Below, piece after piece: positions 1-64,000 of a DNA stretch of 64,000 bases. Origin of the DNA: Candidatus Bathyarchaeota archaeon (GTDB lineage Archaea; Thermoproteota; Bathyarchaeia; Bathyarchaeales; Bathycorpusculaceae); NCBI GenBank assembly GCA_963768425.1, contig CAVYHV010000006.1, positions 160,001-224,000 of the forward strand. The letters are read 5' to 3'. The notes beneath the pieces were generated by a model. The model ran no database searches, was not told the DNA's origin, and saw nothing but the letters and a program-made list of their open reading frames with translations. The translations under genes and the position numbers were made by a program. Numbering within the stretch: the stretch's first letter is position 1; each line of letters starts with the position of its first letter.

Positions 1-2
1 CC

Positions 3-2036
3 GTGCCCTTCACAAGTGGCTTCAACTGCCTCGTTGGCGGTTTAGGGTGCGGAAAATCCAGCGTTCTCTACGCGGTTGACTTTGCCTTGTTCGGAGACGC
101 ACTCGGAAGAAGCTTCGATTATCTGCTTCGGGAAGGAGCAGACTGGGGGCGCGTCACCGTTCAATTTACTCAGAACGGCAGCACCTACAAACTTATCAGG
201 GGAATTAGGCGGAAAGGTAAAAGTATCGTCCAAAACTTTGAGGAGCTGACGCTCTTTGAGGATGACAAGCTTGTAGCCAGCATGAAAACCGACGCTATCT
301 CCGAGCAGTTCAAAGCTATAACAGGGTTAGATAAGGAGCTTTACCGGGAGATTGTCTGGTTTAGGCAAGAGCATCTTAAAGAACTGCTTGATTCAACGCC
401 GCGTGACAGGCAAAGACGCCTAGATGAGTTATTCGGATTATCTGACTACGAGATTGCATGGAGCAACATCGCACAGTACCAACGCGACTACGAAACTGAA
501 CGGCGGGTTTACGAGAAAGACCCAGACGTCAACGGAATGGAAAAACTCAGCACTGAATACAACAAAATCAGCGAAGAATACACGATGCTGGAGATTGAGC
601 TTGAAACCTCCACGCAGAAGATGGCGATTGCTAAAAAAGACCTGGATGAATCAGATTCTAAACTTAAGCGGCTGGAAGAGAAACGGCAAGCCATCGAAGA
701 GCTAAAACAAAAAGAGGCAAGGCTTCACTCAGACGCAGTCAACACGGGAAGAGCCATGGTTTCACTAACCGAACGGATACAAGGCAAAAGAACAATTCTG
801 GACAATCTGCGGCAACGCCAAGTTTCCATTGACACGCAAGCTAAACTGTGCCTAAGCAAGCTTGAGCAAACAGGCTCGCCGACAAACCAACCAGCGCGAT
901 CACTCCACACTTGCATGGCGAGCTTTGATGACAAAATCACCAACCTGCGGGCTGATCAAGAAGCGACTTCAAGAGACTTGCAGACCGACAAGAGACGAGC
1001 AGTCTCATTGGCGCAGGAGAACAAATGCCCGCTATGCATCCAACCTCTCGACGGCGAATACAAAACCAACTTGTTGTCCAGAATTGAAAGAGATAACGTT
1101 GACCGCGAGAAAACCCTAGTTCAGCTAAGAATAAAAATCGATTCGTTGCAGAAAACAAAAGCTGATGCCTCAGAAGCATACACAGCCCTGCAATCTTGCG
1201 TGACAAGAGCAGAAGAGTTGAAGAACCGCCTGTGTGAAGAGGAAGCGAATCTCAAAAGCTTAGTCTGCGAGTTCGAGGAAAAGCAGGGACTTGAAGCCGA
1301 CGTTAAGATGCAGCTTGAGCATGTTCAGTTCGAAATAGGCAGGTTCGACTCATCCGAAGTAGATACAGCCCGTGCGGCGCGTGAAGCTGCTTTTAGGCAA
1401 TATTACCTGTTAGATTCAGATTTGCGTACCAAAGAAAGTCGCAAGAAGGACCTTTTCAGGCGCTTGGACGAAATCAAAGAACGAATCAACGTTGCCCAAG
1501 AAAAACTGGAGCGCATGGAGAAAACCCGAAAATCAGTCGAGATTTTAGGCGCAATCCGCGACGCGTACCGCAGCATCCAACCTAAGCTTCGCAGCGAATT
1601 CGTGAAGGTTCTGCGCAACTATATCCAGCAAGTGCTCGATAGCCTAGTCGGCACAGAAGCATCCATGCTTAACGTAATGATCGATGACACTTACACGCCC
1701 TACGTGAAAAGCGAAGCAGGAGTCGACCGTGAAGTTTCCAACCTTTCAGGCGGCGAACGCACACTTCTGGCATTCGCTTACCGATTAGGCTTAGGCCAGC
1801 TTATCATGCAGTCACGAACTGGTCATGGCTTGAGTATGCTTGTGCTTGATGAACCAACAGAAAACTTGGGTAGCGAGGACGGCAGCATTGAGCGGCTAGC
1901 CGAAGCCATAAGCAGATTCAAAGCAATTGAGCAAATCATTGCAGTCACCCACAGTGAAGCCTTCGCTGGAAAAGCTGATCACGTTATCACCGTCGAAAAA
2001 GATGCTAGCATAAGCAAAATATCAATTGACCGATAA
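3..2036 (+). CDS. rad50: Rad50/SbcC SMC-family DNA repair ATPase (5'-truncated by window edge)
   Basis: Walker A GGLGCGKSS, long coiled coil with central CPLC zinc hook, signature LSGGE, Walker B LVLDEPT, H-loop VTH. Confidence 0.9.
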   Translation: MPFTSGFNCLVGGLGCGKSSVLYAVDFALFGDALGRSFDYLLREGADWGRVTVQFTQNGSTYKLIRGIRRKGKSIVQNFEELTLFEDDKLVASMKTDAISEQFKAITGLDKELYREIVWFRQEHLKELLDSTPRDRQRRLDELFGLSDYEIAWSNIAQYQRDYETERRVYEKDPDVNGMEKLSTEYNKISEEYTMLEIELETSTQKMAIAKKDLDESDSKLKRLEEKRQAIEELKQKEARLHSDAVNTGRAMVSLTERIQGKRTILDNLRQRQVSIDTQAKLCLSKLEQTGSPTNQPARSLHTCMASFDDKITNLRADQEATSRDLQTDKRRAVSLAQENKCPLCIQPLDGEYKTNLLSRIERDNVDREKTLVQLRIKIDSLQKTKADASEAYTALQSCVTRAEELKNRLCEEEANLKSLVCEFEEKQGLEADVKMQLEHVQFEIGRFDSSEVDTARAAREAAFRQYYLLDSDLRTKESRKKDLFRRLDEIKERINVAQEKLERMEKTRKSVEILGAIRDAYRSIQPKLRSEFVKVLRNYIQQVLDSLVGTEASMLNVMIDDTYTPYVKSEAGVDREVSNLSGGERTLLAFAYRLGLGQLIMQSRTGHGLSMLVLDEPTENLGSEDGSIERLAEAISRFKAIEQIIAVTHSEAFAGKADHVITVEKDASISKISIDR

Positions 2037-2292
2037 CGGATTCTCCAAAAAATGTCAATGCCCTCTTTTTCATGAAAACACTTTCAATAGTCCATCAAAA
2101 AGGCTCTTTACTGCTTTGTTCTAAAAAGAAGAACAAGAGAAAGTTTACGAAGCTTCCGACCGAGCGATCGATAGTTGCTAAAGGCTTATATCGCACTCAT
2201 TCTATATGTTGAAAACGCAGAAAAATAGTGTCTGAAGAGTTTGAAAGAATTCATCAGGCAATTTTTCGATAATGTCAGGAGTTTAGAAAAAT

Positions 2293-3069
2293 TTGAAAAC
2301 TAAAAGTCTAAAAGTTCTAGCAATGATCCTACTAACAACGACACTTCTAATCCTAGCTTCAGGCGCGAGCATCTCAACCGTAAAAGCAGCAACAACCCAG
2401 AACGTTGTTCTTTACACTACATTAGGCGCGTCATCCGTCACAGCAAACGGGACAGCCATGACGTTGGGAGGAAGTAATACTTTCACCAGCGGCAACACAG
2501 AAACGTTCGTGGTGACACCTTCATCTGGCTACAAATTCTTGTGCTGGGTCTATGCCGACGCTTCAGGTCCAGTTGCGTCAACTGCTGCCTCATTCAGCAA
2601 AGTCATTTCAGCTACCTGCTCTTTAGAAGCAGTTTGCGTTCCAACAACCAACACAACAGCAACAACCTCTGGAAGCGGAGCAGCTACACTTACCGTCTTC
2701 GCGACAAGCGGCGGACAAACAGATCCCGCTGGAGCAATCACAGGGGCATCTGTAAAAGGCACAATAGGCTCATCTACACAATTTACCGAGACACCAGGAA
2801 CCGGTTACACATTCCTGTGCTGGATAGTACAATGCGCTTCAAGTAACGAGTACACTTCAAGTACACTCAACTACGTGCCAACTTCAAGCGGAGCCGCCGT
2901 AGAAGCTATCTGGGTTCCAACCAGCAGCTCAGTCACACTGCCACCAATAACTACACCAACACCGACACCAAAAGTAGACGAGATTTCCACAGCAATGGCT
3001 GCCATCGTAGTCGCAGCATTAGCAGTAGCCGCCTTGGGAACATTCGCATACAAAAAATCACGAAAGTAA
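2293..3069 (+). CDS. Secreted Thr/Ser-rich surface protein with two internal beta-rich repeats and C-terminal membrane anchor
   Basis: Signal peptide (TTG start), repeated GY.FLCW motif, PTPTP linker, TM helix, basic tail KKSRK. Confidence 0.75.
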   Translation: MKTKSLKVLAMILLTTTLLILASGASISTVKAATTQNVVLYTTLGASSVTANGTAMTLGGSNTFTSGNTETFVVTPSSGYKFLCWVYADASGPVASTAASFSKVISATCSLEAVCVPTTNTTATTSGSGAATLTVFATSGGQTDPAGAITGASVKGTIGSSTQFTETPGTGYTFLCWIVQCASSNEYTSSTLNYVPTSSGAAVEAIWVPTSSSVTLPPITTPTPTPKVDEISTAMAAIVVAALAVAALGTFAYKKSRK

Positions 3070-3079
3070 AAACCCCCAC

Positions 3080-3098
3080 TTTCTTTTTCTATTTTTTT
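3080..3098 (+). terminator. Archaeal oligo-T terminator
   Basis: T-runs (tttctttttctatttttttt) just after the stop of 2293-3069. Confidence 0.5.
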
Positions 3099-3241
3099 AA
3101 ATCATTCTTTTATGATTTCAAATTAGAAACAAAATCTACTAGCTTTACACATGCCTATTTCACCGGTTGCTGTCGTCCAAAGTCAATTAACTTCGCCTCT
3201 TAAGCCTTATATAACGCCTACGAGCACCGTTAAACAATCAG

Positions 3242-4360
3242 ATGGTTTGGCGGCGAACAAAAATGAAATTTAACGTGGGCATCGAATCAATCGAAGCAGA
3301 AGTAAAAGGCAACATTCTCGTGGTTTGCTCCAGAGAACCTTTAAGAGTACTTAGCTCCGCCGTTTTAAACGGAGGGCTCATGGAAGCAGATGCGATAATT
3401 AATGTTCAAGTCCCTGAAGGTAGCGGCGAAAACAAAAATGACGCACACTGGAACGCCGAAGAATTCTTGAAAACGCAAGTTCAAGTTCTCGGGCTTCCGG
3501 AGGGCAAAGTGGTTGGGCTAATGACTGCCGCCAAAATGAAGAATGTAGTAACAGCGACCAGAAAATACGGCAAAACAACTGTGGCTCTTTTCGTGACTGG
3601 CGGAAAAACCGTTGCTGTTACAGCCGGTGAACCGGCAGCCTCAAAAAACCCGCCGAAACCTGGAACAATAAACATTATTCTGCTGGTAGATGGAAACATG
3701 ACAGACGGCGCTATAGTTGAGGCACACAAAACCATTACAGAAGCCAAAACAGTTGCGCTAAGGGAACTAGATCTTAGAAGCCAGTTTTCAGGTGACCTTG
3801 CTACTGGAACATTAACCGACACCATTGCAGTGGCTTGCACCAAAAAAGGGGAGCCCATACGTTTTACAGGAACTTTCACTTTAATCGGAGAACTCATCGG
3901 GCAAGGCGTTAGAGAATGCGTAAAGAAGGCTATTTACTTACAAGAAGGACTTGTGCCTGGTAGGCCTTTGATGGAAAGATTGACTGAGAGAGGAATAGAA
4001 ATCGAGAAGTTGATGTCTCTTTTCACTCGAATTGTCCTCGTTGAAGACGCTAAAATTCAGCAATTCAGGAAGGAAGTGGAGCAAACTTTAGCTGATAAGA
4101 AAATCGCGGGGTTGATTTTGGCAAGCCTCAGGTTTGACGATGATTTAAGAAAAGGCTTAATCCCCGAGCAAGCTCAAAATTCCGTTGACCAAGATGTGTT
4201 TGAAGAAATTGTGTCTGCAGCAGTTAGGATTTACTTGTCGGACACTTGCATCTCAGATGTTGAATGCCTCAGGTTGATGACGAAAGAAGAGAGTTTGGGT
4301 CCTCTGACAACTTGCGTTCTAAACGCAATCATGAAAAACGTCTACTCCAAAATTGGCTAA
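3242..4360 (+). CDS. cbiZ: Adenosylcobinamide amidohydrolase CbiZ with C-terminal extension
   Basis: LSSAVLNGG, GLMTAA, GTINIILL, TITEAKT, ATGTLTD motifs typical of CbiZ; start may be 3263. Confidence 0.85.
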   Translation: MVWRRTKMKFNVGIESIEAEVKGNILVVCSREPLRVLSSAVLNGGLMEADAIINVQVPEGSGENKNDAHWNAEEFLKTQVQVLGLPEGKVVGLMTAAKMKNVVTATRKYGKTTVALFVTGGKTVAVTAGEPAASKNPPKPGTINIILLVDGNMTDGAIVEAHKTITEAKTVALRELDLRSQFSGDLATGTLTDTIAVACTKKGEPIRFTGTFTLIGELIGQGVRECVKKAIYLQEGLVPGRPLMERLTERGIEIEKLMSLFTRIVLVEDAKIQQFRKEVEQTLADKKIAGLILASLRFDDDLRKGLIPEQAQNSVDQDVFEEIVSAAVRIYLSDTCISDVECLRLMTKEESLGPLTTCVLNAIMKNVYSKIG

Positions 4361-4479
4361 CCCAATTTACAACCGTAAAGATGTTCTTGTGACAGTGCCT
4401 CTAGTACTTGCTCGCAATTTCCCATACATCGGTCAAGTACAGTTAACTTTAATAATGCTGTAACTCGCTTTTTAGCAAG

Positions 4480-5754
4480 GTGCAAATTTACGTGGTTCAA
4501 ATAAATCCCAATGAGCTGCCCTATGACACGCTCAAACATTGGCCTCCGATGACATACAGAAACAACCAAGCACCAACCAAAGAGGCAAGCAGGGATTTTG
4601 AAAGCTTTCTTAACGGCGAAAACACCTCAAAAGGACCAAAAGAGCTGCAGCCGTGGATTCCATTCTGCGACGGAAGATGTTCCTTTTGCTATTTCCCAGT
4701 TAACTGCGAAAAACACGACATCTCCGCCTACATCGAAGCTTTGAAGACTGCGTTGCATCGCTACTCACAAACCAGATATATCCAGTCAACAGTTTTCGAT
4801 GAAATCTACGTGGGCGGCGGCAGCCCCTCTGTTCTTTCTGAAATGCAGATCGCAGATGTTATGAATTTTTGTCGAGGCAATTTCAAATTTGCCGGTGGCT
4901 GCACGACAAAGTTTACCGCGTGCACTTTCGGGTTGACAGACAAGAAAATTCGTCTCTTAGCTTCCCAAGAAATTGACCAATTAGACATCGGGGTTCAAAC
5001 CTTTGAAGACGCCTTCCGAAAAAATCTCACGCTCCGAGACGGAAGCAAAGACGCCAAGGAAAAGCTGAAGGCCGTTAAGGAAAATGGTTTGCACCTCAGC
5101 ATCGACCTACTTTATAACCTCCCTGGACAGACAATGGAGCAGTGGAGAGGGGACTTAAAACAGGCTTTGGAGCTTGAAGTTGAAAGCGTAGACTGCTACC
5201 CTCTGGATCTGTACGCGGATACACCGCTTGCCAGAAGAATCGCCCTTGGTGAGCTGCCTTCACCAGGTGACTATAAAAAAGAACTCGAGATGTACTTGGA
5301 AGCCTATGACATTTTCAAACAGAACGGATACTTCCCAACCTGCCACAACAGGTTCTCAAAACTTAAAGAAGACCGCGGGAAAGTGTCTTCAGAAGTCGTG
5401 GGAACAGGAGCAGGCTTCTTCATGGGGCACCTTGGCAACTTCCAATACTCAGACATCGACAACGTCAAAGACTACATAGCCCAAGTTAAGAAGGGATCTT
5501 TCCCATTGGCTTCTCTTGCGACCCTCTCCAAGGAAGATAAAATGCGCAAAGCAATGATGCTCATATACGTCCGCATTCGGTTGGACCGCAAAGACTTCCG
5601 AGACGAATTCGGAAAGTTTCCCGAAGAAGCATTTCCAGACGCAATAGAAAGACTCAAGCGAAAAGGCCTGATTGTGGTCACTGACGAAGAAATACGATTG
5701 TCAGAGAAGGGCGACCCGTGGCGGTTCAACATTGCTTGGGAGTTCTTCAAGTAA
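4480..5754 (+). CDS. HemN/coproporphyrinogen III oxidase-like radical SAM protein
   Basis: IPFCDGRCSFC (CxxxCxxC), YVGGGSPS, IGVQTF, SIDLLYNLPGQT, HemN-type C-terminus; start probably GTG 4492. Confidence 0.85.
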   Translation: MQIYVVQINPNELPYDTLKHWPPMTYRNNQAPTKEASRDFESFLNGENTSKGPKELQPWIPFCDGRCSFCYFPVNCEKHDISAYIEALKTALHRYSQTRYIQSTVFDEIYVGGGSPSVLSEMQIADVMNFCRGNFKFAGGCTTKFTACTFGLTDKKIRLLASQEIDQLDIGVQTFEDAFRKNLTLRDGSKDAKEKLKAVKENGLHLSIDLLYNLPGQTMEQWRGDLKQALELEVESVDCYPLDLYADTPLARRIALGELPSPGDYKKELEMYLEAYDIFKQNGYFPTCHNRFSKLKEDRGKVSSEVVGTGAGFFMGHLGNFQYSDIDNVKDYIAQVKKGSFPLASLATLSKEDKMRKAMMLIYVRIRLDRKDFRDEFGKFPEEAFPDAIERLKRKGLIVVTDEEIRLSEKGDPWRFNIAWEFFK

Positions 5755-5819
5755 AGGCTGTTTTTCATTAGTACGCTAGAAACATAGGCAATAAAACTTC
5801 GGTTGGAAAAGATAAAATT

Positions 5820-6776
5820 TTATGAGAGCTCTATGCTATCGCATTTGTATGGGACAAGCGGTTTAGGGATGTACGAGTAATAAGTGAAAAAAAGAATTGC
5901 GGCTTCCAAGTTTTCTATTTGAGGAATCTTTTCGAGTCTATTTGTAAGTGATCCCAGATCTTTGAGATCCTTTACCAATGCGGCGCCGTATATATCGAAT
6001 GCTCCTCCAATTACCAGATCAAGGCTGGAGAACAAGTGTAATTCCTTTAAGACCCCGTAAGTTGATTGCTTGGATTGATCTTTCGAGCAAGAAATAAGAA
6101 AGAATGCCGTACCCTGGTACCCTATTTTCGAACGGTCAATTAACACTGAGCATTTTTTTATTATAGCTTCCTTCCTCATTTTTTCATATCGCGATCTTAC
6201 TGTTTCATGGGAAATGCCTATCGTCTTAGCAATTCTTGCGAACGGTGTTTGTGCATTATTAAGCAGCTCTTCGATTATTTTCAAGTCAGTTTCATCTATA
6301 TTATGCTCTCTTTCAGGTTTGGTCTTTTCTTCTAAGTCCAAAGCGGAATCGTCAACATGAATGTTTATTGTGATTGCTCTTATACCTTCTATGTTTTTTA
6401 TCAAATGAGTAACATTGTCCAATTCAGGGAGATCCCTTGCGAATACATGAGCAAACAAATTGTATCGTCCTATACTTTTTGCGCACACCATAACGTTGGG
6501 AATTGCTCTAACTTTTTGGGCAATCTGATCTACCCTCGAGTTTTCTGCTGTTATTCCTATGGTCGCTTCTTGTGGGTAACCAAGAACTCCTCGCTTTAGA
6601 TCCAGGTGGGTTCCTACAATTATTTTGGTTGCCTTGAGTTTTTTTACCCTTTTAACGATTGCGCTCGGTGTTAGAGAGCACTCTTTAGCAATATCCTTCA
6701 GGTCTGTTCTTGCGTCTGCTTCTAATCGGTCTAAGATTTTAAGATCAATCTTGTCAATTTCACCATTTGAACGCAT
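5820..6776 (-). CDS. Lrp/AsnC family regulator with two tandem HTH+RAM units
   Basis: Two copies of the D..DLKI...L..(D/N)A..HTH start, each followed by a RAM-like domain. Confidence 0.85.
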   Translation of the reverse strand: MRSNGEIDKIDLKILDRLEADARTDLKDIAKECSLTPSAIVKRVKKLKATKIIVGTHLDLKRGVLGYPQEATIGITAENSRVDQIAQKVRAIPNVMVCAKSIGRYNLFAHVFARDLPELDNVTHLIKNIEGIRAITINIHVDDSALDLEEKTKPEREHNIDETDLKIIEELLNNAQTPFARIAKTIGISHETVRSRYEKMRKEAIIKKCSVLIDRSKIGYQGTAFFLISCSKDQSKQSTYGVLKELHLFSSLDLVIGGAFDIYGAALVKDLKDLGSLTNRLEKIPQIENLEAAILFFTYYSYIPKPLVPYKCDSIELS

Positions 6777-6970
6777 GATATTCTCGCAATTATGTGTGGC
6801 ATTATTGATAAAAAGCTACTGCCCACACGATCCTAAATGCTATATGAGTTAGCAATAGTTTCCCATATACTCAATTAAAGTTTAATAAAGCAATAAAATA
6901 ATCAATAGATTGGAAAATATTAAATATAACTTGGATACGAAGCAGATTCATAGAAAAGGAGAAAAACGAA

Positions 6971-9648
6971 ATGACTTTCTCTAAAAATAGAATTTTTGCT
7001 ATTGCGATTGTGTTTTGCTTAATATTCTCGATGGCGGCTTCAATAATGCTTTTGCCAAATGCCAACGCACATTATCCGCCTTTGCAAGTTCCGACGTTTT
7101 CCTTCTGCAGTGTTTCACCTAATCCTATAGGCGCAGGACAAACAGCCCGTGTCAACTTTTGGGTTGGTGAGCCACCACCTACTGCGAGCGGGCAATTTGG
7201 AGACAGATGGGGAAATCTTACTGTCGTAGTCACCAAGCCTGATGAAACCACCACAACGTTAGGTCCATTTACATCCGACGCTACTGGAGGCACATACACA
7301 ACATACACGCCTGCAACAGTTGGGAACTACACTTTCCAAATGTTCTTTGGCGGGCAAACATTAGCCGGCAATAACCTCGCTCCCGGAACTCCGACCACCG
7401 GACCAGCTGCTAACCCAGCTATTGGCGATTACTACCAACCAAGCTCCAGCAGCAAACTTACGCTAACAGTCCAACAGCAGCCTATACCATTATCAGCAGC
7501 CACAATTCCTCTTCCCACAAGCTACTGGACACGCCCCATTTACGGTGAAAACAACGAATGGGCTACGATCGCCGGTAACTGGCTTGGAACCGGCAAGACA
7601 TCTTTTGCCAACACTGGAATGTATAACAGCAGCAACAATTATAATCCATATACTACAGCGCCAACCACTGCTCATATCTTGTGGACTAAACCTGAAGCTT
7701 TTGGCGGAATAATCGGCGGCGAATATGGGACAAGTGAAACAAGTAACTTCTATTCAACCGCTCAATATGAACCTAAATTTGCCCCAATAATCATGGACGG
7801 CATACTATACTACACACAGTACCCCGGAAGTGGATCCAATCCAGAAGGTTGGGTAGCCGTGGATTTGCATACTGGTCAAACACTATGGACAAAAAACACA
7901 ACTGAAGTGTTAAGATGCGGACAAATACTAGACATGTTTACACCAAACCAATACGGTGCTCTCGCATACCTATGGAGCACGCCACTCGGATCAACAGTCG
8001 TATATGAAGGCTTTGAACCGAGTGTGGGTGGATCTTATGAAATGTGGGATGCACTGACAGGCAACTACATACTAAGCATTACAGGCGTTCCTGTTTCGTC
8101 CCAACCTGGCACAGCGGTTTCACTTACAACCGACGATCATGGCGATCTGATAGGTTACTACGTCAATTCCACTAACCCATTCGCACCCACGTTAAACTTG
8201 TGGAACTCTACTCGGTGCATCAACCTAGCTGTTCCTAACTCTTACGGCGGTCCAAATATTGCAGACAACTGGCTCTGGAGACCTCCACAAGGTGCATCCA
8301 TTCCCTTCAGTCTCGGAATACAATGGACAGAACCACTTGCTACTAACATTGCTGGCGTCCCCATAATCGATTTCGCCAATGCTCTATACGGCATTGGAAT
8401 TACTTACATCTCCAGCGGAGTAGTTTACATGTCAGAATACGCTATGGGGGGAGGACTATTTTATCAACCTGGCTGGCAAATTGAAGCCGGGTACAGTGAA
8501 AACACTGGACAACAGTTATGGATAACCAACCGCACAGAAGTGCCATACACGCTTATTTCTGCAGGCGCAGGTACATATTTTGCCGGCGACGGAGTTTACG
8601 TTGAATTCACACAAAATGCACTATCGATCAGCTGTTACAGCCTTTTTACGGGTAAACTGCTTTGGGGACCAACTGCACTTCCAGGCGCTCGAAGCTTTTG
8701 ATTCTCTCGGAGGCAACTCAGTCATCGCTAATGGCACACTATACGTATGGGCTTACGGAGGAGACGTTTACGCCTACAACATTGCGGACGGCTCACTTAA
8801 GTGGCACTATAGCACACCGAGCGGCGGCTACGAATCTCCCTACGGAACTGAACCCCTCTGGGTTTTCACTGTAGGAACGGTCGCTGGCGGTGAGCTATTC
8901 CTTCCTGAAAGGCCACATGTATAGTCCACCTCTATTTCACGGAGCCCAACAGCTTGCATTGAATACAACTAATGGCAAAGTTATCTGGAGCATCGATGCT
9001 TTCGACGTTACCAGCGGCCCCGCAATCTCGGATGGCATCGCGACCACACTCAATGCATATGATAACCAGATTTACGCGTATGGCAAGGGGCCAAGCTCCA
9101 CTTCTGTTTCGGCACCACAGATTGGCGTGACAACTGCTACACCGATAACGATAACGGGTAACGTTTTGGATATCTCTGCGGGCTCACAACAAAACGCAGT
9201 CGCTGCTAACTTCCCACATGGTCTTCCATGCGTTTCTGACGCGAGCATGAGCCAGTTTATGGAAGCTGTTTACATGCAGCAGCCAATGCCCACAAACATT
9301 ACGGGAGTTCCAGTTGTATTATACGTTTTAGACAGCAACAACAACTACAGATCCATCGGCACAACAACAACTAACGCTCAAGGCAACTACGGCTTAACCT
9401 GGACACCAGATATTCCGGGCAACTATACCATATATGCCACGTTTGCAGGGACACAATCCTACTACGGATCTTCTGCTTCCACATTCATCCATGCAAGTTC
9501 ACCCGCAGCAACTGCAGCGCCAACAGCAACTCCACTTAGCGGCATCGCAACCCAAAGCGCGCTCGAATACATAGGCATCGCAATCATTATCGTCATAGTC
9601 ATAATCGGCGTTGTAATCATGCTGATGCTCAGCAGAAAACGGCCTTAA
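6971..9648 (+). CDS. Large secreted PQQ-binding-like beta-propeller protein, split by two frameshifts (~8695, ~8910)
   Basis: Three overlapping ORFs (6971-8701, 8580-8924, 8890-9648) form one continuous protein with signal peptide, repeated TG..LW motifs, Ig-like C-domain and TM anchor. Confidence 0.8.
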
Positions 9649-9743
9649 ATAAATCGCAAAAACAAAAACTACTTCCTTTTCCTTTTTTTAGTCATTTAAG
9701 CTCTTTAAAATTTAAACGCACACAAGAACTCCAAAACAAACCT

Positions 9744-10310
9744 TCACTTCTCGATTGAATCTTTTTTCAACTCCAAAAACTTCGCGCATAAAGGTAACTC
9801 CATCAGTATTCTATCAGTGTATGTGCCGTCGAGGAATTTGATGTCATGTGATAGTTTGCCGCATTCTTTGTATCCGCATTTCTTGTAAACATGCAAAGCT
9901 CGCTGGTTTGTGGCGAAGACGGAAAGCCGCAGAATCTCAAACCCATGTTCTTTTGCAACTTTGACAAACGCTTTTGTTAGCTCTGTTCCGAAACCCAAGT
10001 TGCGATAGCAGTCGCAGATGAAAATAACGAAGTCGGCGACGTGCGAGCGTTTGTCAGGGAACGGTTGGATGCTCGCTCCCCCGACGACTTTGCCATCGAC
10101 ACTGGCTACTAAGAAAAGCATGCCTGCTTTCGTACTTCGCTCAAACCAATTTCGTTCTTCTTCGATGTCTACCTGATTGTTCATGAAGAGGAATTTGCCC
10201 TCGCGGATTACACTGTTAAGCGCTTGCACAAGCTCTGGTAAGTCGTTTTCTTCTAACCAGTCAAGCGTCGCCGTTCTTCCGTCCTTCAATTTAAACTTCT
10301 TATAAAACAT
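9744..10310 (-). CDS. GNAT family N-acetyltransferase
   Basis: YRNLGFGTEL acetyl-CoA motif, LSVFATNQRALHVYKKCGY. Confidence 0.85.
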   Translation of the reverse strand: MFYKKFKLKDGRTATLDWLEENDLPELVQALNSVIREGKFLFMNNQVDIEEERNWFERSTKAGMLFLVASVDGKVVGGASIQPFPDKRSHVADFVIFICDCYRNLGFGTELTKAFVKVAKEHGFEILRLSVFATNQRALHVYKKCGYKECGKLSHDIKFLDGTYTDRILMELPLCAKFLELKKDSIEK

Positions 10311-10453
10311 CCAACATCCCTGTTTTTTATGATTTGCTTGATCTTGAGGTTCAGAAACGCATTTTCAATTTTTCTTCGCATGATGAGCGATTATCGCTGA
10401 ATTCTCCTAAAAGTTTTCCGATGCGATTCAAAAAGGACTTGGAGAAATCCATT

Positions 10454-10540
10454 TCCTAACTTCTAATTAAGACATACATTATCTTAGTTACCACAATAAC
10501 ACCGAAAAGAATTGATGATTACTTTTTTGGCCTACAAGCT
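10454..10540. repeat. Copy 1 of a dispersed ~90-bp element (copy 2 at 32301-32388)
   Basis: TCCTAACTTCTAATTAA(G/C)ACATACATTATCTTA is 32/33 identical between the copies; weaker similarity continues downstream. Confidence 0.75.
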
Positions 10541-10596
10541 AAATTTTTTTTATCATTACTTGGCCAAGATGGCTTGACGTGTCAAATAAGGCGCGC

Positions 10597-10833
10597 TCAC
10601 CATACTATCTGGTTTATTTCCAGTTGTCTGCGTATGACTTGGAATGGTATGTCCCAGCCGGTCAGATGATAGATTAATTCCTTAAAGTCTGGTATATCCA
10701 ATTTCGTTTTCTCTTGCTCTTTGATTGTTGTGTAGATTGTAGATATTGGAAACGCTTCTGCGTTGGGCAAAGAGTTTCTCACTTTCTTTGCTAGACACGC
10801 TAATTCTTCAATTTGCATTTTTTCTTCCTTCAA
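10597..10833 (-). CDS. Small hypothetical protein
   Basis: 78-aa ORF with plausible composition and upstream TATA-like sequence. Confidence 0.45.
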   Translation of the reverse strand: MKEEKMQIEELACLAKKVRNSLPNAEAFPISTIYTTIKEQEKTKLDIPDFKELIYHLTGWDIPFQVIRRQLEINQIVW

Positions 10834-11388
10834 ATGGTGGTTGCCGTTTCTTACTGAATCTTCTTATCGCATGACTTATTATATAGCTTCTTGAAAAACT
10901 TGACAACGTTGATTGTCAATTTTAGCGAAGGTTTGCAAAGTCAACTTAACAAAGGTTGTGAAGTCTAGTAAACTTGCTATTGTGCACAAAGGGATTCAAC
11001 GATCGCTATCAAAAAGTAAACATTAACATTTACGTAGTTACTGCTTTTTGCGACTGACTGAGTCTTGGCTTGTATGCGACTAACGTTCGTGTCGTTTTGA
11101 GCTAAGCCAACAGGAATAGCAACAACTCCCAAGAAACTTGAGACGAATAATGCGAGAACAAGAAAGTGAGAAACCTATACTTGGACTATCCACACTTATT
11201 CAAGGAATGCGTTAGCAATAAAACGCTACTCAAAAAAATCTCTTGACCGAGTTTAGTCAAAGTTTTTTTTTGACTAAGAATTTGTTCATTTCTGAGCTGT
11301 GCAGATTAAAGACTTAACGTGCTTTCCAAAAATCAAAAAAAGAATTTAGTTCTTAACAATTCATTGGGTTCTGCTGTTGTTTCTGTTG

Positions 11389-11520
11389 TCATTGTTCTGC
11401 TTTCTTGAAGTATTGGTCTAATGCGTCGTTTATTATGCAGGATAAGTCGCCTCTGTTAAGCACTTTTTCTCTTAATCGTTTTTGGTTTTCATGGCTTACG
11501 GTGAACGTTAATTTTGGCAT
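11389..11520 (-). CDS. 43-aa ribbon-helix-helix (CopG-like) protein, not in ORF track
   Basis: Hand translation MPKLTFTVSHENQKRLREKVLNRGDLSCIINDALDQYFKKAEQ; beta strand plus two helices with S.II..AL..Y pattern; GGAGTG upstream. Confidence 0.7.
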   Translation of the reverse strand: MPKLTFTVSHENQKRLREKVLNRGDLSCIINDALDQYFKKAEQ

Positions 11521-11669
11521 TTTGTCTTTTCACACTCCATTTTTGTCTTAATGGTATAAGTGGATATGTTACTTATCAGTTTTTAGACGATAAAAGTAAG
11601 TGCATTGAAAACTTGCCATGATAAGAACTGTTCTATCTTTCGATGTAATTAGAAACAAGAAAGAAGCAC

Positions 11670-11969
11670 TTAACGGGGGACCCTACCAACAATAGCCTTA
11701 TAGTAGACTTGCTCTCCTGTCCGCTGTTTTATCGTTTTTGCTTCTACGGTTCCATCCTCGATTAATTTATCCAATGCGTCTTGAATAGAAAAAGCTCCAA
11801 TGATGTTTATCAAATTTAGGTCATTACTATATCCTATACCACTAACAATCTCGCCATAGTTGACAGGGTACACATTTCTTTTCAGAAAAGCAAGAATTTG
11901 ACCCTCAATTGTATCCGCTATTCTACCATTATCCCATTCTTCGTTACTAATTGGCATTTTTAATCCCAA
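11670..11969 (-). CDS. Small winged-helix-like hypothetical protein
   Basis: ILAFLK...EI...ALDKLIEDGTVE...YY pattern. Confidence 0.6.
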   Translation of the reverse strand: MGLKMPISNEEWDNGRIADTIEGQILAFLKRNVYPVNYGEIVSGIGYSNDLNLINIIGAFSIQDALDKLIEDGTVEAKTIKQRTGEQVYYKAIVGRVPR

Positions 11970-12063
11970 TACCTTTTAGGCTTTTGAGAATTAAATTTAG
12001 TAACTTTACGGAATAGAAAGTAGCTTTAACTTTTTTCGAGAGTTTCACTAGCGCGCTGGCCTA

Positions 12064-12351
12064 TTACACTACGCATTCAGAAATCTGTGGGTGCCTGCTT
12101 AATTCATCCAGAGACTTGTTTAGCAATATGTTGTCTCCAACGCTAGCGACTAAAGCGATGGGCAAGCATACAGTTGAGCTTCTGAATCTTTTTTTGAATC
12201 CAAGGTCCTCGGACGCTGGTTTGGACAACTTTACATGCAAATGGGTTACTTGCCAATTGTTAGTGTCTATGTCTGCCCCTCTAATCTCGCCAAGATCAAA
12301 TCCACCCGCACAGATAACAAACATTCCATCAAGTTTATCAGTACTAACCAA
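12064..12351 (-). CDS. PRC-barrel domain protein
   Basis: LDGMFVI...G..LGEI....ID...W.V...V and VASVGDNILL pattern. Confidence 0.75.
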   Translation of the reverse strand: MVSTDKLDGMFVICAGGFDLGEIRGADIDTNNWQVTHLHVKLSKPASEDLGFKKRFRSSTVCLPIALVASVGDNILLNKSLDELSRHPQISECVV

Positions 12352-12742
12352 AACAAATCACCATAATATCGTACCAAAATCAAAGATATAATTCTTCCTT
12401 AACTATACGCTGAGTTCCAAAATATTGAAGGTTCTACACTTTGCAGATTTAAGAATTATTCTTTGTATGTTTGTTTGTCGGTGTATTGTGTTGTGTCGTG
12501 TCGTTGTAGTTGTTGTTGTAGGTGTTTTGGGAGGGTGTATGAGTAGAAGAGAGGTGGTTAGTTGTGAGTTTTAGGATGGGAAAAAGATTAAAATTTAATC
12601 TTTCTCTCTCTCTGCCAAACTAAAACGGTACATTCAAGGGTTAGGAACTTCGTCGCTATTTAGAGTAGATAAGTCTTAAATATGAGCGAGAGAGAGAAAG
12701 CGCGCGGGAAGCCTTTTATCGAAAACCAGTTCTAGAGTAATT

Positions 12743-13306
12743 ATGAATTGCTGCGGTAAGTTTTTTGCTTTTTTGTTTGCGTTTGTCTTTCTTGCTTCTT
12801 TAGTTATGTTGCCGGCTGGGAGCGTTAACGCGGATCCAAGTGAACTCCTTGCTTTCTCTTCTGGACTTACTCTTTATTCACCGGTCAACACGACTTATAG
12901 TTCTAATGTAGTGGAATGTAACGGCACGTTTGTTGGCCCGATCGATTACGAACTTACCTTGAATTATAGTGTTGACGGAAACTATCAAGGCAACTTACCT
13001 TGGGTACTTAATCAGAATTCCACGAACTCTGCGACTTATATGGTGGATTGGTCCTTTCAGTTGCCTAAACTATCGAAAGGGGCACATCAGTTAAGCGTTG
13101 GAATCGAGCAACAACTCTTTAGCAATGGCTATACAGTGGTCAAGCAAGACACATATGTGGATACGGTTTATTTCACGGTAAATCCAAGTCAACCGACCCT
13201 GAGTGCTTTGGAGGTTTCTTTGTTGGCTATTTCGGTTTTGATAGTTGCCCTGCTTGCTGTTGCCGTGTATTTGAGGCATCGAAAAACCGCTAACTTGAAA
13301 CAATGA
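12743..13306 (+). CDS. Secreted Ig-like domain protein with C-terminal TM anchor
   Basis: Signal peptide, SPVNTTY...YSVDG...L.KG.H.L.V motif, TM helix and basic tail. Confidence 0.7.
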   Translation: MNCCGKFFAFLFAFVFLASLVMLPAGSVNADPSELLAFSSGLTLYSPVNTTYSSNVVECNGTFVGPIDYELTLNYSVDGNYQGNLPWVLNQNSTNSATYMVDWSFQLPKLSKGAHQLSVGIEQQLFSNGYTVVKQDTYVDTVYFTVNPSQPTLSALEVSLLAISVLIVALLAVAVYLRHRKTANLKQ

Positions 13307-13446
13307 CCTTTTCCCACGGCTGGCTGGGTGTAACCACCCTCTGTCTGTTAGTCCAGAAAGTTTGACTAAAGTCAGTCAAGACGGGATGTAAAGGCTTTTT
13401 CTGATTAGACCTCCGATAAGCCGTGTGATATCGGAGGCGTTGGAGA

Positions 13447-13840
13447 ATGGGTGAGGTAGTGGTTGGGTTGGACGTTCACTTGAAGAATACTCAAGTGACC
13501 GTCATGAAGTTAAGTGGAGAGGTTGTTAAGAAAGAGAGGATTAGGACTTGTAAGACTGAGCTTCGCAGGTCCTTGGAGGATGTTCCGCATGGTAGCAGAG
13601 TTGCGTTGGAGTCTGTTGGTTTCTGTTGGCCTTGGATCGATTTTCTTGATGAATTGAAGTTTACGCCGTTGCTTGCAAACCCGTTGAGAGTGAAGCTTAG
13701 GGCAGAAGATGTTAAGAATGATAAGGTAGATAGCAAAACGTTGGCTGATTTGACGAGGATGAATTAGTTGCCGACTTGTTATGTTCCCAGCAGTGAGATG
13801 CGTTGGCTTCGTAGCTTGCTTAGGCATCGAGCTTTCACCC
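13447..13840 (+). pseudogene. IS110-family transposase remnant (N-terminal DEDD domain only)
   Basis: VVGLDVH, VALES, KNDKVDSKTLA; in-frame TAG at 13765-13767 followed by LPTCYVPSSEMRWLRSLLRHR, then similarity ends. Confidence 0.85.
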
Positions 13841-14213
13841 TGCCATTTCTTTCTCCCAGATGAATTAAGGGATTCGTTCAAGGATAAGCCTGTCAGCATT
13901 TTGGGTTTGGTGGGGTTTAGAGGGGCTGGCAAGCGGTCATCGAAAAGAGTTTAATTCTTTATTCAAAAACCGTTCTAATGCTTATCGGATATGGATTGAT
14001 ACCCACCTGCAGAACTGCACTTGCCCAACAAGCGTTGGAATTAGTGAACATTTCATGATCACCTGCAGAAAAAATTTTGCTTAGAAATGAATTTAAAAAA
14101 AAACGACGTGCTTGACGTAAACACGCTATCTACTTGCCAACCAAAAACAACGATGAATATTGCGAAAAAGTTATAGCTGAACAGAAATAGACAGATAGAT
14201 TCAGTGGTTAGAT

Positions 14214-14750
14214 TTGCTTAAAGGCATTCATGTAAATTTGAGGGCAATGGATAAAGAGGATTTGCCCTTTTATACAGAATGGGTTAACAAGCCTGAGTTC
14301 TTTGGTGAATTCAACGGTTTAATGCAGTTTTCCAAATCAGAGGCAGAAAAAAAACTTGAGAATCAATGTGAAATGAAGTATTTCGTTGTGGAGAAAAAAG
14401 ACGGCGGCAAAATAGGGTTGATATTTCATTTCTGTGTTTTGCACCCAGCTGGTAGGCAACTTGAAATCGGCTATGCTTTAGTTCCGAGCGAACGAGGGAA
14501 GGGCTATGGCACCGAAGCTATCCGAATTATTGTTGATTACCTGTTTCTGTCGAAAGACACTCCACGTATTCAAGCATGTACGGATACTCGCAATCTGGCT
14601 TCCCAGAAGACTTTAGAGAAAGTAGGTTTCAAAAAAGAAGGAGTGACGAGAAAGAATTTCTTCACTAGAGGAAAATGGACTGACGACTGCCTTTATGCCA
14701 TTCTTAGGGACGAATGGAACGAACCAAATGTACTGACGAAGATTTCGTGA
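14214..14750 (+). CDS. RimJ/RimL-type GNAT acetyltransferase
   Basis: EIGYAL...RGKGYGTEA, NLASQKTLEKVGFKKEG. Confidence 0.9.
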   Translation: MLKGIHVNLRAMDKEDLPFYTEWVNKPEFFGEFNGLMQFSKSEAEKKLENQCEMKYFVVEKKDGGKIGLIFHFCVLHPAGRQLEIGYALVPSERGKGYGTEAIRIIVDYLFLSKDTPRIQACTDTRNLASQKTLEKVGFKKEGVTRKNFFTRGKWTDDCLYAILRDEWNEPNVLTKIS

Positions 14751-14977
14751 GAAATCAAAAATTAATCTTAGCACGTTGAATGGATTCTTTTTTGCTCTTG
14801 CCCCGCACATAAGACGTTGTTAAAAGCTTGGCACAAACGCAGAAAAAGCGCGCCAATAAATCTCTTTATTTCCAGTTTTAAAACTCATTTCTTGATTCTG
14901 AATGCAAGTTTCCAATGGATTAAGCAGCTGGAAACAGCAAAAGCTTATAAAAAAACAAGCTATCTTTATTTTACGCA

Positions 14978-15298
14978 GTGGAAAGACCACCTGTGAAACT
15001 GGAGAATCTTGAGGCAACACGGATGAGACGATCAAAACTAGAAACGTACATTGACATCCTCAACGCATTGGCGCGCTTAGGTCCATTGAAGATGACCCAT
15101 ATAATGCACAAAGCTAACGTCAACTGCAACATGCTCAGAGGACACCTGGACTTCCTAATCAAACAGGGACTAGTCGAAGAACGAACCATCAAAAGAAGCC
15201 ACGCAGTTTTTGCAGTCACGCAACGAGGTATGACTATACTGAAGCATTTCCGGGAACTCGCCCAAGTGGCGTCCATTATAGAAGAAGCCCAAAGTTAA
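14978..15298 (+). CDS. Archaeal winged-helix transcription regulator
   Basis: MRRSKLE.YIDIL...THIMHKANVN...LDFLIKQGLV...VTQRG; start likely 15023. Confidence 0.8.
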   Translation: MERPPVKLENLEATRMRRSKLETYIDILNALARLGPLKMTHIMHKANVNCNMLRGHLDFLIKQGLVEERTIKRSHAVFAVTQRGMTILKHFRELAQVASIIEEAQS

Positions 15299-15729
15299 AA
15301 CCCAAACTTACCTCTCATTAACCTTTTGAAAAGATATTTAGACATTTTATCTTTCATAACAATTCTGGTTGGTAATCGTATTTTTATTGTTTTATGAAAA
15401 GAGTCGAAAGACACAGCCTTGATCAAAAAGTGCCCTTTTCATAGCGTTGGCTTCTAGAAAAAGTCATTTAGGCTCGCCCTCGGTGTCTAGATTTTTGGTT
15501 TGGGAGGTGTTGCATGTACCTCTCTTCCTTTATACCCTCTGATATTGGGGGGCGTTGAAGAATTTAGGCGGGGAGGTTAGAGTTTGCGGAAGTGCGTGAA
15601 GATGGCGAACCATCCAGCAGTTCCCTCTGAACCTGCCCAATCAAGCAAACGGTTTACTTTTTTTAAACCTTGTGTATTCAAGATACATAAAAATCGCCGA
15701 AGTGCAAGCTTGCTCGATCACTCACTTCT

Positions 15730-15987
15730 GGGATGCGTCGATTATTCTCAGAATTGGCGGTTATATTGCGTTGGTTGGACTTTGGGCAGCTCCTATATCT
15801 GGAGCATCAATGAACCCAGCGCGCTCGTTTGCCCCTGATCTTTTTTCTTCTTAGCTTCAATACCTACAATGTATATTTGGTAGGACCCATAGTAGGGGGT
15901 TTGCTTGCGGTGTTTTTCGCTTATCTTCTGCGTGGACACGGCAGAAACGAAGCAGTGATTGAAGCTGCACAAGGTGACTTAAAATAA
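15730..15987 (+). pseudogene. Aquaporin/MIP channel C-terminal fragment
   Basis: ISGASMNPARSFAP second NPA box; after a frameshift YLVGPIVGGLLAVFFAYLL; N-terminal half absent. Confidence 0.7.
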
Positions 15988-16052
15988 CTGGACAATAGAG
16001 ACTAACTATTGCCCAAGAATGATAATAGTAAATAAAAAAGGAGGTTTGAAGA

Positions 16053-17465
16053 ATCATCGAGCCCACTCAGCCAAATATAAGTTTTAGTCGCCAGGACCGT
16101 TGGCAAAAAGGGAAAGAACTAAGTTTCAAGATTCCATGGAAGAGCCACAGTGAATGGAAACGCCCAAGTAATCTTCAAGACCCCATTAGCCTAATTCAAG
16201 AGCATGACAAAGATCGATTATCTTTTTTGCTACCTATTAAATATGGGCGTATGGCGACTTCAGCTTTTGCCTTTCTAAGGGGCTCAGCGGCTGTCATGGC
16301 GGCTGATCTTACTAGTACACCGGTCACTGGCATCAGAACAATGTTGAGTGGCGATGCGCATTTGTCCAACTTTGGCATCTTTGCGTCGCCTGAGCGCAAA
16401 CTAATCTTTGACGTGAACGATTTTGATGAATGTTACCCAGGTCCGTGGGAATGGGATCTAAAACGGTTGGCTGCCAGTGCAGTTGTTGCAGGGCGGGATA
16501 GCGGGTTTAAGCTTGAAGATAGTCTTGAACTAGCCAAACATGTTGCTAAAAAGTATCGCAAAGCAATTACAAAATTTGCAGGTATGCTTACGTTAGATTT
16601 GTGGTATTGCTATGTTGATGCTGAGAGGCTCTTGAAAGCATTTAGTAATTCGAAGAAAGAGTCGAAAATTATGAAAAAAGTCATCAAGAAGGCCCGTGCC
16701 AGCACAGAGGAACAATCGCTTGAGAAGTTCACCGAAATCGTAGGTGGTCAACGACGATTTGTTAATAATCCACCGTTGATGGTTCGTTTAACAGACGTTC
16801 CTGAAAGCAATGCTGTGGCAGAGAAGGTTGAAGTGGTAAGAAACGATCTTGAAAAAGCCTGGCTTGAGTATGTCAGCAGCGTCGAAATAAGTCGTCGCGA
16901 GCTACTGAGTCGTTACCACATCATTGATGTCGCTTTAAGAGTTGTCGGCGTGGGCAGCGTGGGAACAAGATGCTTCGTAGCTTTGCTGGAAGCCAACTCT
17001 ATTGATGATGAAATTGTGCTGCAGCAAAAGGAAGCTGAAACTTCAGTGTTAGAACCCTACTTACCGCAACTAGAATTTGCCAATCATGCAGACCGTGTGG
17101 TTATAGGACAGCAGTTGATGCAGTCGGCAAGCGATGCCTTTTTGGGATGGAGCCGCGGTTTCGCTTCATCCGGACGCGATTATTATTGGCGACAGCTAAG
17201 AGATATGAAAGGATCTGTCGATGTTTCTCTGTTGGGCCTGAAAGGTTTTAAGGATTATCTTGCGCGTTGTAGCTACTGTTTAGCCCTAGGTCATGCGCGT
17301 TCAGGAGATGTCGTTGGGATTTCAGGATACCTGGACAGGGGCAAACCATTCGACGAAGCGATTGCAAACTTTAGCGTTTCCTACGCAAAACAAACGGAGC
17401 AGGATTATCGTGCTCTAGTGGATGCGATCAAGACTGGACGTATTATTGCTCAGAAAGGCATTTGA
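16053..17465 (+). CDS. DUF2252 family (kinase-like) protein
   Basis: RMATSAFAFLRGSAAVMAADL, GDAHLSNFG, FDVNDFDE, GVGSVGTRC; frame open from 16050 with AGGAGG upstream (ORF track starts 16227). Confidence 0.9.
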   Translation: MIEPTQPNISFSRQDRWQKGKELSFKIPWKSHSEWKRPSNLQDPISLIQEHDKDRLSFLLPIKYGRMATSAFAFLRGSAAVMAADLTSTPVTGIRTMLSGDAHLSNFGIFASPERKLIFDVNDFDECYPGPWEWDLKRLAASAVVAGRDSGFKLEDSLELAKHVAKKYRKAITKFAGMLTLDLWYCYVDAERLLKAFSNSKKESKIMKKVIKKARASTEEQSLEKFTEIVGGQRRFVNNPPLMVRLTDVPESNAVAEKVEVVRNDLEKAWLEYVSSVEISRRELLSRYHIIDVALRVVGVGSVGTRCFVALLEANSIDDEIVLQQKEAETSVLEPYLPQLEFANHADRVVIGQQLMQSASDAFLGWSRGFASSGRDYYWRQLRDMKGSVDVSLLGLKGFKDYLARCSYCLALGHARSGDVVGISGYLDRGKPFDEAIANFSVSYAKQTEQDYRALVDAIKTGRIIAQKGI

Positions 17466-17731
17466 TTAAGGTCAACAGTAATCTTAGCCCGTCGTTGTTA
17501 CCGCTGCCCTTTGGGTTCAAGACTCATCTACAGCGTCGAGCTCCATTTTTTGCTAAATCATATAACTTCATTTCAAACGAGGACTCAAACTACCCTTGCC
17601 TCTTTGGACAGCCCTTCTCACCTCTTAACTTTGAAATGAGTCCATCTGCATCATTCTTGTGTGTTGAGGTCACGATCAAGAAAACTTGAATAACTAAATA
17701 TTCGGCGTTAGAGTAGTTTTGTAGGAATCAA

Positions 17732-18406
17732 ATGGACCAGAAAAAAATACTCAGATTTAACCTTGGTAATGTGGAGAATTCCCTTCTTGGCGTAGAGCTA
17801 AACTGGGGAATAATCGACGACAAATTGGATAGTGCGAAGATTGGGCGGCGTGACATTTTTGATTCTGTCATTAGAGGTCGGTTGATGGACGCTTACAGGT
17901 ATCTTGATAAGCTCCTTGAAAAGGGTGTTGAACCGTTTTCGCCTGAAGGCGTTTCTGAAATCATGGAACTTAACAACATTATTCATTACGGGTTTGATAT
18001 GCAGTTAAGGCTCGAGTACAATCGGGCTATAGAAGCGAACTCGGAGAAATTCAACGAGAACATCAACCCGATCGAGAAATGGTACAGAAAGCACATGAAG
18101 GGCGAGCCGCATCCGCTGAAGGTGGCAGCTGAAGTGTATGTTGCGGTGCTTGGTTTTCCTCAATTGTTTATTGAAGGCAATCATAGGACGGGCAACTTGA
18201 TCTCCAACTGGATTAGCATGTACTATGGAAAGCCGCCGTTTGTTTTGAGCGCGGAGAATGCTTTGGCATATTTTAAGCCGTCGAAGGAAATTAAGAGGTT
18301 TGCTGATAAATCGACTTGGAGGGGAAGGGCGAGGTTACCTAAGTATAGGACTTGTTTTAAGAAGTTTTGGGAAGAGTACATAGACGACAAGTACGTTAAA
18401 TCTTGA
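17732..18406 (+). CDS. Fic/Doc-like domain protein
   Basis: PQLFIEGNHRTG resembles the Fic motif HxFxDGNGR. Confidence 0.65.
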   Translation: MDQKKILRFNLGNVENSLLGVELNWGIIDDKLDSAKIGRRDIFDSVIRGRLMDAYRYLDKLLEKGVEPFSPEGVSEIMELNNIIHYGFDMQLRLEYNRAIEANSEKFNENINPIEKWYRKHMKGEPHPLKVAAEVYVAVLGFPQLFIEGNHRTGNLISNWISMYYGKPPFVLSAENALAYFKPSKEIKRFADKSTWRGRARLPKYRTCFKKFWEEYIDDKYVKS

Positions 18407-18620
18407 AAAAGCCTCATCAGGCTTGGAGATAGTGCTCCCCCGCTAGTTTCGGTGAAGCGGACATAAAAATCTCGCACAAAAACGAACAATTAACCGAAAT
18501 AACGCATTCTTTTGAACAATCGTTCAGATGCTACATTAAGACCGGAAACAGCCTTGGAGTAAATTCGTAGCAAATCACAAATATCTGCCTAAAGGTGTTT
18601 TCTGGAAAGAGACGCTTAAA

Positions 18621-20009
18621 GTGCTTGGTAAACAGAAGTCAAGGGCAGATAGCGGAGGGGAAGAAAAAAGCTACCGTGAGTTCTATCTCCAAGCGGATAT
18701 TACGCAATCAAAGTTTGCGATGGTGCTATTTGCAATTCCCCTTATCGGCTTCATATTTAACGATTACATGTTTTTTGGTTTATCAAATATGTTCTATGGA
18801 GTCATTTCTGTTCGTGTTGCACTTTTGTTTGTAACAGGTTTAGAGTTGTCATTTATTGGAAGAGTGAAAAGTTACAATGCTTATGACAGGATTCTTTTCT
18901 TTGCTGTTTTGGCAATGATAATCGGCGGAGGTGTCATCAATGCAACTCGTCCCTCGAACTTCGTAATTGCAAGCATAATATCAATCGTATCGGTGTTTGT
19001 TTTGTACTTGATTGTTCCTCTCAAATTTAAGTTCCAAGTCTTTCTGGCTTCATTTCTCACGGTTGGCGAATCCTTAATCGTATTGATTCTTTCCAAAAAT
19101 ATTGGAGATTCTGTTCTTTTTACCCTGCTGTTTAGTATGTTTGTTGCAAACTTGGTTGCTGCTTTCGGTGCTTGGCAGACGCATTCCTACAGAAAAAAGA
19201 ATTACTCGGAGTTCATGCAGCGTAAAGCTTTGCAGGATGAATTGGAGAAGCATGCAAACCAATTATCGGAACTTGTGGAGGAACGAACCAAAGATTTGGT
19301 GCAGGCACAATCGCGACTTATGCAATCCGAACGATTGGCTACTATCGGCGAGATGGCGGGTATGGTGGGTCACGATCTTCGAAATCCGCTTGCCGCCATA
19401 AAGAACGCTTCTTATTATTTGAGAAAAAAACAGGGCTCATCACTTGGCGATAGCGGCACGGAAATGCTAAACGCAATTGATAGATCAGTTGAGCACGCCA
19501 ACAGTATCGTTGCTGATTTGCTTGATTTTAGCCGTGAAATCCACTTGGATCTTGAAGAATATTCGCCCAAATCCTTGGTAAACTATGTATTGCTAGCCAT
19601 GAACATTCCAGGCAACGTTAAGATAACACAAAAAATAGAAGCGAGCCCACAGTTTGGGTAGATGCAAACAAAATTGAAAGGGTATTTACCAACATCGTCA
19701 AGAACGCCATTGAAGCTATGCCCAACGGCGGCACAATTGAAATAAGCAGCCGCCAAAATGGAGAAAACGTCGAATTTCATTTTTGCTGATACAGGCAGCG
19801 GCATGTCTGAAGACGTAATTGGAAAGATTTTTACGCCGCTCTTCACCACCAAAGCGCAAGGCATGGGTTTTGGATTAGCCATCTGTAAACGAATTGTTGA
19901 AGCTCATGGCGGCAAAATTGGAGTTGAGAGTACACTCAACAAAGGAACAACATTTACAATTTCACTCCCTATTGAGCAACAGCATAAAAAAGAGACATCA
20001 AATAATTGA
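18621..20009 (+). CDS. Membrane sensor histidine kinase (frameshifts ~19650-19750)
   Basis: Multiple TM helices, H-box GHDLRNPL, N-box [10 protein letters not shown] in alternate frame, [18 protein letters not shown]. Confidence 0.85.
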
Positions 20010-20210
20010 GTCTAGAATAGTCGACGAATCTTGACTGCATCACTTAAGTAGCCTTTACGAATTGCTTTCCTCGGTTTTTTGGTTTTGGTTTGTGCGGTGT
20101 TGTGGGTGACTATTTGTTTTTTTGTTTTGTATGTTGGTTTCCGTGGGAATTTTAAGGGATTTTTGGGGTGGGGAGTTAGCGCCCCCTGTTATTCCGTAAG
20201 TTTCTTATAG

Positions 20211-20231
20211 TAGGTTGGATAATCCAACCTA
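20211..20231. promoter_or_regulatory. Perfect palindromic operator upstream of the ABC operon
   Basis: TAGGTTGGAT-A-ATCCAACCTA directly after TATA-like TTCTTATA and 20 nt before ATG 20252. Confidence 0.65.
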
Positions 20232-20251
20232 ACCTATTGGGGACTAAAAGG

Positions 20252-21228
20252 ATGAGAAACAAAAATATCATTTACATTGTTGCAACCGCAATAATCATGA
20301 TACATTATTGCTCTCAGGGGCATTCATCTACGTAAACTACAAAACACCAAACAAATCAGACATCACAAGACATAACCATTGTAGACGACGAAGGCTACAC
20401 CACCAATCTAACTGCGATTCCTCAAAGAATCATTTCATTAGCACCTAGCCTGTACCCAAATCCTCTTTGCAGTCGGCGCAGGCAACAAAGTCGTAGGCGT
20501 AACAGCCTACGACGATTACCCATACAATTTCTCGGCATGGGTAGCGGAAGGCAACATGACTATTCATGGTGGCTATGGAACACCGGACATGGAAGCCATC
20601 GCTTCGCTTCGCCCCGATTTGATAGTTACTGACAGCATCAACGACGCTAGCCTACCAAGCATGAGAACCTTATACAAAGTGATAGTTCTCAACCCAAGCA
20701 CGATAAGCTGGAATCTACACAGACATGTCTTTAGTTGGAAAGGCAACAGGCACCGAAACACAAGCGAACGCGGTAGTTGCAAACCTGACCAGCACAATCA
20801 ACGGGATAGCGACAAAAATTGCTAACTTGCATGAAGCTCCGACGAAAGTCTACTATGAAGTCTGGACTGCCCCACTCATGAGCGCCGGTTCAACAACCTG
20901 GATAAACGATGTCATAAGCAAAGCTGGAGGAGTCAACATATTCGCCAACGAAACTCAGCAATACCCAACAGTTGCCTCAGAAACGATAGTTTCACTCAAC
21001 CCTGACGTAATATGCTTGCCGACAAACATGGGACTGGAACGCCGTTCTACGGAACCGTACAAGACGTGAAATCAACACCGGGATGGAACACAATAAGCGC
21101 AGTGCAAAACGATCGAGTCTATGTGATCGACCAAGACTTGTTCGCCGAGCCTGGACCAAGAGTTGCAGACCATAGTATATTCAGTTGCGGAATGCTTGTA
21201 TCCACAACTTTTTAACTCCACATCCTAA
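20252..21228 (+). CDS. btuF: Cobalamin/iron-chelate ABC substrate-binding protein (BtuF-like), multiply frameshifted
   Basis: PQRIISLAPS, LFAVGAGNKVVGVT, KVYYEVW, AGGVNIF, AVQNDRVY, PGPRV spread over several frames. Confidence 0.7.
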
Positions 21229-21247
21229 TTTTTTTGTTGTGCAACTC

Positions 21248-22322
21248 ATGGAACAACAGCAAACCGAAGGAGCATTAGTAAGACGTTCTTCAAGATGGAA
21301 GCTAATCATAGCAGCGCTAATAGTCGGTTTTATTGTAACAATAATTGTCGCCCTCAACATTGGCTACGCACCCATTTCTTTTTCAGAAATTTTTGCTATT
21401 CTCGGAAAACAAATCCCATAAGTACCAATCAAATCCTCATCCACCCAGTTTCAGATTGACAGCGCAATAATTCTGTAATTCGTCTTCCGCGAGTATTGGC
21501 AGGGGCTTTGGTCGGTGCGGGGTTGGCAGCGGCTGGCGTAATTTATCAGGGAATCTTTCGAAATCCTATGGCTGACTCATATTTGCTTGGTGCATCAGCA
21601 GGAGCTTCAGTTGGTTATACAATAGCTGTCCTGTATGTTACGTCGTCTTTGTCGCTTATCGGTTTGGGAATGACACAGATTTTCGCGTTCATATTTGCCT
21701 TGCTAACCGTTTTCGTGGTGCTGACTATTTCACGCGTAGGCGGAAAAATCCCACCACCACCTTGCTGCTTTCAGGTATAGTTGCAAACATTTTTCTCCTG
21801 GCTATTGAAACGGTCATGCAGCTTAGATCAGGCAAAGCTCTCAGTGGCATAGTCGCCTGGCTTGCAGGCGGATTTTCTGACACCGTTTGGGCACAGTTTT
21901 ACGTGGTATATGCCTATAATTCTTGTAGGTATTGTGCTTACTTATTTTTTCACTCGCGATCTAAACGTGCTTTCCATGGGCGAAGAGACAGCACAACATT
22001 TAGGCGTGAACACTGAAAGAACGCGCCAAATCTTGCTTGCCATCGCGTCTCTGATAACCGCGGCATGCGTCGCGATAAGCGGGGTTATAGGCTTCGTAGG
22101 CTTAATAATTCCTCACATGACGCGCCTAGTAATTGGACCGATCACCGTATCCTTCTGCCAGCATCCACAATTGTCGGGGCTATTTTCTTAGTAATATGTG
22201 ATTCTGTCGCCAGAGTTGCCACGGGAGCTTCTGAATTGCCAGTCGGCGTTATAACTGCTCTTGTGGGAACCCCATTCTTTATTTATCTGCTTAGGAGAAG
22301 AAAAACAACTTATTCAATGTAA
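21248..22322 (+). CDS. btuC: FecCD/BtuC ABC permease, multiply frameshifted
   Basis: [58 protein letters not shown]. Confidence 0.75.
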
Positions 22323-22334
22323 GGCTGATGCAAA

Positions 22335-23648
22335 ATGTTGCTAAATGTAAATGGTGTCGAATGCCGTTACGGCTCAACGAAAATCTTAGAAAACGTCAGC
22401 TTGTCCTTGAAGGAAGGCGACTTCGTCGGGATCCTTGGACCTAACGGCTCAGGAAAAAGACCCTGCTCAAAAGCATAAGCCGAACACTCAAACCATCCAA
22501 GGGAGCAATCCTGCTAAACGACAAGGACATCTACACGCTGAAAAGCATCGATGTCGCAAAGCAGCTGGCAGTGGTCCCGCAGGACAACGCAATCAGCTTC
22601 AACTTCACTGCCATAGAAGTCGTTATGATGGGACGCACCCCCCACCTGGCAGGGTTTGAGATGGAAACTGAAAAGGACTTGGCGATCGCCAAAAAAGCCA
22701 TGAATTTAACGAATACCTGGCATCTGGCGCAACGGCCCGTAAACGAGTTAAGCGGCGGCGAACGTCAACGCGTCATCATCGCTCGCGCCATTGCTCAAGA
22801 ACCTAAAGTTCTTCTCCTAGATGAACCCCTCACTTACTTAGACATCATAAATCAGCTGGAAATCATGGATCTCATAAAATCACTATGCGTTTCAGAAGGA
22901 TTAATCGTCATGGCTGTCGTCCACGACCTCAACTTGGCAGCTCGCTATTGCAACTACGCATTGCTTCTCAAGAAAGGACACGTTTACGCCGCAGGAGCCC
23001 TGGATGAGGTAATGACAAGTGAAAACCTAAAAAGCGTTTTCCAAGTGGACGCCATTGTTAAGCGAAACCCAGTTACAAATTCTCTCTACATAATTCCGTT
23101 GTCGCCGCCAAAGTCTTGTCCGCCCGAAACTGCTCAATTCACATTATCAGCGGCGCCGGAACAGGAACTGTCCTAATGAAGGCTCTCCAAGAAGAAGGAT
23201 ACCGAATTACCGCGGGCGTCCTCAACGTTTTAGACACTGATTTCGAAACTGCCGAGTTTCTAAATATACCCGTAATCAGTGAAGCACCGTTTTCGCCTAT
23301 AACCGACAAAACCCGCAGCGCCAACTTTGACCTAATGGCGAAATCCAGCATGATAGTAATCACTTCTGTTCCGTTTGGTTATGGCAACATTTCAAACTTG
23401 GAGTCAGCGTTTGAAGCAGTTAAACTAGGCATCCAAACATACATCATAGACGAAGAACCTATTGACGGACGAGACTTCACTGGCGGCAAAGCAACCGTAC
23501 TCATGCAGGAGCTCAAAGAACACGGCGCCGTTTCATCAAACATGCGTCTGAACTGCCTGCTCTGGTTAATGCGAAACATGACTTAATGGAACTGCAAAAA
23601 AACGCTCAGAGCGAGGTTCCAGGTCGAAAAAACTCGCCAAAGCAATAG
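22335..23648 (+). CDS. btuD: FepC/BtuD ABC ATPase with C-terminal extension, frameshifted
   Basis: GPNGSGK, LSGGERQR, LLLDEP, VVHDLNLA; archaeal C-terminal extension HIISGAGTG...AGVLNVLDTD. Confidence 0.75.
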
Positions 23649-23686
23649 TTAAGCCTTCTAATTACAAAGATAAGAGTTAAATCACA

Positions 23687-24319
23687 ATGACCGAAGAAAA
23701 CAACAAGAAATCCTTTGCTTTCCTCAAAAAGCAAGCTTCAGAATTGGGTGCCATAGACGCAAAGGTGATTCCAGTTGAAAAAATCATAGTTGAAGATCGC
23801 GTTGTCTTCAAATGTAGGTTAGGCTGCGAAAAATATGGAAAGACATTGGCTTGCCCGCCTTATGCGCCCTCTCCCAGCGAGTTCCGCAAAATCGTCAGCG
23901 AATACCATTACGCCTTGTTCATGAAATTTCAGTCGAATGCAGAAGGGGATTCTGAACTCATAAAATACCTTGCAAAAACAAATGACTCCTCTGTTCCTCC
24001 AGAGATGAAGGCGAAAGTTGAAGATTTCTGGCTTGTATGGAAGAACGACATGAAACATCTTCTTGAAAAAGTCTTACAGCTCGAGAAAGCGGCGGCTGAA
24101 CAAGGGTATCTTCTCGCCGTCGGGTTAGTCTCCGGGTCCTGTCAGCTTTGCGAAAAATGCAACGTTCAAAGCGGGCTTTGCGTGCATCCCGAGAAGAAAC
24201 GTTACTCTCAGGAGGGCGTTGGAGTCAACGTGAAGGCAACCGCAGAAAAAGCTGGCGTAAAATTCACTTTGCCATTCAACAAAAACCCTGAAACCTTTGC
24301 CTTACTTTTGATTGATTAG
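23687..24319 (+). CDS. DUF2284 metal-binding protein
   Basis: KCRLGCEKYGKTLACPP and GSCQLCEKC...C.HP...R.S.EGVGVNV. Confidence 0.85.
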   Translation: MTEENNKKSFAFLKKQASELGAIDAKVIPVEKIIVEDRVVFKCRLGCEKYGKTLACPPYAPSPSEFRKIVSEYHYALFMKFQSNAEGDSELIKYLAKTNDSSVPPEMKAKVEDFWLVWKNDMKHLLEKVLQLEKAAAEQGYLLAVGLVSGSCQLCEKCNVQSGLCVHPEKKRYSQEGVGVNVKATAEKAGVKFTLPFNKNPETFALLLID

Positions 24320-24662
24320 ATAAATGTTAAACAGGTCGCTTTGCAAAAGGTTGCGCGTTTTGTCTGTTAACTTTTTCTTCGGCCCCAAAATCACGTCAAG
24401 AAAGCACTGCAAAAAGTGACTTTGCTTGTGGCGTTCGCCAATTAAGTCTAACTTGTAGTATCTGGACAAGGCAGCGCTCGCTCAACAAGAAGAGTTTGGA
24501 AAAAACGGCAAAAAACATGGATACCGTTGAAGGAACCCGGCGAAGTTATCAAAAGTCTTTTATATATTCCAAGTTTTGATATGTTGCCTTCTTGGTAATT
24601 AGGATTATAATAGTGTAGCAATATTTACGATTAACCAATAATTGGAAAGGATGTAGGTAGAT

Positions 24663-25367
24663 TTGACTATTCTGGTTCAAAAGACGGAAACGTGTTACTC
24701 AGCGCAGCTTATAATTGCGGCACTAAACGAAGCTCCCGGAATAGGGCTCACAATAGCTGAGATGAGAGATACTCTAGGTGAAGTTCCAGTTTTAGTCGTT
24801 GATGGCAATAGCAGCGACCGAACTGTTGAAATAGCTAAGAACATGGGTGCAAAAGTTGTTTGCCAAGACGGGATTGGAAAAGGCGACGCCTTAAATAAGG
24901 CTCTTGAAAACGCCGACCTAAACGCGGATTATATCATTCTCACTGATGCAGATTACACATACCCTGCCGAGTATGTTCCCGAAATGATAAAAATACTTGA
25001 AGAAAACCCGCTCATAGGCATGGTTTGCGGCAACCGGCTCAGCGGGCAAGTTGATAAAGAAGCCTTGCATAATGTTTTCCACATTGGTAACATGATGCTT
25101 GCTTTTGCACATAGCATGCTTAACGGAGTGCCGCTTCAAGACCCGCTGACTGGACTGCGAGTAATACGCGCCGAAATCCTGCGAGGGCGGCTTTTGAAAA
25201 GCAAAAGCTTTGACATCGAAGTTGAGTTGAACCATCTGGTAGGACAGCTAGGCTTCACGATTCGAGAAATCCCAATTCGCTACAGAGCGCGGCTCGGCGA
25301 GAAGAAGCTGAAGGTAAGTCACGGCGTCACTATACTGAAGAGAATATTGTTGGAAACAGCATGTTAG
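24663..25367 (+). CDS. GT2 glycosyltransferase (DPM1-like)
   Basis: IAALNE, VVDGNSSDRT, GKGDAL, TDADYTY, DPLTGLR. Confidence 0.9.
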   Translation: MTILVQKTETCYSAQLIIAALNEAPGIGLTIAEMRDTLGEVPVLVVDGNSSDRTVEIAKNMGAKVVCQDGIGKGDALNKALENADLNADYIILTDADYTYPAEYVPEMIKILEENPLIGMVCGNRLSGQVDKEALHNVFHIGNMMLAFAHSMLNGVPLQDPLTGLRVIRAEILRGRLLKSKSFDIEVELNHLVGQLGFTIREIPIRYRARLGEKKLKVSHGVTILKRILLETAC

Positions 25368-25679
25368 AATTGATGCAGATGCAATTTGGTTCGTTAAAAC
25401 AGTAATTGTTCCAACAACTATTGGTATTCTCGATTACGATAACGCAAATCTTATATCTTGCTATTGGTGATGTATTTTTCAAGGACAACTTTAGCGGTTC
25501 AGCTGTCCTCACTACATAAAATAGGAGAAGAACAAAATGAATAATCAATACAAACATAACAAAGCAAAGCTTGATAGCGACGTTGCTCCAATAGTTTTGG
25601 CGCTAACTGATGTACCCCTTAAAGTAAAGAAAAACTCTGAAAGCGAACCAATTTACATTGACCACTTATAAAGAACCCT

Positions 25680-25889
25680 CTAAGCCTCAGAAATAACAAT
25701 GTAGTCTTTGTTTTCTTCAACTGAGAATTTGTTCTTAAGAAATGCCCTCATTTCTTGAATGTCATAATCGCCTTTAATTTTAAGTTGGTAAGCATCGGGT
25801 AATCCATGTTCAATGCTAACAACAATAGGGCTAACAAGCTGATGATCACCTAACTCTTTTAGAAGAGCGACCGACTCTTCTCTATTCAC
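25680..25889 (-). CDS. Small hypothetical protein (paralogous fragment at ~28244-28310)
   Basis: 69-aa ORF; C-terminus FLKNKFSVEENKDYIVISE recurs at 28244-28310. Confidence 0.6.
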   Translation of the reverse strand: MNREESVALLKELGDHQLVSPIVVSIEHGLPDAYQLKIKGDYDIQEMRAFLKNKFSVEENKDYIVISEA

Positions 25890-26161
25890 TTGCTTCCCCT
25901 AACTCGCTTATTGGACGTACAATGCTAATAACACTTTGCTGAACAATTGTGTAAATAAACGTTGCACTTTCAGGAAAATTGGCATTGTCGAACGCATTTA
26001 CCAGAAAATACATCCTGATTACTTAATTTGAGAATATGTTTTCTGAATAGTGATTTTAAGCTGAAATCTTACTCCGCTACCCAAGTCGTCATTTTTAATG
26101 GAAATTTTAATCCAACCAACAGCTTGAATCTGTCGTCTGCTTGTTTCTGTAATGATACTTA

Positions 26162-27115
26162 TCATGGTCTATTATTTGATGCACATTCAAGCTTTCGTTT
26201 GGCTTCTTCAATCACTTTAAGTTTTTGCTCACTCACGACTGGAAATTTGATTCCCAAAGACAGTATGCTTGTAGTCATTATGTCGGCAACTATTGAACGA
26301 GCTAGCCATTTACAATCTGCTGGAATAATATACCAAGGCGCCCATTTCGTGCTTGTATTGTTTATCGTGTCCTCATAAGCTTTCATGTACTCATCCCAAT
26401 AATCCCTTTCTTTAATGTCAGCATCCGAAAATTTCCAATATTTGTCAGGGCTGTTTAAACGTTCACCTAAGCGTTTTTCCTGTTCATTCTTAGAAATATG
26501 CATAAAAAACTTTAGAATCACTGTTCCATTTCGCACAAGATGACGTTCAAAATTTGCTATATCTTCATAGCGGTTTTTCCAAAACTTGCTATCATATTTT
26601 CTCTCCGGAAGATTTTGGTTTTCCAAAAGATTTATGTGAACTTTAACAATCAAGACTTCTTCGTAGTATGATCTGTTAAAGATGCCTATCTGGCCCTTTT
26701 CAGGTAAAGCTACGACTTGTCGCCACAAAAAATTATGCTCCAACTCCGTGGTTGAAGGCTGCTTAAAACTTGTTACCTGGCAACCTTGCGGGTTAACTCC
26801 ACACATTACATGTTTGATAATGCCGTCTTTGCCCGCTGCATCCATACCTTGCAAGATCACAAGCAAAGCGTAAGTATTGTTTGCATAAAGCAACTCCTGC
26901 GCTTTCGCCAATTCTCGGCGGTTCTGCTCTAAAAGTGTATTAGCAATTTCCTTTAGTTTGCCTTTTCCTAAGAATTTGGTTTCCTCATTTTGCGCCCACC
27001 CGGTATCAAAGTCTTTTAGTTTTATTTTTGAATTGAATGAGACCTTTCCTTTGTAGCAGGCGTCTGTGGTGAAACATGCCATTTCTTCAATTTGGGCGCT
27101 TGGCTTCGTTGGCAT
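26162..27115 (-). CDS. ppk2: Polyphosphate kinase 2 family (class III-like polyP:nucleotide phosphotransferase)
   Basis: QGMDAAGKDG Walker A, GVNPQG, FNRSYYEEVL, KYWKFS..D..ER. Confidence 0.9.
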   Translation of the reverse strand: MPTKPSAQIEEMACFTTDACYKGKVSFNSKIKLKDFDTGWAQNEETKFLGKGKLKEIANTLLEQNRRELAKAQELLYANNTYALLVILQGMDAAGKDGIIKHVMCGVNPQGCQVTSFKQPSTTELEHNFLWRQVVALPEKGQIGIFNRSYYEEVLIVKVHINLLENQNLPERKYDSKFWKNRYEDIANFERHLVRNGTVILKFFMHISKNEQEKRLGERLNSPDKYWKFSDADIKERDYWDEYMKAYEDTINNTSTKWAPWYIIPADCKWLARSIVADIMTTSILSLGIKFPVVSEQKLKVIEEAKRKLECASNNRP

Positions 27116-27398
27116 ATTAATTATCGTCCCTTAAGAATCACGTGATTCTTGTTGATTGAACTAAAATCCAATGATGCTTAAAAAGTGTGTTAACCTATAA
27201 AACATATTTAAAATAATTGTTCGCGCAAAAACTGTGGAAGAGAAATGAAATAAAAGTCCGCCCGATTTTCTGATGGCCATTCACATCAATGGAAATAAAA
27301 TTAAATACATCCGGCGGCCTGACTCACCCAAAACTGGCGAAGGAAAACAAGGCTTAGCGCAATTATTGTTGAAAGTTTATAGCATTGGCGGATTTTTC

Positions 27399-27950
27399 TT
27401 AAGAGATCTCGCGCATTTCACATATAGTTTCTTCGTCATTTTTGGTCTTTGATTTTTCTTTTTCGTTTTGTTCGTTTACTTCTTTGTTGTGTTGGTCAAC
27501 TCGATTATTGACCGTTTTTACCAATTGAATAACCAGTTCAATGTCTTCTTGGAGTTTTTTTGGAGTAGTAATAATTGAAATTGTGTCCCCTTGTAAACTG
27601 TTTGCATAGTTAGGTTCACCTATCGGGAAAGAATCATTTGATTTTTCTGTTAAAGCTAATGGTTGAGCGGTTTTTTTCAATTCCTTTTCAAAGAGCTCTT
27701 GCCAATCCTCCTGCGGGACTCGGTCTAAGGGCAATTCAACAAAAAAAGTGTCTTCTTCTGTGGATAGTTTTGTTATTTTCAACGTTTCTGGGTCAATTGT
27801 TTTCAGATTCGTTTTCTCAATCAGGTTCAGAATGATGGCCCTTAAGCATATGAGCTTGAATTCGCCTTTAAGTTTTTGTATAAACTCCTTGGAAGAAATC
27901 ACGATAAAATCCGTACTTGTCAGCTTAAAATTCGTTCCCCTCAGTATCAC
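27399..27950 (-). CDS. Hypothetical protein
   Basis: 183-aa ORF, true start probably internal. Confidence 0.5.
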   Translation of the reverse strand: MILRGTNFKLTSTDFIVISSKEFIQKLKGEFKLICLRAIILNLIEKTNLKTIDPETLKITKLSTEEDTFFVELPLDRVPQEDWQELFEKELKKTAQPLALTEKSNDSFPIGEPNYANSLQGDTISIITTPKKLQEDIELVIQLVKTVNNRVDQHNKEVNEQNEKEKSKTKNDEETICEMREIS

Positions 27951-27984
27951 TAATAAATCGTAATACTTAATAAACTATTTAAGT

Positions 27985-28254
27985 TTGCACCGTTTTAGAA
28001 ATAATTGGTCCCACATGACAAAAAGAACACCAAGTTTAATGATAGAAAGCGGGTTCCTTGTGGACTTAACATTTCATAACATTCCAGCCTCATTGTTTAC
28101 CGAGTTTAACGAAAGAATCGTGAAACCATACTTCAAAGGCAATGTGAACTCAGCCATCCAAGACCTAATACAAAAAGAACTTGCAGAACAAGAATTTGTT
28201 CATTCTCACATAACACACATACGAAATCGTGTGGATACCTCGGCTCAGAAATAA
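27985..28254 (+). CDS. Small RHH-like hypothetical protein
   Basis: VDLTFHNIP...F...IVKPYF.GN...AIQDLI pattern. Confidence 0.55.
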   Translation: MHRFRNNWSHMTKRTPSLMIESGFLVDLTFHNIPASLFTEFNERIVKPYFKGNVNSAIQDLIQKELAEQEFVHSHITHIRNRVDTSAQK

Positions 28255-28509
28255 CGATATAGTCCTTATTTTCTTCCACTGAAAATTTGTCCTTAAGAAA
28301 TATCTTCATCCACTCATCTTTCTGAAGTTTCTCCCCACTCAGCAAAAGGCTCTCTCAAAAAAGAAATTTTATGACGCAAGAGTTTATTGAAGTGGCATGA
28401 ATAGTTTTTTCCAAATAAAAAAGAGGGAAAATACCGCAAAGAAAACAAACGCGTGGCATGTGTAGTGAAAATTAAGGGTGTTTCGAACAGACCTGAACGT
28501 GTTACCTCT

Positions 28510-28932
28510 TTATTCATATCTTGTTAGGAATAACGGTTTTTCCGCTTCTCTATGTCTCTTCTCAAGAGACACATCCTTCACGATAACAAAATCCGCAATA
28601 ATGCCTATGTCTTTCTTCTGTAATCCCATTTTTTCCTCCTTCGTTTGTTTAGAATCCACATCTGCGATATCGTCGCCAGCTTCCTTCATTTCTAGTGCCG
28701 CCAAAACAGCCTCATTAATCTCTTCGCGAGCGTCTTTCAGCTTTTCATTAGCATGCTCAAGTCTCTTAAAAATCGCGAACTTTTTGTTTTCCAAAAGGCA
28801 GTCATCTGCTAAATCCTCTACATGAGAAAAAGCCGAGGGCCAATGCGTATGCGTTCGAGTAGTCTCTGGGGATCTAACTAAACAGGTCCTTCTTTTTACT
28901 TTGTCTGACTTGTCCAGAATAACTTCGCTCAT
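28510..28932 (-). CDS. Hypothetical protein
   Basis: 140-aa ORF with GGAGGTG SD upstream of ATG. Confidence 0.6.
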   Translation of the reverse strand: MSEVILDKSDKVKRRTCLVRSPETTRTHTHWPSAFSHVEDLADDCLLENKKFAIFKRLEHANEKLKDAREEINEAVLAALEMKEAGDDIADVDSKQTKEEKMGLQKKDIGIIADFVIVKDVSLEKRHREAEKPLFLTRYE

Positions 28933-29357
28933 GCTTCGTTCCCACCTCCAAGATAGTTGTGTAGAAACGTGTTTATGGCAAATATTGATTGAAGCTACTT
29001 ATAGTATTTATGAATTTGAAATTCATGTTTTTTAAAATACGGAGCGAGCGCACAATCTTTTACGTTTGTCCAGGTTCCACTGGGGCAAGTCAGGTGCATA
29101 GAATTTTCTGGCGAATGAGAAAATCCAGGAGAGCACCTGAACAACTTCCTCTTAATCGGTGAGGGTTTAAATTGAATTTGGGAAACCCCTAAACTTGCGG
29201 GCTAAAATTAAGACTTAATGCTTGATGTGAAAATCTCCAGACGTAATGCTCTTTTATCCATGTTCTAATCAGTTAACAAGTGAAGCATATTGCTATACAA
29301 GACGTATGCAAATGCTTAAAATCATTCTAAACAAGTAATGAAACGAGGAGTAAAAAC

Positions 29358-29609
29358 ATGAATAAAGGCAGACTTTATGAAGAATTAATTCCACTTGAAC
29401 AATTATCCTATAAAGGGTACAATACTCCTGAGCTTGTAAATGCTAAAATAAAGCAAATTTTAGACGAAGTTAAAAAAGAAATGCCGCCTTTCACCGAAAA
29501 ATGGGTTAATACAGAATACGAAAACCCTGATTGGAAAGCAACTTGTGAAGCTATGAACGAGAGAACATTAGCAAGAGAAAAGTGGTTTATCAAATGGTTT
29601 GGTGAATAA
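29358..29609 (+). CDS. Small hypothetical protein
   Basis: 83-aa ORF with GAGGAG SD. Confidence 0.6.
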   Translation: MNKGRLYEELIPLEQLSYKGYNTPELVNAKIKQILDEVKKEMPPFTEKWVNTEYENPDWKATCEAMNERTLAREKWFIKWFGE

Positions 29610-29855
29610 AAATGAGCGAAGCCGTGTACTCGATTCCGATACTACATGCACAATACCTTAACCTTATGTAACATGGATATACCAAACCGAGTAAACACCC
29701 TCCTCCCTATCCAAAAAAAGCTACCTTTTACGTATGGGTTGGTTGGTTGGTTGGATTAAAATTTAATCCCAAACCCAAACAGTCCAATAGCGCGCGGTTC
29801 ATGGCAAAGAAATAGCCTAACATGGCAAAAACGGATAAGTTAAATAAAATTTTGC

Positions 29856-30224
29856 TCATATGGTCACCAATGAACTAATATTCCAACTTAATACGATTAT
29901 GTAAACAATGTTGGCAGCGATAATGGATGCCACAAGAAATCCATGAATAAATCTACCCCATTTAGTTGTATTGTCTATTTTGAAAAAAATGAAGTATATT
30001 GCTGGAAAAAGTAGTAAAGGAAAAACAAATTTTCCTATCAATGAAAACTGAAGAACTGAATGCGTTTGATTAAATCGTGTTGCAAGTAAAGGGTTTCCTT
30101 CGTAGCCTCCAGAAGCCAAAATAAGTTGCGTGCTAACTGTATCTATAATTTCTTCTCCAAGTAATACCATAGCTAATTTGATAGCTAAGTTTGCCGTGAA
30201 TAGTTTTTGTGTGTTAATCAGCAC
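29856..30224 (-). CDS. DUF5658-like membrane protein
   Basis: D..ST..IL..GGYEGNPL motif followed by TM helices. Confidence 0.6.
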   Translation of the reverse strand: MLINTQKLFTANLAIKLAMVLLGEEIIDTVSTQLILASGGYEGNPLLATRFNQTHSVLQFSLIGKFVFPLLLFPAIYFIFFKIDNTTKWGRFIHGFLVASIIAANIVYIIVLSWNISSLVTI

Positions 30225-30298
30225 ACGCGGTCAATAGTAAGCAGGCGTAAATTAGCATATAAAATCTGTTAGGAATCTAACTGCACAACGAGTGTATA

Positions 30299-30439
30299 TT
30301 AATCATCCATTGCCTCAATCATGGGTTGACCACAACAATCTGGCGGTTTTTCTCCTTTACAAATTGAGGAATGTGCACAGCATATTTCATAGTCAGCATT
30401 TACCTTACGACCACATTTAGTACACATGAATATTGGCAT
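30299..30439 (-). CDS. 46-aa desulforedoxin-like Cys-rich protein, not in ORF track
   Basis: Hand translation MPIFMCTKCGRKVNADYEICCAHSSICKGEKPPDCCGQPMIEAMDD (CxxCG...CCGQPM). Confidence 0.7.
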   Translation of the reverse strand: MPIFMCTKCGRKVNADYEICCAHSSICKGEKPPDCCGQPMIEAMDD

Positions 30440-30570
30440 TTCTTATCCTATTTACAAGATATTGAACGAACATAAAAAACCTGATTCTAACCTGAAATTT
30501 TACTCAGCTACATCAGTCGTTAATTTTTTTTAATTAAAACTTAATCCCAAACCCGTAAGCAATCAAAGTG

Positions 30571-30885
30571 TCACAACACGTAGACTTCACCAATACTCAC
30601 TAAGCCGTTATCTCCAACGATTCTTTTAAGTTCTGGAAGAAGAGGTTCAAGCTTCGATTGTTCATCTATCACTTCAATAATCAAAGGCATGTTAACTGAT
30701 ACACCTTCCAAGTGTAAGGTAGATTTGCCACGCTTGCCAAATCCATTAATGCCAGTCCAAACCGTAGCACCCTCGACTCCAGATTTTATTAAAAAGTCTA
30801 TGACAAGCGTTTGAAGACGTTTACCACCCAACTCATCGTTCTTCTTTATTCGAATCGTGAGATTCCACATTTTCATTTTCATCAT
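30571..30885 (-). CDS. DUF190 (PII-like) protein commonly linked to crcB
   Basis: GATVWTGINGFG, MPLIIEVID; ATGA overlap with crcB. Confidence 0.9.
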   Translation of the reverse strand: MMKMKMWNLTIRIKKNDELGGKRLQTLVIDFLIKSGVEGATVWTGINGFGKRGKSTLHLEGVSVNMPLIIEVIDEQSKLEPLLPELKRIVGDNGLVSIGEVYVL

Positions 30886-31268
30886 AATACCTTCGCCATT
30901 ATCAAATTGCCTAATTCTCTGCCAGCAACTACAGCACTTAACGACAAACCAACATTAGCAACAATATTCAGGATAACAAGATTAAAACGATTGCTATCCA
31001 TCAAATTACTGGTTTCAAGTGCAAATGAAGACATTGTTGTGAATGAACCACAGAACCCTATTGCGACAAGCAACGTATATTTCACATCTAAATTCAGGGC
31101 AAGAGCAACAACGGAAAAGATGCCTAAAACGAAACTTCCAATAACATTGACTATCAAAACATTAATTGGAAGCCCACCTATGGTTATTGACGATTGAATC
31201 ATTTCATACCGCAACAAAACACCTGTGACCGCCCCGATAATTAAGAAGATGAATTCAATTTCTTTCAT
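30882..31268 (-). CDS. crcB: Fluoride channel Fluc/CrcB
   Basis: GA..G..LRY, NVIGSF, GFCGSFTTMSSF. Confidence 0.95.
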   Translation of the reverse strand: MKEIEFIFLIIGAVTGVLLRYEMIQSSITIGGLPINVLIVNVIGSFVLGIFSVVALALNLDVKYTLLVAIGFCGSFTTMSSFALETSNLMDSNRFNLVILNIVANVGLSLSAVVAGRELGNLIMAKVL

Positions 31269-31271
31269 TTC

Positions 31272-32114
31272 CTAAAGCCTCTTCATTATGCTAATTGCTT
31301 GAAATGTGTTTTCAAAAGTGGAAATGCCAAGGTCTGAACGAGCAAAACCGCCATTTCTATTCTGGCATTCTAACACGAAGTCAATTGTTTGTAATGGGTA
31401 TCTGCATTTCTCACCAAGCAAATCAAGGGTCAATACGCCATAATACGTATGTTCCATATATGGCATAAAACCAATTGGAATAACTGTAAATCCACCATGA
31501 GGTTTCTCGCATTTCCTTACAAACGATATTGTTTCATGGGTGTCTTCGATTTTCTTTTTTAGAAGATTTAGAGAAGCAAGAGCGTAATATGTAGAAATAA
31601 GGTCGGAGTGGTTCTGTGAGCCAAATCCACCATCCTCATTCTTAAATTGAAGCAACCATTTCGTTAAGTCATCCTTCTTAACTCGAACATTAAGTATGTT
31701 CGCAAGTTCCAAAGTTAAGAATGTCGTTGTAAATTCAGACGAGATTTCTGAAAAACCTTCTATTGAATTGAAACACCCTATAGAGTTGATGTGTGAAGTA
31801 ATTCGCTTTCTCAAACTGTTATTGATTTTTCCATTGCAAAACAATAGGGCTTTAGTAACGTAGAAAATTGGAAAAATACTCTCTGCTCTAAGTTCATTTA
31901 ACCATCTAATTGTTTTTTCAATGTTGGGAAAACTCGCATTTAGAAAACTTAGAATTGCCAACCCATAATATGTGTCCTGTGCATTGGATTCAGCACCTTG
32001 ACAAAAAGTGTAGCCACCATCTTCATTCTGACGATTAGTGACGTAATCTACTATTCTTTTGACCCATGATTTGTCGTTTAACCGCCTTACTTCAACCAAT
32101 TTAATCCGCACCAT
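31272..32114 (-). CDS. Prenyltransferase/squalene-oxidase repeat protein
   Basis: QNEDGGY, KNEDGGF, EKPHGGF, QNRNGGF repeats each followed by TYY/TF; start moved to ATG 32114, downstream of the riboswitch. Confidence 0.85.
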   Translation of the reverse strand: MVRIKLVEVRRLNDKSWVKRIVDYVTNRQNEDGGYTFCQGAESNAQDTYYGLAILSFLNASFPNIEKTIRWLNELRAESIFPIFYVTKALLFCNGKINNSLRKRITSHINSIGCFNSIEGFSEISSEFTTTFLTLELANILNVRVKKDDLTKWLLQFKNEDGGFGSQNHSDLISTYYALASLNLLKKKIEDTHETISFVRKCEKPHGGFTVIPIGFMPYMEHTYYGVLTLDLLGEKCRYPLQTIDFVLECQNRNGGFARSDLGISTFENTFQAISIMKRL

Positions 32115-32124
32115 TTTTTGATTG

Positions 32125-32185
32125 GTAGAAGCTATCAGCCTATGTCTGTTCAAGCATTTGGCGGTTAAAGGCGAGCCTCATCGCC
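32125..32185 (-). ncRNA. Fluoride (crcB) riboswitch
   Basis: Minus strand GGCGATGAGGCTCGCCTTTAACCGCC...GGCTGATAGCTTCTAC: P1 GGCGA/TCGCC, pseudoknot GAGGC/GCTTC, terminal CTAC; heads an operon containing crcB. Confidence 0.9.
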
Positions 32186-32257
32186 GAATTGACTTTTTCA
32201 GTCAATATTAAATCTTGTAAATAAGCCTTCCTTTTCAAAACGCTGATTTTCTTGAAG

Positions 32258-32327
32258 AATGTATGTCTTAAAAATAATGTATGTCTTAACGAAATGTATG
32301 TCCTAACTTCTAATTAACACATACATT
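32258..32327. repeat. Array of the 14-bp motif AATGTATGTCTTAA: three direct copies and one inverted
   Basis: Direct at 32258, 32276, 32293 (1 mismatch); inverted at 32314-32327 (1 mismatch); 7-bp spacer between the last two. Confidence 0.8.
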
Positions 32328-32474
32328 ATCTTACCTACCTACCATACCACATAAAGAAATGATTATTTTTTAGCCAACACCCGTAGCTACTACATAGCAC
32401 CTAAACTTCCCGAAGGTAAAAGTGTGTGTGTGTGTGGATTAAATTTTAGTCCCATACGCACCGTCCGTTAATAG

Positions 32475-33329
32475 ATGCACCAAGTTTGGGGTCAGGTTCT
32501 CAAAAACTTACTTCTTTCAACTGTTTGTAGTCTATGTTACGTACATACTGTATTCAATGAAAACGTGCACTTCGATACTTGTAACAGAAAGGCAGTTAGA
32601 ATGGATAGGTTGACTATCGCTGGTTCGATATTCGTTATATTGCTAGCAGCAGCATTATGCATGGGACTGGCAGTTCTCGCAGAGAATTCACAACCACAAT
32701 TTACGGGACTACCAATTCAGGAGGCATTGCTAATAGAACCTAAAGCTATGACTAAAAATAACGGCCTCTACAACGTTTCTCTAACAATCAGTGCAATTGC
32801 CCCAGAAAGAATAAACAAACTTCAGCTCAACGAAAACATAACAGGCTTAACAACCTACGTAAATGGGACAACGGTAAACACGGCTAATCCTCTTCAAATC
32901 AAATTGAACGGCGGCGACTTAATTGAAGTTAACTTTACAATGCCTTGCGCGGAGTATTCTTCAGTAAATGACGTCACAGTATTTTCAACTAATGCTATGT
33001 ACTATACGGGAATGCCATTGTCGTTTCAGCCGTATCTTGTCACGGATTTAGGTTGGTACTTGCATAATAGCTCAGACCCCGTATCTAATATGACTAACAA
33101 GTTCACAGTTTATGGTGCCATAAATAATGACGGTGCGACAGATGCGCAAAATTGTAGTTTAATTATAAAGTTTTATGATAACGCAGAGTTGCTTCAAACT
33201 TCAAGTATCCCAATTGGGGACATTAAGGGATTCTTTGGTTGTGATGATTTGAAAACAAATGTCCCTTGCAGTGTTGCTGACTCCGTAACAAGAACAGAAG
33301 TCTCCATAATGGGAGATAATGTTTCGTAA
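32475..33329 (+). CDS. Secreted/membrane-anchored hypothetical protein
   Basis: TM/signal segment after probable start 32601; Asn/Thr-rich beta domains. Confidence 0.6.
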   Translation: MHQVWGQVLKNLLLSTVCSLCYVHTVFNENVHFDTCNRKAVRMDRLTIAGSIFVILLAAALCMGLAVLAENSQPQFTGLPIQEALLIEPKAMTKNNGLYNVSLTISAIAPERINKLQLNENITGLTTYVNGTTVNTANPLQIKLNGGDLIEVNFTMPCAEYSSVNDVTVFSTNAMYYTGMPLSFQPYLVTDLGWYLHNSSDPVSNMTNKFTVYGAINNDGATDAQNCSLIIKFYDNAELLQTSSIPIGDIKGFFGCDDLKTNVPCSVADSVTRTEVSIMGDNVS

Positions 33330-33338
33330 AGAGAGCGA

Positions 33339-34424
33339 TTGCATTTGAAATACAAACAACAAATTCACCGCGCGCACATATCTCGACTATTTACTAAGAA
33401 AACTGTGCCGTTAATAGCTTGCATCGTTGTTGTTCTTGCATCATTCGCGTTCATCATGCAACCTTCCAGTATACATCCCGGCCCGCCAAAAAACGGTTTC
33501 AGCATCATCCAAATTACAGACACACAGTACTTGCCTCAAAGTTACCCTACCCTCTATGACAATTTGACCCACTGGATAGTTGCGAACAGTAAGTTTTGGA
33601 ATGTCTCTATGGTTATCCACACTGGCGACATTGTGAACGTACCTGACGATAAGGTGCAGTGGCAGAATGCAAACGACGCCATGATGACGCTTTACAATGC
33701 TGGGATACCTTATTGTTGGTGTGCGGGTAACCATGATTTAGTGGGTGACTTGGTGGGTCGTGAGCCAAATAATTACACGTATCTTGGCAGCAATTATCCA
33801 GCGTTTAACGCTGATCATATGAGCGATAAATCTTATTGGGTTGACAGCATCTACCGTGGAACAAGCACTGCGGTAAAGTTCCGTTTTGGCAATATTCATT
33901 TTGCAGTTGTTGATGTGGCTTATAATGCGAATCAAACAGTGCTCGATTGGATGCAAAACATTATCCATACGAACCCAGACGTAAACGTGATTGTTGCTAC
34001 TCATAACTTCCTTAACGGCTACGCAAAATATGGTTCGCATTCTTCCAACAGCAACCAGTATCATAACAGCACTGTTGACCAAACATGGGCTACAAACTTT
34101 CAAAGAATTATTAGCAGTGACTCTAACGTGTTTATGACGCTTAATGGCCATGATGCGGGGACTGGCGTGTCAGCGTGTCTCTCGCAGGAGTATGGGCAGA
34201 CAGAAATTTTCTTTAATTGCCAAGAACTCTACAATCAGCAAGGATCTGTATTTGCTCGGATATACACTTTTAATATGGCTAACTCGGAGTTCCCAAAGGT
34301 CAACGTGAACACGGTTGCCTGCGCCAACATAGCCAACTCGTCAATCCACTACGGCGAATACATGTCTTCTGTCGGGGAAGAATCAGCGCGATTCAGTTTT
34401 CATCCTTATTTGTTGAAGGCTTAA
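33339..34424 (+). CDS. Calcineurin-like metallophosphoesterase, membrane-anchored
   Basis: ITDTQY, HTGDIV, GNHD, ATH, NGH motifs. Confidence 0.85.
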   Translation: MHLKYKQQIHRAHISRLFTKKTVPLIACIVVVLASFAFIMQPSSIHPGPPKNGFSIIQITDTQYLPQSYPTLYDNLTHWIVANSKFWNVSMVIHTGDIVNVPDDKVQWQNANDAMMTLYNAGIPYCWCAGNHDLVGDLVGREPNNYTYLGSNYPAFNADHMSDKSYWVDSIYRGTSTAVKFRFGNIHFAVVDVAYNANQTVLDWMQNIIHTNPDVNVIVATHNFLNGYAKYGSHSSNSNQYHNSTVDQTWATNFQRIISSDSNVFMTLNGHDAGTGVSACLSQEYGQTEIFFNCQELYNQQGSVFARIYTFNMANSEFPKVNVNTVACANIANSSIHYGEYMSSVGEESARFSFHPYLLKA

Positions 34425-34486
34425 AAGTGGAAGTGACCACCTGTTCGTCTACTTGAAATCAAGGCGAGTTAGTACGCGCTCCCAGC

Positions 34487-35920
34487 TTACCCTGTGTAAT
34501 TTAATACGTAGATGCTCAGAGGCGATTGACCAAAAGTTTGCTCAGGTGTTATGGATGTGAAATTGTTTGAGCTATACAGTTGGGCGTAGATATCCATCAA
34601 GGTGACCGTTGAGTTAAAATAGTCCAAATGGTTCCCGCCAAGTTCTGTTGTAAAGAGAAATTGCACGTTGTCCTCCTCGCAACGGCTAACAAGAACCGTG
34701 ATGTTGAAGAAGGGATCTATGGTTCTTGACCAAGGATAAGTGTACAATTTTATTTGAGATCCTCCGTCTTTGAGAAGGTAAAATTCTATTATGCCAAAGC
34801 TGAAGTAGTTGTCAGGACAAAGCACCATTATCGATTGGTTCGAGCTGTCATGGGCTATTGCATATTTAACAGCTTGTTCTAAGTCAAAAGATGCTTTTTC
34901 AGAGTTTATCCAGTAAATGGTGTCATTTACACTGTAGAACATAGATAGGAGAGTAAAGGCGATCAATATTGAAGCTCTAATTTTACTTAGAGTTTTTCTG
35001 TTGAGGCTCCGCAGTTCTGTATATGTAACTGTTACAAAAACCGCCGCTGCAATTGCTAAAACTGGGAACAAAGGCAGAACGTATCGCCAATTTTTATGGT
35101 TAATTAATGTGTAAAAAACATAAACTGTAATGAACCATATCAGAAGAAGTTTGTCAGCTTTTTGTCGCCTAATAGCAAATACTCCTAAACCGAGAAAGCC
35201 AAAGATATACATTAGAAGGGAAATGGGGTGAATGGTGGGGTATATGCTGTTCATTTCAGTCAGATAGTATAATGGTGTGTTGGTTTGGCTTCCTGTAGTG
35301 TTCATTTCAATATTGTTTAGCCACATTGCTATGTACGACTGAAGGCTGTAGATGAGATAGGCTGCTGCTGCTAACAGCGCCGCGATTATTGCAATGTAGA
35401 GTTTTCTTGAAAAAGGTCTTTTGAGCTCACTTTTACAGAAAATCAAAGTTGCAGAAAGCATTACAAGCATAGCTACGACAATTTGGTACTTGGCTAAGAA
35501 ACCAACGATTAAAGTTAGCGCTACAAAGATCAACATTCTGTCTTTATGGGTTTGTAGCCAGAGGTAAAACAAGAAGATCGAAAGGACAAAAAAGAATGAT
35601 GCCATTATGTCTAACATGGCAATGTGAGAAGCTTCAAAGTAACCAGGCATTAGGCTTAAAAAAATTGAGCCTAACAACGCGGTTTTGCCGTCATAGACTT
35701 TGTAAGTGAATTCAAATCCTACCCAAAGAAGTAGAACGGAGAAGAGGGCATCGATTATTCTGGCGGAAACAACGCTTACACCAAAAATGTTGTAGGACAA
35801 ATAGGTTAGGGCGTCATAAAGCGGTGGATAAAACAGGTTTCCGGAAAATTGCTTGTACATTCCAAGTTTGAGGAAAAGCCCGTTGTCAAGATGGGCAGCT
35901 TCATCCCATTGGATAGGCAT
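34487..35920 (-). CDS. GT-C glycosyltransferase (GT39/ArnT-PMT-like)
   Basis: WDEAAH, YPPLY, RYVLP, many TM helices; frame stays open ~90 nt upstream of the listed ATG. Confidence 0.85.
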   Translation of the reverse strand: MPIQWDEAAHLDNGLFLKLGMYKQFSGNLFYPPLYDALTYLSYNIFGVSVVSARIIDALFSVLLLWVGFEFTYKVYDGKTALLGSIFLSLMPGYFEASHIAMLDIMASFFFVLSIFLFYLWLQTHKDRMLIFVALTLIVGFLAKYQIVVAMLVMLSATLIFCKSELKRPFSRKLYIAIIAALLAAAAYLIYSLQSYIAMWLNNIEMNTTGSQTNTPLYYLTEMNSIYPTIHPISLLMYIFGFLGLGVFAIRRQKADKLLLIWFITVYVFYTLINHKNWRYVLPLFPVLAIAAAVFVTVTYTELRSLNRKTLSKIRASILIAFTLLSMFYSVNDTIYWINSEKASFDLEQAVKYAIAHDSSNQSIMVLCPDNYFSFGIIEFYLLKDGGSQIKLYTYPWSRTIDPFFNITVLVSRCEEDNVQFLFTTELGGNHLDYFNSTVTLMDIYAQLYSSNNFTSITPEQTFGQSPLSIYVLNYTG

Positions 35921-36287
35921 GTTTGAAAGGTTCAGGATTAGAAAGCCAACAAGAATGCTGAGGTAACAAATAGCAAAAACTAAGAAGGCTAATCTAAAGT
36001 TACAGCTGCCTTTTCAAAGGCTACATACCTCCCTTTTCTTGTACGTGCTGTGAAAGCGAGCGCGCTTTTTCTTTTCCATACGAGAATACGGTCCCAGCGC
36101 CAATCCAGAGTAAAATAGCGATTACGGGTGCAAGTGGATCTAACGAATAGTACCCAAGTAGGTTTGGTTTGATTGTTTGATGCAGCAATCATTACGCAGC
36201 CAAGTTCTGGGCGATGATCCCTGTTATAATTAACGTAGAGCATAGATTTAAAGGCAAAATTATTGTACGTTATGTTGGTGATAGAAA

Positions 36288-36476
36288 ATGTCTTCAGAGG
36301 GAGAGGAAACCGAGTTTATTCAAGCGGAGAATGCTTTGGAAGAATTTGTCAAGATACTTGTTCAGGAATATCCATTGGTATTCAAGGAAGGGTCAGGCGC
36401 TATAAAGATTCGTTCTTCAATCAAAAAACATATCTTCCCGTACGAAGTCTCACTAAAAATAAGGAAAAAGAAATAA
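36288..36476 (+). CDS. Small hypothetical protein
   Basis: GGTGAT SD before ATG; 62 aa. Confidence 0.5.
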   Translation: MSSEGEETEFIQAENALEEFVKILVQEYPLVFKEGSGAIKIRSSIKKHIFPYEVSLKIRKKK

Positions 36477-36551
36477 AGCAAGTTTACCTCTAAGGTTTTT
36501 GGTAAACTTACCCCCCAGTTATGTTAAGCCAATCCCATTGAAGGTTAAATC

Positions 36552-36986
36552 ATGATCTCAGATAATTCCAATAAAACAGGGACGAAACTTTCCAGAAGCG
36601 TCATTATCCTGGTCATAGTAATGATTGTAAATGTCGTGATAATCATTCTCTTAACTCCAATCGGCTTTGAGACCCGCCCGCAATCCCACTTGAAACCACT
36701 TGGCTACATTGCGATTACAGCAATTTTTGTAGGTCTCGCACTGGACCTGGCGACAATCGGTCTTCTCTTCAAGAAAGTTAGGGTCAGATTAGCTTCAACT
36801 CTGGCGATCGTCAGCTCGGTCCTCTTCTTCCTGATCATTGCAGTAGATCGAACCGGCTCCTTCTTCTCGGTGCCGATCCCTCCTGCAATTACCACCCTTG
36901 AAACCCTCCTCATTGCTGTGCTAATTGTGACTCTATTTATTGCGTCAATCGTTTACAGAGGCAGTAAGCCTGCTTCAAGCAGATGA
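36552..36986 (+). CDS. Four-TM membrane protein
   Basis: Four hydrophobic segments; LTPIGFETRP motif. Confidence 0.65.
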   Translation: MISDNSNKTGTKLSRSVIILVIVMIVNVVIIILLTPIGFETRPQSHLKPLGYIAITAIFVGLALDLATIGLLFKKVRVRLASTLAIVSSVLFFLIIAVDRTGSFFSVPIPPAITTLETLLIAVLIVTLFIASIVYRGSKPASSR

Positions 36987-37082
36987 ATTCAGAATTTGCG
37001 TTCGAGGTGTTGAAGACTTGGTAATGTGACCTAAACTTAATTGATGAACGCATCAAAAGTAGAGTACTGTCAAAAGATGGGT

Positions 37083-37541
37083 TTAGGGGAAGCCTGTAAT
37101 TAGGTCGTATAAGTAGGCGTCCCATTCCGCTGCTTCTTTCTTTAGGATCCCCAGTAAATCCGTTAAGAATCTGTGATGTTTCTTCTCATCTTCCAAGATA
37201 TTTAAAATAAGTTGCTTGATCTTCTTGTCTTTTACAACTTGGCTGATGTCTTTTGCTTGCTTCAACATTTTAGCTTCCTCTGCAATGTGACTTGTAATCT
37301 CTTTTTGCCCGATTTCTTGGCTTTCCTTGCCCATAACCGCCGTTGAATTCAAGTCTATAAGCATCTGATAAGTGTCTGAGTGCCTCATCGTATCCAAGAT
37401 AATGCTGTGAATAAACAGCTTAATAACGGGGTTTTGTGCCGATTCATACAATGGCGTAAGCTTTTTAGCAGTTTGGTCTTCAAAGTCTTTCTGTTTCTTG
37501 ATTTTGTTAAGAGCATCCTCATCTAGAATTTCCCAAGACAA
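37083..37541 (-). CDS. Ferritin-like (rubrerythrin-type) four-helix protein
   Basis: E...D..RH and EE...DEKKHH diiron-type motifs. Confidence 0.75.
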   Translation of the reverse strand: MSWEILDEDALNKIKKQKDFEDQTAKKLTPLYESAQNPVIKLFIHSIILDTMRHSDTYQMLIDLNSTAVMGKESQEIGQKEITSHIAEEAKMLKQAKDISQVVKDKKIKQLILNILEDEKKHHRFLTDLLGILKKEAAEWDAYLYDLITGFP

Positions 37542-37624
37542 AACAAACTACCTCACTATTTCTTCAGCGCAATTCCTATTTAACTCTTTAAAAAACTCAG
37601 TTCCGAAGCGATTTTATTTCTTGC

Positions 37625-37890
37625 CTACATGACTTTGGTGACTTCAACTATTGAGTCAGCGGGGAAGTTAATCTTCTGAAGCGCCGCTTCCAGAACCTCT
37701 TTGGATGGGGCTTCAAACTCGATAAGGGCTTTTTCCACTTCAGCGTTCAACTCAGGAGCACAACAATAGCAGGTTTTCAAATGGACATCTTTAATGCCTG
37801 TTCTCTCAAAGACGTCGGTTGTACCTATAATGCAGGTAAGCCTGTTAAGTTCGATTTGAGGTACCTTCGAGTTAACTATAAAGCGCTTCA
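37625..37890 (-). CDS. Small hypothetical ferredoxin-fold-like protein
   Basis: Probable GTG start (VKRFIV), CYCC, EFEAPSKE. Confidence 0.5.
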
Positions 37891-38044
37891 CGATTCGAGT
37901 CTCCCAACTAAACAAAACCAAAAGTATCATATAAGTTATGTGCAAACACGGTAGCTAATTTCGCATTTCTCAAAAGACCTTTAGTTCTAATGATTATCTT
38001 CTTCATGTTTATATTATAGTTTTAAGCTATAATATTATAGCCTA

Positions 38045-39136
38045 ATGGTATATGAGGAAAAAGTGATGGAAAAAATGATAGAAACACCCATTCACCGGAT
38101 TTTAGATACAATCTCATCTCATTTAGGCGAGCCTTTGTCAATCAACCAACTAACCGAAAAAATTAAAGAAAAATATGGTGCTGCGTATTATTCAAATATC
38201 TATAAACAAATCAAAGAATTAGAAAACAAAGGATTACTAACAACCGCTACCTGTGGAAAATCAAGCATAGTTAAGCCCAATTTCGATAATGAGCTAATAA
38301 TAGAATTATTTGCCCAAATGGAAATCGAAAACAAAATTAATTTTCTAAAAGATAAGAAAGAATTATTAATTGTCCTATCAAGCATGACTAAATCTCTCGA
38401 CGATATTTGCTCAATAAAGTCAATAACCTCAATAAATCCTGAAAAGAATTCTGAGCTCAATAGGCTGGAACTACTCTTTCTTTTAAGAAAAATGATTGAC
38501 TATAAAGATGTCACATTCGAGCTCTATACGAAAATGAGAGAATTACAGGACCGATACAACTTGAAGATAGATAGCCTTATTCTAAACGAAGATGATTTTT
38601 CTTCCTTGATAAGATCAAATGAAATAAATCCCTTAAGAGAAGCTTTTGCCAAAGAGATAACCATCTTCTGTCCTCAGGCATTCTGGTGTAAAATTAAGGA
38701 GATCTCTGAAGAATCCGAAATCAAGACAATAGAGATAGAGACAAAACCTAACCACATTTCAGAAACAGATCTAATTTACAATCTTAATCGATTTGGCTAC
38801 AAAGAATTCGGCAACAAGATATCTCAAGCTAACAAGTACTGCATTGAATATATAATCACAAGTTTACTACTTTCAAATGATGCAAGAAGATTAGAGGCCA
38901 TCCCAATAATTCTCGCAAAAAATAACTTTCGCAGTAATCTATTGGCATTTCTTTGCCAAAAGTATAGGATTACAGGCAAACTCTTGGGACTGCTAAAAAG
39001 TCTCCAAAACATTAAACCAAACGATAAAATTAGGGACACAATTAGTCTCTTAGAGATTTTCAAAGAGGGGCAAGAAACACCAGCTGATGAAGAGAGCATA
39101 AGGCGAAATATGAGGCTATATAATGCCATTAGATAA
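38045..39136 (+). CDS. Winged-HTH protein with extra domains, cognate to downstream NTase
   Basis: ILD......PLSINQL......YSNIYKQIKELENKGLL wHTH; overlaps next gene. Confidence 0.7.
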   Translation: MVYEEKVMEKMIETPIHRILDTISSHLGEPLSINQLTEKIKEKYGAAYYSNIYKQIKELENKGLLTTATCGKSSIVKPNFDNELIIELFAQMEIENKINFLKDKKELLIVLSSMTKSLDDICSIKSITSINPEKNSELNRLELLFLLRKMIDYKDVTFELYTKMRELQDRYNLKIDSLILNEDDFSSLIRSNEINPLREAFAKEITIFCPQAFWCKIKEISEESEIKTIEIETKPNHISETDLIYNLNRFGYKEFGNKISQANKYCIEYIITSLLLSNDARRLEAIPIILAKNNFRSNLLAFLCQKYRITGKLLGLLKSLQNIKPNDKIRDTISLLEIFKEGQETPADEESIRRNMRLYNAIR

Positions 39137-39635
39137 AGCCGTATTATTTAACCTCTTGAAGAACTTTGACGAGGAAGCAAAAGAAAAGATTACCCTTGTT
39201 GCAGTTGGCGGCACGGCGATGACACTCCTCGACATCAAAGTATCAACTTTAGATATTGACTTCACTGTTCCCAGCGGTGATAAAACTGAATTTGACAGAG
39301 TTCGAAACTTAGTGCCTCATGGATTCAAAATAGATGTTTACGTAGATGGATCGGTATTCTGCAATACCTTACCGGATGACTATTTAGATAGAAGCAGGGA
39401 AATAAGAAACTTCACCAAAATCTTTCTAAGGGCTCTTCATCCCGTAGACATAATTGTGACAAAAATAGGCAGACTAAACGATCGAGATGTTCAAGATATC
39501 CAAGCGTGCATAAGCAGTTGCAATATTAAGAAGGAGGAAATAGCGGCAAGAGCAGCCAAAATCATTTACGTTGGCAGAGAAGAAGACTATAAGTACAATC
39601 TTCAATGGGTCATAGCAAATCTCTATTCTCATTAG
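39123..39635 (+). CDS. DUF6036/AbiEii-like nucleotidyltransferase
   Basis: VGGTAM...K.STLDIDF, DIIVTKIGR...RDVQDI. Confidence 0.8.
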   Translation: MPLDKAVLFNLLKNFDEEAKEKITLVAVGGTAMTLLDIKVSTLDIDFTVPSGDKTEFDRVRNLVPHGFKIDVYVDGSVFCNTLPDDYLDRSREIRNFTKIFLRALHPVDIIVTKIGRLNDRDVQDIQACISSCNIKKEEIAARAAKIIYVGREEDYKYNLQWVIANLYSH

Positions 39636-39779
39636 TTAGTCAAAGGACAATAAAGCCAAAACCTGAAAACATCAGGCCAAACTGATCACTTTTCACTCAA
39701 TGACGTTGGCACAACTAGATGTTTTCTGGTCCGAACGCTTGACGCAAATCTTAATATTTCTAGCTGACTTTAAGGGGGG

Positions 39780-40028
39780 TTGGCGGCAGTAAGGATGATT
39801 GGAGATTGGCAAGAGAGAATTGTAGTTGATCCAAAAGTCTTAGTTGGAAAGCCGGTTATTAAAGGCACTCGGCTTTCGGTTGAGTTTATTTTGGATCTTC
39901 TTGCTAACGATTGGACAATTAAGCAGATACTGGATGAATATCCCCAGTTGGAGCGAGAAGACGTAATGGCAGTTTTGAAGTATGCCGCTGAAATGGTTAA
40001 GGAAGAGAAGGTATATCCATTACCCTAA
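39780..40028 (+). CDS. DUF433 antitoxin
   Basis: RIVVDPKVLVGKPVIKGTRLSVEFIL...YPQL..EDV.A.L.YA. Confidence 0.9.
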   Translation: MAAVRMIGDWQERIVVDPKVLVGKPVIKGTRLSVEFILDLLANDWTIKQILDEYPQLEREDVMAVLKYAAEMVKEEKVYPLP

Positions 40029-40177
40029 AGTTCTTTGCCGACGAAAACATCTCTGGCAAAGTGGTTAGTGCCCTTAAAAACAAGTGGGTTAAGGGCATAT
40101 CAAGCGAAAAAACCAAAAAATACGCTGTCAACTATCCCAAAACCGTTCAGGAAATAGCTGATGCGATAGTCAACTGA
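40025..40177 (+). pseudogene. Truncated DUF5615 PIN-like toxin remnant
   Basis: Hand translation LKFFADENISGKVVSALK then unrelated sequence and a stop. Confidence 0.6.
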
Positions 40178-40310
40178 GCTGAGAAACAAAGCAGAAGCCT
40201 AATTGTGCAATATTTGTTTCTTAAAGTCTTAACGATTTTTCTCATAATGCTAAGATAAAAAGAAAAAATTATAATACTTAATCAGCGAATGATAGTATGG
40301 TTGAACTAAT

Positions 40311-41525
40311 TTGGAACGGGGCATAGAAGCGTTTGTTTCAAGGCAACTAATCAAAGCCTTTGGCGAGCATAAGCTCGTTACCACAGATGAACAGCTACCT
40401 GGCAGAATTAGAGTTGATTTTCATTTCAAGGATAAGGCTGGCATAGATGTCTTTGTGGAAGTGACGATGAACAAAATAGGCCGCGGCAGCCTAAGCAAAA
40501 TTCTAAACCTGTATTCCGCCCTGTCTAACTTAGAGCCGCCACTTGAAAAGTTTGAGTTAATAGTCGTTGGTCCTGAATTTGAAGCGTCAGCCATGAAGTC
40601 GCTTGGCGGATTGCCTATTCGTTTGGTTACTTTTGAAGACCTTGGAATAACTCGAGCTGAACTTGAAGCGGTTAGAGAGGAGCAGAACCAGTTTCAAGAT
40701 AGGCGACTCTCTCCAGAGGAAGCCAAGTTGGCGGCAATGTGGGAGTCAGAGAAGAAGACTGTAATCCGAGCGAAGGATGTTCAGGATGCTTTGCGTTGTT
40801 CTTCTGGTTATGCTTACGTTTTGCTTCATAATCTTGAGCGAAAACATTGGCTTGAGCGGATAAGCACTGGCCTTTATCAGTTTGTTCCAGCGGCTTATGG
40901 TTACCCTGAAAAGATTCCTCCTGCTAACTCTTTTGCTGTAGGAGCTGCTTTGGTTGAGCCCTATTATTTCAGCTATTACACGGCTAACAGTCATTATGGA
41001 TTTACTACTCAGATGCCGTTCACTCTGTTTGTTGCTACTACAAAGAAAAAGCCAAAGGTTGAGTGGCAAAGCGTCGCTTTCAAGTTTGTAACTTTATCCA
41101 AACGTAAGTTCTTTGGCTACCGTTTTGAAAGGGCGTTTGACGCTAAGGTTTGTATGGCTGAGCCTGAGAAGGCTATTGTTGATTCTTTTGATAAGCCACA
41201 TTATGCGGGTGGGGTTGAGCAGTTGGCAAGGATTACTTGGCGGGGTTTGGCAAAGGTTGATGAGGGCAAGTTGGTGGATTATGCTGTCAGGATGGAATCG
41301 TATGCTTTGGTTCAGAGGCTTGGTTTTGTTGTCGATTCTCTCTCAAAAGAGGGTTTGGTTCAACCGTTAGCTTCTGATCATAGAGGCTTGTTGCTTAGGC
41401 ATGTGGGAAACACTCCGATTTATCTTGATTCCCGAAGGCTAAAGACAGGCTCGTTTTCTAATGACTGGAGAGTCATCGATAACATGCCAAGAGAACAGTT
41501 ACTCAGCGAGATTGAGGTAAGGTGA
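40311..41525 (+). CDS. Type IV TA antitoxin AbiEi-like with N-terminal PD-(D/E)xK-like domain
   Basis: L..LERKHWLERISTGLY wHTH, YFSYYTA...YG.T.Q, EPEKAIVD, QRLGF. Confidence 0.8.
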   Translation: MERGIEAFVSRQLIKAFGEHKLVTTDEQLPGRIRVDFHFKDKAGIDVFVEVTMNKIGRGSLSKILNLYSALSNLEPPLEKFELIVVGPEFEASAMKSLGGLPIRLVTFEDLGITRAELEAVREEQNQFQDRRLSPEEAKLAAMWESEKKTVIRAKDVQDALRCSSGYAYVLLHNLERKHWLERISTGLYQFVPAAYGYPEKIPPANSFAVGAALVEPYYFSYYTANSHYGFTTQMPFTLFVATTKKKPKVEWQSVAFKFVTLSKRKFFGYRFERAFDAKVCMAEPEKAIVDSFDKPHYAGGVEQLARITWRGLAKVDEGKLVDYAVRMESYALVQRLGFVVDSLSKEGLVQPLASDHRGLLLRHVGNTPIYLDSRRLKTGSFSNDWRVIDNMPREQLLSEIEVR

Positions 41526-41532
41526 GAAGAAA

Positions 41533-42436
41533 ATGCTGGACAAAAAATATGTGACATTTTATGCTCGTTTCTAGTAGAGTCCCCTTGGATGTGGCAGAAC
41601 GCGATATAGTCCTAACCTATGTCTTAAAAGTTTTATCTGACGATATTTTACAAAAGTTGGCGTTTAAGGGTGGTACGTGCTTAAAGAAAATACATTTTGG
41701 AAGTACCGGTAGATTCTCGGAGGACCTTGACTTTACAAGTCAAAGCATTTCCTTAGATGACCTTCAATCTGACCTTAAGAAACTGCTGGACAAGCGCAGC
41801 TATTTCGGCATAGAATTCAAGATTTCAGAGGAGAATGTTCGGAAAGGAGCAGAGGCGTGCGAGCAATCCTACATAGCGGTTATAGGCTATTCTCATGCTT
41901 GGAACACTGCAAAATTCATGTTTGAAGTAAGTTTCCGTGAAAAACCGCTGTTACCTCTTGATGCGTTGCCTTTGTTGGATGAGATGTATTTTAAGTACAC
42001 TGAATTTCCTCGGTTTCCTGTGGTGTGCCTTCAAAAAGAGGAGTTATTGGCAGAGAAGTTGCGGGCTGCATATCAGAGGTTCCGACCCCGCGATTTGTAC
42101 GACCTATACCTGTTTGCAGATAGACACTTTGACAAACACAAAGTACAAAAACTTGCTGTTATCAAATGCTGGAGTGTTAGAGAACCCTTCAGACCAAAAG
42201 ATCTCCTCAATAACATATCAGGGACTAAATATGACTGGAATGATCTTGAACGCTTAGTAAGAAGAGGAGACTCACCTTCCCAAGAAAAGGTTATTGAAAA
42301 AGTTCTCAAGTCATACGCGTTTCTGGAAGAAATGGATAGCACACTTGTCAAGATAATCGATGACTCCAAAGCTCATAAAGAAAAGAAATTAGTAGCGAAT
42401 GTCTTAGAAGCACTAAAACATAACTCTCTGAGTTAA
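41533..42436 (+). CDS. Type IV TA toxin AbiEii nucleotidyltransferase (frameshift near 41570)
   Basis: AFKGGTCLKK, RFSEDLDF, AEKLRA, RPRDLYDL. Confidence 0.9.
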
Positions 42437-42621
42437 TTGAAAAAACAATTTTTCATCTGGTGTCTCATGCCGGTGTAACGCGGACGTTGCCACTTGCCAT
42501 AAGAGTAATTGCCGAAGAAACGTAAATTTACTTTGTCTCTTTCAGTAAAACCCTGAAACCTTGCTCCGCTTCTGATCGGTTAGGCAAGTTTTGGCGCCTG
42601 CGACAGAGTGGAATTTTGGAA

Positions 42622-43400
42622 TTAGAGATTTTCTGGTCCGAACGCTGGTTCATCGGCTACTGAAGCGAAAATTTGTTCGGCGTATTCTTCTTGTTCTTCG
42701 TTGCCGCTGACTGCAAGCCAATATGCTCCTTCAGCTCCGCAGACTCCGCCTGAAGCGATCAACTCAACGCATGCGCCGGTTAAGGCAGCCAACGCGTCAA
42801 GCTCGGTAAATACTTCTCCGGGAACCGGCAGCAAACGGCTTCCACGAGCACCCGGGCGCATTAAGTTTCTCGGCAAGGGCAAACAAGTCGCCGTTCACGC
42901 GTTTTTCTAAGCCTACGGGTATGATGAGTTTTACTCGGCGTCCGACAACGGCTGGCAAGGCTAAACCTATGGTTCCTGCTTTGGGGTGACCAATCAAAAT
43001 CGCGGCCTGTCTACGGGTTAAATCCAGGGCGTTTGCGCCTTTCAAGATGACGTCGCCTTCCTTGAGTGAGTCAACAACGTCCTCAATCGACTTGCCCTTC
43101 TGCCAAACACCCTTGACAATCACGACGTCGCCTGGAAACGCGGTCACGTCGGATAGCCTCCCCGTTCCAGTGACGGATTTTTTTGACGGCAGAGTGATGC
43201 CGCGGAAAAAGTGTTTCCTCGAAAAATCACATGCGATCTGGTGCGTTTTCAGGATTTCTTCAGCAACGTACCCGTTGGTTGTTCCAGCCACAATGACAAG
43301 CGTTCCATTCTTGAGCGCCTTTCTTAATCGCGGGGTGGTTTGCCAGGGTTTTAGCAATTAAACGTTTTCCCGCCGCTGGAGTGATAACGAATTGTTTCAA
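42622..43400 (-). CDS. Conserved hypothetical protein, two frameshifts
   Basis: [17 protein letters not shown] + [15 protein letters not shown] + KGANALD + IPVGLEKR + GGVCGAEG across three frames. Confidence 0.7.
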
Positions 43401-43866
43401 AGCAAGCACCTTAAAGATTGTTATCTGAAGGTGCATAATAACAATTTTGTTGAGCGCATCATTATTCTTCGAAGGATAATTTTAGAAACCGATTTCTGGA
43501 ATTGACAATTTTCAATTTATCCAAAAAACCATGGGTTTATCGTCAAATAGAGCCGAAATTCATAAATCTAAATATGCAGAGACCCTAAACTAACCGTCTT
43601 GGGAGCGTGCCTGCAGAGTTATCCTTAAAAGAAACTCGGCGCCTATGCAAGCGCGGCATTGAAATAAAAATAGCGAATCAAAACCAACCGATGGCGAACT
43701 AAGTTGGAAAAGTCGTCTGTAAAAGGATTCCAAATACCGTTGGTCGAGAAAAGCTAAGCTCTCCGAGGTTGAAGAGCATCAGATAAGAAATAGAGTTGGA
43801 ACACATGTCGGATAAAATAATTCAAGCTAATAGATTTCAAAAAAGGAAATGTGAAGGGTAATTCTT

Positions 43867-46663
43867 ATGGGAACATTAAATCTTGATAGTATTTTCAACC
43901 CTAAAAGTGTAGCTATTGTCGGAGCCAGTGACGCTGAAGGCTCAGTAGGCTACGCGATTGTAAAAAATTTTACTAAAATGGGGTTCGCAGGCAAAGTTTA
44001 CTTTGTCAACATTCGAAAGCCAGAGATTTTAGGTGTTAAAACTTTCAAGTCAGTCGATCAGATTCCGGAACCTGTCGACCTAGTTATGATTGCCACACCT
44101 GCCAAAACCGTTCCTGACGTCATGGAGGAATGTGGACGGGCAAATGTGAAAGGCGTAATCATAGTGTCTGCGGGCTTTAAGGAAACAGGTGCTGATGGGA
44201 AAGCTTTAGAAGATAGGATTCGTCAAATCGCCAAAAAATATGGAATCCGAGTTGTAGGACCAAACTGCATCGGCGTGCTTCGTCCCAAAAATAATCTTAA
44301 CGCCACTTTTTTGGATAAAATGCCTAAAGCAGGCAATGTTGCTTTTCTTTCTCAAAGCGGAGCTTTAGGCTCAGCAGTTCTTGACTGGGCAATCCATGAA
44401 AACATCGGTTTTAGCAACTTCGTTTCCGTCGGCTCCATGGTAGACGTGGACTTCGGTGACCTGATAGATTATTTCGGTTCCGACCCAAAAACCAAAAGCA
44501 TATTGATGTACGTAGAAGGCATAACGGATGCACGCAAATTCATGAGTGCAGCAAGACACTTTGCAAGAGCCAAACCAATAATTGTAGTCAAATCTGGCAA
44601 ATTCGCTGAAAGCGCAATGGCCGCAGCTTCTCATACGGGTTCGCTCTCAGGAGAAGATGGCATTTACGATGCTGCTTTCAAACGTGCAGGCATTGTAAGA
44701 GTCAGTGAAATCGCAGATTTATTTAACTCCGCGGAAGTCTTAGGATCGCAACCCCTACCCAAAGGTCCGAAATTAGCAATAATCACTAACGCAGGTGGAC
44801 CAGGCGTAATGGCGACGGACGCTTTAATTGCTTATAGCGGCAAGTTAGCGAGTCTAAGCCAGAAATCGCTGGATGCTCTCAACGGCGTGCTGCCTCCTTT
44901 CTGGAGCAAAGGCAACCCAATCGACGTTTTGGGTGACGCGAAAGCTGACCGTTACAAAGCTGCTCTTCAAGCTTGCCTCAACGATGAAAACATCGATGGA
45001 ATCTTGATTATTTTCACTCAGCAAGCAGTGTCAGAAGCAATAGAAATTTCCAAAAACATAGTTGATCTTGTACGCAACAAAACTAACCAAGACAAAACAA
45101 TCTTAACCTCGTTTATGGGTTTTGGCCCAGTTCAAGAAGCCAACAACATCCTAAACGCAAACAACATCCCAACATACTCAACTCCTGAACAAGCAATCAA
45201 AACATACATGTACATGTACGAGTACCAACGCAACAAAGAACTCCTATACGAAACCCCTGAAGAGTTACCCTACGACGATTCACCCCCAAAACGCCCCATA
45301 ATGGTCATACTACGGAATGCTGCATTTGAAGGCCGAGACGTCTTAACTGAAGACGAAGCAAAAAAAATACTCAAATACTATGATTTCCCCATCGTAACAA
45401 CAGAAGCCGCAAACAATGTAGAAGAAGCAGTGCAACTTGCCCAAAACATGGGTTTCCCAGTTGTACTAAAAATTCTCTCCCCCCAAATCCTCCACAAAAC
45501 AGACGCCGGCGGAGTAATTCTAAACATCAACACTCCAAACAAAGTTCGAGAAGCTTTCGAAACTCTAATCCAAAGAGCAACAGCCTACAACCCAAACGCG
45601 CAGATAATCGGTGTTACCGTTCAACCCATGGTTGAGAAAAAAGGCCAGGAAATCATAATCGGCGGAAAAACCGATCCAGTCTTCGGCCCAGTAATACTAT
45701 TCGGTATGGGCGGTGTCGGTGTAGAGCTTTTCAAAGATTACTCAATTGGGATTCCACCATTAAATACAACTCTGATTCACCGCATGATGGAAGACACAAA
45801 CATTTACCAACTGCTCAAAGGATACCGAGGTTCAGCTCCCGTTGATCTTAAAAAACTCGATGAAACCATGCTGCAATTCTCGCAGTTGCTTGTTGATTTC
45901 CCACAAATAAAAGAAATTGACATCAACCCACTCTTAATCAACGAGAAAGAAGCATGCATTCTTGACGCCCGCATCGTAATTGACAAAGATGCAGTTTGCC
46001 GCAAATTTGAGTTACACGAACACATGATTATTAGCCCTTACCCAAAAAAATACGAAACAATTTGGCGCCTAAAAAGCACACAAGAAGTACTGCTGCGCCC
46101 CATAAAGCCAGAAGACGAACCCATGTGGCTTGAAATGTTCCAAAGCTTCTCAGAAGAATCCATACGATACAGATTCTTCCAAATGCTAAAAGACACTCCA
46201 CGTGAAGTTCGAGTCCGCTACTGCAACATCGATTATGACAGAGAAATCGCAATTGTCGCTGAAATGGTTGAAGAACGGAAAAAGAAAAATCCTCGGTGTA
46301 AGCCGCGTCATCATTGAGACTGATGGAAAAAGCAGTGAAATGGCCTTCATCGTAAGCGACTACTGGCAGGGACTAGGTTTAGGAACTAAAATGGTTGACT
46401 ACGCGCTTGACATCGCAAAAGAAAAAGGCGTCGAAAGCGTCTACGCAATAATGCTGCAAGACAACTACAGAGCTTTGAGCTTGACAAAGAAAATGGGCTT
46501 TAACCTTGAATACTTAAGCGACGGAACAGTCAAAGCATCACTTAACTTAAAAAACGAAGACATAGATTCACGATGCCTAATAACAAATGTACCTGAACCA
46601 CTTCAAGAACAAACAAAGCAACCAAAAACCGCGAAAACAGAAGAAAAGACCGCTCCGGCGTAA
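43867..46663 (+). CDS. Acetate-CoA ligase (ADP-forming) family / GNAT fusion (Pat-type acetyltransferase architecture), frameshift ~46285
   Basis: FNPKSVAIVGAS, GPNCIG, SQSGALG, ASHTGSL, TNAGGPG, ATP-grasp HKTDAGGV, then GNAT WQGLGLGT. Confidence 0.9.
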
Positions 46664-46675
46664 TCGATAAGGTAC
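46417..46675 (+). repeat. Direct repeat copy 1 (3' end of acyl-CoA synthetase/GNAT gene)
   Basis: Nearly identical to 52751-53010. Confidence 0.95.
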
Positions 46676-46828
46676 ATCCTTCTTTCTTCGAATAATTATT
46701 CAATTTTGAGTAATAATTGGGGTCACCTTTTTCACATTGGTGTCTGTGTGCTTAACTTATTTTTGAATATGGAGTGTCTGAAGAATACTTTTATCTGTGA
46801 GTATGAAAATTATACTTTTGGTAATAAA

Positions 46829-47119
46829 ATGGGGCAAGAAGAACCTGAGATTGCAATCGTTGGAACAAAAGGTCAAATAGTTATCCCACAACGACTCCGA
46901 AAAGAACTAAACATAATTTCAAAAACAAAACTCATAGTATACCGATCAGGGGATAAAATTGTGGTAACCAAGCTGGAGCTTCCACCTTTGAAGGAAGAAT
47001 TAAAAGATCTTTTCAGCGAAATTGATAAACAAAACAAGGGCAAAAAGATTTCTGACAAGGAAATTTTGACGGAGATTCAAACTTACAGACTTGAGAAGCG
47101 GGCCAAAAAAGGCGCATAA
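46829..47119 (+). CDS. AbrB/MazE/SpoVT antitoxin
   Basis: VGTKGQIVIPQRLRKELNI; start at MGQEEPE. Confidence 0.9.
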   Translation: MGQEEPEIAIVGTKGQIVIPQRLRKELNIISKTKLIVYRSGDKIVVTKLELPPLKEELKDLFSEIDKQNKGKKISDKEILTEIQTYRLEKRAKKGA

Positions 47120-47120
47120 A

Positions 47121-47696
47121 ATGGCTCGAGTGGTAGTTGACACGAATGTTTTGATATCAGCGTTGATTAATAACGGAAAGTCAAGAAAACTTGTCCTTAA
47201 ATTGTTAGAGGAACATACAGTAATATTATCTAGTCAGATATTAGCTGAATTGGCTGATGTTATCTCAAGAGATAAATTTTCTGTTACAAGCTCTCAGGTT
47301 GACAGGTTCATTTCGATTCTGGTTAAAAAGGCAACTATCGTTTCAGTGCGTTCCATTCCAAAGGTCATATTGGAAGATCCTGACGACGATGTAGTCCTCG
47401 CCACTGCTCTCAGTGGAAAAGCCGATTACATAGTTAGCGGCGACAAGCACCTCCTCAAAATAGCTTGTTATGATGAAGACGCAGATAGTTTCCGTGAATC
47501 AATTTATTCAAATTATAGCCAAGCGTTAAGGAACATCTTGAAAGCAAGTGTGGATCGGCAGTTCCAAGTTTTTAGATTTTCACTTTGCAAATTTCGTATA
47601 CAATCAAATGCGGATACTTCAAGTAAAACCTATACAAATGAGGATTTTCTTTTTCAAACTCAACACTTGGATCAGGCTCATAAATCCTACAAATAG
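47121..47696 (+). CDS. PIN-domain (VapC-like) toxin with replaced C-terminus
   Basis: VVVDTNVLISAL, DPDDDVVLATA, ADYIVSGDKHLL; similarity ends ~47462 and the frame runs on into the convergent gene. Confidence 0.8.
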   Translation: MARVVVDTNVLISALINNGKSRKLVLKLLEEHTVILSSQILAELADVISRDKFSVTSSQVDRFISILVKKATIVSVRSIPKVILEDPDDDVVLATALSGKADYIVSGDKHLLKIACYDEDADSFRESIYSNYSQALRNILKASVDRQFQVFRFSLCKFRIQSNADTSSKTYTNEDFLFQTQHLDQAHKSYK

Positions 47697-48681
47697 CCAA
47701 ACCATTCTCACTAAGAGCGCTCGTCATTTCATCAAGGGTAAACCAATGATGCGGATTGTCTTTAACCTTGAACTCTATTTTGTAGTTAGGTAAACGTCCA
47801 TGAAAGCGTCCGTTGCTCGAGGAAGTTATGCCTTTTGCAAGTTGACCAAAAAACGGATGCGCCTCAATAATAAAAAATCTACCCTGATCAGCCAGAATTC
47901 TACTGATTTGGCTTAAAGCTTCGGAGAATTCCTTGTGGTTATGTGTTTTTCTGCAATAGTCAAAACTCACAATTGTATCTATAGCCACAATATAGTCAAA
48001 GTATTTGGAATGCACGTTTTTTGCAAAATCAAGAAAATCCCACTGAAAAAACTCTTCGTTATCAAGGTCTAGTCTTTTTTTGAGTTCGTTTGCTTTTTCA
48101 ATTAGAAATGCGCTTCGGTCAATACCGGTCACGTGTGCTCCAAGTTTAGCCAGAATCGTGGAATAATATCCTGGTCCGCATCCAAAGTCAAAGATCTTTT
48201 TTCCTGCAATTTTCTCTTTCGTAAAGAATTGTGCAACAAAATTTTCTACGCAATATTTGTAGTAGGTTCGGCTTTCAGGTCTTATGTCTGAAACGTCATC
48301 GTAAAATTTCTTTTTAAACCATTTTTCCATAATTCCCTGCTGATCATCATGTTCCTTCAAAGCTTGAGGAATTGCTGTTTTCATTGCTTTGTTGACAGCT
48401 GAAACCAACATCTCTTCGACGTTTTGCATGGACCCGTTTGAACAATCATTGCCTATGATTTTTTCGCCAAATGCAGAGTTTAACCATTCTTTGTATTCAG
48501 GCAACGTTTTTTCTAAGACTTCATGGATTGTTGACTGCAGTTTTGCATAAATTTCTGGATCCAATTGTTCAAAAAGCTGAACTTTTTCCGAAGGCGCATT
48601 CAGGTGTTGATTTTGCTTTTTGGCTATTGCAGGCTTTTTAGAGAGGGTTTTAGTTGTTGGTTTATTTTTTGGCAAAAACAA
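47572..48681 (-). CDS. Class I SAM-dependent methyltransferase with N-terminal precursor-like domain
   Basis: IFDFGCGPG motif I, VTGIDRS, FDYIVA; residues ~1-112 paralogous to 50480-50938. Confidence 0.85.
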   Translation of the reverse strand: MFLPKNKPTTKTLSKKPAIAKKQNQHLNAPSEKVQLFEQLDPEIYAKLQSTIHEVLEKTLPEYKEWLNSAFGEKIIGNDCSNGSMQNVEEMLVSAVNKAMKTAIPQALKEHDDQQGIMEKWFKKKFYDDVSDIRPESRTYYKYCVENFVAQFFTKEKIAGKKIFDFGCGPGYYSTILAKLGAHVTGIDRSAFLIEKANELKKRLDLDNEEFFQWDFLDFAKNVHSKYFDYIVAIDTIVSFDYCRKTHNHKEFSEALSQISRILADQGRFFIIEAHPFFGQLAKGITSSSNGRFHGRLPNYKIEFKVKDNPHHWFTLDEMTSALSENGLAICRIYEPDPSVEFEKENPHLYRFYLKYPHLIVYEICKVKI

Positions 48682-48776
48682 TCGCTGCTCTATTTATGAT
48701 CTCTCAAGATAATATTTATGGGTTTAGTGGTTCAAAATAAAGACATAGCTGAGGCATTTTCTTGAAAGTAAATTTG

Positions 48777-50366
48777 TTAATAATATGGAACGATTATTTT
48801 TAAGGGATAATTTCTTTTTGAGCTTGACGTTTTTCCCATGCTTAAGCGGTTCCAAACCGAACGGAGATTTTCATATCGTTGGCTATCGGGCAAAGGCGAA
48901 TAAAAATAACTATAATTATTTCCTGTTTTTTCTTTGCTCAGCTCTATTCCATATTCTTGCGGGTTATGAGAAATTTCTGAATCAGGCAAAACCCCAAAAC
49001 GTGAAATGCTGACTTGATCAATAAATTCTTGGTTTTGCTCTAAGAAAGCAACGGATTGTTCAAAATCTCTCTGAGTTTCCCCTGGAAAATCTACTATCAT
49101 AAATGTCAAAACGCGAATGCCATTCTTTGCAGTATCGCGGATCACGTTTTTAGCAGTTTCTATGTCATACCCTTTTTTCATCTTACTCAGAATTCTCTGG
49201 GACCCAGATTCTATGCCAAACCACAACCCGATACAACCCGCCTGCCGAATTTTCCCAAGCAATTTGTCGTTCATTTCAGAACGAACTCTGGCCATACCCA
49301 TCCACTGCATTCCGATATTTTCTTCAATCAATAAATCGCAGAGTTTCTCCAAAGATTTGATGTTACAATTTATCAAGCTGTCATTGAAGCGAATGGTGGA
49401 AACTCCATATTTTTCTTTGATATGCTTGAATTCCGATACTATGTTTTCTGGTGACCGCATCCGATACGTGTTGCCCCATAGACGTTTTTCAACACAAAAA
49501 ACACAATCACCAACACAACCTCTAGAGCCCACAACCGGCATTATAGGCATCCCGAACTTGTTTTGAGGATATTCCTCCAAGGGCAAATTATCGTAGTCGG
49601 GAAAAGGCAAATCGTCAAGAGATTTAATTAATGGTCGATCGACGTTAGAGATAATTTTGCCCCTCTCATTTCTGAAGGAAACTCCATCGATTCCCTTTAT
49701 TGAATCTAAACTTCCGCCATAGAAATTAGCTATGTCAGCGATTGTGGACTCGCCCTCCCCTCGAACTGTTACGTCAATTTCTGGGTTGGCAGACAGAACT
49801 TCTTCCCATGAAGCGAATGCCGGACCCCCCAAAACTGTCAAAATTCTCGGTTGAATTTTCTTTAATTTACGTGCGAGAAGTATGCTCCACATCAATCCCG
49901 TATGAGTTATTACATGAAATCCCACAACACTTTGACCTTTGGGATCGTTGGCTATCTCCATAAACCATTCATTACAAATTTTCCAAACATCCGACAGTGT
50001 CGTCTGTTTTGATTCTTCGCTGATAATATCTTTGGACGTTGAATTTGAATATGTATAACCTAATTGATCAGAAGCCTCTTTCAGCATTATTTCTTCAAAA
50101 ATTTTTTGGGCATTTTGAATGGTTGAATAAATTTCTGTGTCAGGAACCTTTTTCCATTTCGCCCCTCTCTTGATGCCGCTTTTTCTTAAAATTTCTCCAG
50201 GTTTGATTTCGAGTCCTTGATGGAAAAGAGTTAAGTTAAAAGCTTTAATATTCAGATCAAACGTGCTTACCTTTTGATTATTTGCATTTAAGGTGCTTGT
50301 CAAGTATGGAATTGCGGGATAAGGAACTAAGGAAGAAACTGGAGGGATGCAAAGAAAAACAGGCAA
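48777..50366 (-). CDS. Cobalamin-dependent (class B) radical SAM enzyme
   Basis: B12-binding VVGF...VLGGP...VRGEGE, LDDLPFPDY, SRGCVGDCVFC, GIESGSQRIL, FPGET. Confidence 0.92.
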   Translation of the reverse strand: MPVFLCIPPVSSLVPYPAIPYLTSTLNANNQKVSTFDLNIKAFNLTLFHQGLEIKPGEILRKSGIKRGAKWKKVPDTEIYSTIQNAQKIFEEIMLKEASDQLGYTYSNSTSKDIISEESKQTTLSDVWKICNEWFMEIANDPKGQSVVGFHVITHTGLMWSILLARKLKKIQPRILTVLGGPAFASWEEVLSANPEIDVTVRGEGESTIADIANFYGGSLDSIKGIDGVSFRNERGKIISNVDRPLIKSLDDLPFPDYDNLPLEEYPQNKFGMPIMPVVGSRGCVGDCVFCVEKRLWGNTYRMRSPENIVSEFKHIKEKYGVSTIRFNDSLINCNIKSLEKLCDLLIEENIGMQWMGMARVRSEMNDKLLGKIRQAGCIGLWFGIESGSQRILSKMKKGYDIETAKNVIRDTAKNGIRVLTFMIVDFPGETQRDFEQSVAFLEQNQEFIDQVSISRFGVLPDSEISHNPQEYGIELSKEKTGNNYSYFYSPLPDSQRYENLRSVWNRLSMGKTSSSKRNYPLKIIVPYY

Positions 50367-50479
50367 TTTAGATCATCTTAACTGTTTATACCCATTGGTT
50401 TTATGGTAGCTACTACTTTATGGCGTAAATCGGAGAACTATTTTTCAGTTGATGGCGTTGGTTTCTGAACCGAAGCTTC

Positions 50480-50938
50480 TTATTTGAACTGATCTTTCAA
50501 AGCTTGACGAATTGCTCCCATCATAGCCTCATTGACAGCATTAACAACCATATCGTCCATTTTTCTATTTGGTGTAGGGCAGTCGTTACCACATGAGCTA
50601 CACAAAGGTGTTGGACAGTCGTTTCCACATGAACTACAAAGCGGCGTCGGGCAATCGTTACCACATGAACTACACAAAGGTGTAGGGCAATCATCAGCTG
50701 CTATCAAAGAAGCATCAACCCACTGCAGATATTCTGGCAAAGTTTTTGCAACGGTATCACGAATTGTTGACTGCAGTTTTGCATACATTTTAGGATCCAG
50801 TTTTTCCACAGGTGGCATTTTTGCCAAGAGTTTCGTTAAACGTTTCTTTTGTGCTGGAGTCAGTTTTTTTGCTGATGGAGCGGTAGTTGGTTTTTTTGAG
50901 GAAGCTTTAGGTGTAGATTTATTTTTTGACAAAAACAA
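50480..50938 (-). CDS. Putative multi-core RiPP precursor with Cys-rich repeats
   Basis: (N/D)DCPTPLCSSCG x3 plus NDCPTP, located between two radical SAM genes. Confidence 0.8.
   Translation of the reverse strand: MFLSKNKSTPKASSKKPTTAPSAKKLTPAQKKRLTKLLAKMPPVEKLDPKMYAKLQSTIRDTVAKTLPEYLQWVDASLIAADDCPTPLCSSCGNDCPTPLCSSCGNDCPTPLCSSCGNDCPTPNRKMDDMVVNAVNEAMMGAIRQALKDQFK
50570..50695 (-). repeat. 36-bp coding tandem repeat, 3.5 units
   Basis: Units differ almost only at synonymous positions. Confidence 0.95.
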
Positions 50939-51020
50939 TCACTACAATGATGTATTAAGTCGTCTTATTTAATGTTTATTGTGAAGCAAATTTGAGGTTG
51001 GATCATTTGGGGAAAACTCT

Positions 51021-52438
51021 TCAACTTTTGGTTTTTGCATTTTTGTTTTTTTGAGATTCCAACAGGAAATTGTACGAAATTAGGAGCTTTAGTATTTCAT
51101 TTTGAAAAGTGCAAAAGTAGTCTTCTTTTATGCCAAGTTGCCCCGTTTTAACATAGATATCGTAAGCGCATCCTCCGCCGCAAATTCCAATCGCAGCACA
51201 TCTCATACAGTCTTTATTCTTTAGTGTCCCCATTTCCAGCCATTTATAAAACACGGGTTCTTCTTGAACTTTCAAATCATCTTTAATTGGAATTTGATAT
51301 TTTCCCGACGGATAAAACGCGTGGCAAGGACCCACTGTTCCAGTTGGCGAAAAAAATAGTAGTTGACCAAAAGCTGGGCAATCGTAAAGGTGGAATATTT
51401 CTTTGAAAAAATAATTTGCACGCCGATTATCAATGCGATCTTCAAACATGTGCAATTCTTTTGCTTTTAAGTAGGCCCCAAAAAGATGATGAGCAAGCTC
51501 TTTGGGGTCTGGAACTTCAAATTCGCTTGGCTCTTTAAGTCTGGTCAACAAGTTGAAGCCTATGGTTCTGACGCCTAATTTCTGGATAAATTCTATTATT
51601 TCTTCTGTGTGCTCATAGTTCTGTTTCGTAATGGTGCATGATATTCCTGTGTTTACACCCGCCTCTTTTAGAAGCGCCAACGCTTTGAGTGCTGAGTAAA
51701 AGGTTTCTTTTCCATCGGTGAAAACACGGTTTTTGTCAATGTTAGCCCACCCGTCAAGCGACAACCCCACGGTAACGTTGTGTTGTTTAAGTTTCTTAGC
51801 TATGTTTTCGGTTATTAGGCTTCCATTTGTTACGCAGGAAAACAAGAATTTACCTTAGAAGCCGCCTCAAGCTTCTCCATGATATAGAATACAATTTCAC
51901 TATTGCTAAACGGCTCTCCCCCATAAAAAGTGACCCTGTATTCTGGAACCTGTTTTGCCTCGTTGACAAGAACATTTATGACTTTATCAGCCAAATCCTT
52001 AGACATCACTGCACTTGGGCCTTTTAGAGAGTTTTCTATAAAACAGTAACCGCACCTGAAATTGCAGAAGTCGGTAACCAAAATGTAGGCAAGATTGGTT
52101 TGTGGTTTTTTTCTAAGCAGACTGGTTGCAAGAGTTTCAAAAACTTTTTCCTCATTAAAGCCTTGAGGAACCAAAAATTTTAGTTCCATTAACTCTTTAA
52201 TGTCCTTGCCATGCTCGCCCTCACTTAGATCTGCCAAAACCTTTTCGTACTTTTTGTTGGTTAAGTACACTTTCTTTAGAGTTAAAGAATTGAAAAGACA
52301 CTTCGTTGATTCATCAATATCAAACAAGTGGACAAACGGCGAAAGAACCCCTTGAGCAAGCTCTTCACGGAGCACTCGCTCAGAAGACTGGTTTTTATTC
52401 ACAATCACATTAACCGCCTTAGATTGTTTCTTGCTCAT
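51021..52438 (-). CDS. Radical SAM/SPASM peptide maturase with N-terminal RRE-like domain (frameshift ~51840)
   Basis: TDFCNFRCGYC, FYGGEP, TNGSL, SLDG; SPASM CPAF...GPCH...CMRCAAIGICGGGC...FC; N-terminal beta3-alpha3-like segment ending LMELKFLV. Confidence 0.9.
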
Positions 52439-52750
52439 TTACCCACCCAAAAAGAAAACCATCTTAAATGTCCCTAAATTAACAAATTATTAAAATCTTT
52501 CCTAAATCCCATTGACGACCATTTTCGATGTACAGGATAAACCTTTTGTGTTTTTCCATTACTTAATTGTGAAAAATAATGGTGCACCCTTGGTTACCCT
52601 TCTTTCTATTTGGCTGTTTCGAATCTGGCTGCTTCAATTTGAACCGGTCCTCAAAAAGACAACGAAACTATACAGTTAAGTTATCGAGATTATCAAAAGT
52701 AGACTTGTTTGCTCTAAAACAGGGCACAATTTATATTGAGTTGAATAATA

Positions 52751-53010
52751 AAAAGAAAAGGCGTCGAAAGCGTCTACGCAATAATGCTGCAAGACAATTA
52801 CAGAGAGCTTTAAGCTTGACAAAGAAAATGGGCTTCAACCTTGAATACTTAAGCGACGGAACAGTCAAAGCATCACTTAACCTAAAAAACAAAGACATAG
52901 ATTCACGATACCTAATAACAAATGTACCTGAACCACTTCAAGAACAAACAAAGCAACCAAAAACCGCGAACACAGAAGAAAAGACCAGTCCGACCTAAAC
53001 AAAAAGGTAC
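52751..53010 (+). repeat. Direct repeat copy 2 (degenerate 3' fragment of the acyl-CoA synthetase/GNAT gene)
   Basis: Matches 46417-46675 with scattered substitutions, a 2-nt insertion and a 1-nt deletion. Confidence 0.95.
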
Positions 53011-53083
53011 CACATAGTGAAGCGCATTTATTGTTTTTCTTCTTCGTAAATTTTGAGCTCGAAAAGAATTTGCTTGTCCTTTA

Positions 53084-53356
53084 TTATTCTACATTAAGCT
53101 GATTAATCGCGCTAACGAATTTTTCCCAGTTGTCTTTCCTAATTCCTAGTTGCTCCGTAAATAAGAAACGACCGCTCGGATTAAACTTCAAAATCCTAAT
53201 GCAGAAGCGGTGGTCTAATTTTTGAGCGACTTCTTCATTCCATTCATACAGCCAAAAAGTGGTTTTAAATCCGTCTGGCATTGTAATTTCGCTCAACTGT
53301 TTCCTGGTTTTCCAAGCTCTTTTTCTTTTTGCTACCACTGTAACGCTTCCTAACAT
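53084..53356 (-). CDS. Hypothetical protein
   Basis: 90-aa ORF co-oriented with vsr. Confidence 0.55.
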   Translation of the reverse strand: MLGSVTVVAKRKRAWKTRKQLSEITMPDGFKTTFWLYEWNEEVAQKLDHRFCIRILKFNPSGRFLFTEQLGIRKDNWEKFVSAINQLNVE

Positions 53357-53408
53357 GACTGACTATAATCTGCTTCATTTGTTGCTAAAAGCTAATAAGT
53401 TTAAGTAG

Positions 53409-53849
53409 TCAAATTTCGAACGAAAACGTTTGGTCATTAAAAAAATGGGCTCTAATTGAAAGCTCACTTAGGATTCGCTCTAAAACCGCCTCTCTATTCT
53501 CGAGCTCGTGTTCCCATATTCGCATAACAATCCACCCTTTATTTTCAAGGCGTAATGTTGTTTCTATATCTCTTAATTTGTTCTTATTCAATTTAGGAAT
53601 CCAATACTCTTTGTTACTTTTAGGTAAATGCCCGTGGATTGGACAGCGGTGCCAGAAGCAACCATCAACGAAAATTGCTATCTTTCTTTTAGGAAACGCA
53701 ATGTCTATTTTTTCTTTGCCATATTGGATACTGAACCTAAACCCCTTTGCCCACAATGCCCTTCTCAAAGCAACTTCAGGCGTTGTGTTTTTGGAACGTA
53801 TGGCAGACATTATTTTTGAACGCTTTTCTTTAGAAATTGTGTCTACCAT
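53409..53849 (-). CDS. vsr: Very short patch repair endonuclease
   Basis: DTISKEKRSKIMSAIRSKNTTPE, FVDGCFWH, RIWEHE. Confidence 0.93.
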   Translation of the reverse strand: MVDTISKEKRSKIMSAIRSKNTTPEVALRRALWAKGFRFSIQYGKEKIDIAFPKRKIAIFVDGCFWHRCPIHGHLPKSNKEYWIPKLNKNKLRDIETTLRLENKGWIVMRIWEHELENREAVLERILSELSIRAHFFNDQTFSFEI

Positions 53850-53891
53850 AATTCTCAAACGTTTTATATTACTTCCAAACAATATTAGCGT

Positions 53892-54749
53892 ATGTGCCCC
53901 AACATACTAACAACAATAAAAAGTATTTCAGAATTCAGAAATAACGATCTCAAAAATTACTTCGCAACTTACCCTATCCGCATAAATCAAGTTGGGCAAC
54001 AATTGGAGTTTTACGTCAAAGATGCTATATGTGGCTCTTTCAAGTCTAACAAGACCGAAGACCTAGCTCACACTAAAGGGGTCTTTTCCTACTTAGGTAA
54101 TCAAAACAACCCTCCTGACCTCATTATTGCCAATGGTGACGCCTACGAGATAAAGAAAATCGAGAACCTCAAGGCTTCTCTTGCACTTAATAATTCCCCA
54201 CCAAAAGACCAACTTCATAGAGATGACCCAAGGATTACTCAATATTGCCGAGATTGTGACGGAGGCAATTGGAAAAGCAAGGAAATTTTTTATACTGTGG
54301 GGTGTGCTGAAAAAACTAAACTAAAGCATCTGTTCTTCATACATGGTCGTTGCTACGCCGCAGACAAAGAAATTTATGAAAACAAAGCAACCCAATTGAA
54401 AGAAGGCATCGACATTTTTTTCAAGTCAAAGGGATGGGAGACCACCAAAACAAAGGAATTGGGTCGAATAAATAAAATGGACCCTCTTGGCATTACAAAT
54501 TTTAGGATTCGCGGTATGTGGGAGATAGAAAATCCACTTAAGGTTTTTTCGTACTTATACAAGTTCGATGAACGGAAGAGTTTTTCGTTAGCCGCTCTTA
54601 TGACGAAAGAGAAATACGGTTCTTTCCCAAAAGAAGATAAAATGGCATTGGAAAATGATGACAAAATTACCTCAAAGACAGTAATTGTCAGGAACCCCAA
54701 TAATCCTGCTCAAGACGTGGAAGCTCAGCTTATTACCTCATGGTGGTAA
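53892..54749 (+). CDS. Type II restriction endonuclease, NgoPII family (GGCC inferred)
   Basis: FSYLGNQNNPPDLII, EIKKIE, DPLGITNFRIRGMWEIENP; adjacent HaeIII-like methyltransferase. Confidence 0.8.
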   Translation: MCPNILTTIKSISEFRNNDLKNYFATYPIRINQVGQQLEFYVKDAICGSFKSNKTEDLAHTKGVFSYLGNQNNPPDLIIANGDAYEIKKIENLKASLALNNSPPKDQLHRDDPRITQYCRDCDGGNWKSKEIFYTVGCAEKTKLKHLFFIHGRCYAADKEIYENKATQLKEGIDIFFKSKGWETTKTKELGRINKMDPLGITNFRIRGMWEIENPLKVFSYLYKFDERKSFSLAALMTKEKYGSFPKEDKMALENDDKITSKTVIVRNPNNPAQDVEAQLITSWW

Positions 54750-54752
54750 ACG

Positions 54753-55766
54753 CTGGAAATAGTGTCTCTCTTTTCAGGTTGCGGTGGGTTAGACCTTGGA
54801 TTTACGAATACTGGTTTCGAGTTAGTCTATGCAAATGACAATGACCCAATAGTCTGGGAGACTTTTGAAAAGAACCACAAAATAGCTATTGACAAGCGTT
54901 CTTTGTTTGAGATTAAATCCTCTGAAATACCTGATGCAGATGGAATAATTGGTGGTCCTCCTTGCCAAAGTTGGAGCCTTGCAGGAAAGATGCGTGGCGC
55001 AAAGGATGAAAGAGGACAGCTATTTTATGAGTACGTTAGAGTGCTGAAGGATAAGCGACCCAAGTTTTTCCTTGCTGAGAATGTCCCAGGAATTGTTTCC
55101 AGGACACATCTTCCGGAGTTTAAGAATATCTTAAGGAGGTTTTCTTCGCTGGGTTATGAAGTCTCCTTTGGGCTAGTTGATGCCCGAAATTATGGTGTTC
55201 CCCAAGACCGTAAAAGAGTGTTCATGATCGGTTTTAAAAAAAGTCTCAAGTGCCGATTTAAATTTCCTGAGCAAACACATTCAGAACTTGGCGGAAAGAC
55301 CCTCGATGGCAAGAAAACTTTCAAATGGTTGACATTGAAAGATGCTATTGGAGACCTTCCTGAACCCATTCGGGCTCTTGATAAGAACAAGGCTAACGGC
55401 AATCTAGCTATCCCTAATCATGAGTATATGAACGGAAGCTTTTCATCCATGTATATGTCTAGAAATAGACGAAGAACTTGGGACGAGCCTTCCTTTACAA
55501 TCCAAGCTGGCGGAAGGCATGCACCTTTACATCCAGGTTCCGCTAAGATGACAAAAGTTGAGACTGATCTGTGGAAGTTTGAGGGAGATAGTCCTCAATT
55601 CAGGCGTTTGTCAGTAAGAGAAGTTGCGAGAATTCAGACATTCCCAGATGATTTCAGGTTTTATTACACGAATATTGCAGATGCCTACAAGATGATTGGG
55701 AATGCGGTTCCGGTTAAGTTGGCAGAAGTTCTAGCGAAAAAGATCTCTGAAGACCTTAGTGTCTAA
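54753..55766 (+). CDS. C5-cytosine DNA methyltransferase, M.HaeIII-like (GGCC inferred)
   Basis: SLFSGCGG, GGPPCQSWS, ENV, QDRKR, target-recognition region NHEY..GSFSSMYMSRNR closely resembling M.HaeIII, GNAVP; probable CTG start. Confidence 0.92.
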   Translation: MEIVSLFSGCGGLDLGFTNTGFELVYANDNDPIVWETFEKNHKIAIDKRSLFEIKSSEIPDADGIIGGPPCQSWSLAGKMRGAKDERGQLFYEYVRVLKDKRPKFFLAENVPGIVSRTHLPEFKNILRRFSSLGYEVSFGLVDARNYGVPQDRKRVFMIGFKKSLKCRFKFPEQTHSELGGKTLDGKKTFKWLTLKDAIGDLPEPIRALDKNKANGNLAIPNHEYMNGSFSSMYMSRNRRRTWDEPSFTIQAGGRHAPLHPGSAKMTKVETDLWKFEGDSPQFRRLSVREVARIQTFPDDFRFYYTNIADAYKMIGNAVPVKLAEVLAKKISEDLSV

Positions 55767-56171
55767 GTTAAGCACTTGACCCGTCTTATGAGTGCAAAGC
55801 ACAACCAATCAACGAGTCTTACAAGCTGACCGTCAGAAATACGGGAGATACTCTTCGAAAAACTTCTCGGACGTGAGAGATTAAACGATTTCATGGCGTT
55901 AACCGAGAGATTTGGAATGGAATTTGGATTGAGACATGGATAAAGTTGCCCTTTCCAGGGGCCATCAGTAGCCCTAAACTGCTGGTACTTTATCCACCGC
56001 TACGATCTACAACAATTTTAATCGAACCGATTGCAGGCTAATTAAATAAATGCAGCCAATCATCTTCAAGAAAGAAAATTGCGCCAAGCAAGTAACAAAG
56101 GAGTCAAGAAAGCTGTCAAAAATAAGCTGCCGCATTGACATCGATAAATCAATTTAAGATAAAGGCATTTT

Positions 56172-57361
56172 TTAGAACTTTTGTGTTCCTTTTTCCAAAT
56201 CTATCAGATATTTGCATTTATCACAGAGTTTCTTTCTGAATATAATACCGGTTTCTCGGATGCAGTTAGGGCAAAACGCTTTGCCACAATTACTGCAATT
56301 GACAGTTTGATTCATCTCTAACTTTTTTTGACATACCGGACAATATGTCATTATGTTCAATAGTTTTCCAGAGTAACCGAACCTTGAATCCTCATATTTG
56401 CTTCCGTCAGGTTCTTGTCTTTCAATGTACCATAACGGCACTTGAACAAAGCCGCTTTTTAAAATTGAAATTGTGTTTTTAAAGGGGACGAAAACTCTAT
56501 CGGAGGATCTGTTTCCATAGTGTACTGTGTAGTGCTCTGTGTTTTTGTTGATGAAGTAGTTTAGAGCTACTTCTTTTGCCTCATGGAAGTTTGCAATTTC
56601 TAGTTGGTTTATTGTTAACCTGTACTTGTTTTCGGTATCAATAATATAACTTTCAGCAAGATTGACATTGATCTCTTGTAGCAGTAATCCGTTATCGACA
56701 ACTTTGCCATTACTTGCATCTAGTGTTATTGTGTAATGGTCTTGAAAGAGGTGACGTCCGACTGACGCTCGAAAGCTAAACTCGAAAAGATAATAAGAAA
56801 AGAACCTGAGTTCCTTGACAATTGATGTTTCCGCGGGCAATTTGTTTATACGGTATTCTTAATGGCAATGCATTTTTAATTAAACGTTGCGTGGTAGAGG
56901 TTAATTGGTCTTCGTGTCATGTTTTGGTTTTCATATTTCAACCATGTTTTCATGAAGTTGTGTTCCAGTTCTTTGACTTCTTCAGAAGTCTCAGTTATGC
57001 TAAGTGACTCTACGTTGGTATTCAAGCCACTGTATGTTAGATTTGCCGATCCTGAAACACCATACGACCCATCGACTATGTACAATTTTGAATGAATAAA
57101 GGTTGACTTCTCAGTGTTCTTATCTATGACTAAGAAATTTAGATGCATATTTTTTGCTTTTTCCAAGATAGCTATGGAGTCCATGTTTAAAGGGTCGTTG
57201 CTTGTGATGATTCGCACGTCAATTCCACTTTGAGATAAGAAAACAAGTTTTTCAGCGTAGTCTTTTCCTATCCATGGACTAATAATCCATGCCGATTTCT
57301 TGGCGTTCCACAATAGAGGCGTGATCTTAGAGCCAGCGCCAGCATCTAAGTAAGCTTTCAT
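56172..57361 (-). CDS. PLD-like (HKD) nuclease-domain protein with C-terminal Zn ribbon, frameshift ~56860
   Basis: IISPWI, FIHSKLYIVD, GSANLT; C-terminal CPVC...CSNC...CPNC...CDKC. Confidence 0.7.
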
Positions 57362-57482
57362 CGAGTCTAACCTTATATTGAGGATAGATAGGGCTATTCT
57401 AATTAAATTCTTATGATTTCACAATTAGTATTTTGGTTTTGGTTCACGCTGCTCTTCCTTCATGTTCAGTCCGCAAATCTGA

Positions 57483-57713
57483 CTATTTTTCAATTATCTT
57501 CATTTCGTTTCGTTGGCTGGTTATGGATAGGTGGGCGAAGGTTGAGTCTTTGGTGGCGCCGTGCCAGTGTTCTTCGCCTGGAGATATGAGAACTATTGTT
57601 CCGGGCGTGGCTGCGTGTTGTTGGATCTTGGTGGCTATGATTCCTTTGCCTTCGGTGATTATGTGGATTTGTTCGGTTGTGTGGGTGTGGAGTTTGTTGC
57701 GTGCACCTAACAA
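57483..57713 (-). pseudogene. Cupin-domain protein, 5'-truncated
   Basis: HTHTTEQ...EGKG...PGEEHWHGA. Confidence 0.7.
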
Positions 57714-57867
57714 AACTTCTGGAGGCTGGTTTTATTAGATATCTATTTTAGGTAAGAATGTAAGATTATATTCGGGGTAACGTGAATGACTCAAAGTGAA
57801 AAGGCCAACTTACGATTCTCAGCGAAAAAGGCGAAGTTGTTATACCTGCAAAAATAAGGTCCCGAAT

Positions 57868-59496
57868 GAGAGTGTGTGAAAAGTCTCATTTTTTGCCAGC
57901 CACTTACCGTTAAGCTTAAAGCTAGCCTTAGAACAACTGAAAAGCCATGAGCGAACATGTAAATGGAACCCACAGAGACCAAACAGTGCTGTTCCCAGAT
58001 ACCATCAACAAGTACGTTGAAAAAGAAAACCCGGTTAGGTTCATCGACGCTTTCATAGATAGCCTTGACCTGGAAAAGCTTGGCTTCAAACACTCAATTC
58101 CGGCTGAAACTGGAAGACCCTCTTACAATCCTTCAGACTTGCTAAAACTCTACGTTTACGGCTACCTAAACCAGGTCAGGTCTAGCAGGAAATTGGAGAA
58201 AGAGTGCCACCGAAACGTTGAAGTTATGTGGCTTATGAAGAGGCTTGTTCCAGACTTCAAAACCATTGCTGATTTCAGGAAAGATAACGTCGACTGCATC
58301 AAAGGCGTATTCAAAGAGTTTGTTTACCTCTGCAGGAGCTTGGATCTTTATGGTGCTCAGCTGGTAGCCATCGATGGTACAAAATTCAGGGCTGTTAACT
58401 CACGGGGCAACAACCTCAACGAGAAAGCAGTCGCTCTAAGACTCAAGCAGACAGAGGAAAGGATAGCAAAATATCTCAACGAATTAGACCACAATGATGC
58501 GTCTGATTCAGACGGAGATGGAGCAGTCAAGACCGATGAGCTTAAAGAAAAAATAAGCCAGTTGGAAGAGAAGAAGAAGCAGTACGAGCATATTCAAGAG
58601 CAGATGAAGGCCACAGGCCAAAGGGAGATTTCTCTTGTGGATCCTGATAGCCGCTTGATGAGAGTGGATAGTCAACGGTTTGAAGTCGGCTATAACATTC
58701 AAACATCAGTCGATGCGAAACAGCATCTAATCGTTGATTATGATGTGATAAATAACTCAACTGACCATCATCAGCTAGCCAAGGACGCCTTTGCAGCAAA
58801 GGAGACCTTGGGTGTGGATGAGCTTGATGTTTTGAGTGACAAGGGATTCTATGTTGAAAAAGACGTCTCAGACTGCGAGAACAATGGTATTACTGTCTTC
58901 ATGCCTATACCCGCCGTTTTGAGCCCTTACAAGAGTATTGGTGTTCCAGCGCCTGAGTTCTACAGCGACAAATTTGTTTATGATGCTGCTAAGAACGTGT
59001 ATGTTTGTCCTGCAGGCGAAGAGTTGAAGTTTTGTAAGTGCGTCTACAGAGATGAACCTGAGAGAGGCAGGGTTTACAGGACTGCTAGTTGCGCTGTCTG
59101 TGTTTTTAGGGGCAAGTGTACGAGGAACAAACGTGGACGGACTATGGTTAGGTCTGAGTATGATGATGCAGTTGAGCGTCTAAGGGTTAGGTTGAAGGGT
59201 CTTGATGGACGAGAGAAGATTCGTTTGAGACGGATGCTAGTGGAGCATCCGTTTGGGACTATTAAGCGTGCTTTCAATCAGGGCTATGTGCTATTGAAAG
59301 GCTTGCGAAAGGTTAGAGGAGAGGTCGGATTTACGATGCTGGCTTACAACATGCGACGGGCTATCAATATTCTTGGAGTTGGTATGCTGATGGGCTTCAT
59401 TAAGGCGTAGAAAAGAGAAAACAAGTGAACAATAGTAGCTAACAGCTTGAGTGATAGATACTCTTAGGATTTAGCTCTGAGTTTTCACACGGTCTC
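57868..59496 (+). mobile_element. IS1182-family insertion sequence
   Basis: Imperfect terminal IRs GAGAGTGTGTGAAAAGTC / GAGACCGTGTGAAAACTC (rc), 4-bp TSD GAAT at 57864 and 59497. Confidence 0.92.
57947..59410 (+). CDS. IS1182-family DDE transposase
   Basis: GRPSYNP..LLKLY.YGY, SSRKLE, PDFKTIADFR, AIDGTK, DKGF, VEHPFGTIK. Confidence 0.95.
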   Translation: MSEHVNGTHRDQTVLFPDTINKYVEKENPVRFIDAFIDSLDLEKLGFKHSIPAETGRPSYNPSDLLKLYVYGYLNQVRSSRKLEKECHRNVEVMWLMKRLVPDFKTIADFRKDNVDCIKGVFKEFVYLCRSLDLYGAQLVAIDGTKFRAVNSRGNNLNEKAVALRLKQTEERIAKYLNELDHNDASDSDGDGAVKTDELKEKISQLEEKKKQYEHIQEQMKATGQREISLVDPDSRLMRVDSQRFEVGYNIQTSVDAKQHLIVDYDVINNSTDHHQLAKDAFAAKETLGVDELDVLSDKGFYVEKDVSDCENNGITVFMPIPAVLSPYKSIGVPAPEFYSDKFVYDAAKNVYVCPAGEELKFCKCVYRDEPERGRVYRTASCAVCVFRGKCTRNKRGRTMVRSEYDDAVERLRVRLKGLDGREKIRLRRMLVEHPFGTIKRAFNQGYVLLKGLRKVRGEVGFTMLAYNMRRAINILGVGMLMGFIKA

Positions 59497-59731
59497 GAAT
59501 GGGTCTAAAACCTAAAACGAAATTTCTAGTGTATGAATGCGAAGACTCGGTAATATTGAAGAAATTTGAGGAGCCCGATTTTTCAAAAGAGATTGAAGCT
59601 ATGTACAAAAGAGTCAATGAAAGAATTGCAAAATACGGCGAGCTAACGCAAAACGATGTAGAAAACGAAATACAAAAATACCGAAAAGAAAAGGCTGCAA
59701 GGGCAAAAAAGGCTTAGGAATCAGGAATCAC

Positions 59732-60145
59732 ATGATTGTCGTAGTTTTCGACATTAATGTGCTAGTTTCCAGTTTGATAGTAGTGGGAAAGCCTCAAGAT
59801 CTTTGGCGCAGAGCAAAGACCAATGAGTTTTCTCTTGAATTGTCGGATGAAATGTATAACGAGTTCGTTAATGTTGTGAGCCGAAAAAAGTTTGAGAAAT
59901 ACGTGACAGATATTGATGTCAAGTTGTTCTTAGCCGATTTACGCCAAATAGCCAAATTTGTGCAAGTGAAGTCCAAGTTTAAGGTTATACTGGAAGACCC
60001 TGACGATGACATTATTATTCGAGCAGCTTATGACGGCAAAGCTGACTACATTGTTTCAGGCGACAGGCACTTGCTTTCACTGAAAGAATTCAAAGGGATA
60101 AAAATCCTAACCGTTGAGGAAATGCTAAACGTTCTGAATAGTTAG
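59732..60145 (+). CDS. PIN-domain (VapC-like) toxin, intact
   Basis: VVFDINVLVSSL, DPDDDIII..A, ADYIVSGDRHLL. Confidence 0.9.
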   Translation: MIVVVFDINVLVSSLIVVGKPQDLWRRAKTNEFSLELSDEMYNEFVNVVSRKKFEKYVTDIDVKLFLADLRQIAKFVQVKSKFKVILEDPDDDIIIRAAYDGKADYIVSGDRHLLSLKEFKGIKILTVEEMLNVLNS

Positions 60146-60238
60146 CGTTATTCATCAAAATTGATTACTGGTTGACAATCACTTTCTCGTTATTACGGCA
60201 TAAGTAAACCTACAGATGCTGATTCAGCCCATACTAAA

Positions 60239-61524
60239 TTAGCGGAAAAAGGGGTGGTTGTATATGTTTCCTTTTTTCCATGGCAATTTGGGGTCTTCGC
60301 CGAACATTACTCCTACTCCTGGAGGCGGGGTACGTTTTAGTTGCCATGCTGCTAATGCTAATGCGATGACGCAGTCGTCGTGGTAGCCTTCTGGTGCTCC
60401 ATACTGTACGTTTCCGCTTGGGGTTGTTTTGTAACCGTAGAGTTTGAGCTCATTGATTAACTCAGGAATCTGGGGTATTGTTAGCTTTTGGTTCTCGATC
60501 ATCATGCTGAGGTTTTCGATCAAATCTTTTTTTGTGGCGTTGGTGAATTTGTAGCCGTCAACTCGAACGTTTTCTCGGTGGAGTTCGTCGCAGACTGGGT
60601 CTCCGACGCCTGTGCTGTCGATTAGCAGGCGGGCGTTGTATTGTTGGGCAAGTTGAACTATGCGTTTGCGTTGGAAAACCCAGTCTATCTGGTGTGAACC
60701 TGTCAAAAGCGCACAAATGCCCATCCATATCTAGAACGACTAGAACTGTGAAGTCTTTGAGTTTGGCAAGGTCACCGCCCATAACATATTGCTTGTGCGG
60801 TTCAGGCGGTTGGAAGGTGCCTTTGACTATGCGGTCTACGCCTCGGAAAACTGAGCCAACATCCTCAAGAAACTCAGCCATAACCTCTTGGCGATAAGCA
60901 AGTTCAGGCATGTCACGGGCGAAAGAGGCAATCTCCGCTGGATCCAGATATGGGTTGCTGCCGCTGGGGAAACTCCAGCTCTTGTAATCAGTTTGCGACG
61001 GGTCTTGTCCTCGGGTCCAGAGCTGAAAATACCAGTTATGTCCTCTTGGTGTGCCTGTGAAGAAGGCGATGCCTTTCTCATCCATCAATGCAGGTCTAAG
61101 CGCCATGGTCCATGCTTCCTCCGCAATCTGAGCGCCCTCGTCAACCCATAAGACCTTTACGCCTTGGCTTCTAAGCGAATCAGGATTATCTGCGCTCTTA
61201 AACCAGACATGGCGTTTTCCCTTTGAGGATAACGTGCCGTTCAGCCCGGCGGATTTCCTCTATAAGTTCAGGTGGGCAAAAGTTGAAGAACTCGCTCCAT
61301 TGACGCTGAGTATGCCAATAAGTGGGGGCAACAGCAAATCCCACGATGCCTATTTTTTCTTTGCCTTCGCCCTGCTGCCAGATTTGCCTTATGAACTCGT
61401 TGGCGCCTGCAACGGTTTTGCCCCAGCGGCGTCCACAGTTGAGCACTCGGAACCTTGCTGGATGAAAGTGGAATTCAACTTGTCCAGGATGAGGCTTGTA
61501 CTTGATTACTGCTGTTTTGTGCAT
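60239..61524 (-). CDS. Viral terminase large subunit (frameshifts ~61210, ~60695)
   Basis: PHPGQ, CGRRWGKT Walker A, LWVDEGA Walker B, TGTPRG, nuclease GGDLAK..DFT, IDSTGVG, HDDCVIALALA. Confidence 0.9.
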
Positions 61525-61911
61525 GTCTTTTGGGTCCTCCCATTTTATTCGGATTTCTTCAGGTTCCGTTTCGCCTTGGGTTTTGGCTCCTGACATACTC
61601 GGCGATATCCACATTTATTTGACGCATAAGATTCAAAGCTGCGATGCGAGCTCGTGTCAGATTTTGCCTGCATGTATGCGACTACGGCTTTGCGGTAAAG
61701 CTGCTCATGCCGGTTACGAACTTTTAACAGTGTTTTCTTCATCTCTTGAAGTTGGGGCTGCCAACTGCTTCCGGGTCTCAAAATCCTTGTATACGGCACG
61801 CTCGGATACCCGATATTTTGCGCTTAGTTCCTTCACAATTTCGCAGGGTTCTAAGCCGTTTCCTTCAAGCTTTAAGATTTCTAAGCGTCTTTCAAGTGTT
61901 ATTGCATCCAA
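61500..61911 (-). CDS. Putative terminase small subunit (HTH), frameshifted
   Basis: RRLEILKL..G....EI...LS.KY.VSERAVYKD HTH immediately upstream of terL. Confidence 0.6.
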
Positions 61912-62999
61912 GAATTGTCACCTTTAATTTTCTTTGGAACATATTGGAGTGTTACAGTAAGCCGTCCCTTGCTTGCTGACTTTATGAGCCCACGATTTAT
62001 CCTTGAATCGTTCCTTCCATGGCTGCCATGCCCAACACGCTTCACAATCCAGTGGTCCAAATTTCCTCGAACCAGCTGAGGATTGCTCGTAACCAAATAG
62101 AACGGCAAATTCAACTGAGAAGTATAGAGCTCGGCGACAAAATTCAGCAGACGCTTTCCGATGCCTATGCCCTGGTAATCGGGCAAAACAACGAGGCGGC
62201 TGACGCGAAAGAAGTGTCCTCTCATTCGCACATGCGCAACTGCGATAAACGCTACGGGTTTTTCTTGGTAGAGGGCGACGTAGCATCTGACGCCTGCGCC
62301 AAGTTTGCCGTTTAGATAGTGATACTGCCGAAACATCTGTCCACGTGGATTTGCCGCACCGATAAACTTTGAGCTCAACGGGCGGCCGCCCTCTTTTTTT
62401 CGGTCAAACTCCATTGTGTCAGTGCAGAAAACCCAGTCTGGATCCAACCAATCGACTACATCGTAGTGGCAGGTTACGGCAATGAATTTCTTATCTTTCT
62501 GGCGCCTAATTGCTTTGCTGATTGCGTAAGAGGCAATTTTTGCAACTTCGCGATCCACGACCGAGGTGAACTCATCAAAAACGATCAGCTTCTTTGGGAG
62601 GCAGAGCGCTCTGGCGATGTCGACGCGCATTTTTTCTCCTTGACTGAGGCAACTGTAAGATTTCAGCCAGTCTGGAGGTGACGCGAAGCCAACGCTGCAA
62701 AGCAGCCGTGGTTATTTCGTTTGTTTCTATTTCTTCTGGGAAAGTCATCAAGGATGCATTTTGCTGTGTACTCGAAGCCTGTGGTGTATGCGTCTGGAAA
62801 CAGCTTTTTTGCTATGCTTGATTTGCCTGAGCCGCTGCGTCCGACTATGACGCCGATTTGCCAGTCATCGCCTTCAATCGGCAGTGAGCCTTTGAAATGC
62901 TTCTGCAACTTTACGTCGTTTAATGTGAAGCTGCCAACGACGCTTTGCGCTCGAAAACTCTCCGGTTCACTCCAACTCACCGATAAAATCAAAATCCAA
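61899..62999 (-). CDS. Virus-associated ABC ATPase + GNAT acetyltransferase (frameshifted)
   Basis: GRSGSGKS, LSQGEKMR, FDEFTSVVDR, VTCH; then FRQYHYL...RLVVLPDYQGIGIG. Confidence 0.8.
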
Positions 63000-63012
63000 C
63001 CTTTTCCGCCTC

Positions 63013-63600
63013 CTACAGATTTAGAACTCTCACCTTGTATCCTTCAGCCTTCAGTTTCTCAAAGAAGCATTTCTGCTGCGTCTCATCTTCGCATTCGATG
63101 ATTAGCTCGTAGCTGTCGGGTATGATGTTTGAGTTTTCAGGCGCTTGCCCGTCGGTTTCTGGCAGTTTCTCGCCGATAGACTGCAACAGTGCTTTTAAGC
63201 AGTCGCTTTCGCCAGCCTCTACAATACGCATGTACTCGGCGTCATCAAGCTCCCTGCTATGTTTGCCTTTGAGCTTGTTTAGGATCTGCCGCAGCATTCG
63301 CCTATCAACATCGGAGACTGGCAGTCGAAGAACTGGAGCAAAAAACTCGCCGTGATCTATGCAGACCTGCGCTCTCTGCTCGCCATCCGCAAAAACGCCG
63401 TCTTTGTTGGTTACGATAGGATAGGTCCAACCGTACTTTTGTAGGCTGCTCCAAACCTGGTCTTTCTGCTTGATCGTCATCTTGTTAGGGTTGTTGCCGT
63501 CACTTCGCAGCAGCCGAAGATCCTCAACCAGCGGCAGATAAGCATCAGGAACCTTAACGGTTGTTTTCTTTTCCATTACTTTATCCTCTACAGAAAACAT
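63013..63600 (-). CDS. ParB/Srx N-terminal-like domain protein
   Basis: NPNKM...SL.KYGW..PIV.......DGEQR. Confidence 0.75.
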   Translation of the reverse strand: MFSVEDKVMEKKTTVKVPDAYLPLVEDLRLLRSDGNNPNKMTIKQKDQVWSSLQKYGWTYPIVTNKDGVFADGEQRAQVCIDHGEFFAPVLRLPVSDVDRRMLRQILNKLKGKHSRELDDAEYMRIVEAGESDCLKALLQSIGEKLPETDGQAPENSNIIPDSYELIIECEDETQQKCFFEKLKAEGYKVRVLNL

Positions 63601-63673
63601 TAAGATCAGTTCTAAAATACTGGAAGCTAATTAGCTACTAATTGGCACTTAATTTGTCGCGAAAACTTAAAGC

Positions 63674-63928
63674 TTGGATTTCAAAATTCATTGTTTTGCA
63701 GGTGTGTGCTTATTGCCTGACAAAATAATAATTGAGCCACCAGAGATTTCATTGGAAGAATACAAAAAGTACAGTGGAATGGACGTGGCTATATACAAAC
63801 ATAAGATAGTAGCTGCTGGTCGAACATCAAGCGAGGCATTAAATGCGGCGTTAAGAAAATATCCGAAAGCGAAGACAGAAGAAATAGAAATTGAGTATAT
63901 CGAATCAGCGGATTTCCTAATACTTTGA
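63674..63928 (+). CDS. DUF5678-like small protein
   Basis: KYSG..VAI...KIVAAG.T..EA...A.RKYP. Confidence 0.7.
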   Translation: MDFKIHCFAGVCLLPDKIIIEPPEISLEEYKKYSGMDVAIYKHKIVAAGRTSSEALNAALRKYPKAKTEEIEIEYIESADFLIL

Positions 63929-64000
63929 AAAACATGCGTTTTCAAGCTCTTGACGTGACGACTGGTTTTGCCGACTCGGCCTGAAAAAACTTTCATGATA

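Follow-up and report, generated by a model that had tools for sequence, protein, structure and literature searches.

A four-gene radical SAM cassette around a cysteine-repeat protein in some Bathyarchaeia, an uncharacterised variant of known peptide-modifying systems

What kind of product comes from a locus in which a small Cys-repeat protein is encoded next to two radical SAM enzymes and a methyltransferase? At positions 47572-52438 of the window (the whole 64-kb stretch of DNA analysed here), four co-oriented genes on the minus strand encode a radical SAM/SPASM enzyme (rSAM/SPASM), a 152-aa Cys-repeat precursor, a cobalamin-binding radical SAM enzyme (B12-rSAM) and a class I methyltransferase (MT). 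The gaps between the MT, B12-rSAM, precursor and SPASM genes are short (95, 113 and 82 nt), and this layout, proposed in a sequence-only reading, is borne out by the open reading frames (ORFs) and by the Pfam and NCBIfam domains of the enzymes. On balance, the locus is rather likely to be a self-contained maturation cassette, with a thioether-crosslinked, methylated small protein resembling the CrpA/CrpC system as its product. As a set, the cassette proteins match no known anti-phage defence system among the PADLOC models: the matches are generic and at the domain level (pVip to the rSAM core, 67.8 bits; mad2 to the MT, 74.8; PDC-M51A to the B12-rSAM, 39.3), and the precursor has none. The cobalamin genes of the window (CbiZ at 3242-4360; fragments of a BtuF-like binding protein and of an ABC ATPase at 20.7-23.2 kb) had been suggested as suppliers of the cofactor. 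They lie 25-44 kb away and are absent from the neighbours conserved in relatives; their proximity is a coincidence.

The precursor (50480-50938, minus strand) is composed of a Lys-rich, disordered N-terminal tail with an FLSKNK motif, leader helices, the Cys repeats and a follower helix. It has no signal peptide and no Pfam or NCBIfam match. The repeat core (50570-50692, minus strand) consists of three 36-nt units encoding DCPTPLCSSCGN and a partial unit, DCPTP. The AF2 model agrees with the proposed repeat core between a helical leader and follower: confident helices at residues 28-39, 49-81 and 125-150 (block pLDDT 87-89 over most of them) flank a low-confidence core (33-40). Pairwise, the three units differ at 6, 4 and 9 nucleotides and at no amino acid; hence, selection acts on the precursor frame, which rules out a chance ORF. 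Contigs from RNA libraries of two studies map onto this ORF, one of them spanning 235 nt with 0 differences, with the caveat that such contigs may include DNA and that the runs were chosen using this stretch.

The precursor family counts 158 proteins at E ≤ 0.01, but only 18 representative clusters among 1.84 billion proteins. Its members carry 1-5 units with the consensus C-P-[TV]-[EPQ]-[LVI]-C-S-[SA]-C-[GSD]-N-[DQ]. In a logo of 255 units, C1, P2, C6 and C9 are invariant, N11 is present in 246, and position 12 is D, Q or E in 254. Outside the core, E45, P49, Y52, L55, K65, P68, Y70, W73, A142 and I143 of the leader and follower are invariant, and alternative cores are found on the same scaffold (P0124, P0128, P0136 and L061). 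As was expected from the sequence-only reading, the leader and follower are thus conserved and the core varies. The residue at position 12 after C9 yields the pattern C-x-x-[D/Q], which the CrpA paper links to RS-installed thioethers (PMC13692751).

In this assembly, the SPASM gene is formed by two overlapping ORFs. The N-terminal one (51830-52438, minus strand, 202 aa) contains a putative substrate-recognition domain (residues ~33-110) and the radical SAM motif CX3CX2C, present as CNFRCGYC; the C-terminal one (51021-51845, minus strand, 274 aa) contains the remainder of the radical SAM barrel and the SPASM domain. Pfam matches Radical_SAM (PF04055) in both halves and also Fer4_12 in the first. 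The SPASM domain (TIGR04085) scores 44.4 bits in the second (cut-off 27), where the seven-Cys pattern is readable (C..GxxxxC, CxxCx5Cx3C and a final C), the Cys set for two auxiliary 4Fe-4S clusters. FibroRumin (TIGR04136) is the best NCBIfam model for the N-terminal ORF (62.7 bits, cut-off 400); the C-terminal ORF scores 120.9 with FibroRumin, 86 with PapB and 50.2 with QhpD. For the intact orthologue, the best NCBIfam models are all peptide maturases, and the closest solved structure is CteB (5WGG/5WHY, E 1e-23). The named equivalog cut-offs are missed by this orthologue (L052) for FibroRumin (194/400), PapB (149/340), SCIFF (105/425), TIGR04463 (CrpC, 98/525), CefB (123/600) and QhpD (117/453). 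Of the original description, an rSAM/SPASM enzyme with an RRE-like N-terminus, the two enzymatic domains stand and the single intact gene does not. Pfam detects no RRE or PqqD domain on residues 1-120, even at E ≤ 10; the label RRE-like derives from an alignment of residues ~33-110 with the N-terminal positions in the FibroRumin, CefB, QhpD and CcpM models.

The split is caused by a 1-nt deletion near 51853, where one G is lost from a GGG run compared with intact orthologues of 469-518 aa: the site (51848-51854, minus strand) reads AAGGTAAA in the window and AAGGGTAAA in the L030 orthologue. As a result, the cassette may no longer function in this genome. It could then be an inactive passenger on a mobile segment, yielding no product here even if the family functions elsewhere. 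Its surroundings fit such an origin: direct repeats of 260 nt, corresponding to the 3' end of the adjacent ACS-GNAT gene, bracket the cassette together with a MazE/PIN pair, in a region that also holds restriction-modification, toxin-antitoxin and transposase genes. Moreover, frameshifts and fragments of cassette genes are common in relatives (fragmented cassettes at L032, L056, L059 and L060), which could reflect long-read assembly errors or real decay. Several observations argue against a dead locus, however. The other three genes are intact, the precursor repeats differ only synonymously, and the deletion lies within a homopolymer run. Besides the neighbouring ACS-GNAT gene, several further genes of the window are split as well, a sign of assembly errors. 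Finally, among the matches listed, both contigs of run X1 that span the site, from related strains and an independent run, carry one extra nucleotide compared with the window (inserted behind 51852 in one and behind 51848 in the other) and keep the frame. A truly inactive cassette is, on this evidence, somewhat unlikely, but it deserves to be taken seriously.

The maturation cassette is found again in relatives. At 21 of the 31 related loci, which come almost entirely from Bathyarchaeota MAGs, the complete four-gene order is retained, in agreement with the clustering anticipated by the sequence-only reading; the same order is seen at 6/9 stretches from six genomes of the same genus. Some loci are reduced: the B12 enzyme is missing at L034 and L060, and the B12 enzyme and MT at L057 and L061. 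Five of the 31 precursor loci have no enzyme nearby, each in a genome that also bears a full cassette, so these homologues do not speak against a dedicated enzyme set. Antisense artefacts excepted, no other ORF family is common to more than 6/31 loci.

A sister system was identified on a distant GC-rich contig (L062), which is probably bacterial. Its precursor is unrelated and has eight CAPPVDCA repeats with a leader and a follower; its SPASM enzyme is 32% identical to that of the cassette (E 5e-65), with FibroRumin as the top NCBIfam model (218 bits, cut-off 400), and its MT is 55% identical (E 2e-107). That the MT is so strongly conserved across two systems, one archaeal and one GC-rich, despite their unrelated repeats suggests that both apply a common methylation chemistry to Cys-repeat substrates.

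With three Cys per 12 residues and an invariant Cys-Pro, the repeats could also be metal or iron-sulfur ligands of a metal store, chaperone or electron carrier, on which the neighbouring enzymes are idle or which they merely tune. The pattern C-x4-C-x2-C-x3-C-P resembles the end of a ferredoxin motif, and a CxxC pair is the element retained in the most divergent cores (L061 and P0124). A metal-related role of their modified protein is also suspected by the CrpA authors (PMC13692751). However, the SPASM gene, a peptide-maturase homologue, adjoins the precursor in 25/31 loci, and L062 pairs an unrelated Cys repeat with the same enzyme types. Metal ligation leaves the acceptor-type residue at +3 unexplained, and no metal-binding family is matched in Pfam or NCBIfam. 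This reading is improbable, and it is a partial rival only, compatible with metal binding after cross-linking.

A classical secreted RiPP is a further candidate, in which the leader and follower are removed and a cross-linked repeat peptide, or several identical 12-mers of a true multi-core precursor, are exported as an antimicrobial or signal; cutting and export would fall to housekeeping proteases and transporters encoded elsewhere. RiPP-typical features are the leader-core-follower logic, a core that varies on a conserved scaffold and a number of units that differs between members. The patchy distribution (6/36 other genomes of the genus), the presence of up to three cassettes per genome (L038, L043 and L048) and the flanking transposases (L036, L042 and L048) fit an accessory "secondary metabolite" trait. 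On the other hand, no protease, exporter (C39 or ABC) or other neighbour is conserved among the 31 loci, in line with the initial remark that the cluster lacks a protease and an exporter. Neither spacers nor recognition sequences separate the 12-mer units, which follow each other directly, and the precursor begins with its Lys-rich disordered tail instead of a signal peptide. Conservation is particularly high in the follower helix, which, like the leader, is predicted as a confident helix; this fits a retained domain better. Secretion of a released peptide is therefore unlikely.

Returning to the maturation cassette, the B12-rSAM (48777-50366, minus strand, 529 aa) has an N-terminal B12-binding domain (PF02310, 34.5 bits, cut-off 32.1) followed by a radical SAM domain (PF04055, 68.6 bits) with the CX3CX2C motif CVGDCVFC, as expected for the cobalamin-dependent enzyme named at the outset. 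Its best PDB match is 9CCB (E 2e-20). All NCBIfam scores lie under the curated cut-offs (ApyD 160.6/750, HpnJ 155/577.6, TIGR03975 144.2/281.85). Since HpnJ and BchE score similarly to ApyD and TIGR03975, methylation itself is uncertain for this enzyme.

The MT (47572-48681, minus strand, 369 aa) is made of two parts. The catalytic domain (47572-48348, minus strand) is a class I Rossmann SAM-dependent methyltransferase with a DFGCGPG motif, an assignment confirmed by Pfam (Methyltransf_31, 69.8 bits, as well as Methyltransf_23/25/12/11). The N-terminal domain (48349-48681, minus strand, residues 1-111) is a core-less paralogue of the precursor leader and follower (BLASTP E 9e-22), with helices at 42-71 and 88-109. 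In 18 aligned MT sequences, E43, A46, L48, T51, P61, Y63, W66 and S69 are invariant, and the leader positions invariant in the precursor are invariant here too. The Cys is not conserved: of the core, a remnant of ~10 aa is left, and in 11/18 MTs its Cys is replaced by A, G, S or Y or the stretch is deleted. The claim of a precursor-fused MT therefore holds as far as homology is concerned and is not supported for a second substrate; the lost core and unconserved Cys suggest a docking module. The MT family has a sister clade (50-61% identity), and in P0319 a SPASM C-terminus is fused to a cassette-type MT.

An ESMFold2 co-fold of precursor residues 25-152 with MT residues 30-115 was graded "weak support" (ipSAE 0.37 against 0.00 for the best control), a score that may be inflated because the two chains are paralogues. 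The runs agree in at least 79% of contacts, with a partner pLDDT of at least 59. The mark used was passed by 116/157 solved complexes and 2/215 mismatches; with scores ≤0.60, as here, it was passed by only 18/157 solved complexes and by both of these mismatches.

A possible course of maturation can be outlined from these parts. The two or three leader helices, the follower helix and the Lys-rich tail would act as a recognition scaffold, enclosing an unstructured loop built from the 12-residue units C-P-T-x-x-C-S-S-C-G-N-D. By homology to CteB, PapB and CrpC, the rSAM/SPASM enzyme would bind this scaffold and move along the units. It would abstract a hydrogen from the side-chain carbon three residues past a Cys (D/Q past the third, E/Q/P past the first) and join the Cys sulfur to that carbon, forming ranthionine-type thioether rings. 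The B12-rSAM, judging from its family, may methylate an unactivated carbon of the substrate, and the MT a heteroatom, in the thiol of a leftover Cys or the carboxylate of an Asp. The thioether, C-methyl and heteroatom-methyl groups, like the binding steps, are thus what we infer from family resemblance. The MT would reach the substrate or the maturase via its core-less leader/follower copy. Since neither a protease nor an exporter is conserved alongside the cassette, its product may stay an intact modified protein of ~15 kDa, as reported for CrpA, and not be a released peptide. A bolder version is offered tentatively: the leader/follower helices would be a portable docking scaffold, the copy in the MT would pair with the substrate or occupy the same maturase receptor, and the uncleaved product would carry a loop converted into a stack of thioether rings. 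If so, the docking MT would parallel in nature the RiPP enzymes that have been engineered with a fused leader, and a protein-level RiPP-like modification system would exist in Bathyarchaeia, with a bacterial sister system using the same dedicated MT.

Bathyarchaeia are abundant and uncultured, and to our knowledge neither a natural product nor a RiPP-like modification of a protein has been characterised from them. Full-text literature searches returned no publication on the cassette family. The compact cassette, four genes without conserved accessory genes, is suited to heterologous expression and is a testable case of an enzyme recruited via a degenerate copy of its own substrate. SPASM cross-linking of whole archaeal proteins, newly described in the CrpA report (PMC13692751), would extend to a second phylum, with two methylations added.

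The closest known system is CrpA/CrpB/CrpC of Methanococcus voltae (TIGR04463). As set out in its report (PMC13692751), it is likewise archaeal, with an rSAM/SPASM enzyme (RRE-type there, putatively so here) beside a Cys-repeat protein of >100 aa and D/Q-type acceptors at +3 from Cys. In both systems a second protein shares the N-terminal domain of the substrate (CrpB there, the MT here), no protease is present, and the product is viewed as a modified protein. The differences are nevertheless clear. The SPASM orthologue reaches 98 bits with the CrpC family (cut-off 525), the repeat measures 12 aa instead of 17, the substrate carries a conserved follower helix at its C-terminus, the gene set is larger by a B12-rSAM and an MT, and the host belongs to the Bathyarchaeia, not the methanogens. 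Bathyarchaeia are not mentioned in the text and three supplements of that report.

With the ranthipeptide maturases SCIFF/CteB and PapB (freyrasin), the enzyme shares CX3CX2C and the seven-Cys SPASM pattern, CteB being the best solved match. PapB works iteratively, linking Cys to side chains as thioethers in repeated motifs of the C-x-x-x-D type. In contrast to those systems, the cassette has two methylating enzymes and a follower-bearing substrate of three times the length, and the scores stay under the cut-offs (105/425 and 149/340). QhpD, acting on the gamma-subunit of quinohemoprotein amine dehydrogenase (QhpD/QhpC), also cross-links Cys to Asp/Glu in a protein kept in the proteome; its match is weak (117/453), the substrate here is a repeat, and no dehydrogenase subunit or QhpE-type protease is found near the cassette. 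The FibroRumin maturase is the top-scoring model for both the Bathyarchaeial (194 bits) and the L062 enzyme (218), each far below 400, and its name is not mentioned in the full-text literature searched.

The class B methylases of RiPPs (TIGR03975/PoyC-type and ApyD) share the B12-binding and radical SAM domains and are among the best matches of the B12-rSAM, which remains below their cut-offs (144/282 and 161/750). Borosins (OphMA-type precursor-fused N-methyltransferases) also unite an MT and a precursor-like sequence in one polypeptide. The borosin methyltransferase fold differs from class I Rossmann, however; here, the fold is class I, the precursor-like part is N-terminal, and the fused core is not conserved among the 18 MTs. 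Borosin membership was rejected. With the core lost and a separate full precursor present, the relation of the MT to the precursor is probably one of docking, not of self-methylation. A cyanobactin-type multi-core precursor, evoked earlier, was likewise rejected, given the contiguous units without protease recognition sequences and the lack of a conserved protease in the 31 loci. A single repeat core, as in CrpA, fits better; freyrasin, too, is a single repeat core.

The novelty first attributed to the locus holds in that no curated cut-off is reached and no print record was found; it is narrowed by the fact that SPASM enzymes cross-linking Cys-repeat proteins in archaea are, as a concept, already published for CrpA in 2026 (PMC13692751). 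Present in some Bathyarchaeia, the cassette thus adds an uncharacterised variant to the known systems in which radical SAM enzymes modify peptides.

The cassette (window positions 47572-52438, minus strand) has at its left end the class I methyltransferase (MT; 47572-48681, 369 aa), whose domains include a match to Pfam Methyltransf_31 at 69.8 bits. It is followed by the B12-binding radical SAM enzyme (B12-rSAM; 48777-50366, 529 aa), with Radical_SAM and B12-binding domains (the latter at 34.5 bits, cut-off 32.1), and by the 152-aa Cys-repeat precursor (50480-50938), which has no Pfam or NCBIfam match. The last two ORFs, 51021-51845 (274 aa) and 51830-52438 (202 aa), overlap and together make up a single radical SAM/SPASM enzyme. 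The sequence-only reading had described four co-oriented genes with short gaps; the minus-strand set and the gaps (95, 113 and 82 nt) are indeed present, but the rSAM/SPASM gene is two ORFs and not one. The split is due to a single missing G: the window has AAGGTAAA, and the orthologue in locus L030 has AAGGGTAAA. The remaining length differences from four orthologues are all multiples of three, and the orthologues of relatives are unbroken ORFs of 469-518 aa. Both cassette rSAM enzymes have a readable CX3CX2C motif. In the rSAM/SPASM sequence the seven-Cys SPASM pattern is complete, and the SPASM domain model TIGR04085 scores 44.4 bits (cut-off 27). CteB is the closest solved structure (E 1e-23) and the top NCBIfam models are all peptide maturases; the N-terminus gives noise alone in Pfam (E 0.05-0.33).

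The contigs of four public sequencing runs were compared with the window; the best-matching public run contained a fraction of 0.32 of the sampled words, and none reached half. At the frameshift site, both listed contigs of run X1 have 1 nt more than the window, inserted behind 51852 in one and behind 51848 in the other. Each has 15-16 further differences in ~200 nt. Related strains therefore keep the frame, which is evidence on those strains and not on the window itself. The window has further broken genes. The gene for an ADP-forming acetyl-CoA synthetase/GNAT protein (ACS-GNAT, Pat-like) is split into two overlapping ORFs (43867-46317 and 46202-46663), its orthologue in L023 being one ORF, and at 20.7-23.6 kb the matches are confined to pieces of a binding protein and of an ABC ATPase. 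These cases and the SPASM frameshift suggest either assembly indel errors or widespread decay. With a real frameshift, this genome may carry an inactive cassette.

Among the sequences next closest to the SPASM enzyme (35-47% identity), many are fusions of ~570-595 aa with a C-terminal GNAT acetyltransferase, like the proteins P0193, P0194, P0196, P0201, P0204 and P0234. The GNAT domain would be a further tailoring enzyme joined to this SPASM lineage in one polypeptide.

The precursor consists of a Lys-rich tail, a leader, three copies of DCPTPLCSSCGN followed by DCPTP, and a follower. The three 36-nt units differ pairwise at 6, 4 and 9 positions, with no amino-acid change. In an AlphaFold2 model built on a 46-row alignment, helices are predicted at residues 28-39, 49-81 and 125-150, with block pLDDT values of 87-89 over most of them and 33-40 in the repeat region; this is a simple helical model, and the mean pLDDT of both AlphaFold2 models is 61-65. 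The ESM Atlas gave no usable match and no structure for the precursor. Family members are few: 158 proteins came up at E<=0.01 in a word-indexed search, and a profile compared with 1.84 billion representatives gave only 18 clusters at E<=0.001. In 120 members, 255 units of 12 residues were counted, one to five per protein, with the logo C-P-[T184 V60]-[E118 P75 Q62]-[L160 V43 I28]-C-[S237]-[S150 A105]-C-[G143 S71 D31]-[N246]-[D149 Q101 E4]. The leader and follower contain ten invariant alignment positions (E45, P49, Y52, L55, K65, P68, Y70, W73, A142 and I143). The same scaffold carries other cores: CPTPICDCNT units in protein P0124, a CxC-rich stretch in P0128 and CWSCGTG units in locus L061. 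The expectation of a conserved leader and follower around a variable core is thus borne out, an arrangement in keeping with RiPP logic. Formylglycine-forming sulfatase maturases recognize the motif C-x-P-x-R; it is absent from the precursor units, and a sulfatase-maturase reading was rejected.

Contigs from RNA libraries of two studies cover the precursor ORF: four from run X19 over 50456-50915, with 14-46 differences each, and one 235-nt contig from run X8 with none. RNA libraries may contain DNA and the runs were selected with the window stretch itself, so that these contigs show the presence of the precursor in RNA libraries and not proven transcription. Equally, parts of the SPASM gene that no such contig covers carry no weight as evidence.

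Residues 1-111 of the MT align with the entire precursor (BLASTP E 9e-22), from the FLxKNK start through the leader helix to the follower helix, the repeats being replaced by GNDCSNGSMQN alone. Over 18 MT sequences, leader positions L40, P42, E43, Y45, A46, K47, L48, Q49, P61, Y63 and W66 are invariant or nearly so. The lone Cys of the core remnant is kept in just 7 of the 18; in the others A, G, S or Y takes its place, or the stretch is missing (L041). As a cross-linking substrate the fused segment is therefore not conserved; it resembles a docking module. Co-folding of precursor residues 25-152 with MT residues 30-115 was rated "weak support" (ipSAE 0.37, best control 0.00), with contacts agreeing by at least 79% between runs and a partner pLDDT of at least 59. 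Of 157 solved complexes, 116 reach this mark, as do 2 of 215 mismatches; with scores <=0.60, the complexes that reach it number only 18, and both passing mismatches fall in this range. As the two chains are paralogous, the co-fold is taken merely as a hint.

The MT also matches the PADLOC model mad2 of the MADS defence system (74.8 bits, E 1.5e-21), above every Pfam MT model, which is probably generic MT similarity. PADLOC gave generic domain matches only, and a defence-system reading was therefore rejected.

Of 61 genomes drawn, the window's own (G000) and 6 of 36 others of the same genus have the precursor; beyond the genus, a single weak match (G056, E 3.4e-4) lies inside a 1143-aa frame and is probably spurious. 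Scanning 185,579 species genomes yielded 31 precursor loci in 21 records, 20 of them titled Bathyarchaeota MAGs and one a 10-kb contig titled Sulfotelmatobacter. Annotated by comparison with the window's proteins, these loci confirm the proposed clustering: the SPASM gene adjoins the precursor in 25 (degraded remnants in one more, L056), the B12-rSAM is found in 21 and the MT in 23, and the window's four-gene order is complete in 21. In eight loci the precursor occurs a second time, between B12-rSAM and MT; this copy is whole or split in seven (L035, L040, L042, L046, L047, L049 and L059) and a 42-aa fragment in L048. Precursor homologues without the enzymes, named beforehand as an argument against the system, occur in five loci (L037, L050, L054, L055 and L058), and each of these records also has a full cassette (L033, L044, L053, L039 and L042). 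The five orphans have no consistent common neighbour; an ORF family of ~820-840 aa lies near three of them.

Two direct copies of ~260 nt (46417-46675 and 52750-53010; 94-95% identity, one 2-nt indel), corresponding to the 3' end of the ACS-GNAT gene plus ~12 nt, enclose a 6.3-kb segment with a MazE-like/PIN pair (46706-47696) and the cassette. They resemble an att-type duplication made by an integrating element, but the segment between them has no integrase, and the duplication is absent from L034, where the ACS gene is nearby as in the window. The PIN-domain ORF (47091-47696, plus strand, 201 aa, domain at residues 13-125) overlaps the MT 3' end by 125 nt on the opposite strand; matches to its residues ~159-201 in relatives, read as PIN, are merely antisense of that 3' end. 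Right of the cassette, a restriction-modification module (53409-55766) encodes a Vsr mismatch endonuclease, an NgoPII-type endonuclease (294.8 bits) and a C5 cytosine DNA methylase (305.9 bits), and beyond it are a PLD-like protein and a DDE transposase (57947-59410). Homologues of this transposase, 75-79% identical, flank the cassette in L036 (5489-6951), L048 (1524-2984) and L042, where they stand on both sides (542-2002 and 14123-15583), composite-transposon-like. Three full cassettes occur in one record (L038, L043 and L048). The flanking transposases and the multiple cassettes suggest that the cassette behaves as an accessory, mobile trait.

Two other elements were observed. A fluoride riboswitch (Rfam RF01734, 32119-32194, minus strand; 45 bits, gathering score 34) stands at the start of a prenyltransferase-like ORF (31272-32153), followed by crcB (30882-31268). 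In the closest relative, upstream of the cassette, a 126-nt tandem repeat array (L031, 1412-2368) comprises six overlapping copies of a 300-nt reference, 61-83% identical.

A search with the MT catalytic region separated a Bathyarchaeial clade (at least 72% identity) from a sister clade (50-61%), whose members (244-412 aa) lack the precursor-like domain; in one of them, P0319, a SPASM C-terminus is fused to the MT. Metagenome contigs were scanned with the sister-clade alignment, a generic pattern: one of 80 kept loci (L062) has a close MT relative, the rest being MTs 22-55% identical. This GC-rich locus, with all genes in one direction, encodes a 194-aa precursor (leader, CxC-rich stretch, eight CAPPVDCA units, follower), an rSAM/SPASM enzyme of 530 aa with 32% identity to its Bathyarchaeial counterpart (E 5e-65), for which the maturase model FibroRumin (TIGR04136; 218/400) is again the top NCBIfam match, and an MT 55% identical (E 2e-107). 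The content of the locus argues that the trio of Cys-repeat substrate, SPASM lineage and MT lineage has an earlier origin and a broader distribution than the Bathyarchaeial cassette, with the B12-rSAM and the MT docking domain as probable additions specific to the Bathyarchaeial clade.

In the CrpA/CrpC study on Methanococcus voltae (PMC13692751), -2 Da modifications are located at the motifs ACAGM, CAVD, PCAGD and CPLVL, and ranthionine formation is linked to a C-x-x-[D/Q] motif. The precursor units share this spacing. From it, the CteB homology and the peptide-maturase models, we infer the chemistry of three steps: the SPASM enzyme would form thioethers iteratively on the units, the B12-rSAM would methylate carbon, and the MT, recruited through its own copy of the scaffold, would methylate heteroatoms. 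A Cys-repeat protein that purely binds metal, with no cross-linking, would leave both the conserved maturase and the +3 acceptor position unexplained; a cross-linked product could possibly still bind metal. A peptide may be released by unlinked proteases. Across the 31 loci, no protease, exporter or immunity gene accompanies the cassette, and clustering of ORFs of at least 90 aa found no further family in more than six loci, antisense artefacts aside. Because no protease or exporter is conserved and the follower helix strongly is, we favour a retained, modified protein of ~15 kDa as the putative product.

The cassette proteins are members of no curated equivalog, and nothing in print on this family was found in a search whose coverage excluded most subscription journals. 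Nor did it return work on radical SAM RiPPs or biosynthetic gene clusters of Bathyarchaeota/Bathyarchaeia, on the three core motifs, or naming FibroRumin; a term search of an archaeal RiPP survey (PMC12144867) finds no mention of "Bathyarchae", "SPASM" or "B12". The multi-core parallel with cyanobactins drawn earlier does not hold, the precursor not being of that type. A borosin reading was rejected because of the class I fold of the MT and the loss of its fused core. Among described systems, CrpABC comes nearest. Both come from archaea and combine a SPASM enzyme with a Cys-repeat protein and with a companion protein that has the N-terminal domain of the substrate. The cassette, on the contrary, belongs to a different host phylum, its SPASM enzyme scores just 98/525 on TIGR04463, its repeat is 12 aa long with a follower helix present, it has two methylases, and its companion protein is an enzyme, the MT.

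Follow-up and report, generated by a model that had tools for sequence, protein, structure and literature searches.

The window analysed here is a stretch of 64,000 nt from Candidatus Bathyarchaeota archaeon (GCA_963768425.1 CAVYHV010000006.1:160001-224000). Reading of the ORFs in the window showed that four neighbouring genes lie on its minus strand, namely, those for a radical SAM/SPASM maturase (51021-52438), a precursor protein of 152 amino acids (50480-50938), a B12-binding radical SAM enzyme of 529 amino acids (48777-50366), and a methyltransferase of 369 amino acids (47572-48681), the precursor gene being two genes upstream of the methyltransferase gene. The methyltransferase gene is a single open frame that codes for two parts, a precursor-like N-terminal domain, called the N-domain here, which comprises residues 1-115 (48337-48681), and a class I SAM methyltransferase core, which comprises residues 116-369 and is encoded, with the stop codon, at 47572-48336. 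An earlier reading of this DNA that was made from the sequence alone (the sequence-only reading) had quoted several strings from the methyltransferase and the precursor, and all of them were found in these two minus-strand ORFs.

A toxin-antitoxin pair and the four-gene cluster are enclosed by a direct repeat of about 260 nt. A repeat search of the window placed its left copy at 46417-46675 (plus strand), at the 3' end of a GNAT-domain ORF, and its right copy at 52750-53010 (plus strand); the two copies (families D5 and D1) are 94-95% identical and spaced by about 6335 nt. The neighbours of the cluster in the window, which are a CoA-ligase/GNAT gene, MazE, and PIN, were not recovered by tblastn in the related loci described below. 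The sole matches to them were spurious antisense ones in which the tail of the PIN ORF overlaid the methyltransferase gene at its 3' end. Since there were no true matches to these neighbours, the flanks are not conserved. Pfam searches of the conserved cassette and of the flanks of five related loci detected neither a peptidase nor an exporter or transporter, and the content of these flanks varied.

The maturase gene appears in the window as two overlapping ORFs, 51830-52438 and 51021-51845, that are separated by a frameshift. Radical_SAM of Pfam was present in both halves of the gene, and the SPASM domain TIGR04085 was detected with 44.4 bits against a cut-off of 27. The gene is unbroken (484 amino acids) in the relative L004, and the indel in the window was placed by alignment. 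A near-identical contig (X4 record 31) carries one extra base at the site of this indel and differs at two other positions in 219 nt and, because of this extra base, the frameshift in the window may be an assembly error. Frameshifts were common in the related assemblies as well, and gene fragments there were not taken as biology. At the NCBIfam cut-offs, the maturase belonged to none of the named equivalogs that were tested (FibroRumin, PapB, CefB, and others). Its top families, the best of which are of the ranthipeptide PapB/FibroRumin kind, all scored below their cut-offs, namely, 120.9 bits against 400, 86 against 340, and 61.3 against 600. The B12-binding enzyme passed the Pfam cut-offs for both B12-binding (34.5 bits against 32.1) and Radical_SAM (68.6 against 29.5), and its nearest NCBIfam families, TIGR03975 (144.2 against 281.85) and ApyD (160.6 against 750), were below cut-off.

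The precursor is built of a Lys-rich tail, two leader helices, three 12-residue repeats followed by a part-repeat, and a follower helix, and each of the 12-residue repeats has three Cys. The repeat core, residues 80-125, is encoded at 50564-50701 (minus strand) and includes three tandem 36-nt copies at 50571-50692 (family D2). The protein matched no family in Pfam or NCBIfam but 158 homologues were found in the databases, and these have in common the Lys-rich tail, conservation of the leader and of the C-terminal helix, and a 12-residue repeat, with three Cys, that occurs two to five times. In a model made with a 60-row alignment, helices were predicted at residues 28-39, 49-78, and 125-150 with pLDDT of 70-93, and the repeat core at 82-123 had pLDDT below 50. 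The precursor as modelled looks like a three-helix scaffold that presents a flexible Cys-rich loop. The columns T27, Q30, R33, L34, and L38, which belong to helix 28-39, are nearly invariant across 60 precursors and, as judged by column conservation, the conservation of residues 25-42 is confined to the precursors and is not shared by the N-domains.

The catalytic part of the methyltransferase was assigned with Pfam, NCBIfam, and Foldseek. All 12 Pfam families that were matched by the enzyme are class I methyltransferase families, the best being Methyltransf_31 with 69.8 bits at residues 160-275, followed by Methyltransf_23 with 52.0 bits and Methyltransf_25 with 47.2 bits, each of which has a cut-off of 27; no named NCBIfam equivalog was matched at its cut-off. 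The SAM-binding motif I, D-x-G-C-G-P-G, is at residues 165-171. In this motif, G169 and G171 are invariant among 23 sequences, and D165, G167, P170, and G171 are invariant among 52 sequences. The enzyme was modelled with a 52-row alignment and pLDDT was mostly 84-96 in the catalytic core, the mean for the whole protein being 71. A Foldseek search of the PDB with the whole model matched solved class I methyltransferases at a probability of 1.00, the target-normalised TM scores of the top matches being 0.66-0.70, and generic class I methyltransferases alone were found. Similarly, in a sequence search of the PDB every best-matched stretch fell in the catalytic domain and the matches were generic. 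By motif and by predicted fold, the enzyme from about residue 118 is a class I SAM methyltransferase. Met118 is conserved in at least 90% of the sequences and aligns with the region where homologues that do not have the N-domain start.

The N-domain is homologous to the neighbouring precursor. BLASTP aligned enzyme residues 1-111 over precursor residues 1-150 with an E value of 9e-22 and 57 identities in 150 positions, and the gaps coincide with the three 12-residue Cys repeats of the precursor whereas both helices align. This bears out the proposal of the sequence-only reading that the N-terminus of the methyltransferase is a duplicated precursor scaffold, with a leader and a follower helix, in which the core has collapsed. 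The domain is indeed where that reading had put it, at 48345-48681, and the homologous region is slightly wider, 48337-48681. The domain has four parts, all on the minus strand. A Lys-rich tail, residues 1-36 (48574-48681), is predicted to be disordered with pLDDT of 26-38. Helix A, residues 42-70 (48472-48558), is predicted with pLDDT of about 70 and is the best-conserved block in common with the precursors. A loop, residues 71-87 (48421-48471), is a remnant of the Cys-repeat core to which the precursor repeats align as gaps, and helix B, residues 88-115 (48337-48420), aligns to precursor residues 127-150 and is the counterpart of the follower helix. In the model of the whole enzyme, residues 1-41 are disordered and the helices 42-70 and 88-115 have pLDDT of about 50-72. 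The Lys-rich starts that had been pointed out in both proteins are real, and the K-N-K motif at the N-terminus and the columns of helix A are conserved to at least 90% in 41 N-domains and 60 precursors. The precursor helix 28-39, on the other hand, is replaced in the N-domain by a different, disordered stretch.

The remnant loop, I-I-G-N-D-C-S-N-G-S at residues 76-85, is, on the evidence of the alignments, descended from the repeat core of the precursor. Among 41 full-length homologues this loop has no Cys in 22, one in 15, and two in 4. In a subclade the loop remnant is longer and reads as if the first part-repeat had been joined to the last, and the homologue P0166 has a loop without any repeat remnant. 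The N-domain has no tandem 12-residue repeat. Since it has no repeats and zero to two loop Cys, the N-domain is to be regarded as a derived paralogue and not as a precursor. In its own genome (2.96 Mb, 33 contigs), no further copies were found besides the N-domain and the precursor, and a search of the ESM Atlas with residues 1-115 gave no usable match.

Fusion to a methyltransferase in one assembly could be a read-through artefact. A scan of one genome per species gave 33 related loci in 22 assemblies, 21 of which are titled Candidatus Bathyarchaeota archaeon and one Candidatus Sulfotelmatobacter. Of the 33 loci examined, 23 hold the methyltransferase core, and in all 23 the N-domain is immediately upstream of it. 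Of these 23 loci, 21 have the B12 gene. The genes are usually ordered with SPASM first, followed by the precursor, the B12 enzyme, in some loci another precursor, and finally the methyltransferase. Five of the 33 loci have the precursor only and five others have only SPASM and precursor. A search with the whole protein gave 93 clusters, among which 42 are full-length fusions with 98-100% coverage and 61-100% identity, one has 89% coverage, 13 are short high-identity forms, and one is a precursor; the other 36 are a distant clade with 50-61% identity in which the catalytic part alone is covered. In addition, contigs from other public sequencing runs (X1 record 1 and X3 record 17) bridge the domain junction without a gap. 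The contigs used in this analysis come from relatives and from a near-identical strain, no run matched more than 0.24 of the sampled words, and no RNA run was among those listed. Thus, a read-through artefact is ruled out by the 23 of 23 loci, the 42 of 93 clusters, and the junction-bridging contigs, and the fusion is not unique to this assembly.

Of the 401 genomes that were sampled from the class, four had the methyltransferase family. All four are of the genus of the window, and they are the genome from which the window comes and 3 of the 40 other genomes of this genus. A phmmer search of 1.84 billion representatives with residues 1-115 gave 16 proteins. One of them, P0137 (367 amino acids), is long and is again a methyltransferase fusion, and the other 15 are short proteins of 78-184 amino acids, which is the size of precursors. 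With this query no N-domain fused to any other enzyme was found among the 1.84 billion representatives.

The methyltransferases of the distant clade show what the enzyme family is like without the domain. The precursor-like domain is absent in all 11 aligned rows of this sister clade, for which ten metagenome loci (L041-L050) were inspected. In 7 of the 10 loci the methyltransferase gene is directly after a SPASM gene. On the contigs of L043 and L047 the SPASM gene, which is immediately upstream of the methyltransferase gene, is represented by its 3' end alone, and the SPASM and methyltransferase genes of L048 are on opposite strands. Also seen in six of the loci (L041, L042, L045, L048, L049, and L050) was an unrelated Cys-repeat ORF, which has a leader of its own and a helix at the C-terminus. 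This pattern shows that the enzyme family is a regular partner of SPASM enzymes and Cys-repeat proteins and that the N-domain is an addition in the present lineage. It also follows that docking is not intrinsic to the enzyme family because the sister enzymes are in analogous clusters without the domain.

Selection on the fused genes was estimated as the median pairwise dN/dS of 17 intact genes (130-136 pairs), 7 of the 24 fused genes from the window and the 23 loci having been dropped as frameshifted or fragmented. The value was 0.36 for the whole N-domain, 0.46 for the Lys-rich tail (residues 1-36), 0.20 for the helix A block (residues 37-72), 0.25 for the loop block (residues 73-87), 0.55 for the helix B block (residues 88-112), and 0.13 for the catalytic core. 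The N-domain is under purifying selection, and the reading frame is open across all 17 intact fused genes.

The age of the domain was examined with a quick tree of 60 columns from the two shared helices. Of the 41 N-domains 29 were included in it, and of the 60 precursors 57; the other 12 and 3 were dropped since the motif patterns missed at least one of the two helices in each. In this tree one clade (SH-aLRT 96) comprises 27 N-domains and another (SH-aLRT 97) comprises 52 precursors of the neighbour type, and a second precursor type together with two divergent N-domains falls between both clades. A single origin of the N-domains is not contradicted by this tree. The N-domain is nearer to the other precursor type (P0038, E 5e-36; P0119, E 6e-28) than to its own neighbour (9e-22), and by these comparisons it is an old paralogue of the precursor. 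The sequence-only reading had also drawn attention to 23 nt that are identical between the two genes (48527-48549 and 50763-50785). This identity is real and is inside a 96-nt repeat of 76% (D3), but it has no extra meaning. The block consists of conserved residues in preferred codons, the same block in 25 other pairs of N-domain and precursor has identical runs of 5-20 nt, and codon identity at identical residues was 0.50 within loci (26 pairs) and 0.53 between loci (849 pairs). Codon identity is no higher within loci than between them, and the idea that the two neighbouring genes had undergone gene conversion is rejected accordingly.

What then does a precursor scaffold without its core do on a methyltransferase? 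The explanation that we tentatively favour, although we would put it at a little less than an even chance, is that the N-domain is a docking module which mimics the substrate and tethers the methyltransferase to the precursor. Of the substrate scaffold, the N-domain retains the Lys-rich tail and two helices, the main one of the leader and that of the follower, and it has lost the Cys-rich repeats and the extra leader helix (precursor residues 28-39). A two-helix hairpin of the kind modelled here is likely to need a partner surface. We propose that the hairpin would pair with its counterparts in a precursor molecule, the leader and follower helices, and that this pairing would position the methyltransferase beside the Cys-rich loop which the SPASM and B12 radical SAM enzymes would modify. 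Methylation would then be in trans on the tethered partner, and the N-domain would neither be a substrate itself nor be processed by the radical SAM enzymes. The sequence-only reading had suggested a docking or oligomerisation domain that recruits the enzyme to the precursor or to the maturases, and of this suggestion it is recruitment to the precursor that we prefer, on the strength of inference and of one weak co-fold (0.44 against 0.00 for the control).

In this co-fold, the N-domain (residues 1-115) and the precursor gave a score of 0.44 (0.49, 0.44, and 0.44 in the individual runs), the best of three controls being 0.00. At least 81% of the contacts agreed between runs, the pLDDT of the partner was at least 57, and custom alignments were used for both chains. 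In the calibration of the method, 116 of 157 solved complexes and 2 of 215 mismatched pairs came up to the mark. Just 18 of the 157 solved complexes had scores at or below 0.60 at this mark and so did both of the mismatched pairs that passed, and a pass at such a score is more often wrong than right unless the pairing was likely beforehand. The co-fold thus lends weak support to a pairing of the N-domain with the precursor. It may be noted that the two chains are paralogous amphipathic helices, and such helices may pair in silico without meaning. Also counted against docking were that the sister enzymes are in analogous clusters without such a domain, that the N-domain is nearer to precursor lineages that do not neighbour it than to its own neighbour, and that helix B evolves fairly fast, as is seen from the dN/dS of 0.55 for residues 88-112.

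The N-domain could instead dock on a maturase by taking the site for the precursor leader on the SPASM or the B12 enzyme, either to form a complex or to have the substrate handed over. This is unlikely in our judgement but it is the alternative that fares best. The K-N-K motif at the extreme N-terminus and helix A, both of which are conserved in the two families, would suit such a role and, in the available text on the Crp system, it is the first residues that the recognition domain of the maturase is predicted to recognise (PMC13692751). That the sister methyltransferase gene follows the SPASM gene in 7 of 10 loci also suggests that the two enzymes work jointly. An N-domain that occupied the leader site would compete with the substrate, however, and the helix 28-39, which only precursors have, is missing from the N-domain, an absence that speaks against maturase docking if that helix is the maturase handle.

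A less probable role, and one that we regard as improbable, is that of a leader in cis which binds the catalytic domain of its own enzyme and keeps it active or forms a lid over it. The enzyme could then act on cores regardless of their leader, including those of orphan precursors. Such orphans do exist in that precursors are away from any maturase in several genomes and 5 of the 33 loci have the precursor only, and the hairpin was predicted in the single-chain model with moderate confidence (pLDDT 50-72). Among the constructs described in the available text of PMC13003496 is a RiPP enzyme to which a leader was fused by engineering and which is constitutively active. The sister enzymes, on the contrary, do without such a domain, and there was no sign that the enzyme family depends on a leader.

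It is very doubtful that the N-domain has no function, either as a relic of an in-frame fusion of a precursor or because the active enzyme starts internally at Met118. An internal start would fit the conservation of Met118 and its alignment with the start region of the homologues without the domain. The dN/dS, though, is well below 1 across the domain, none of the 17 intact genes has an interrupted frame, and the N-domains form their own old clade rather than decaying. Still harder to credit is the idea of the sequence-only reading that the methyltransferase is itself a substrate, so that the loop would be methylated or cross-linked in a borosin-like manner, for although the loop derives from the core, 19 of 41 homologues retain one or two Cys in it, and the dN/dS of the loop block (residues 73-87) is 0.25, 22 of 41 homologues have no loop Cys, which makes the enzyme an unlikely substrate for cysteine chemistry, P0166 has no repeat remnant, the leader helix specific to precursors is gone, and the methyltransferase is not of the borosin type.

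If the N-domain docks on the precursor, then a more specific proposal can be made, which we call a decoy-substrate tether. According to this proposal the enzyme would have captured the scaffold of its substrate and shed the reactive core together with the maturase handle, and it would now co-assemble with the real substrate so that methylation takes place in trans within a mixed helical bundle. We consider this possible but on the doubtful side. If it is true, the borosin principle would be found here in a reversed and non-autocatalytic form, and the substrate would be recognised without a recognition domain or a linear leader. A corollary would be that the "precursor" is not cleaved and persists as a small protein of helices on which a modified Cys-rich loop is exposed, and the lack of peptidase and exporter matches in the cassette and the five sets of flanks would agree with this.

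How tailoring enzymes find their substrates is a central question in the maturation of ribosomal peptides and proteins, and the known solutions are recognition domains for linear leaders, folded leaders, and covalent fusions of enzyme and core as in the borosins. A conserved enzyme that carries the scaffold of its substrate without the core would be a fourth solution if the docking explanation is true. The cassette, which is predicted to make a multiply modified Cys-repeat product, is undescribed and was found, among the genomes searched, almost only in records titled Candidatus Bathyarchaeota and in one genus of the class sample. In openly accessible article texts, no account was found of this family of precursors or of a tailoring enzyme with a natural precursor domain that has no core. 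With four small genes the cassette is directly testable.

Borosins are autocatalytic alpha-N-methyltransferase/precursor fusions of the OphMA type in which the C-terminal core is the substrate. The analogy to borosins that was drawn in the sequence-only reading holds loosely in that a methyltransferase and a precursor-derived sequence are in one polypeptide, and action in trans within an oligomer is what is proposed in our model. It does not hold beyond this because the borosin enzyme is of another methyltransferase family whereas the present enzyme, with its 12 Pfam families, is a class I Rossmann enzyme. Furthermore, the precursor-like part here is N-terminal and core-less, a full precursor is encoded by a separate gene, and the protein ends in the catalytic domain. 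The enzyme class, the N-terminal position of the peptide part, and the missing core together rule out that the present protein is a borosin.

The ranthipeptide (PapB) and FibroRumin systems, in which radical SAM/SPASM enzymes make thioether peptides, resemble the present cluster in that the best NCBIfam matches of the maturase are to them and in that a Cys-rich repeated core adjoins the maturase. However, the scores are far below cut-off, and the present cluster adds the follower helix, the B12 enzyme, and the fused methyltransferase. Nif11-like leaders are, like the scaffold described here, helical folded leaders that make protein-protein contacts and are not short linear peptides, but in the available text they are part of substrates alone (bioRxiv 10.64898/2026.10.04.756588). 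They also have no sequence relation to the present precursor, which is in no Pfam or NCBIfam family.

The Crp system of Methanococcus voltae, which consists of CrpA, CrpB, and the SPASM enzyme CrpC, is also archaeal and, as far as the available text goes, has a SPASM radical SAM enzyme that acts on a protein-sized Cys-repeat substrate, with a leader-like N-terminal region that is common to two proteins of the cluster and an engagement thought to be through domain-domain contacts (PMC13692751). In the same text the second bearer of this region is a putative substrate whereas here it is an enzyme, and the Crp cluster as presented there has neither a methyltransferase nor a B12 enzyme (PMC13692751). 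The sequences are unrelated and the CrpC family TIGR04463 is weak here, with 52.7 bits against a cut-off of 525. Engineered RiPP enzymes with a leader in cis resemble the present enzyme in that a leader is covalently joined to a tailoring enzyme; those in the available text are laboratory constructs whereas the present fusion is natural and conserved and also retains the follower helix (PMC13003496). If docking is true, the methyltransferase described here would be a natural precedent for such laboratory fusions of leader and enzyme.

The four-gene cluster lies between two direct-repeat copies, each about 260 nt long, the left one at 46417-46675 and the right one at 52750-53010, which are 94-95% identical and about 6335 nt apart. 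The repeat duplicates the GNAT-domain ORF at its 3' end, and the segment between the copies holds, in addition to the cluster, two ORFs at 46706-47696, one for a MazE-like antitoxin and one with a PIN domain (PIN_3, E 1.6e-19). These two ORFs are convergent with the methyltransferase gene, whose 3' end is overlapped on the opposite strand by the tail of the PIN ORF. The repeat-bracketed segment looks like a cassette that was inserted into or beside the GNAT-domain gene. Among the related clusters the flanks vary from locus to locus. A DUF772/DDE transposase gene is present at 57947-59410, about 5 kb from the cluster, and transposase genes are also found beside the cluster in the related loci L015 (12123-13580), where the identity to the window's transposase is 77%, and L009 (3489-4760), where the Pfam family is the same. 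Genes for a Vsr mismatch endonuclease, an NgoPII-type restriction endonuclease and a C-5 cytosine DNA methylase (53409-55766) lie directly past the right repeat copy.

The SPASM radical SAM gene of the cluster is split by an indel at 51830-51853, where the window has two bases more than the related loci L007 and L009 and one base fewer than L004, in which the gene is intact and codes for 484 aa. The split is possibly an assembly error because a contig from another public sequencing run (X4 record 31) carries one extra base at 51853; it differs from the window at two other places in 219 nt. On the left flank, at 43867-46663, a CoA-ligase/ATP-grasp ORF of 816 aa and the GNAT ORF of 153 aa share 46202-46317 in different frames, and together they look like a single acyl-CoA synthetase/acetyltransferase gene that has been broken by a second frameshift.

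Frameshifts also occur in the N-domain of the methyltransferase, the core-less precursor paralogue at its N-terminus. In L006, L012 and L033, and in the short database forms P0167 and P0170, a frameshift in the loop splits this domain into a leader-like ORF and a methyltransferase that begins ahead of helix B. These split domains belong to a subclade that has a longer loop remnant, and they are either a recurrent assembly error or a genuine split form. An internal start at Met118 (codon at 48328-48330) may also yield a short isoform; this residue is at least 90% conserved, and in alignments it falls in the region in which homologues without the domain begin.

The number and placement of the precursor genes differ among the related loci. 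A second precursor gene is present between the B12 and methyltransferase genes in eight loci (L008, L013, L019, L020, L021, L022, L015 and L032), being frameshifted in the last two. Orphan precursors occur in five loci (L010, L023, L027, L028 and L031), where no maturase lies within 7 kb, and some genomes carry as many as three complete clusters.

Sister methyltransferases lacking the N-domain are found in the metagenome loci L041, L042, L045, L048, L049 and L050, beside SPASM genes and other Cys-repeat ORFs, examples of which have an 8-residue C-A-P-P-V-D-C-A unit repeated seven times or a 9-residue Cys-rich unit repeated four times. Four of these sister-locus precursors have in common, in their C-terminal helices, a short F-G-D-I..I-L motif that may be a follower recognition element.
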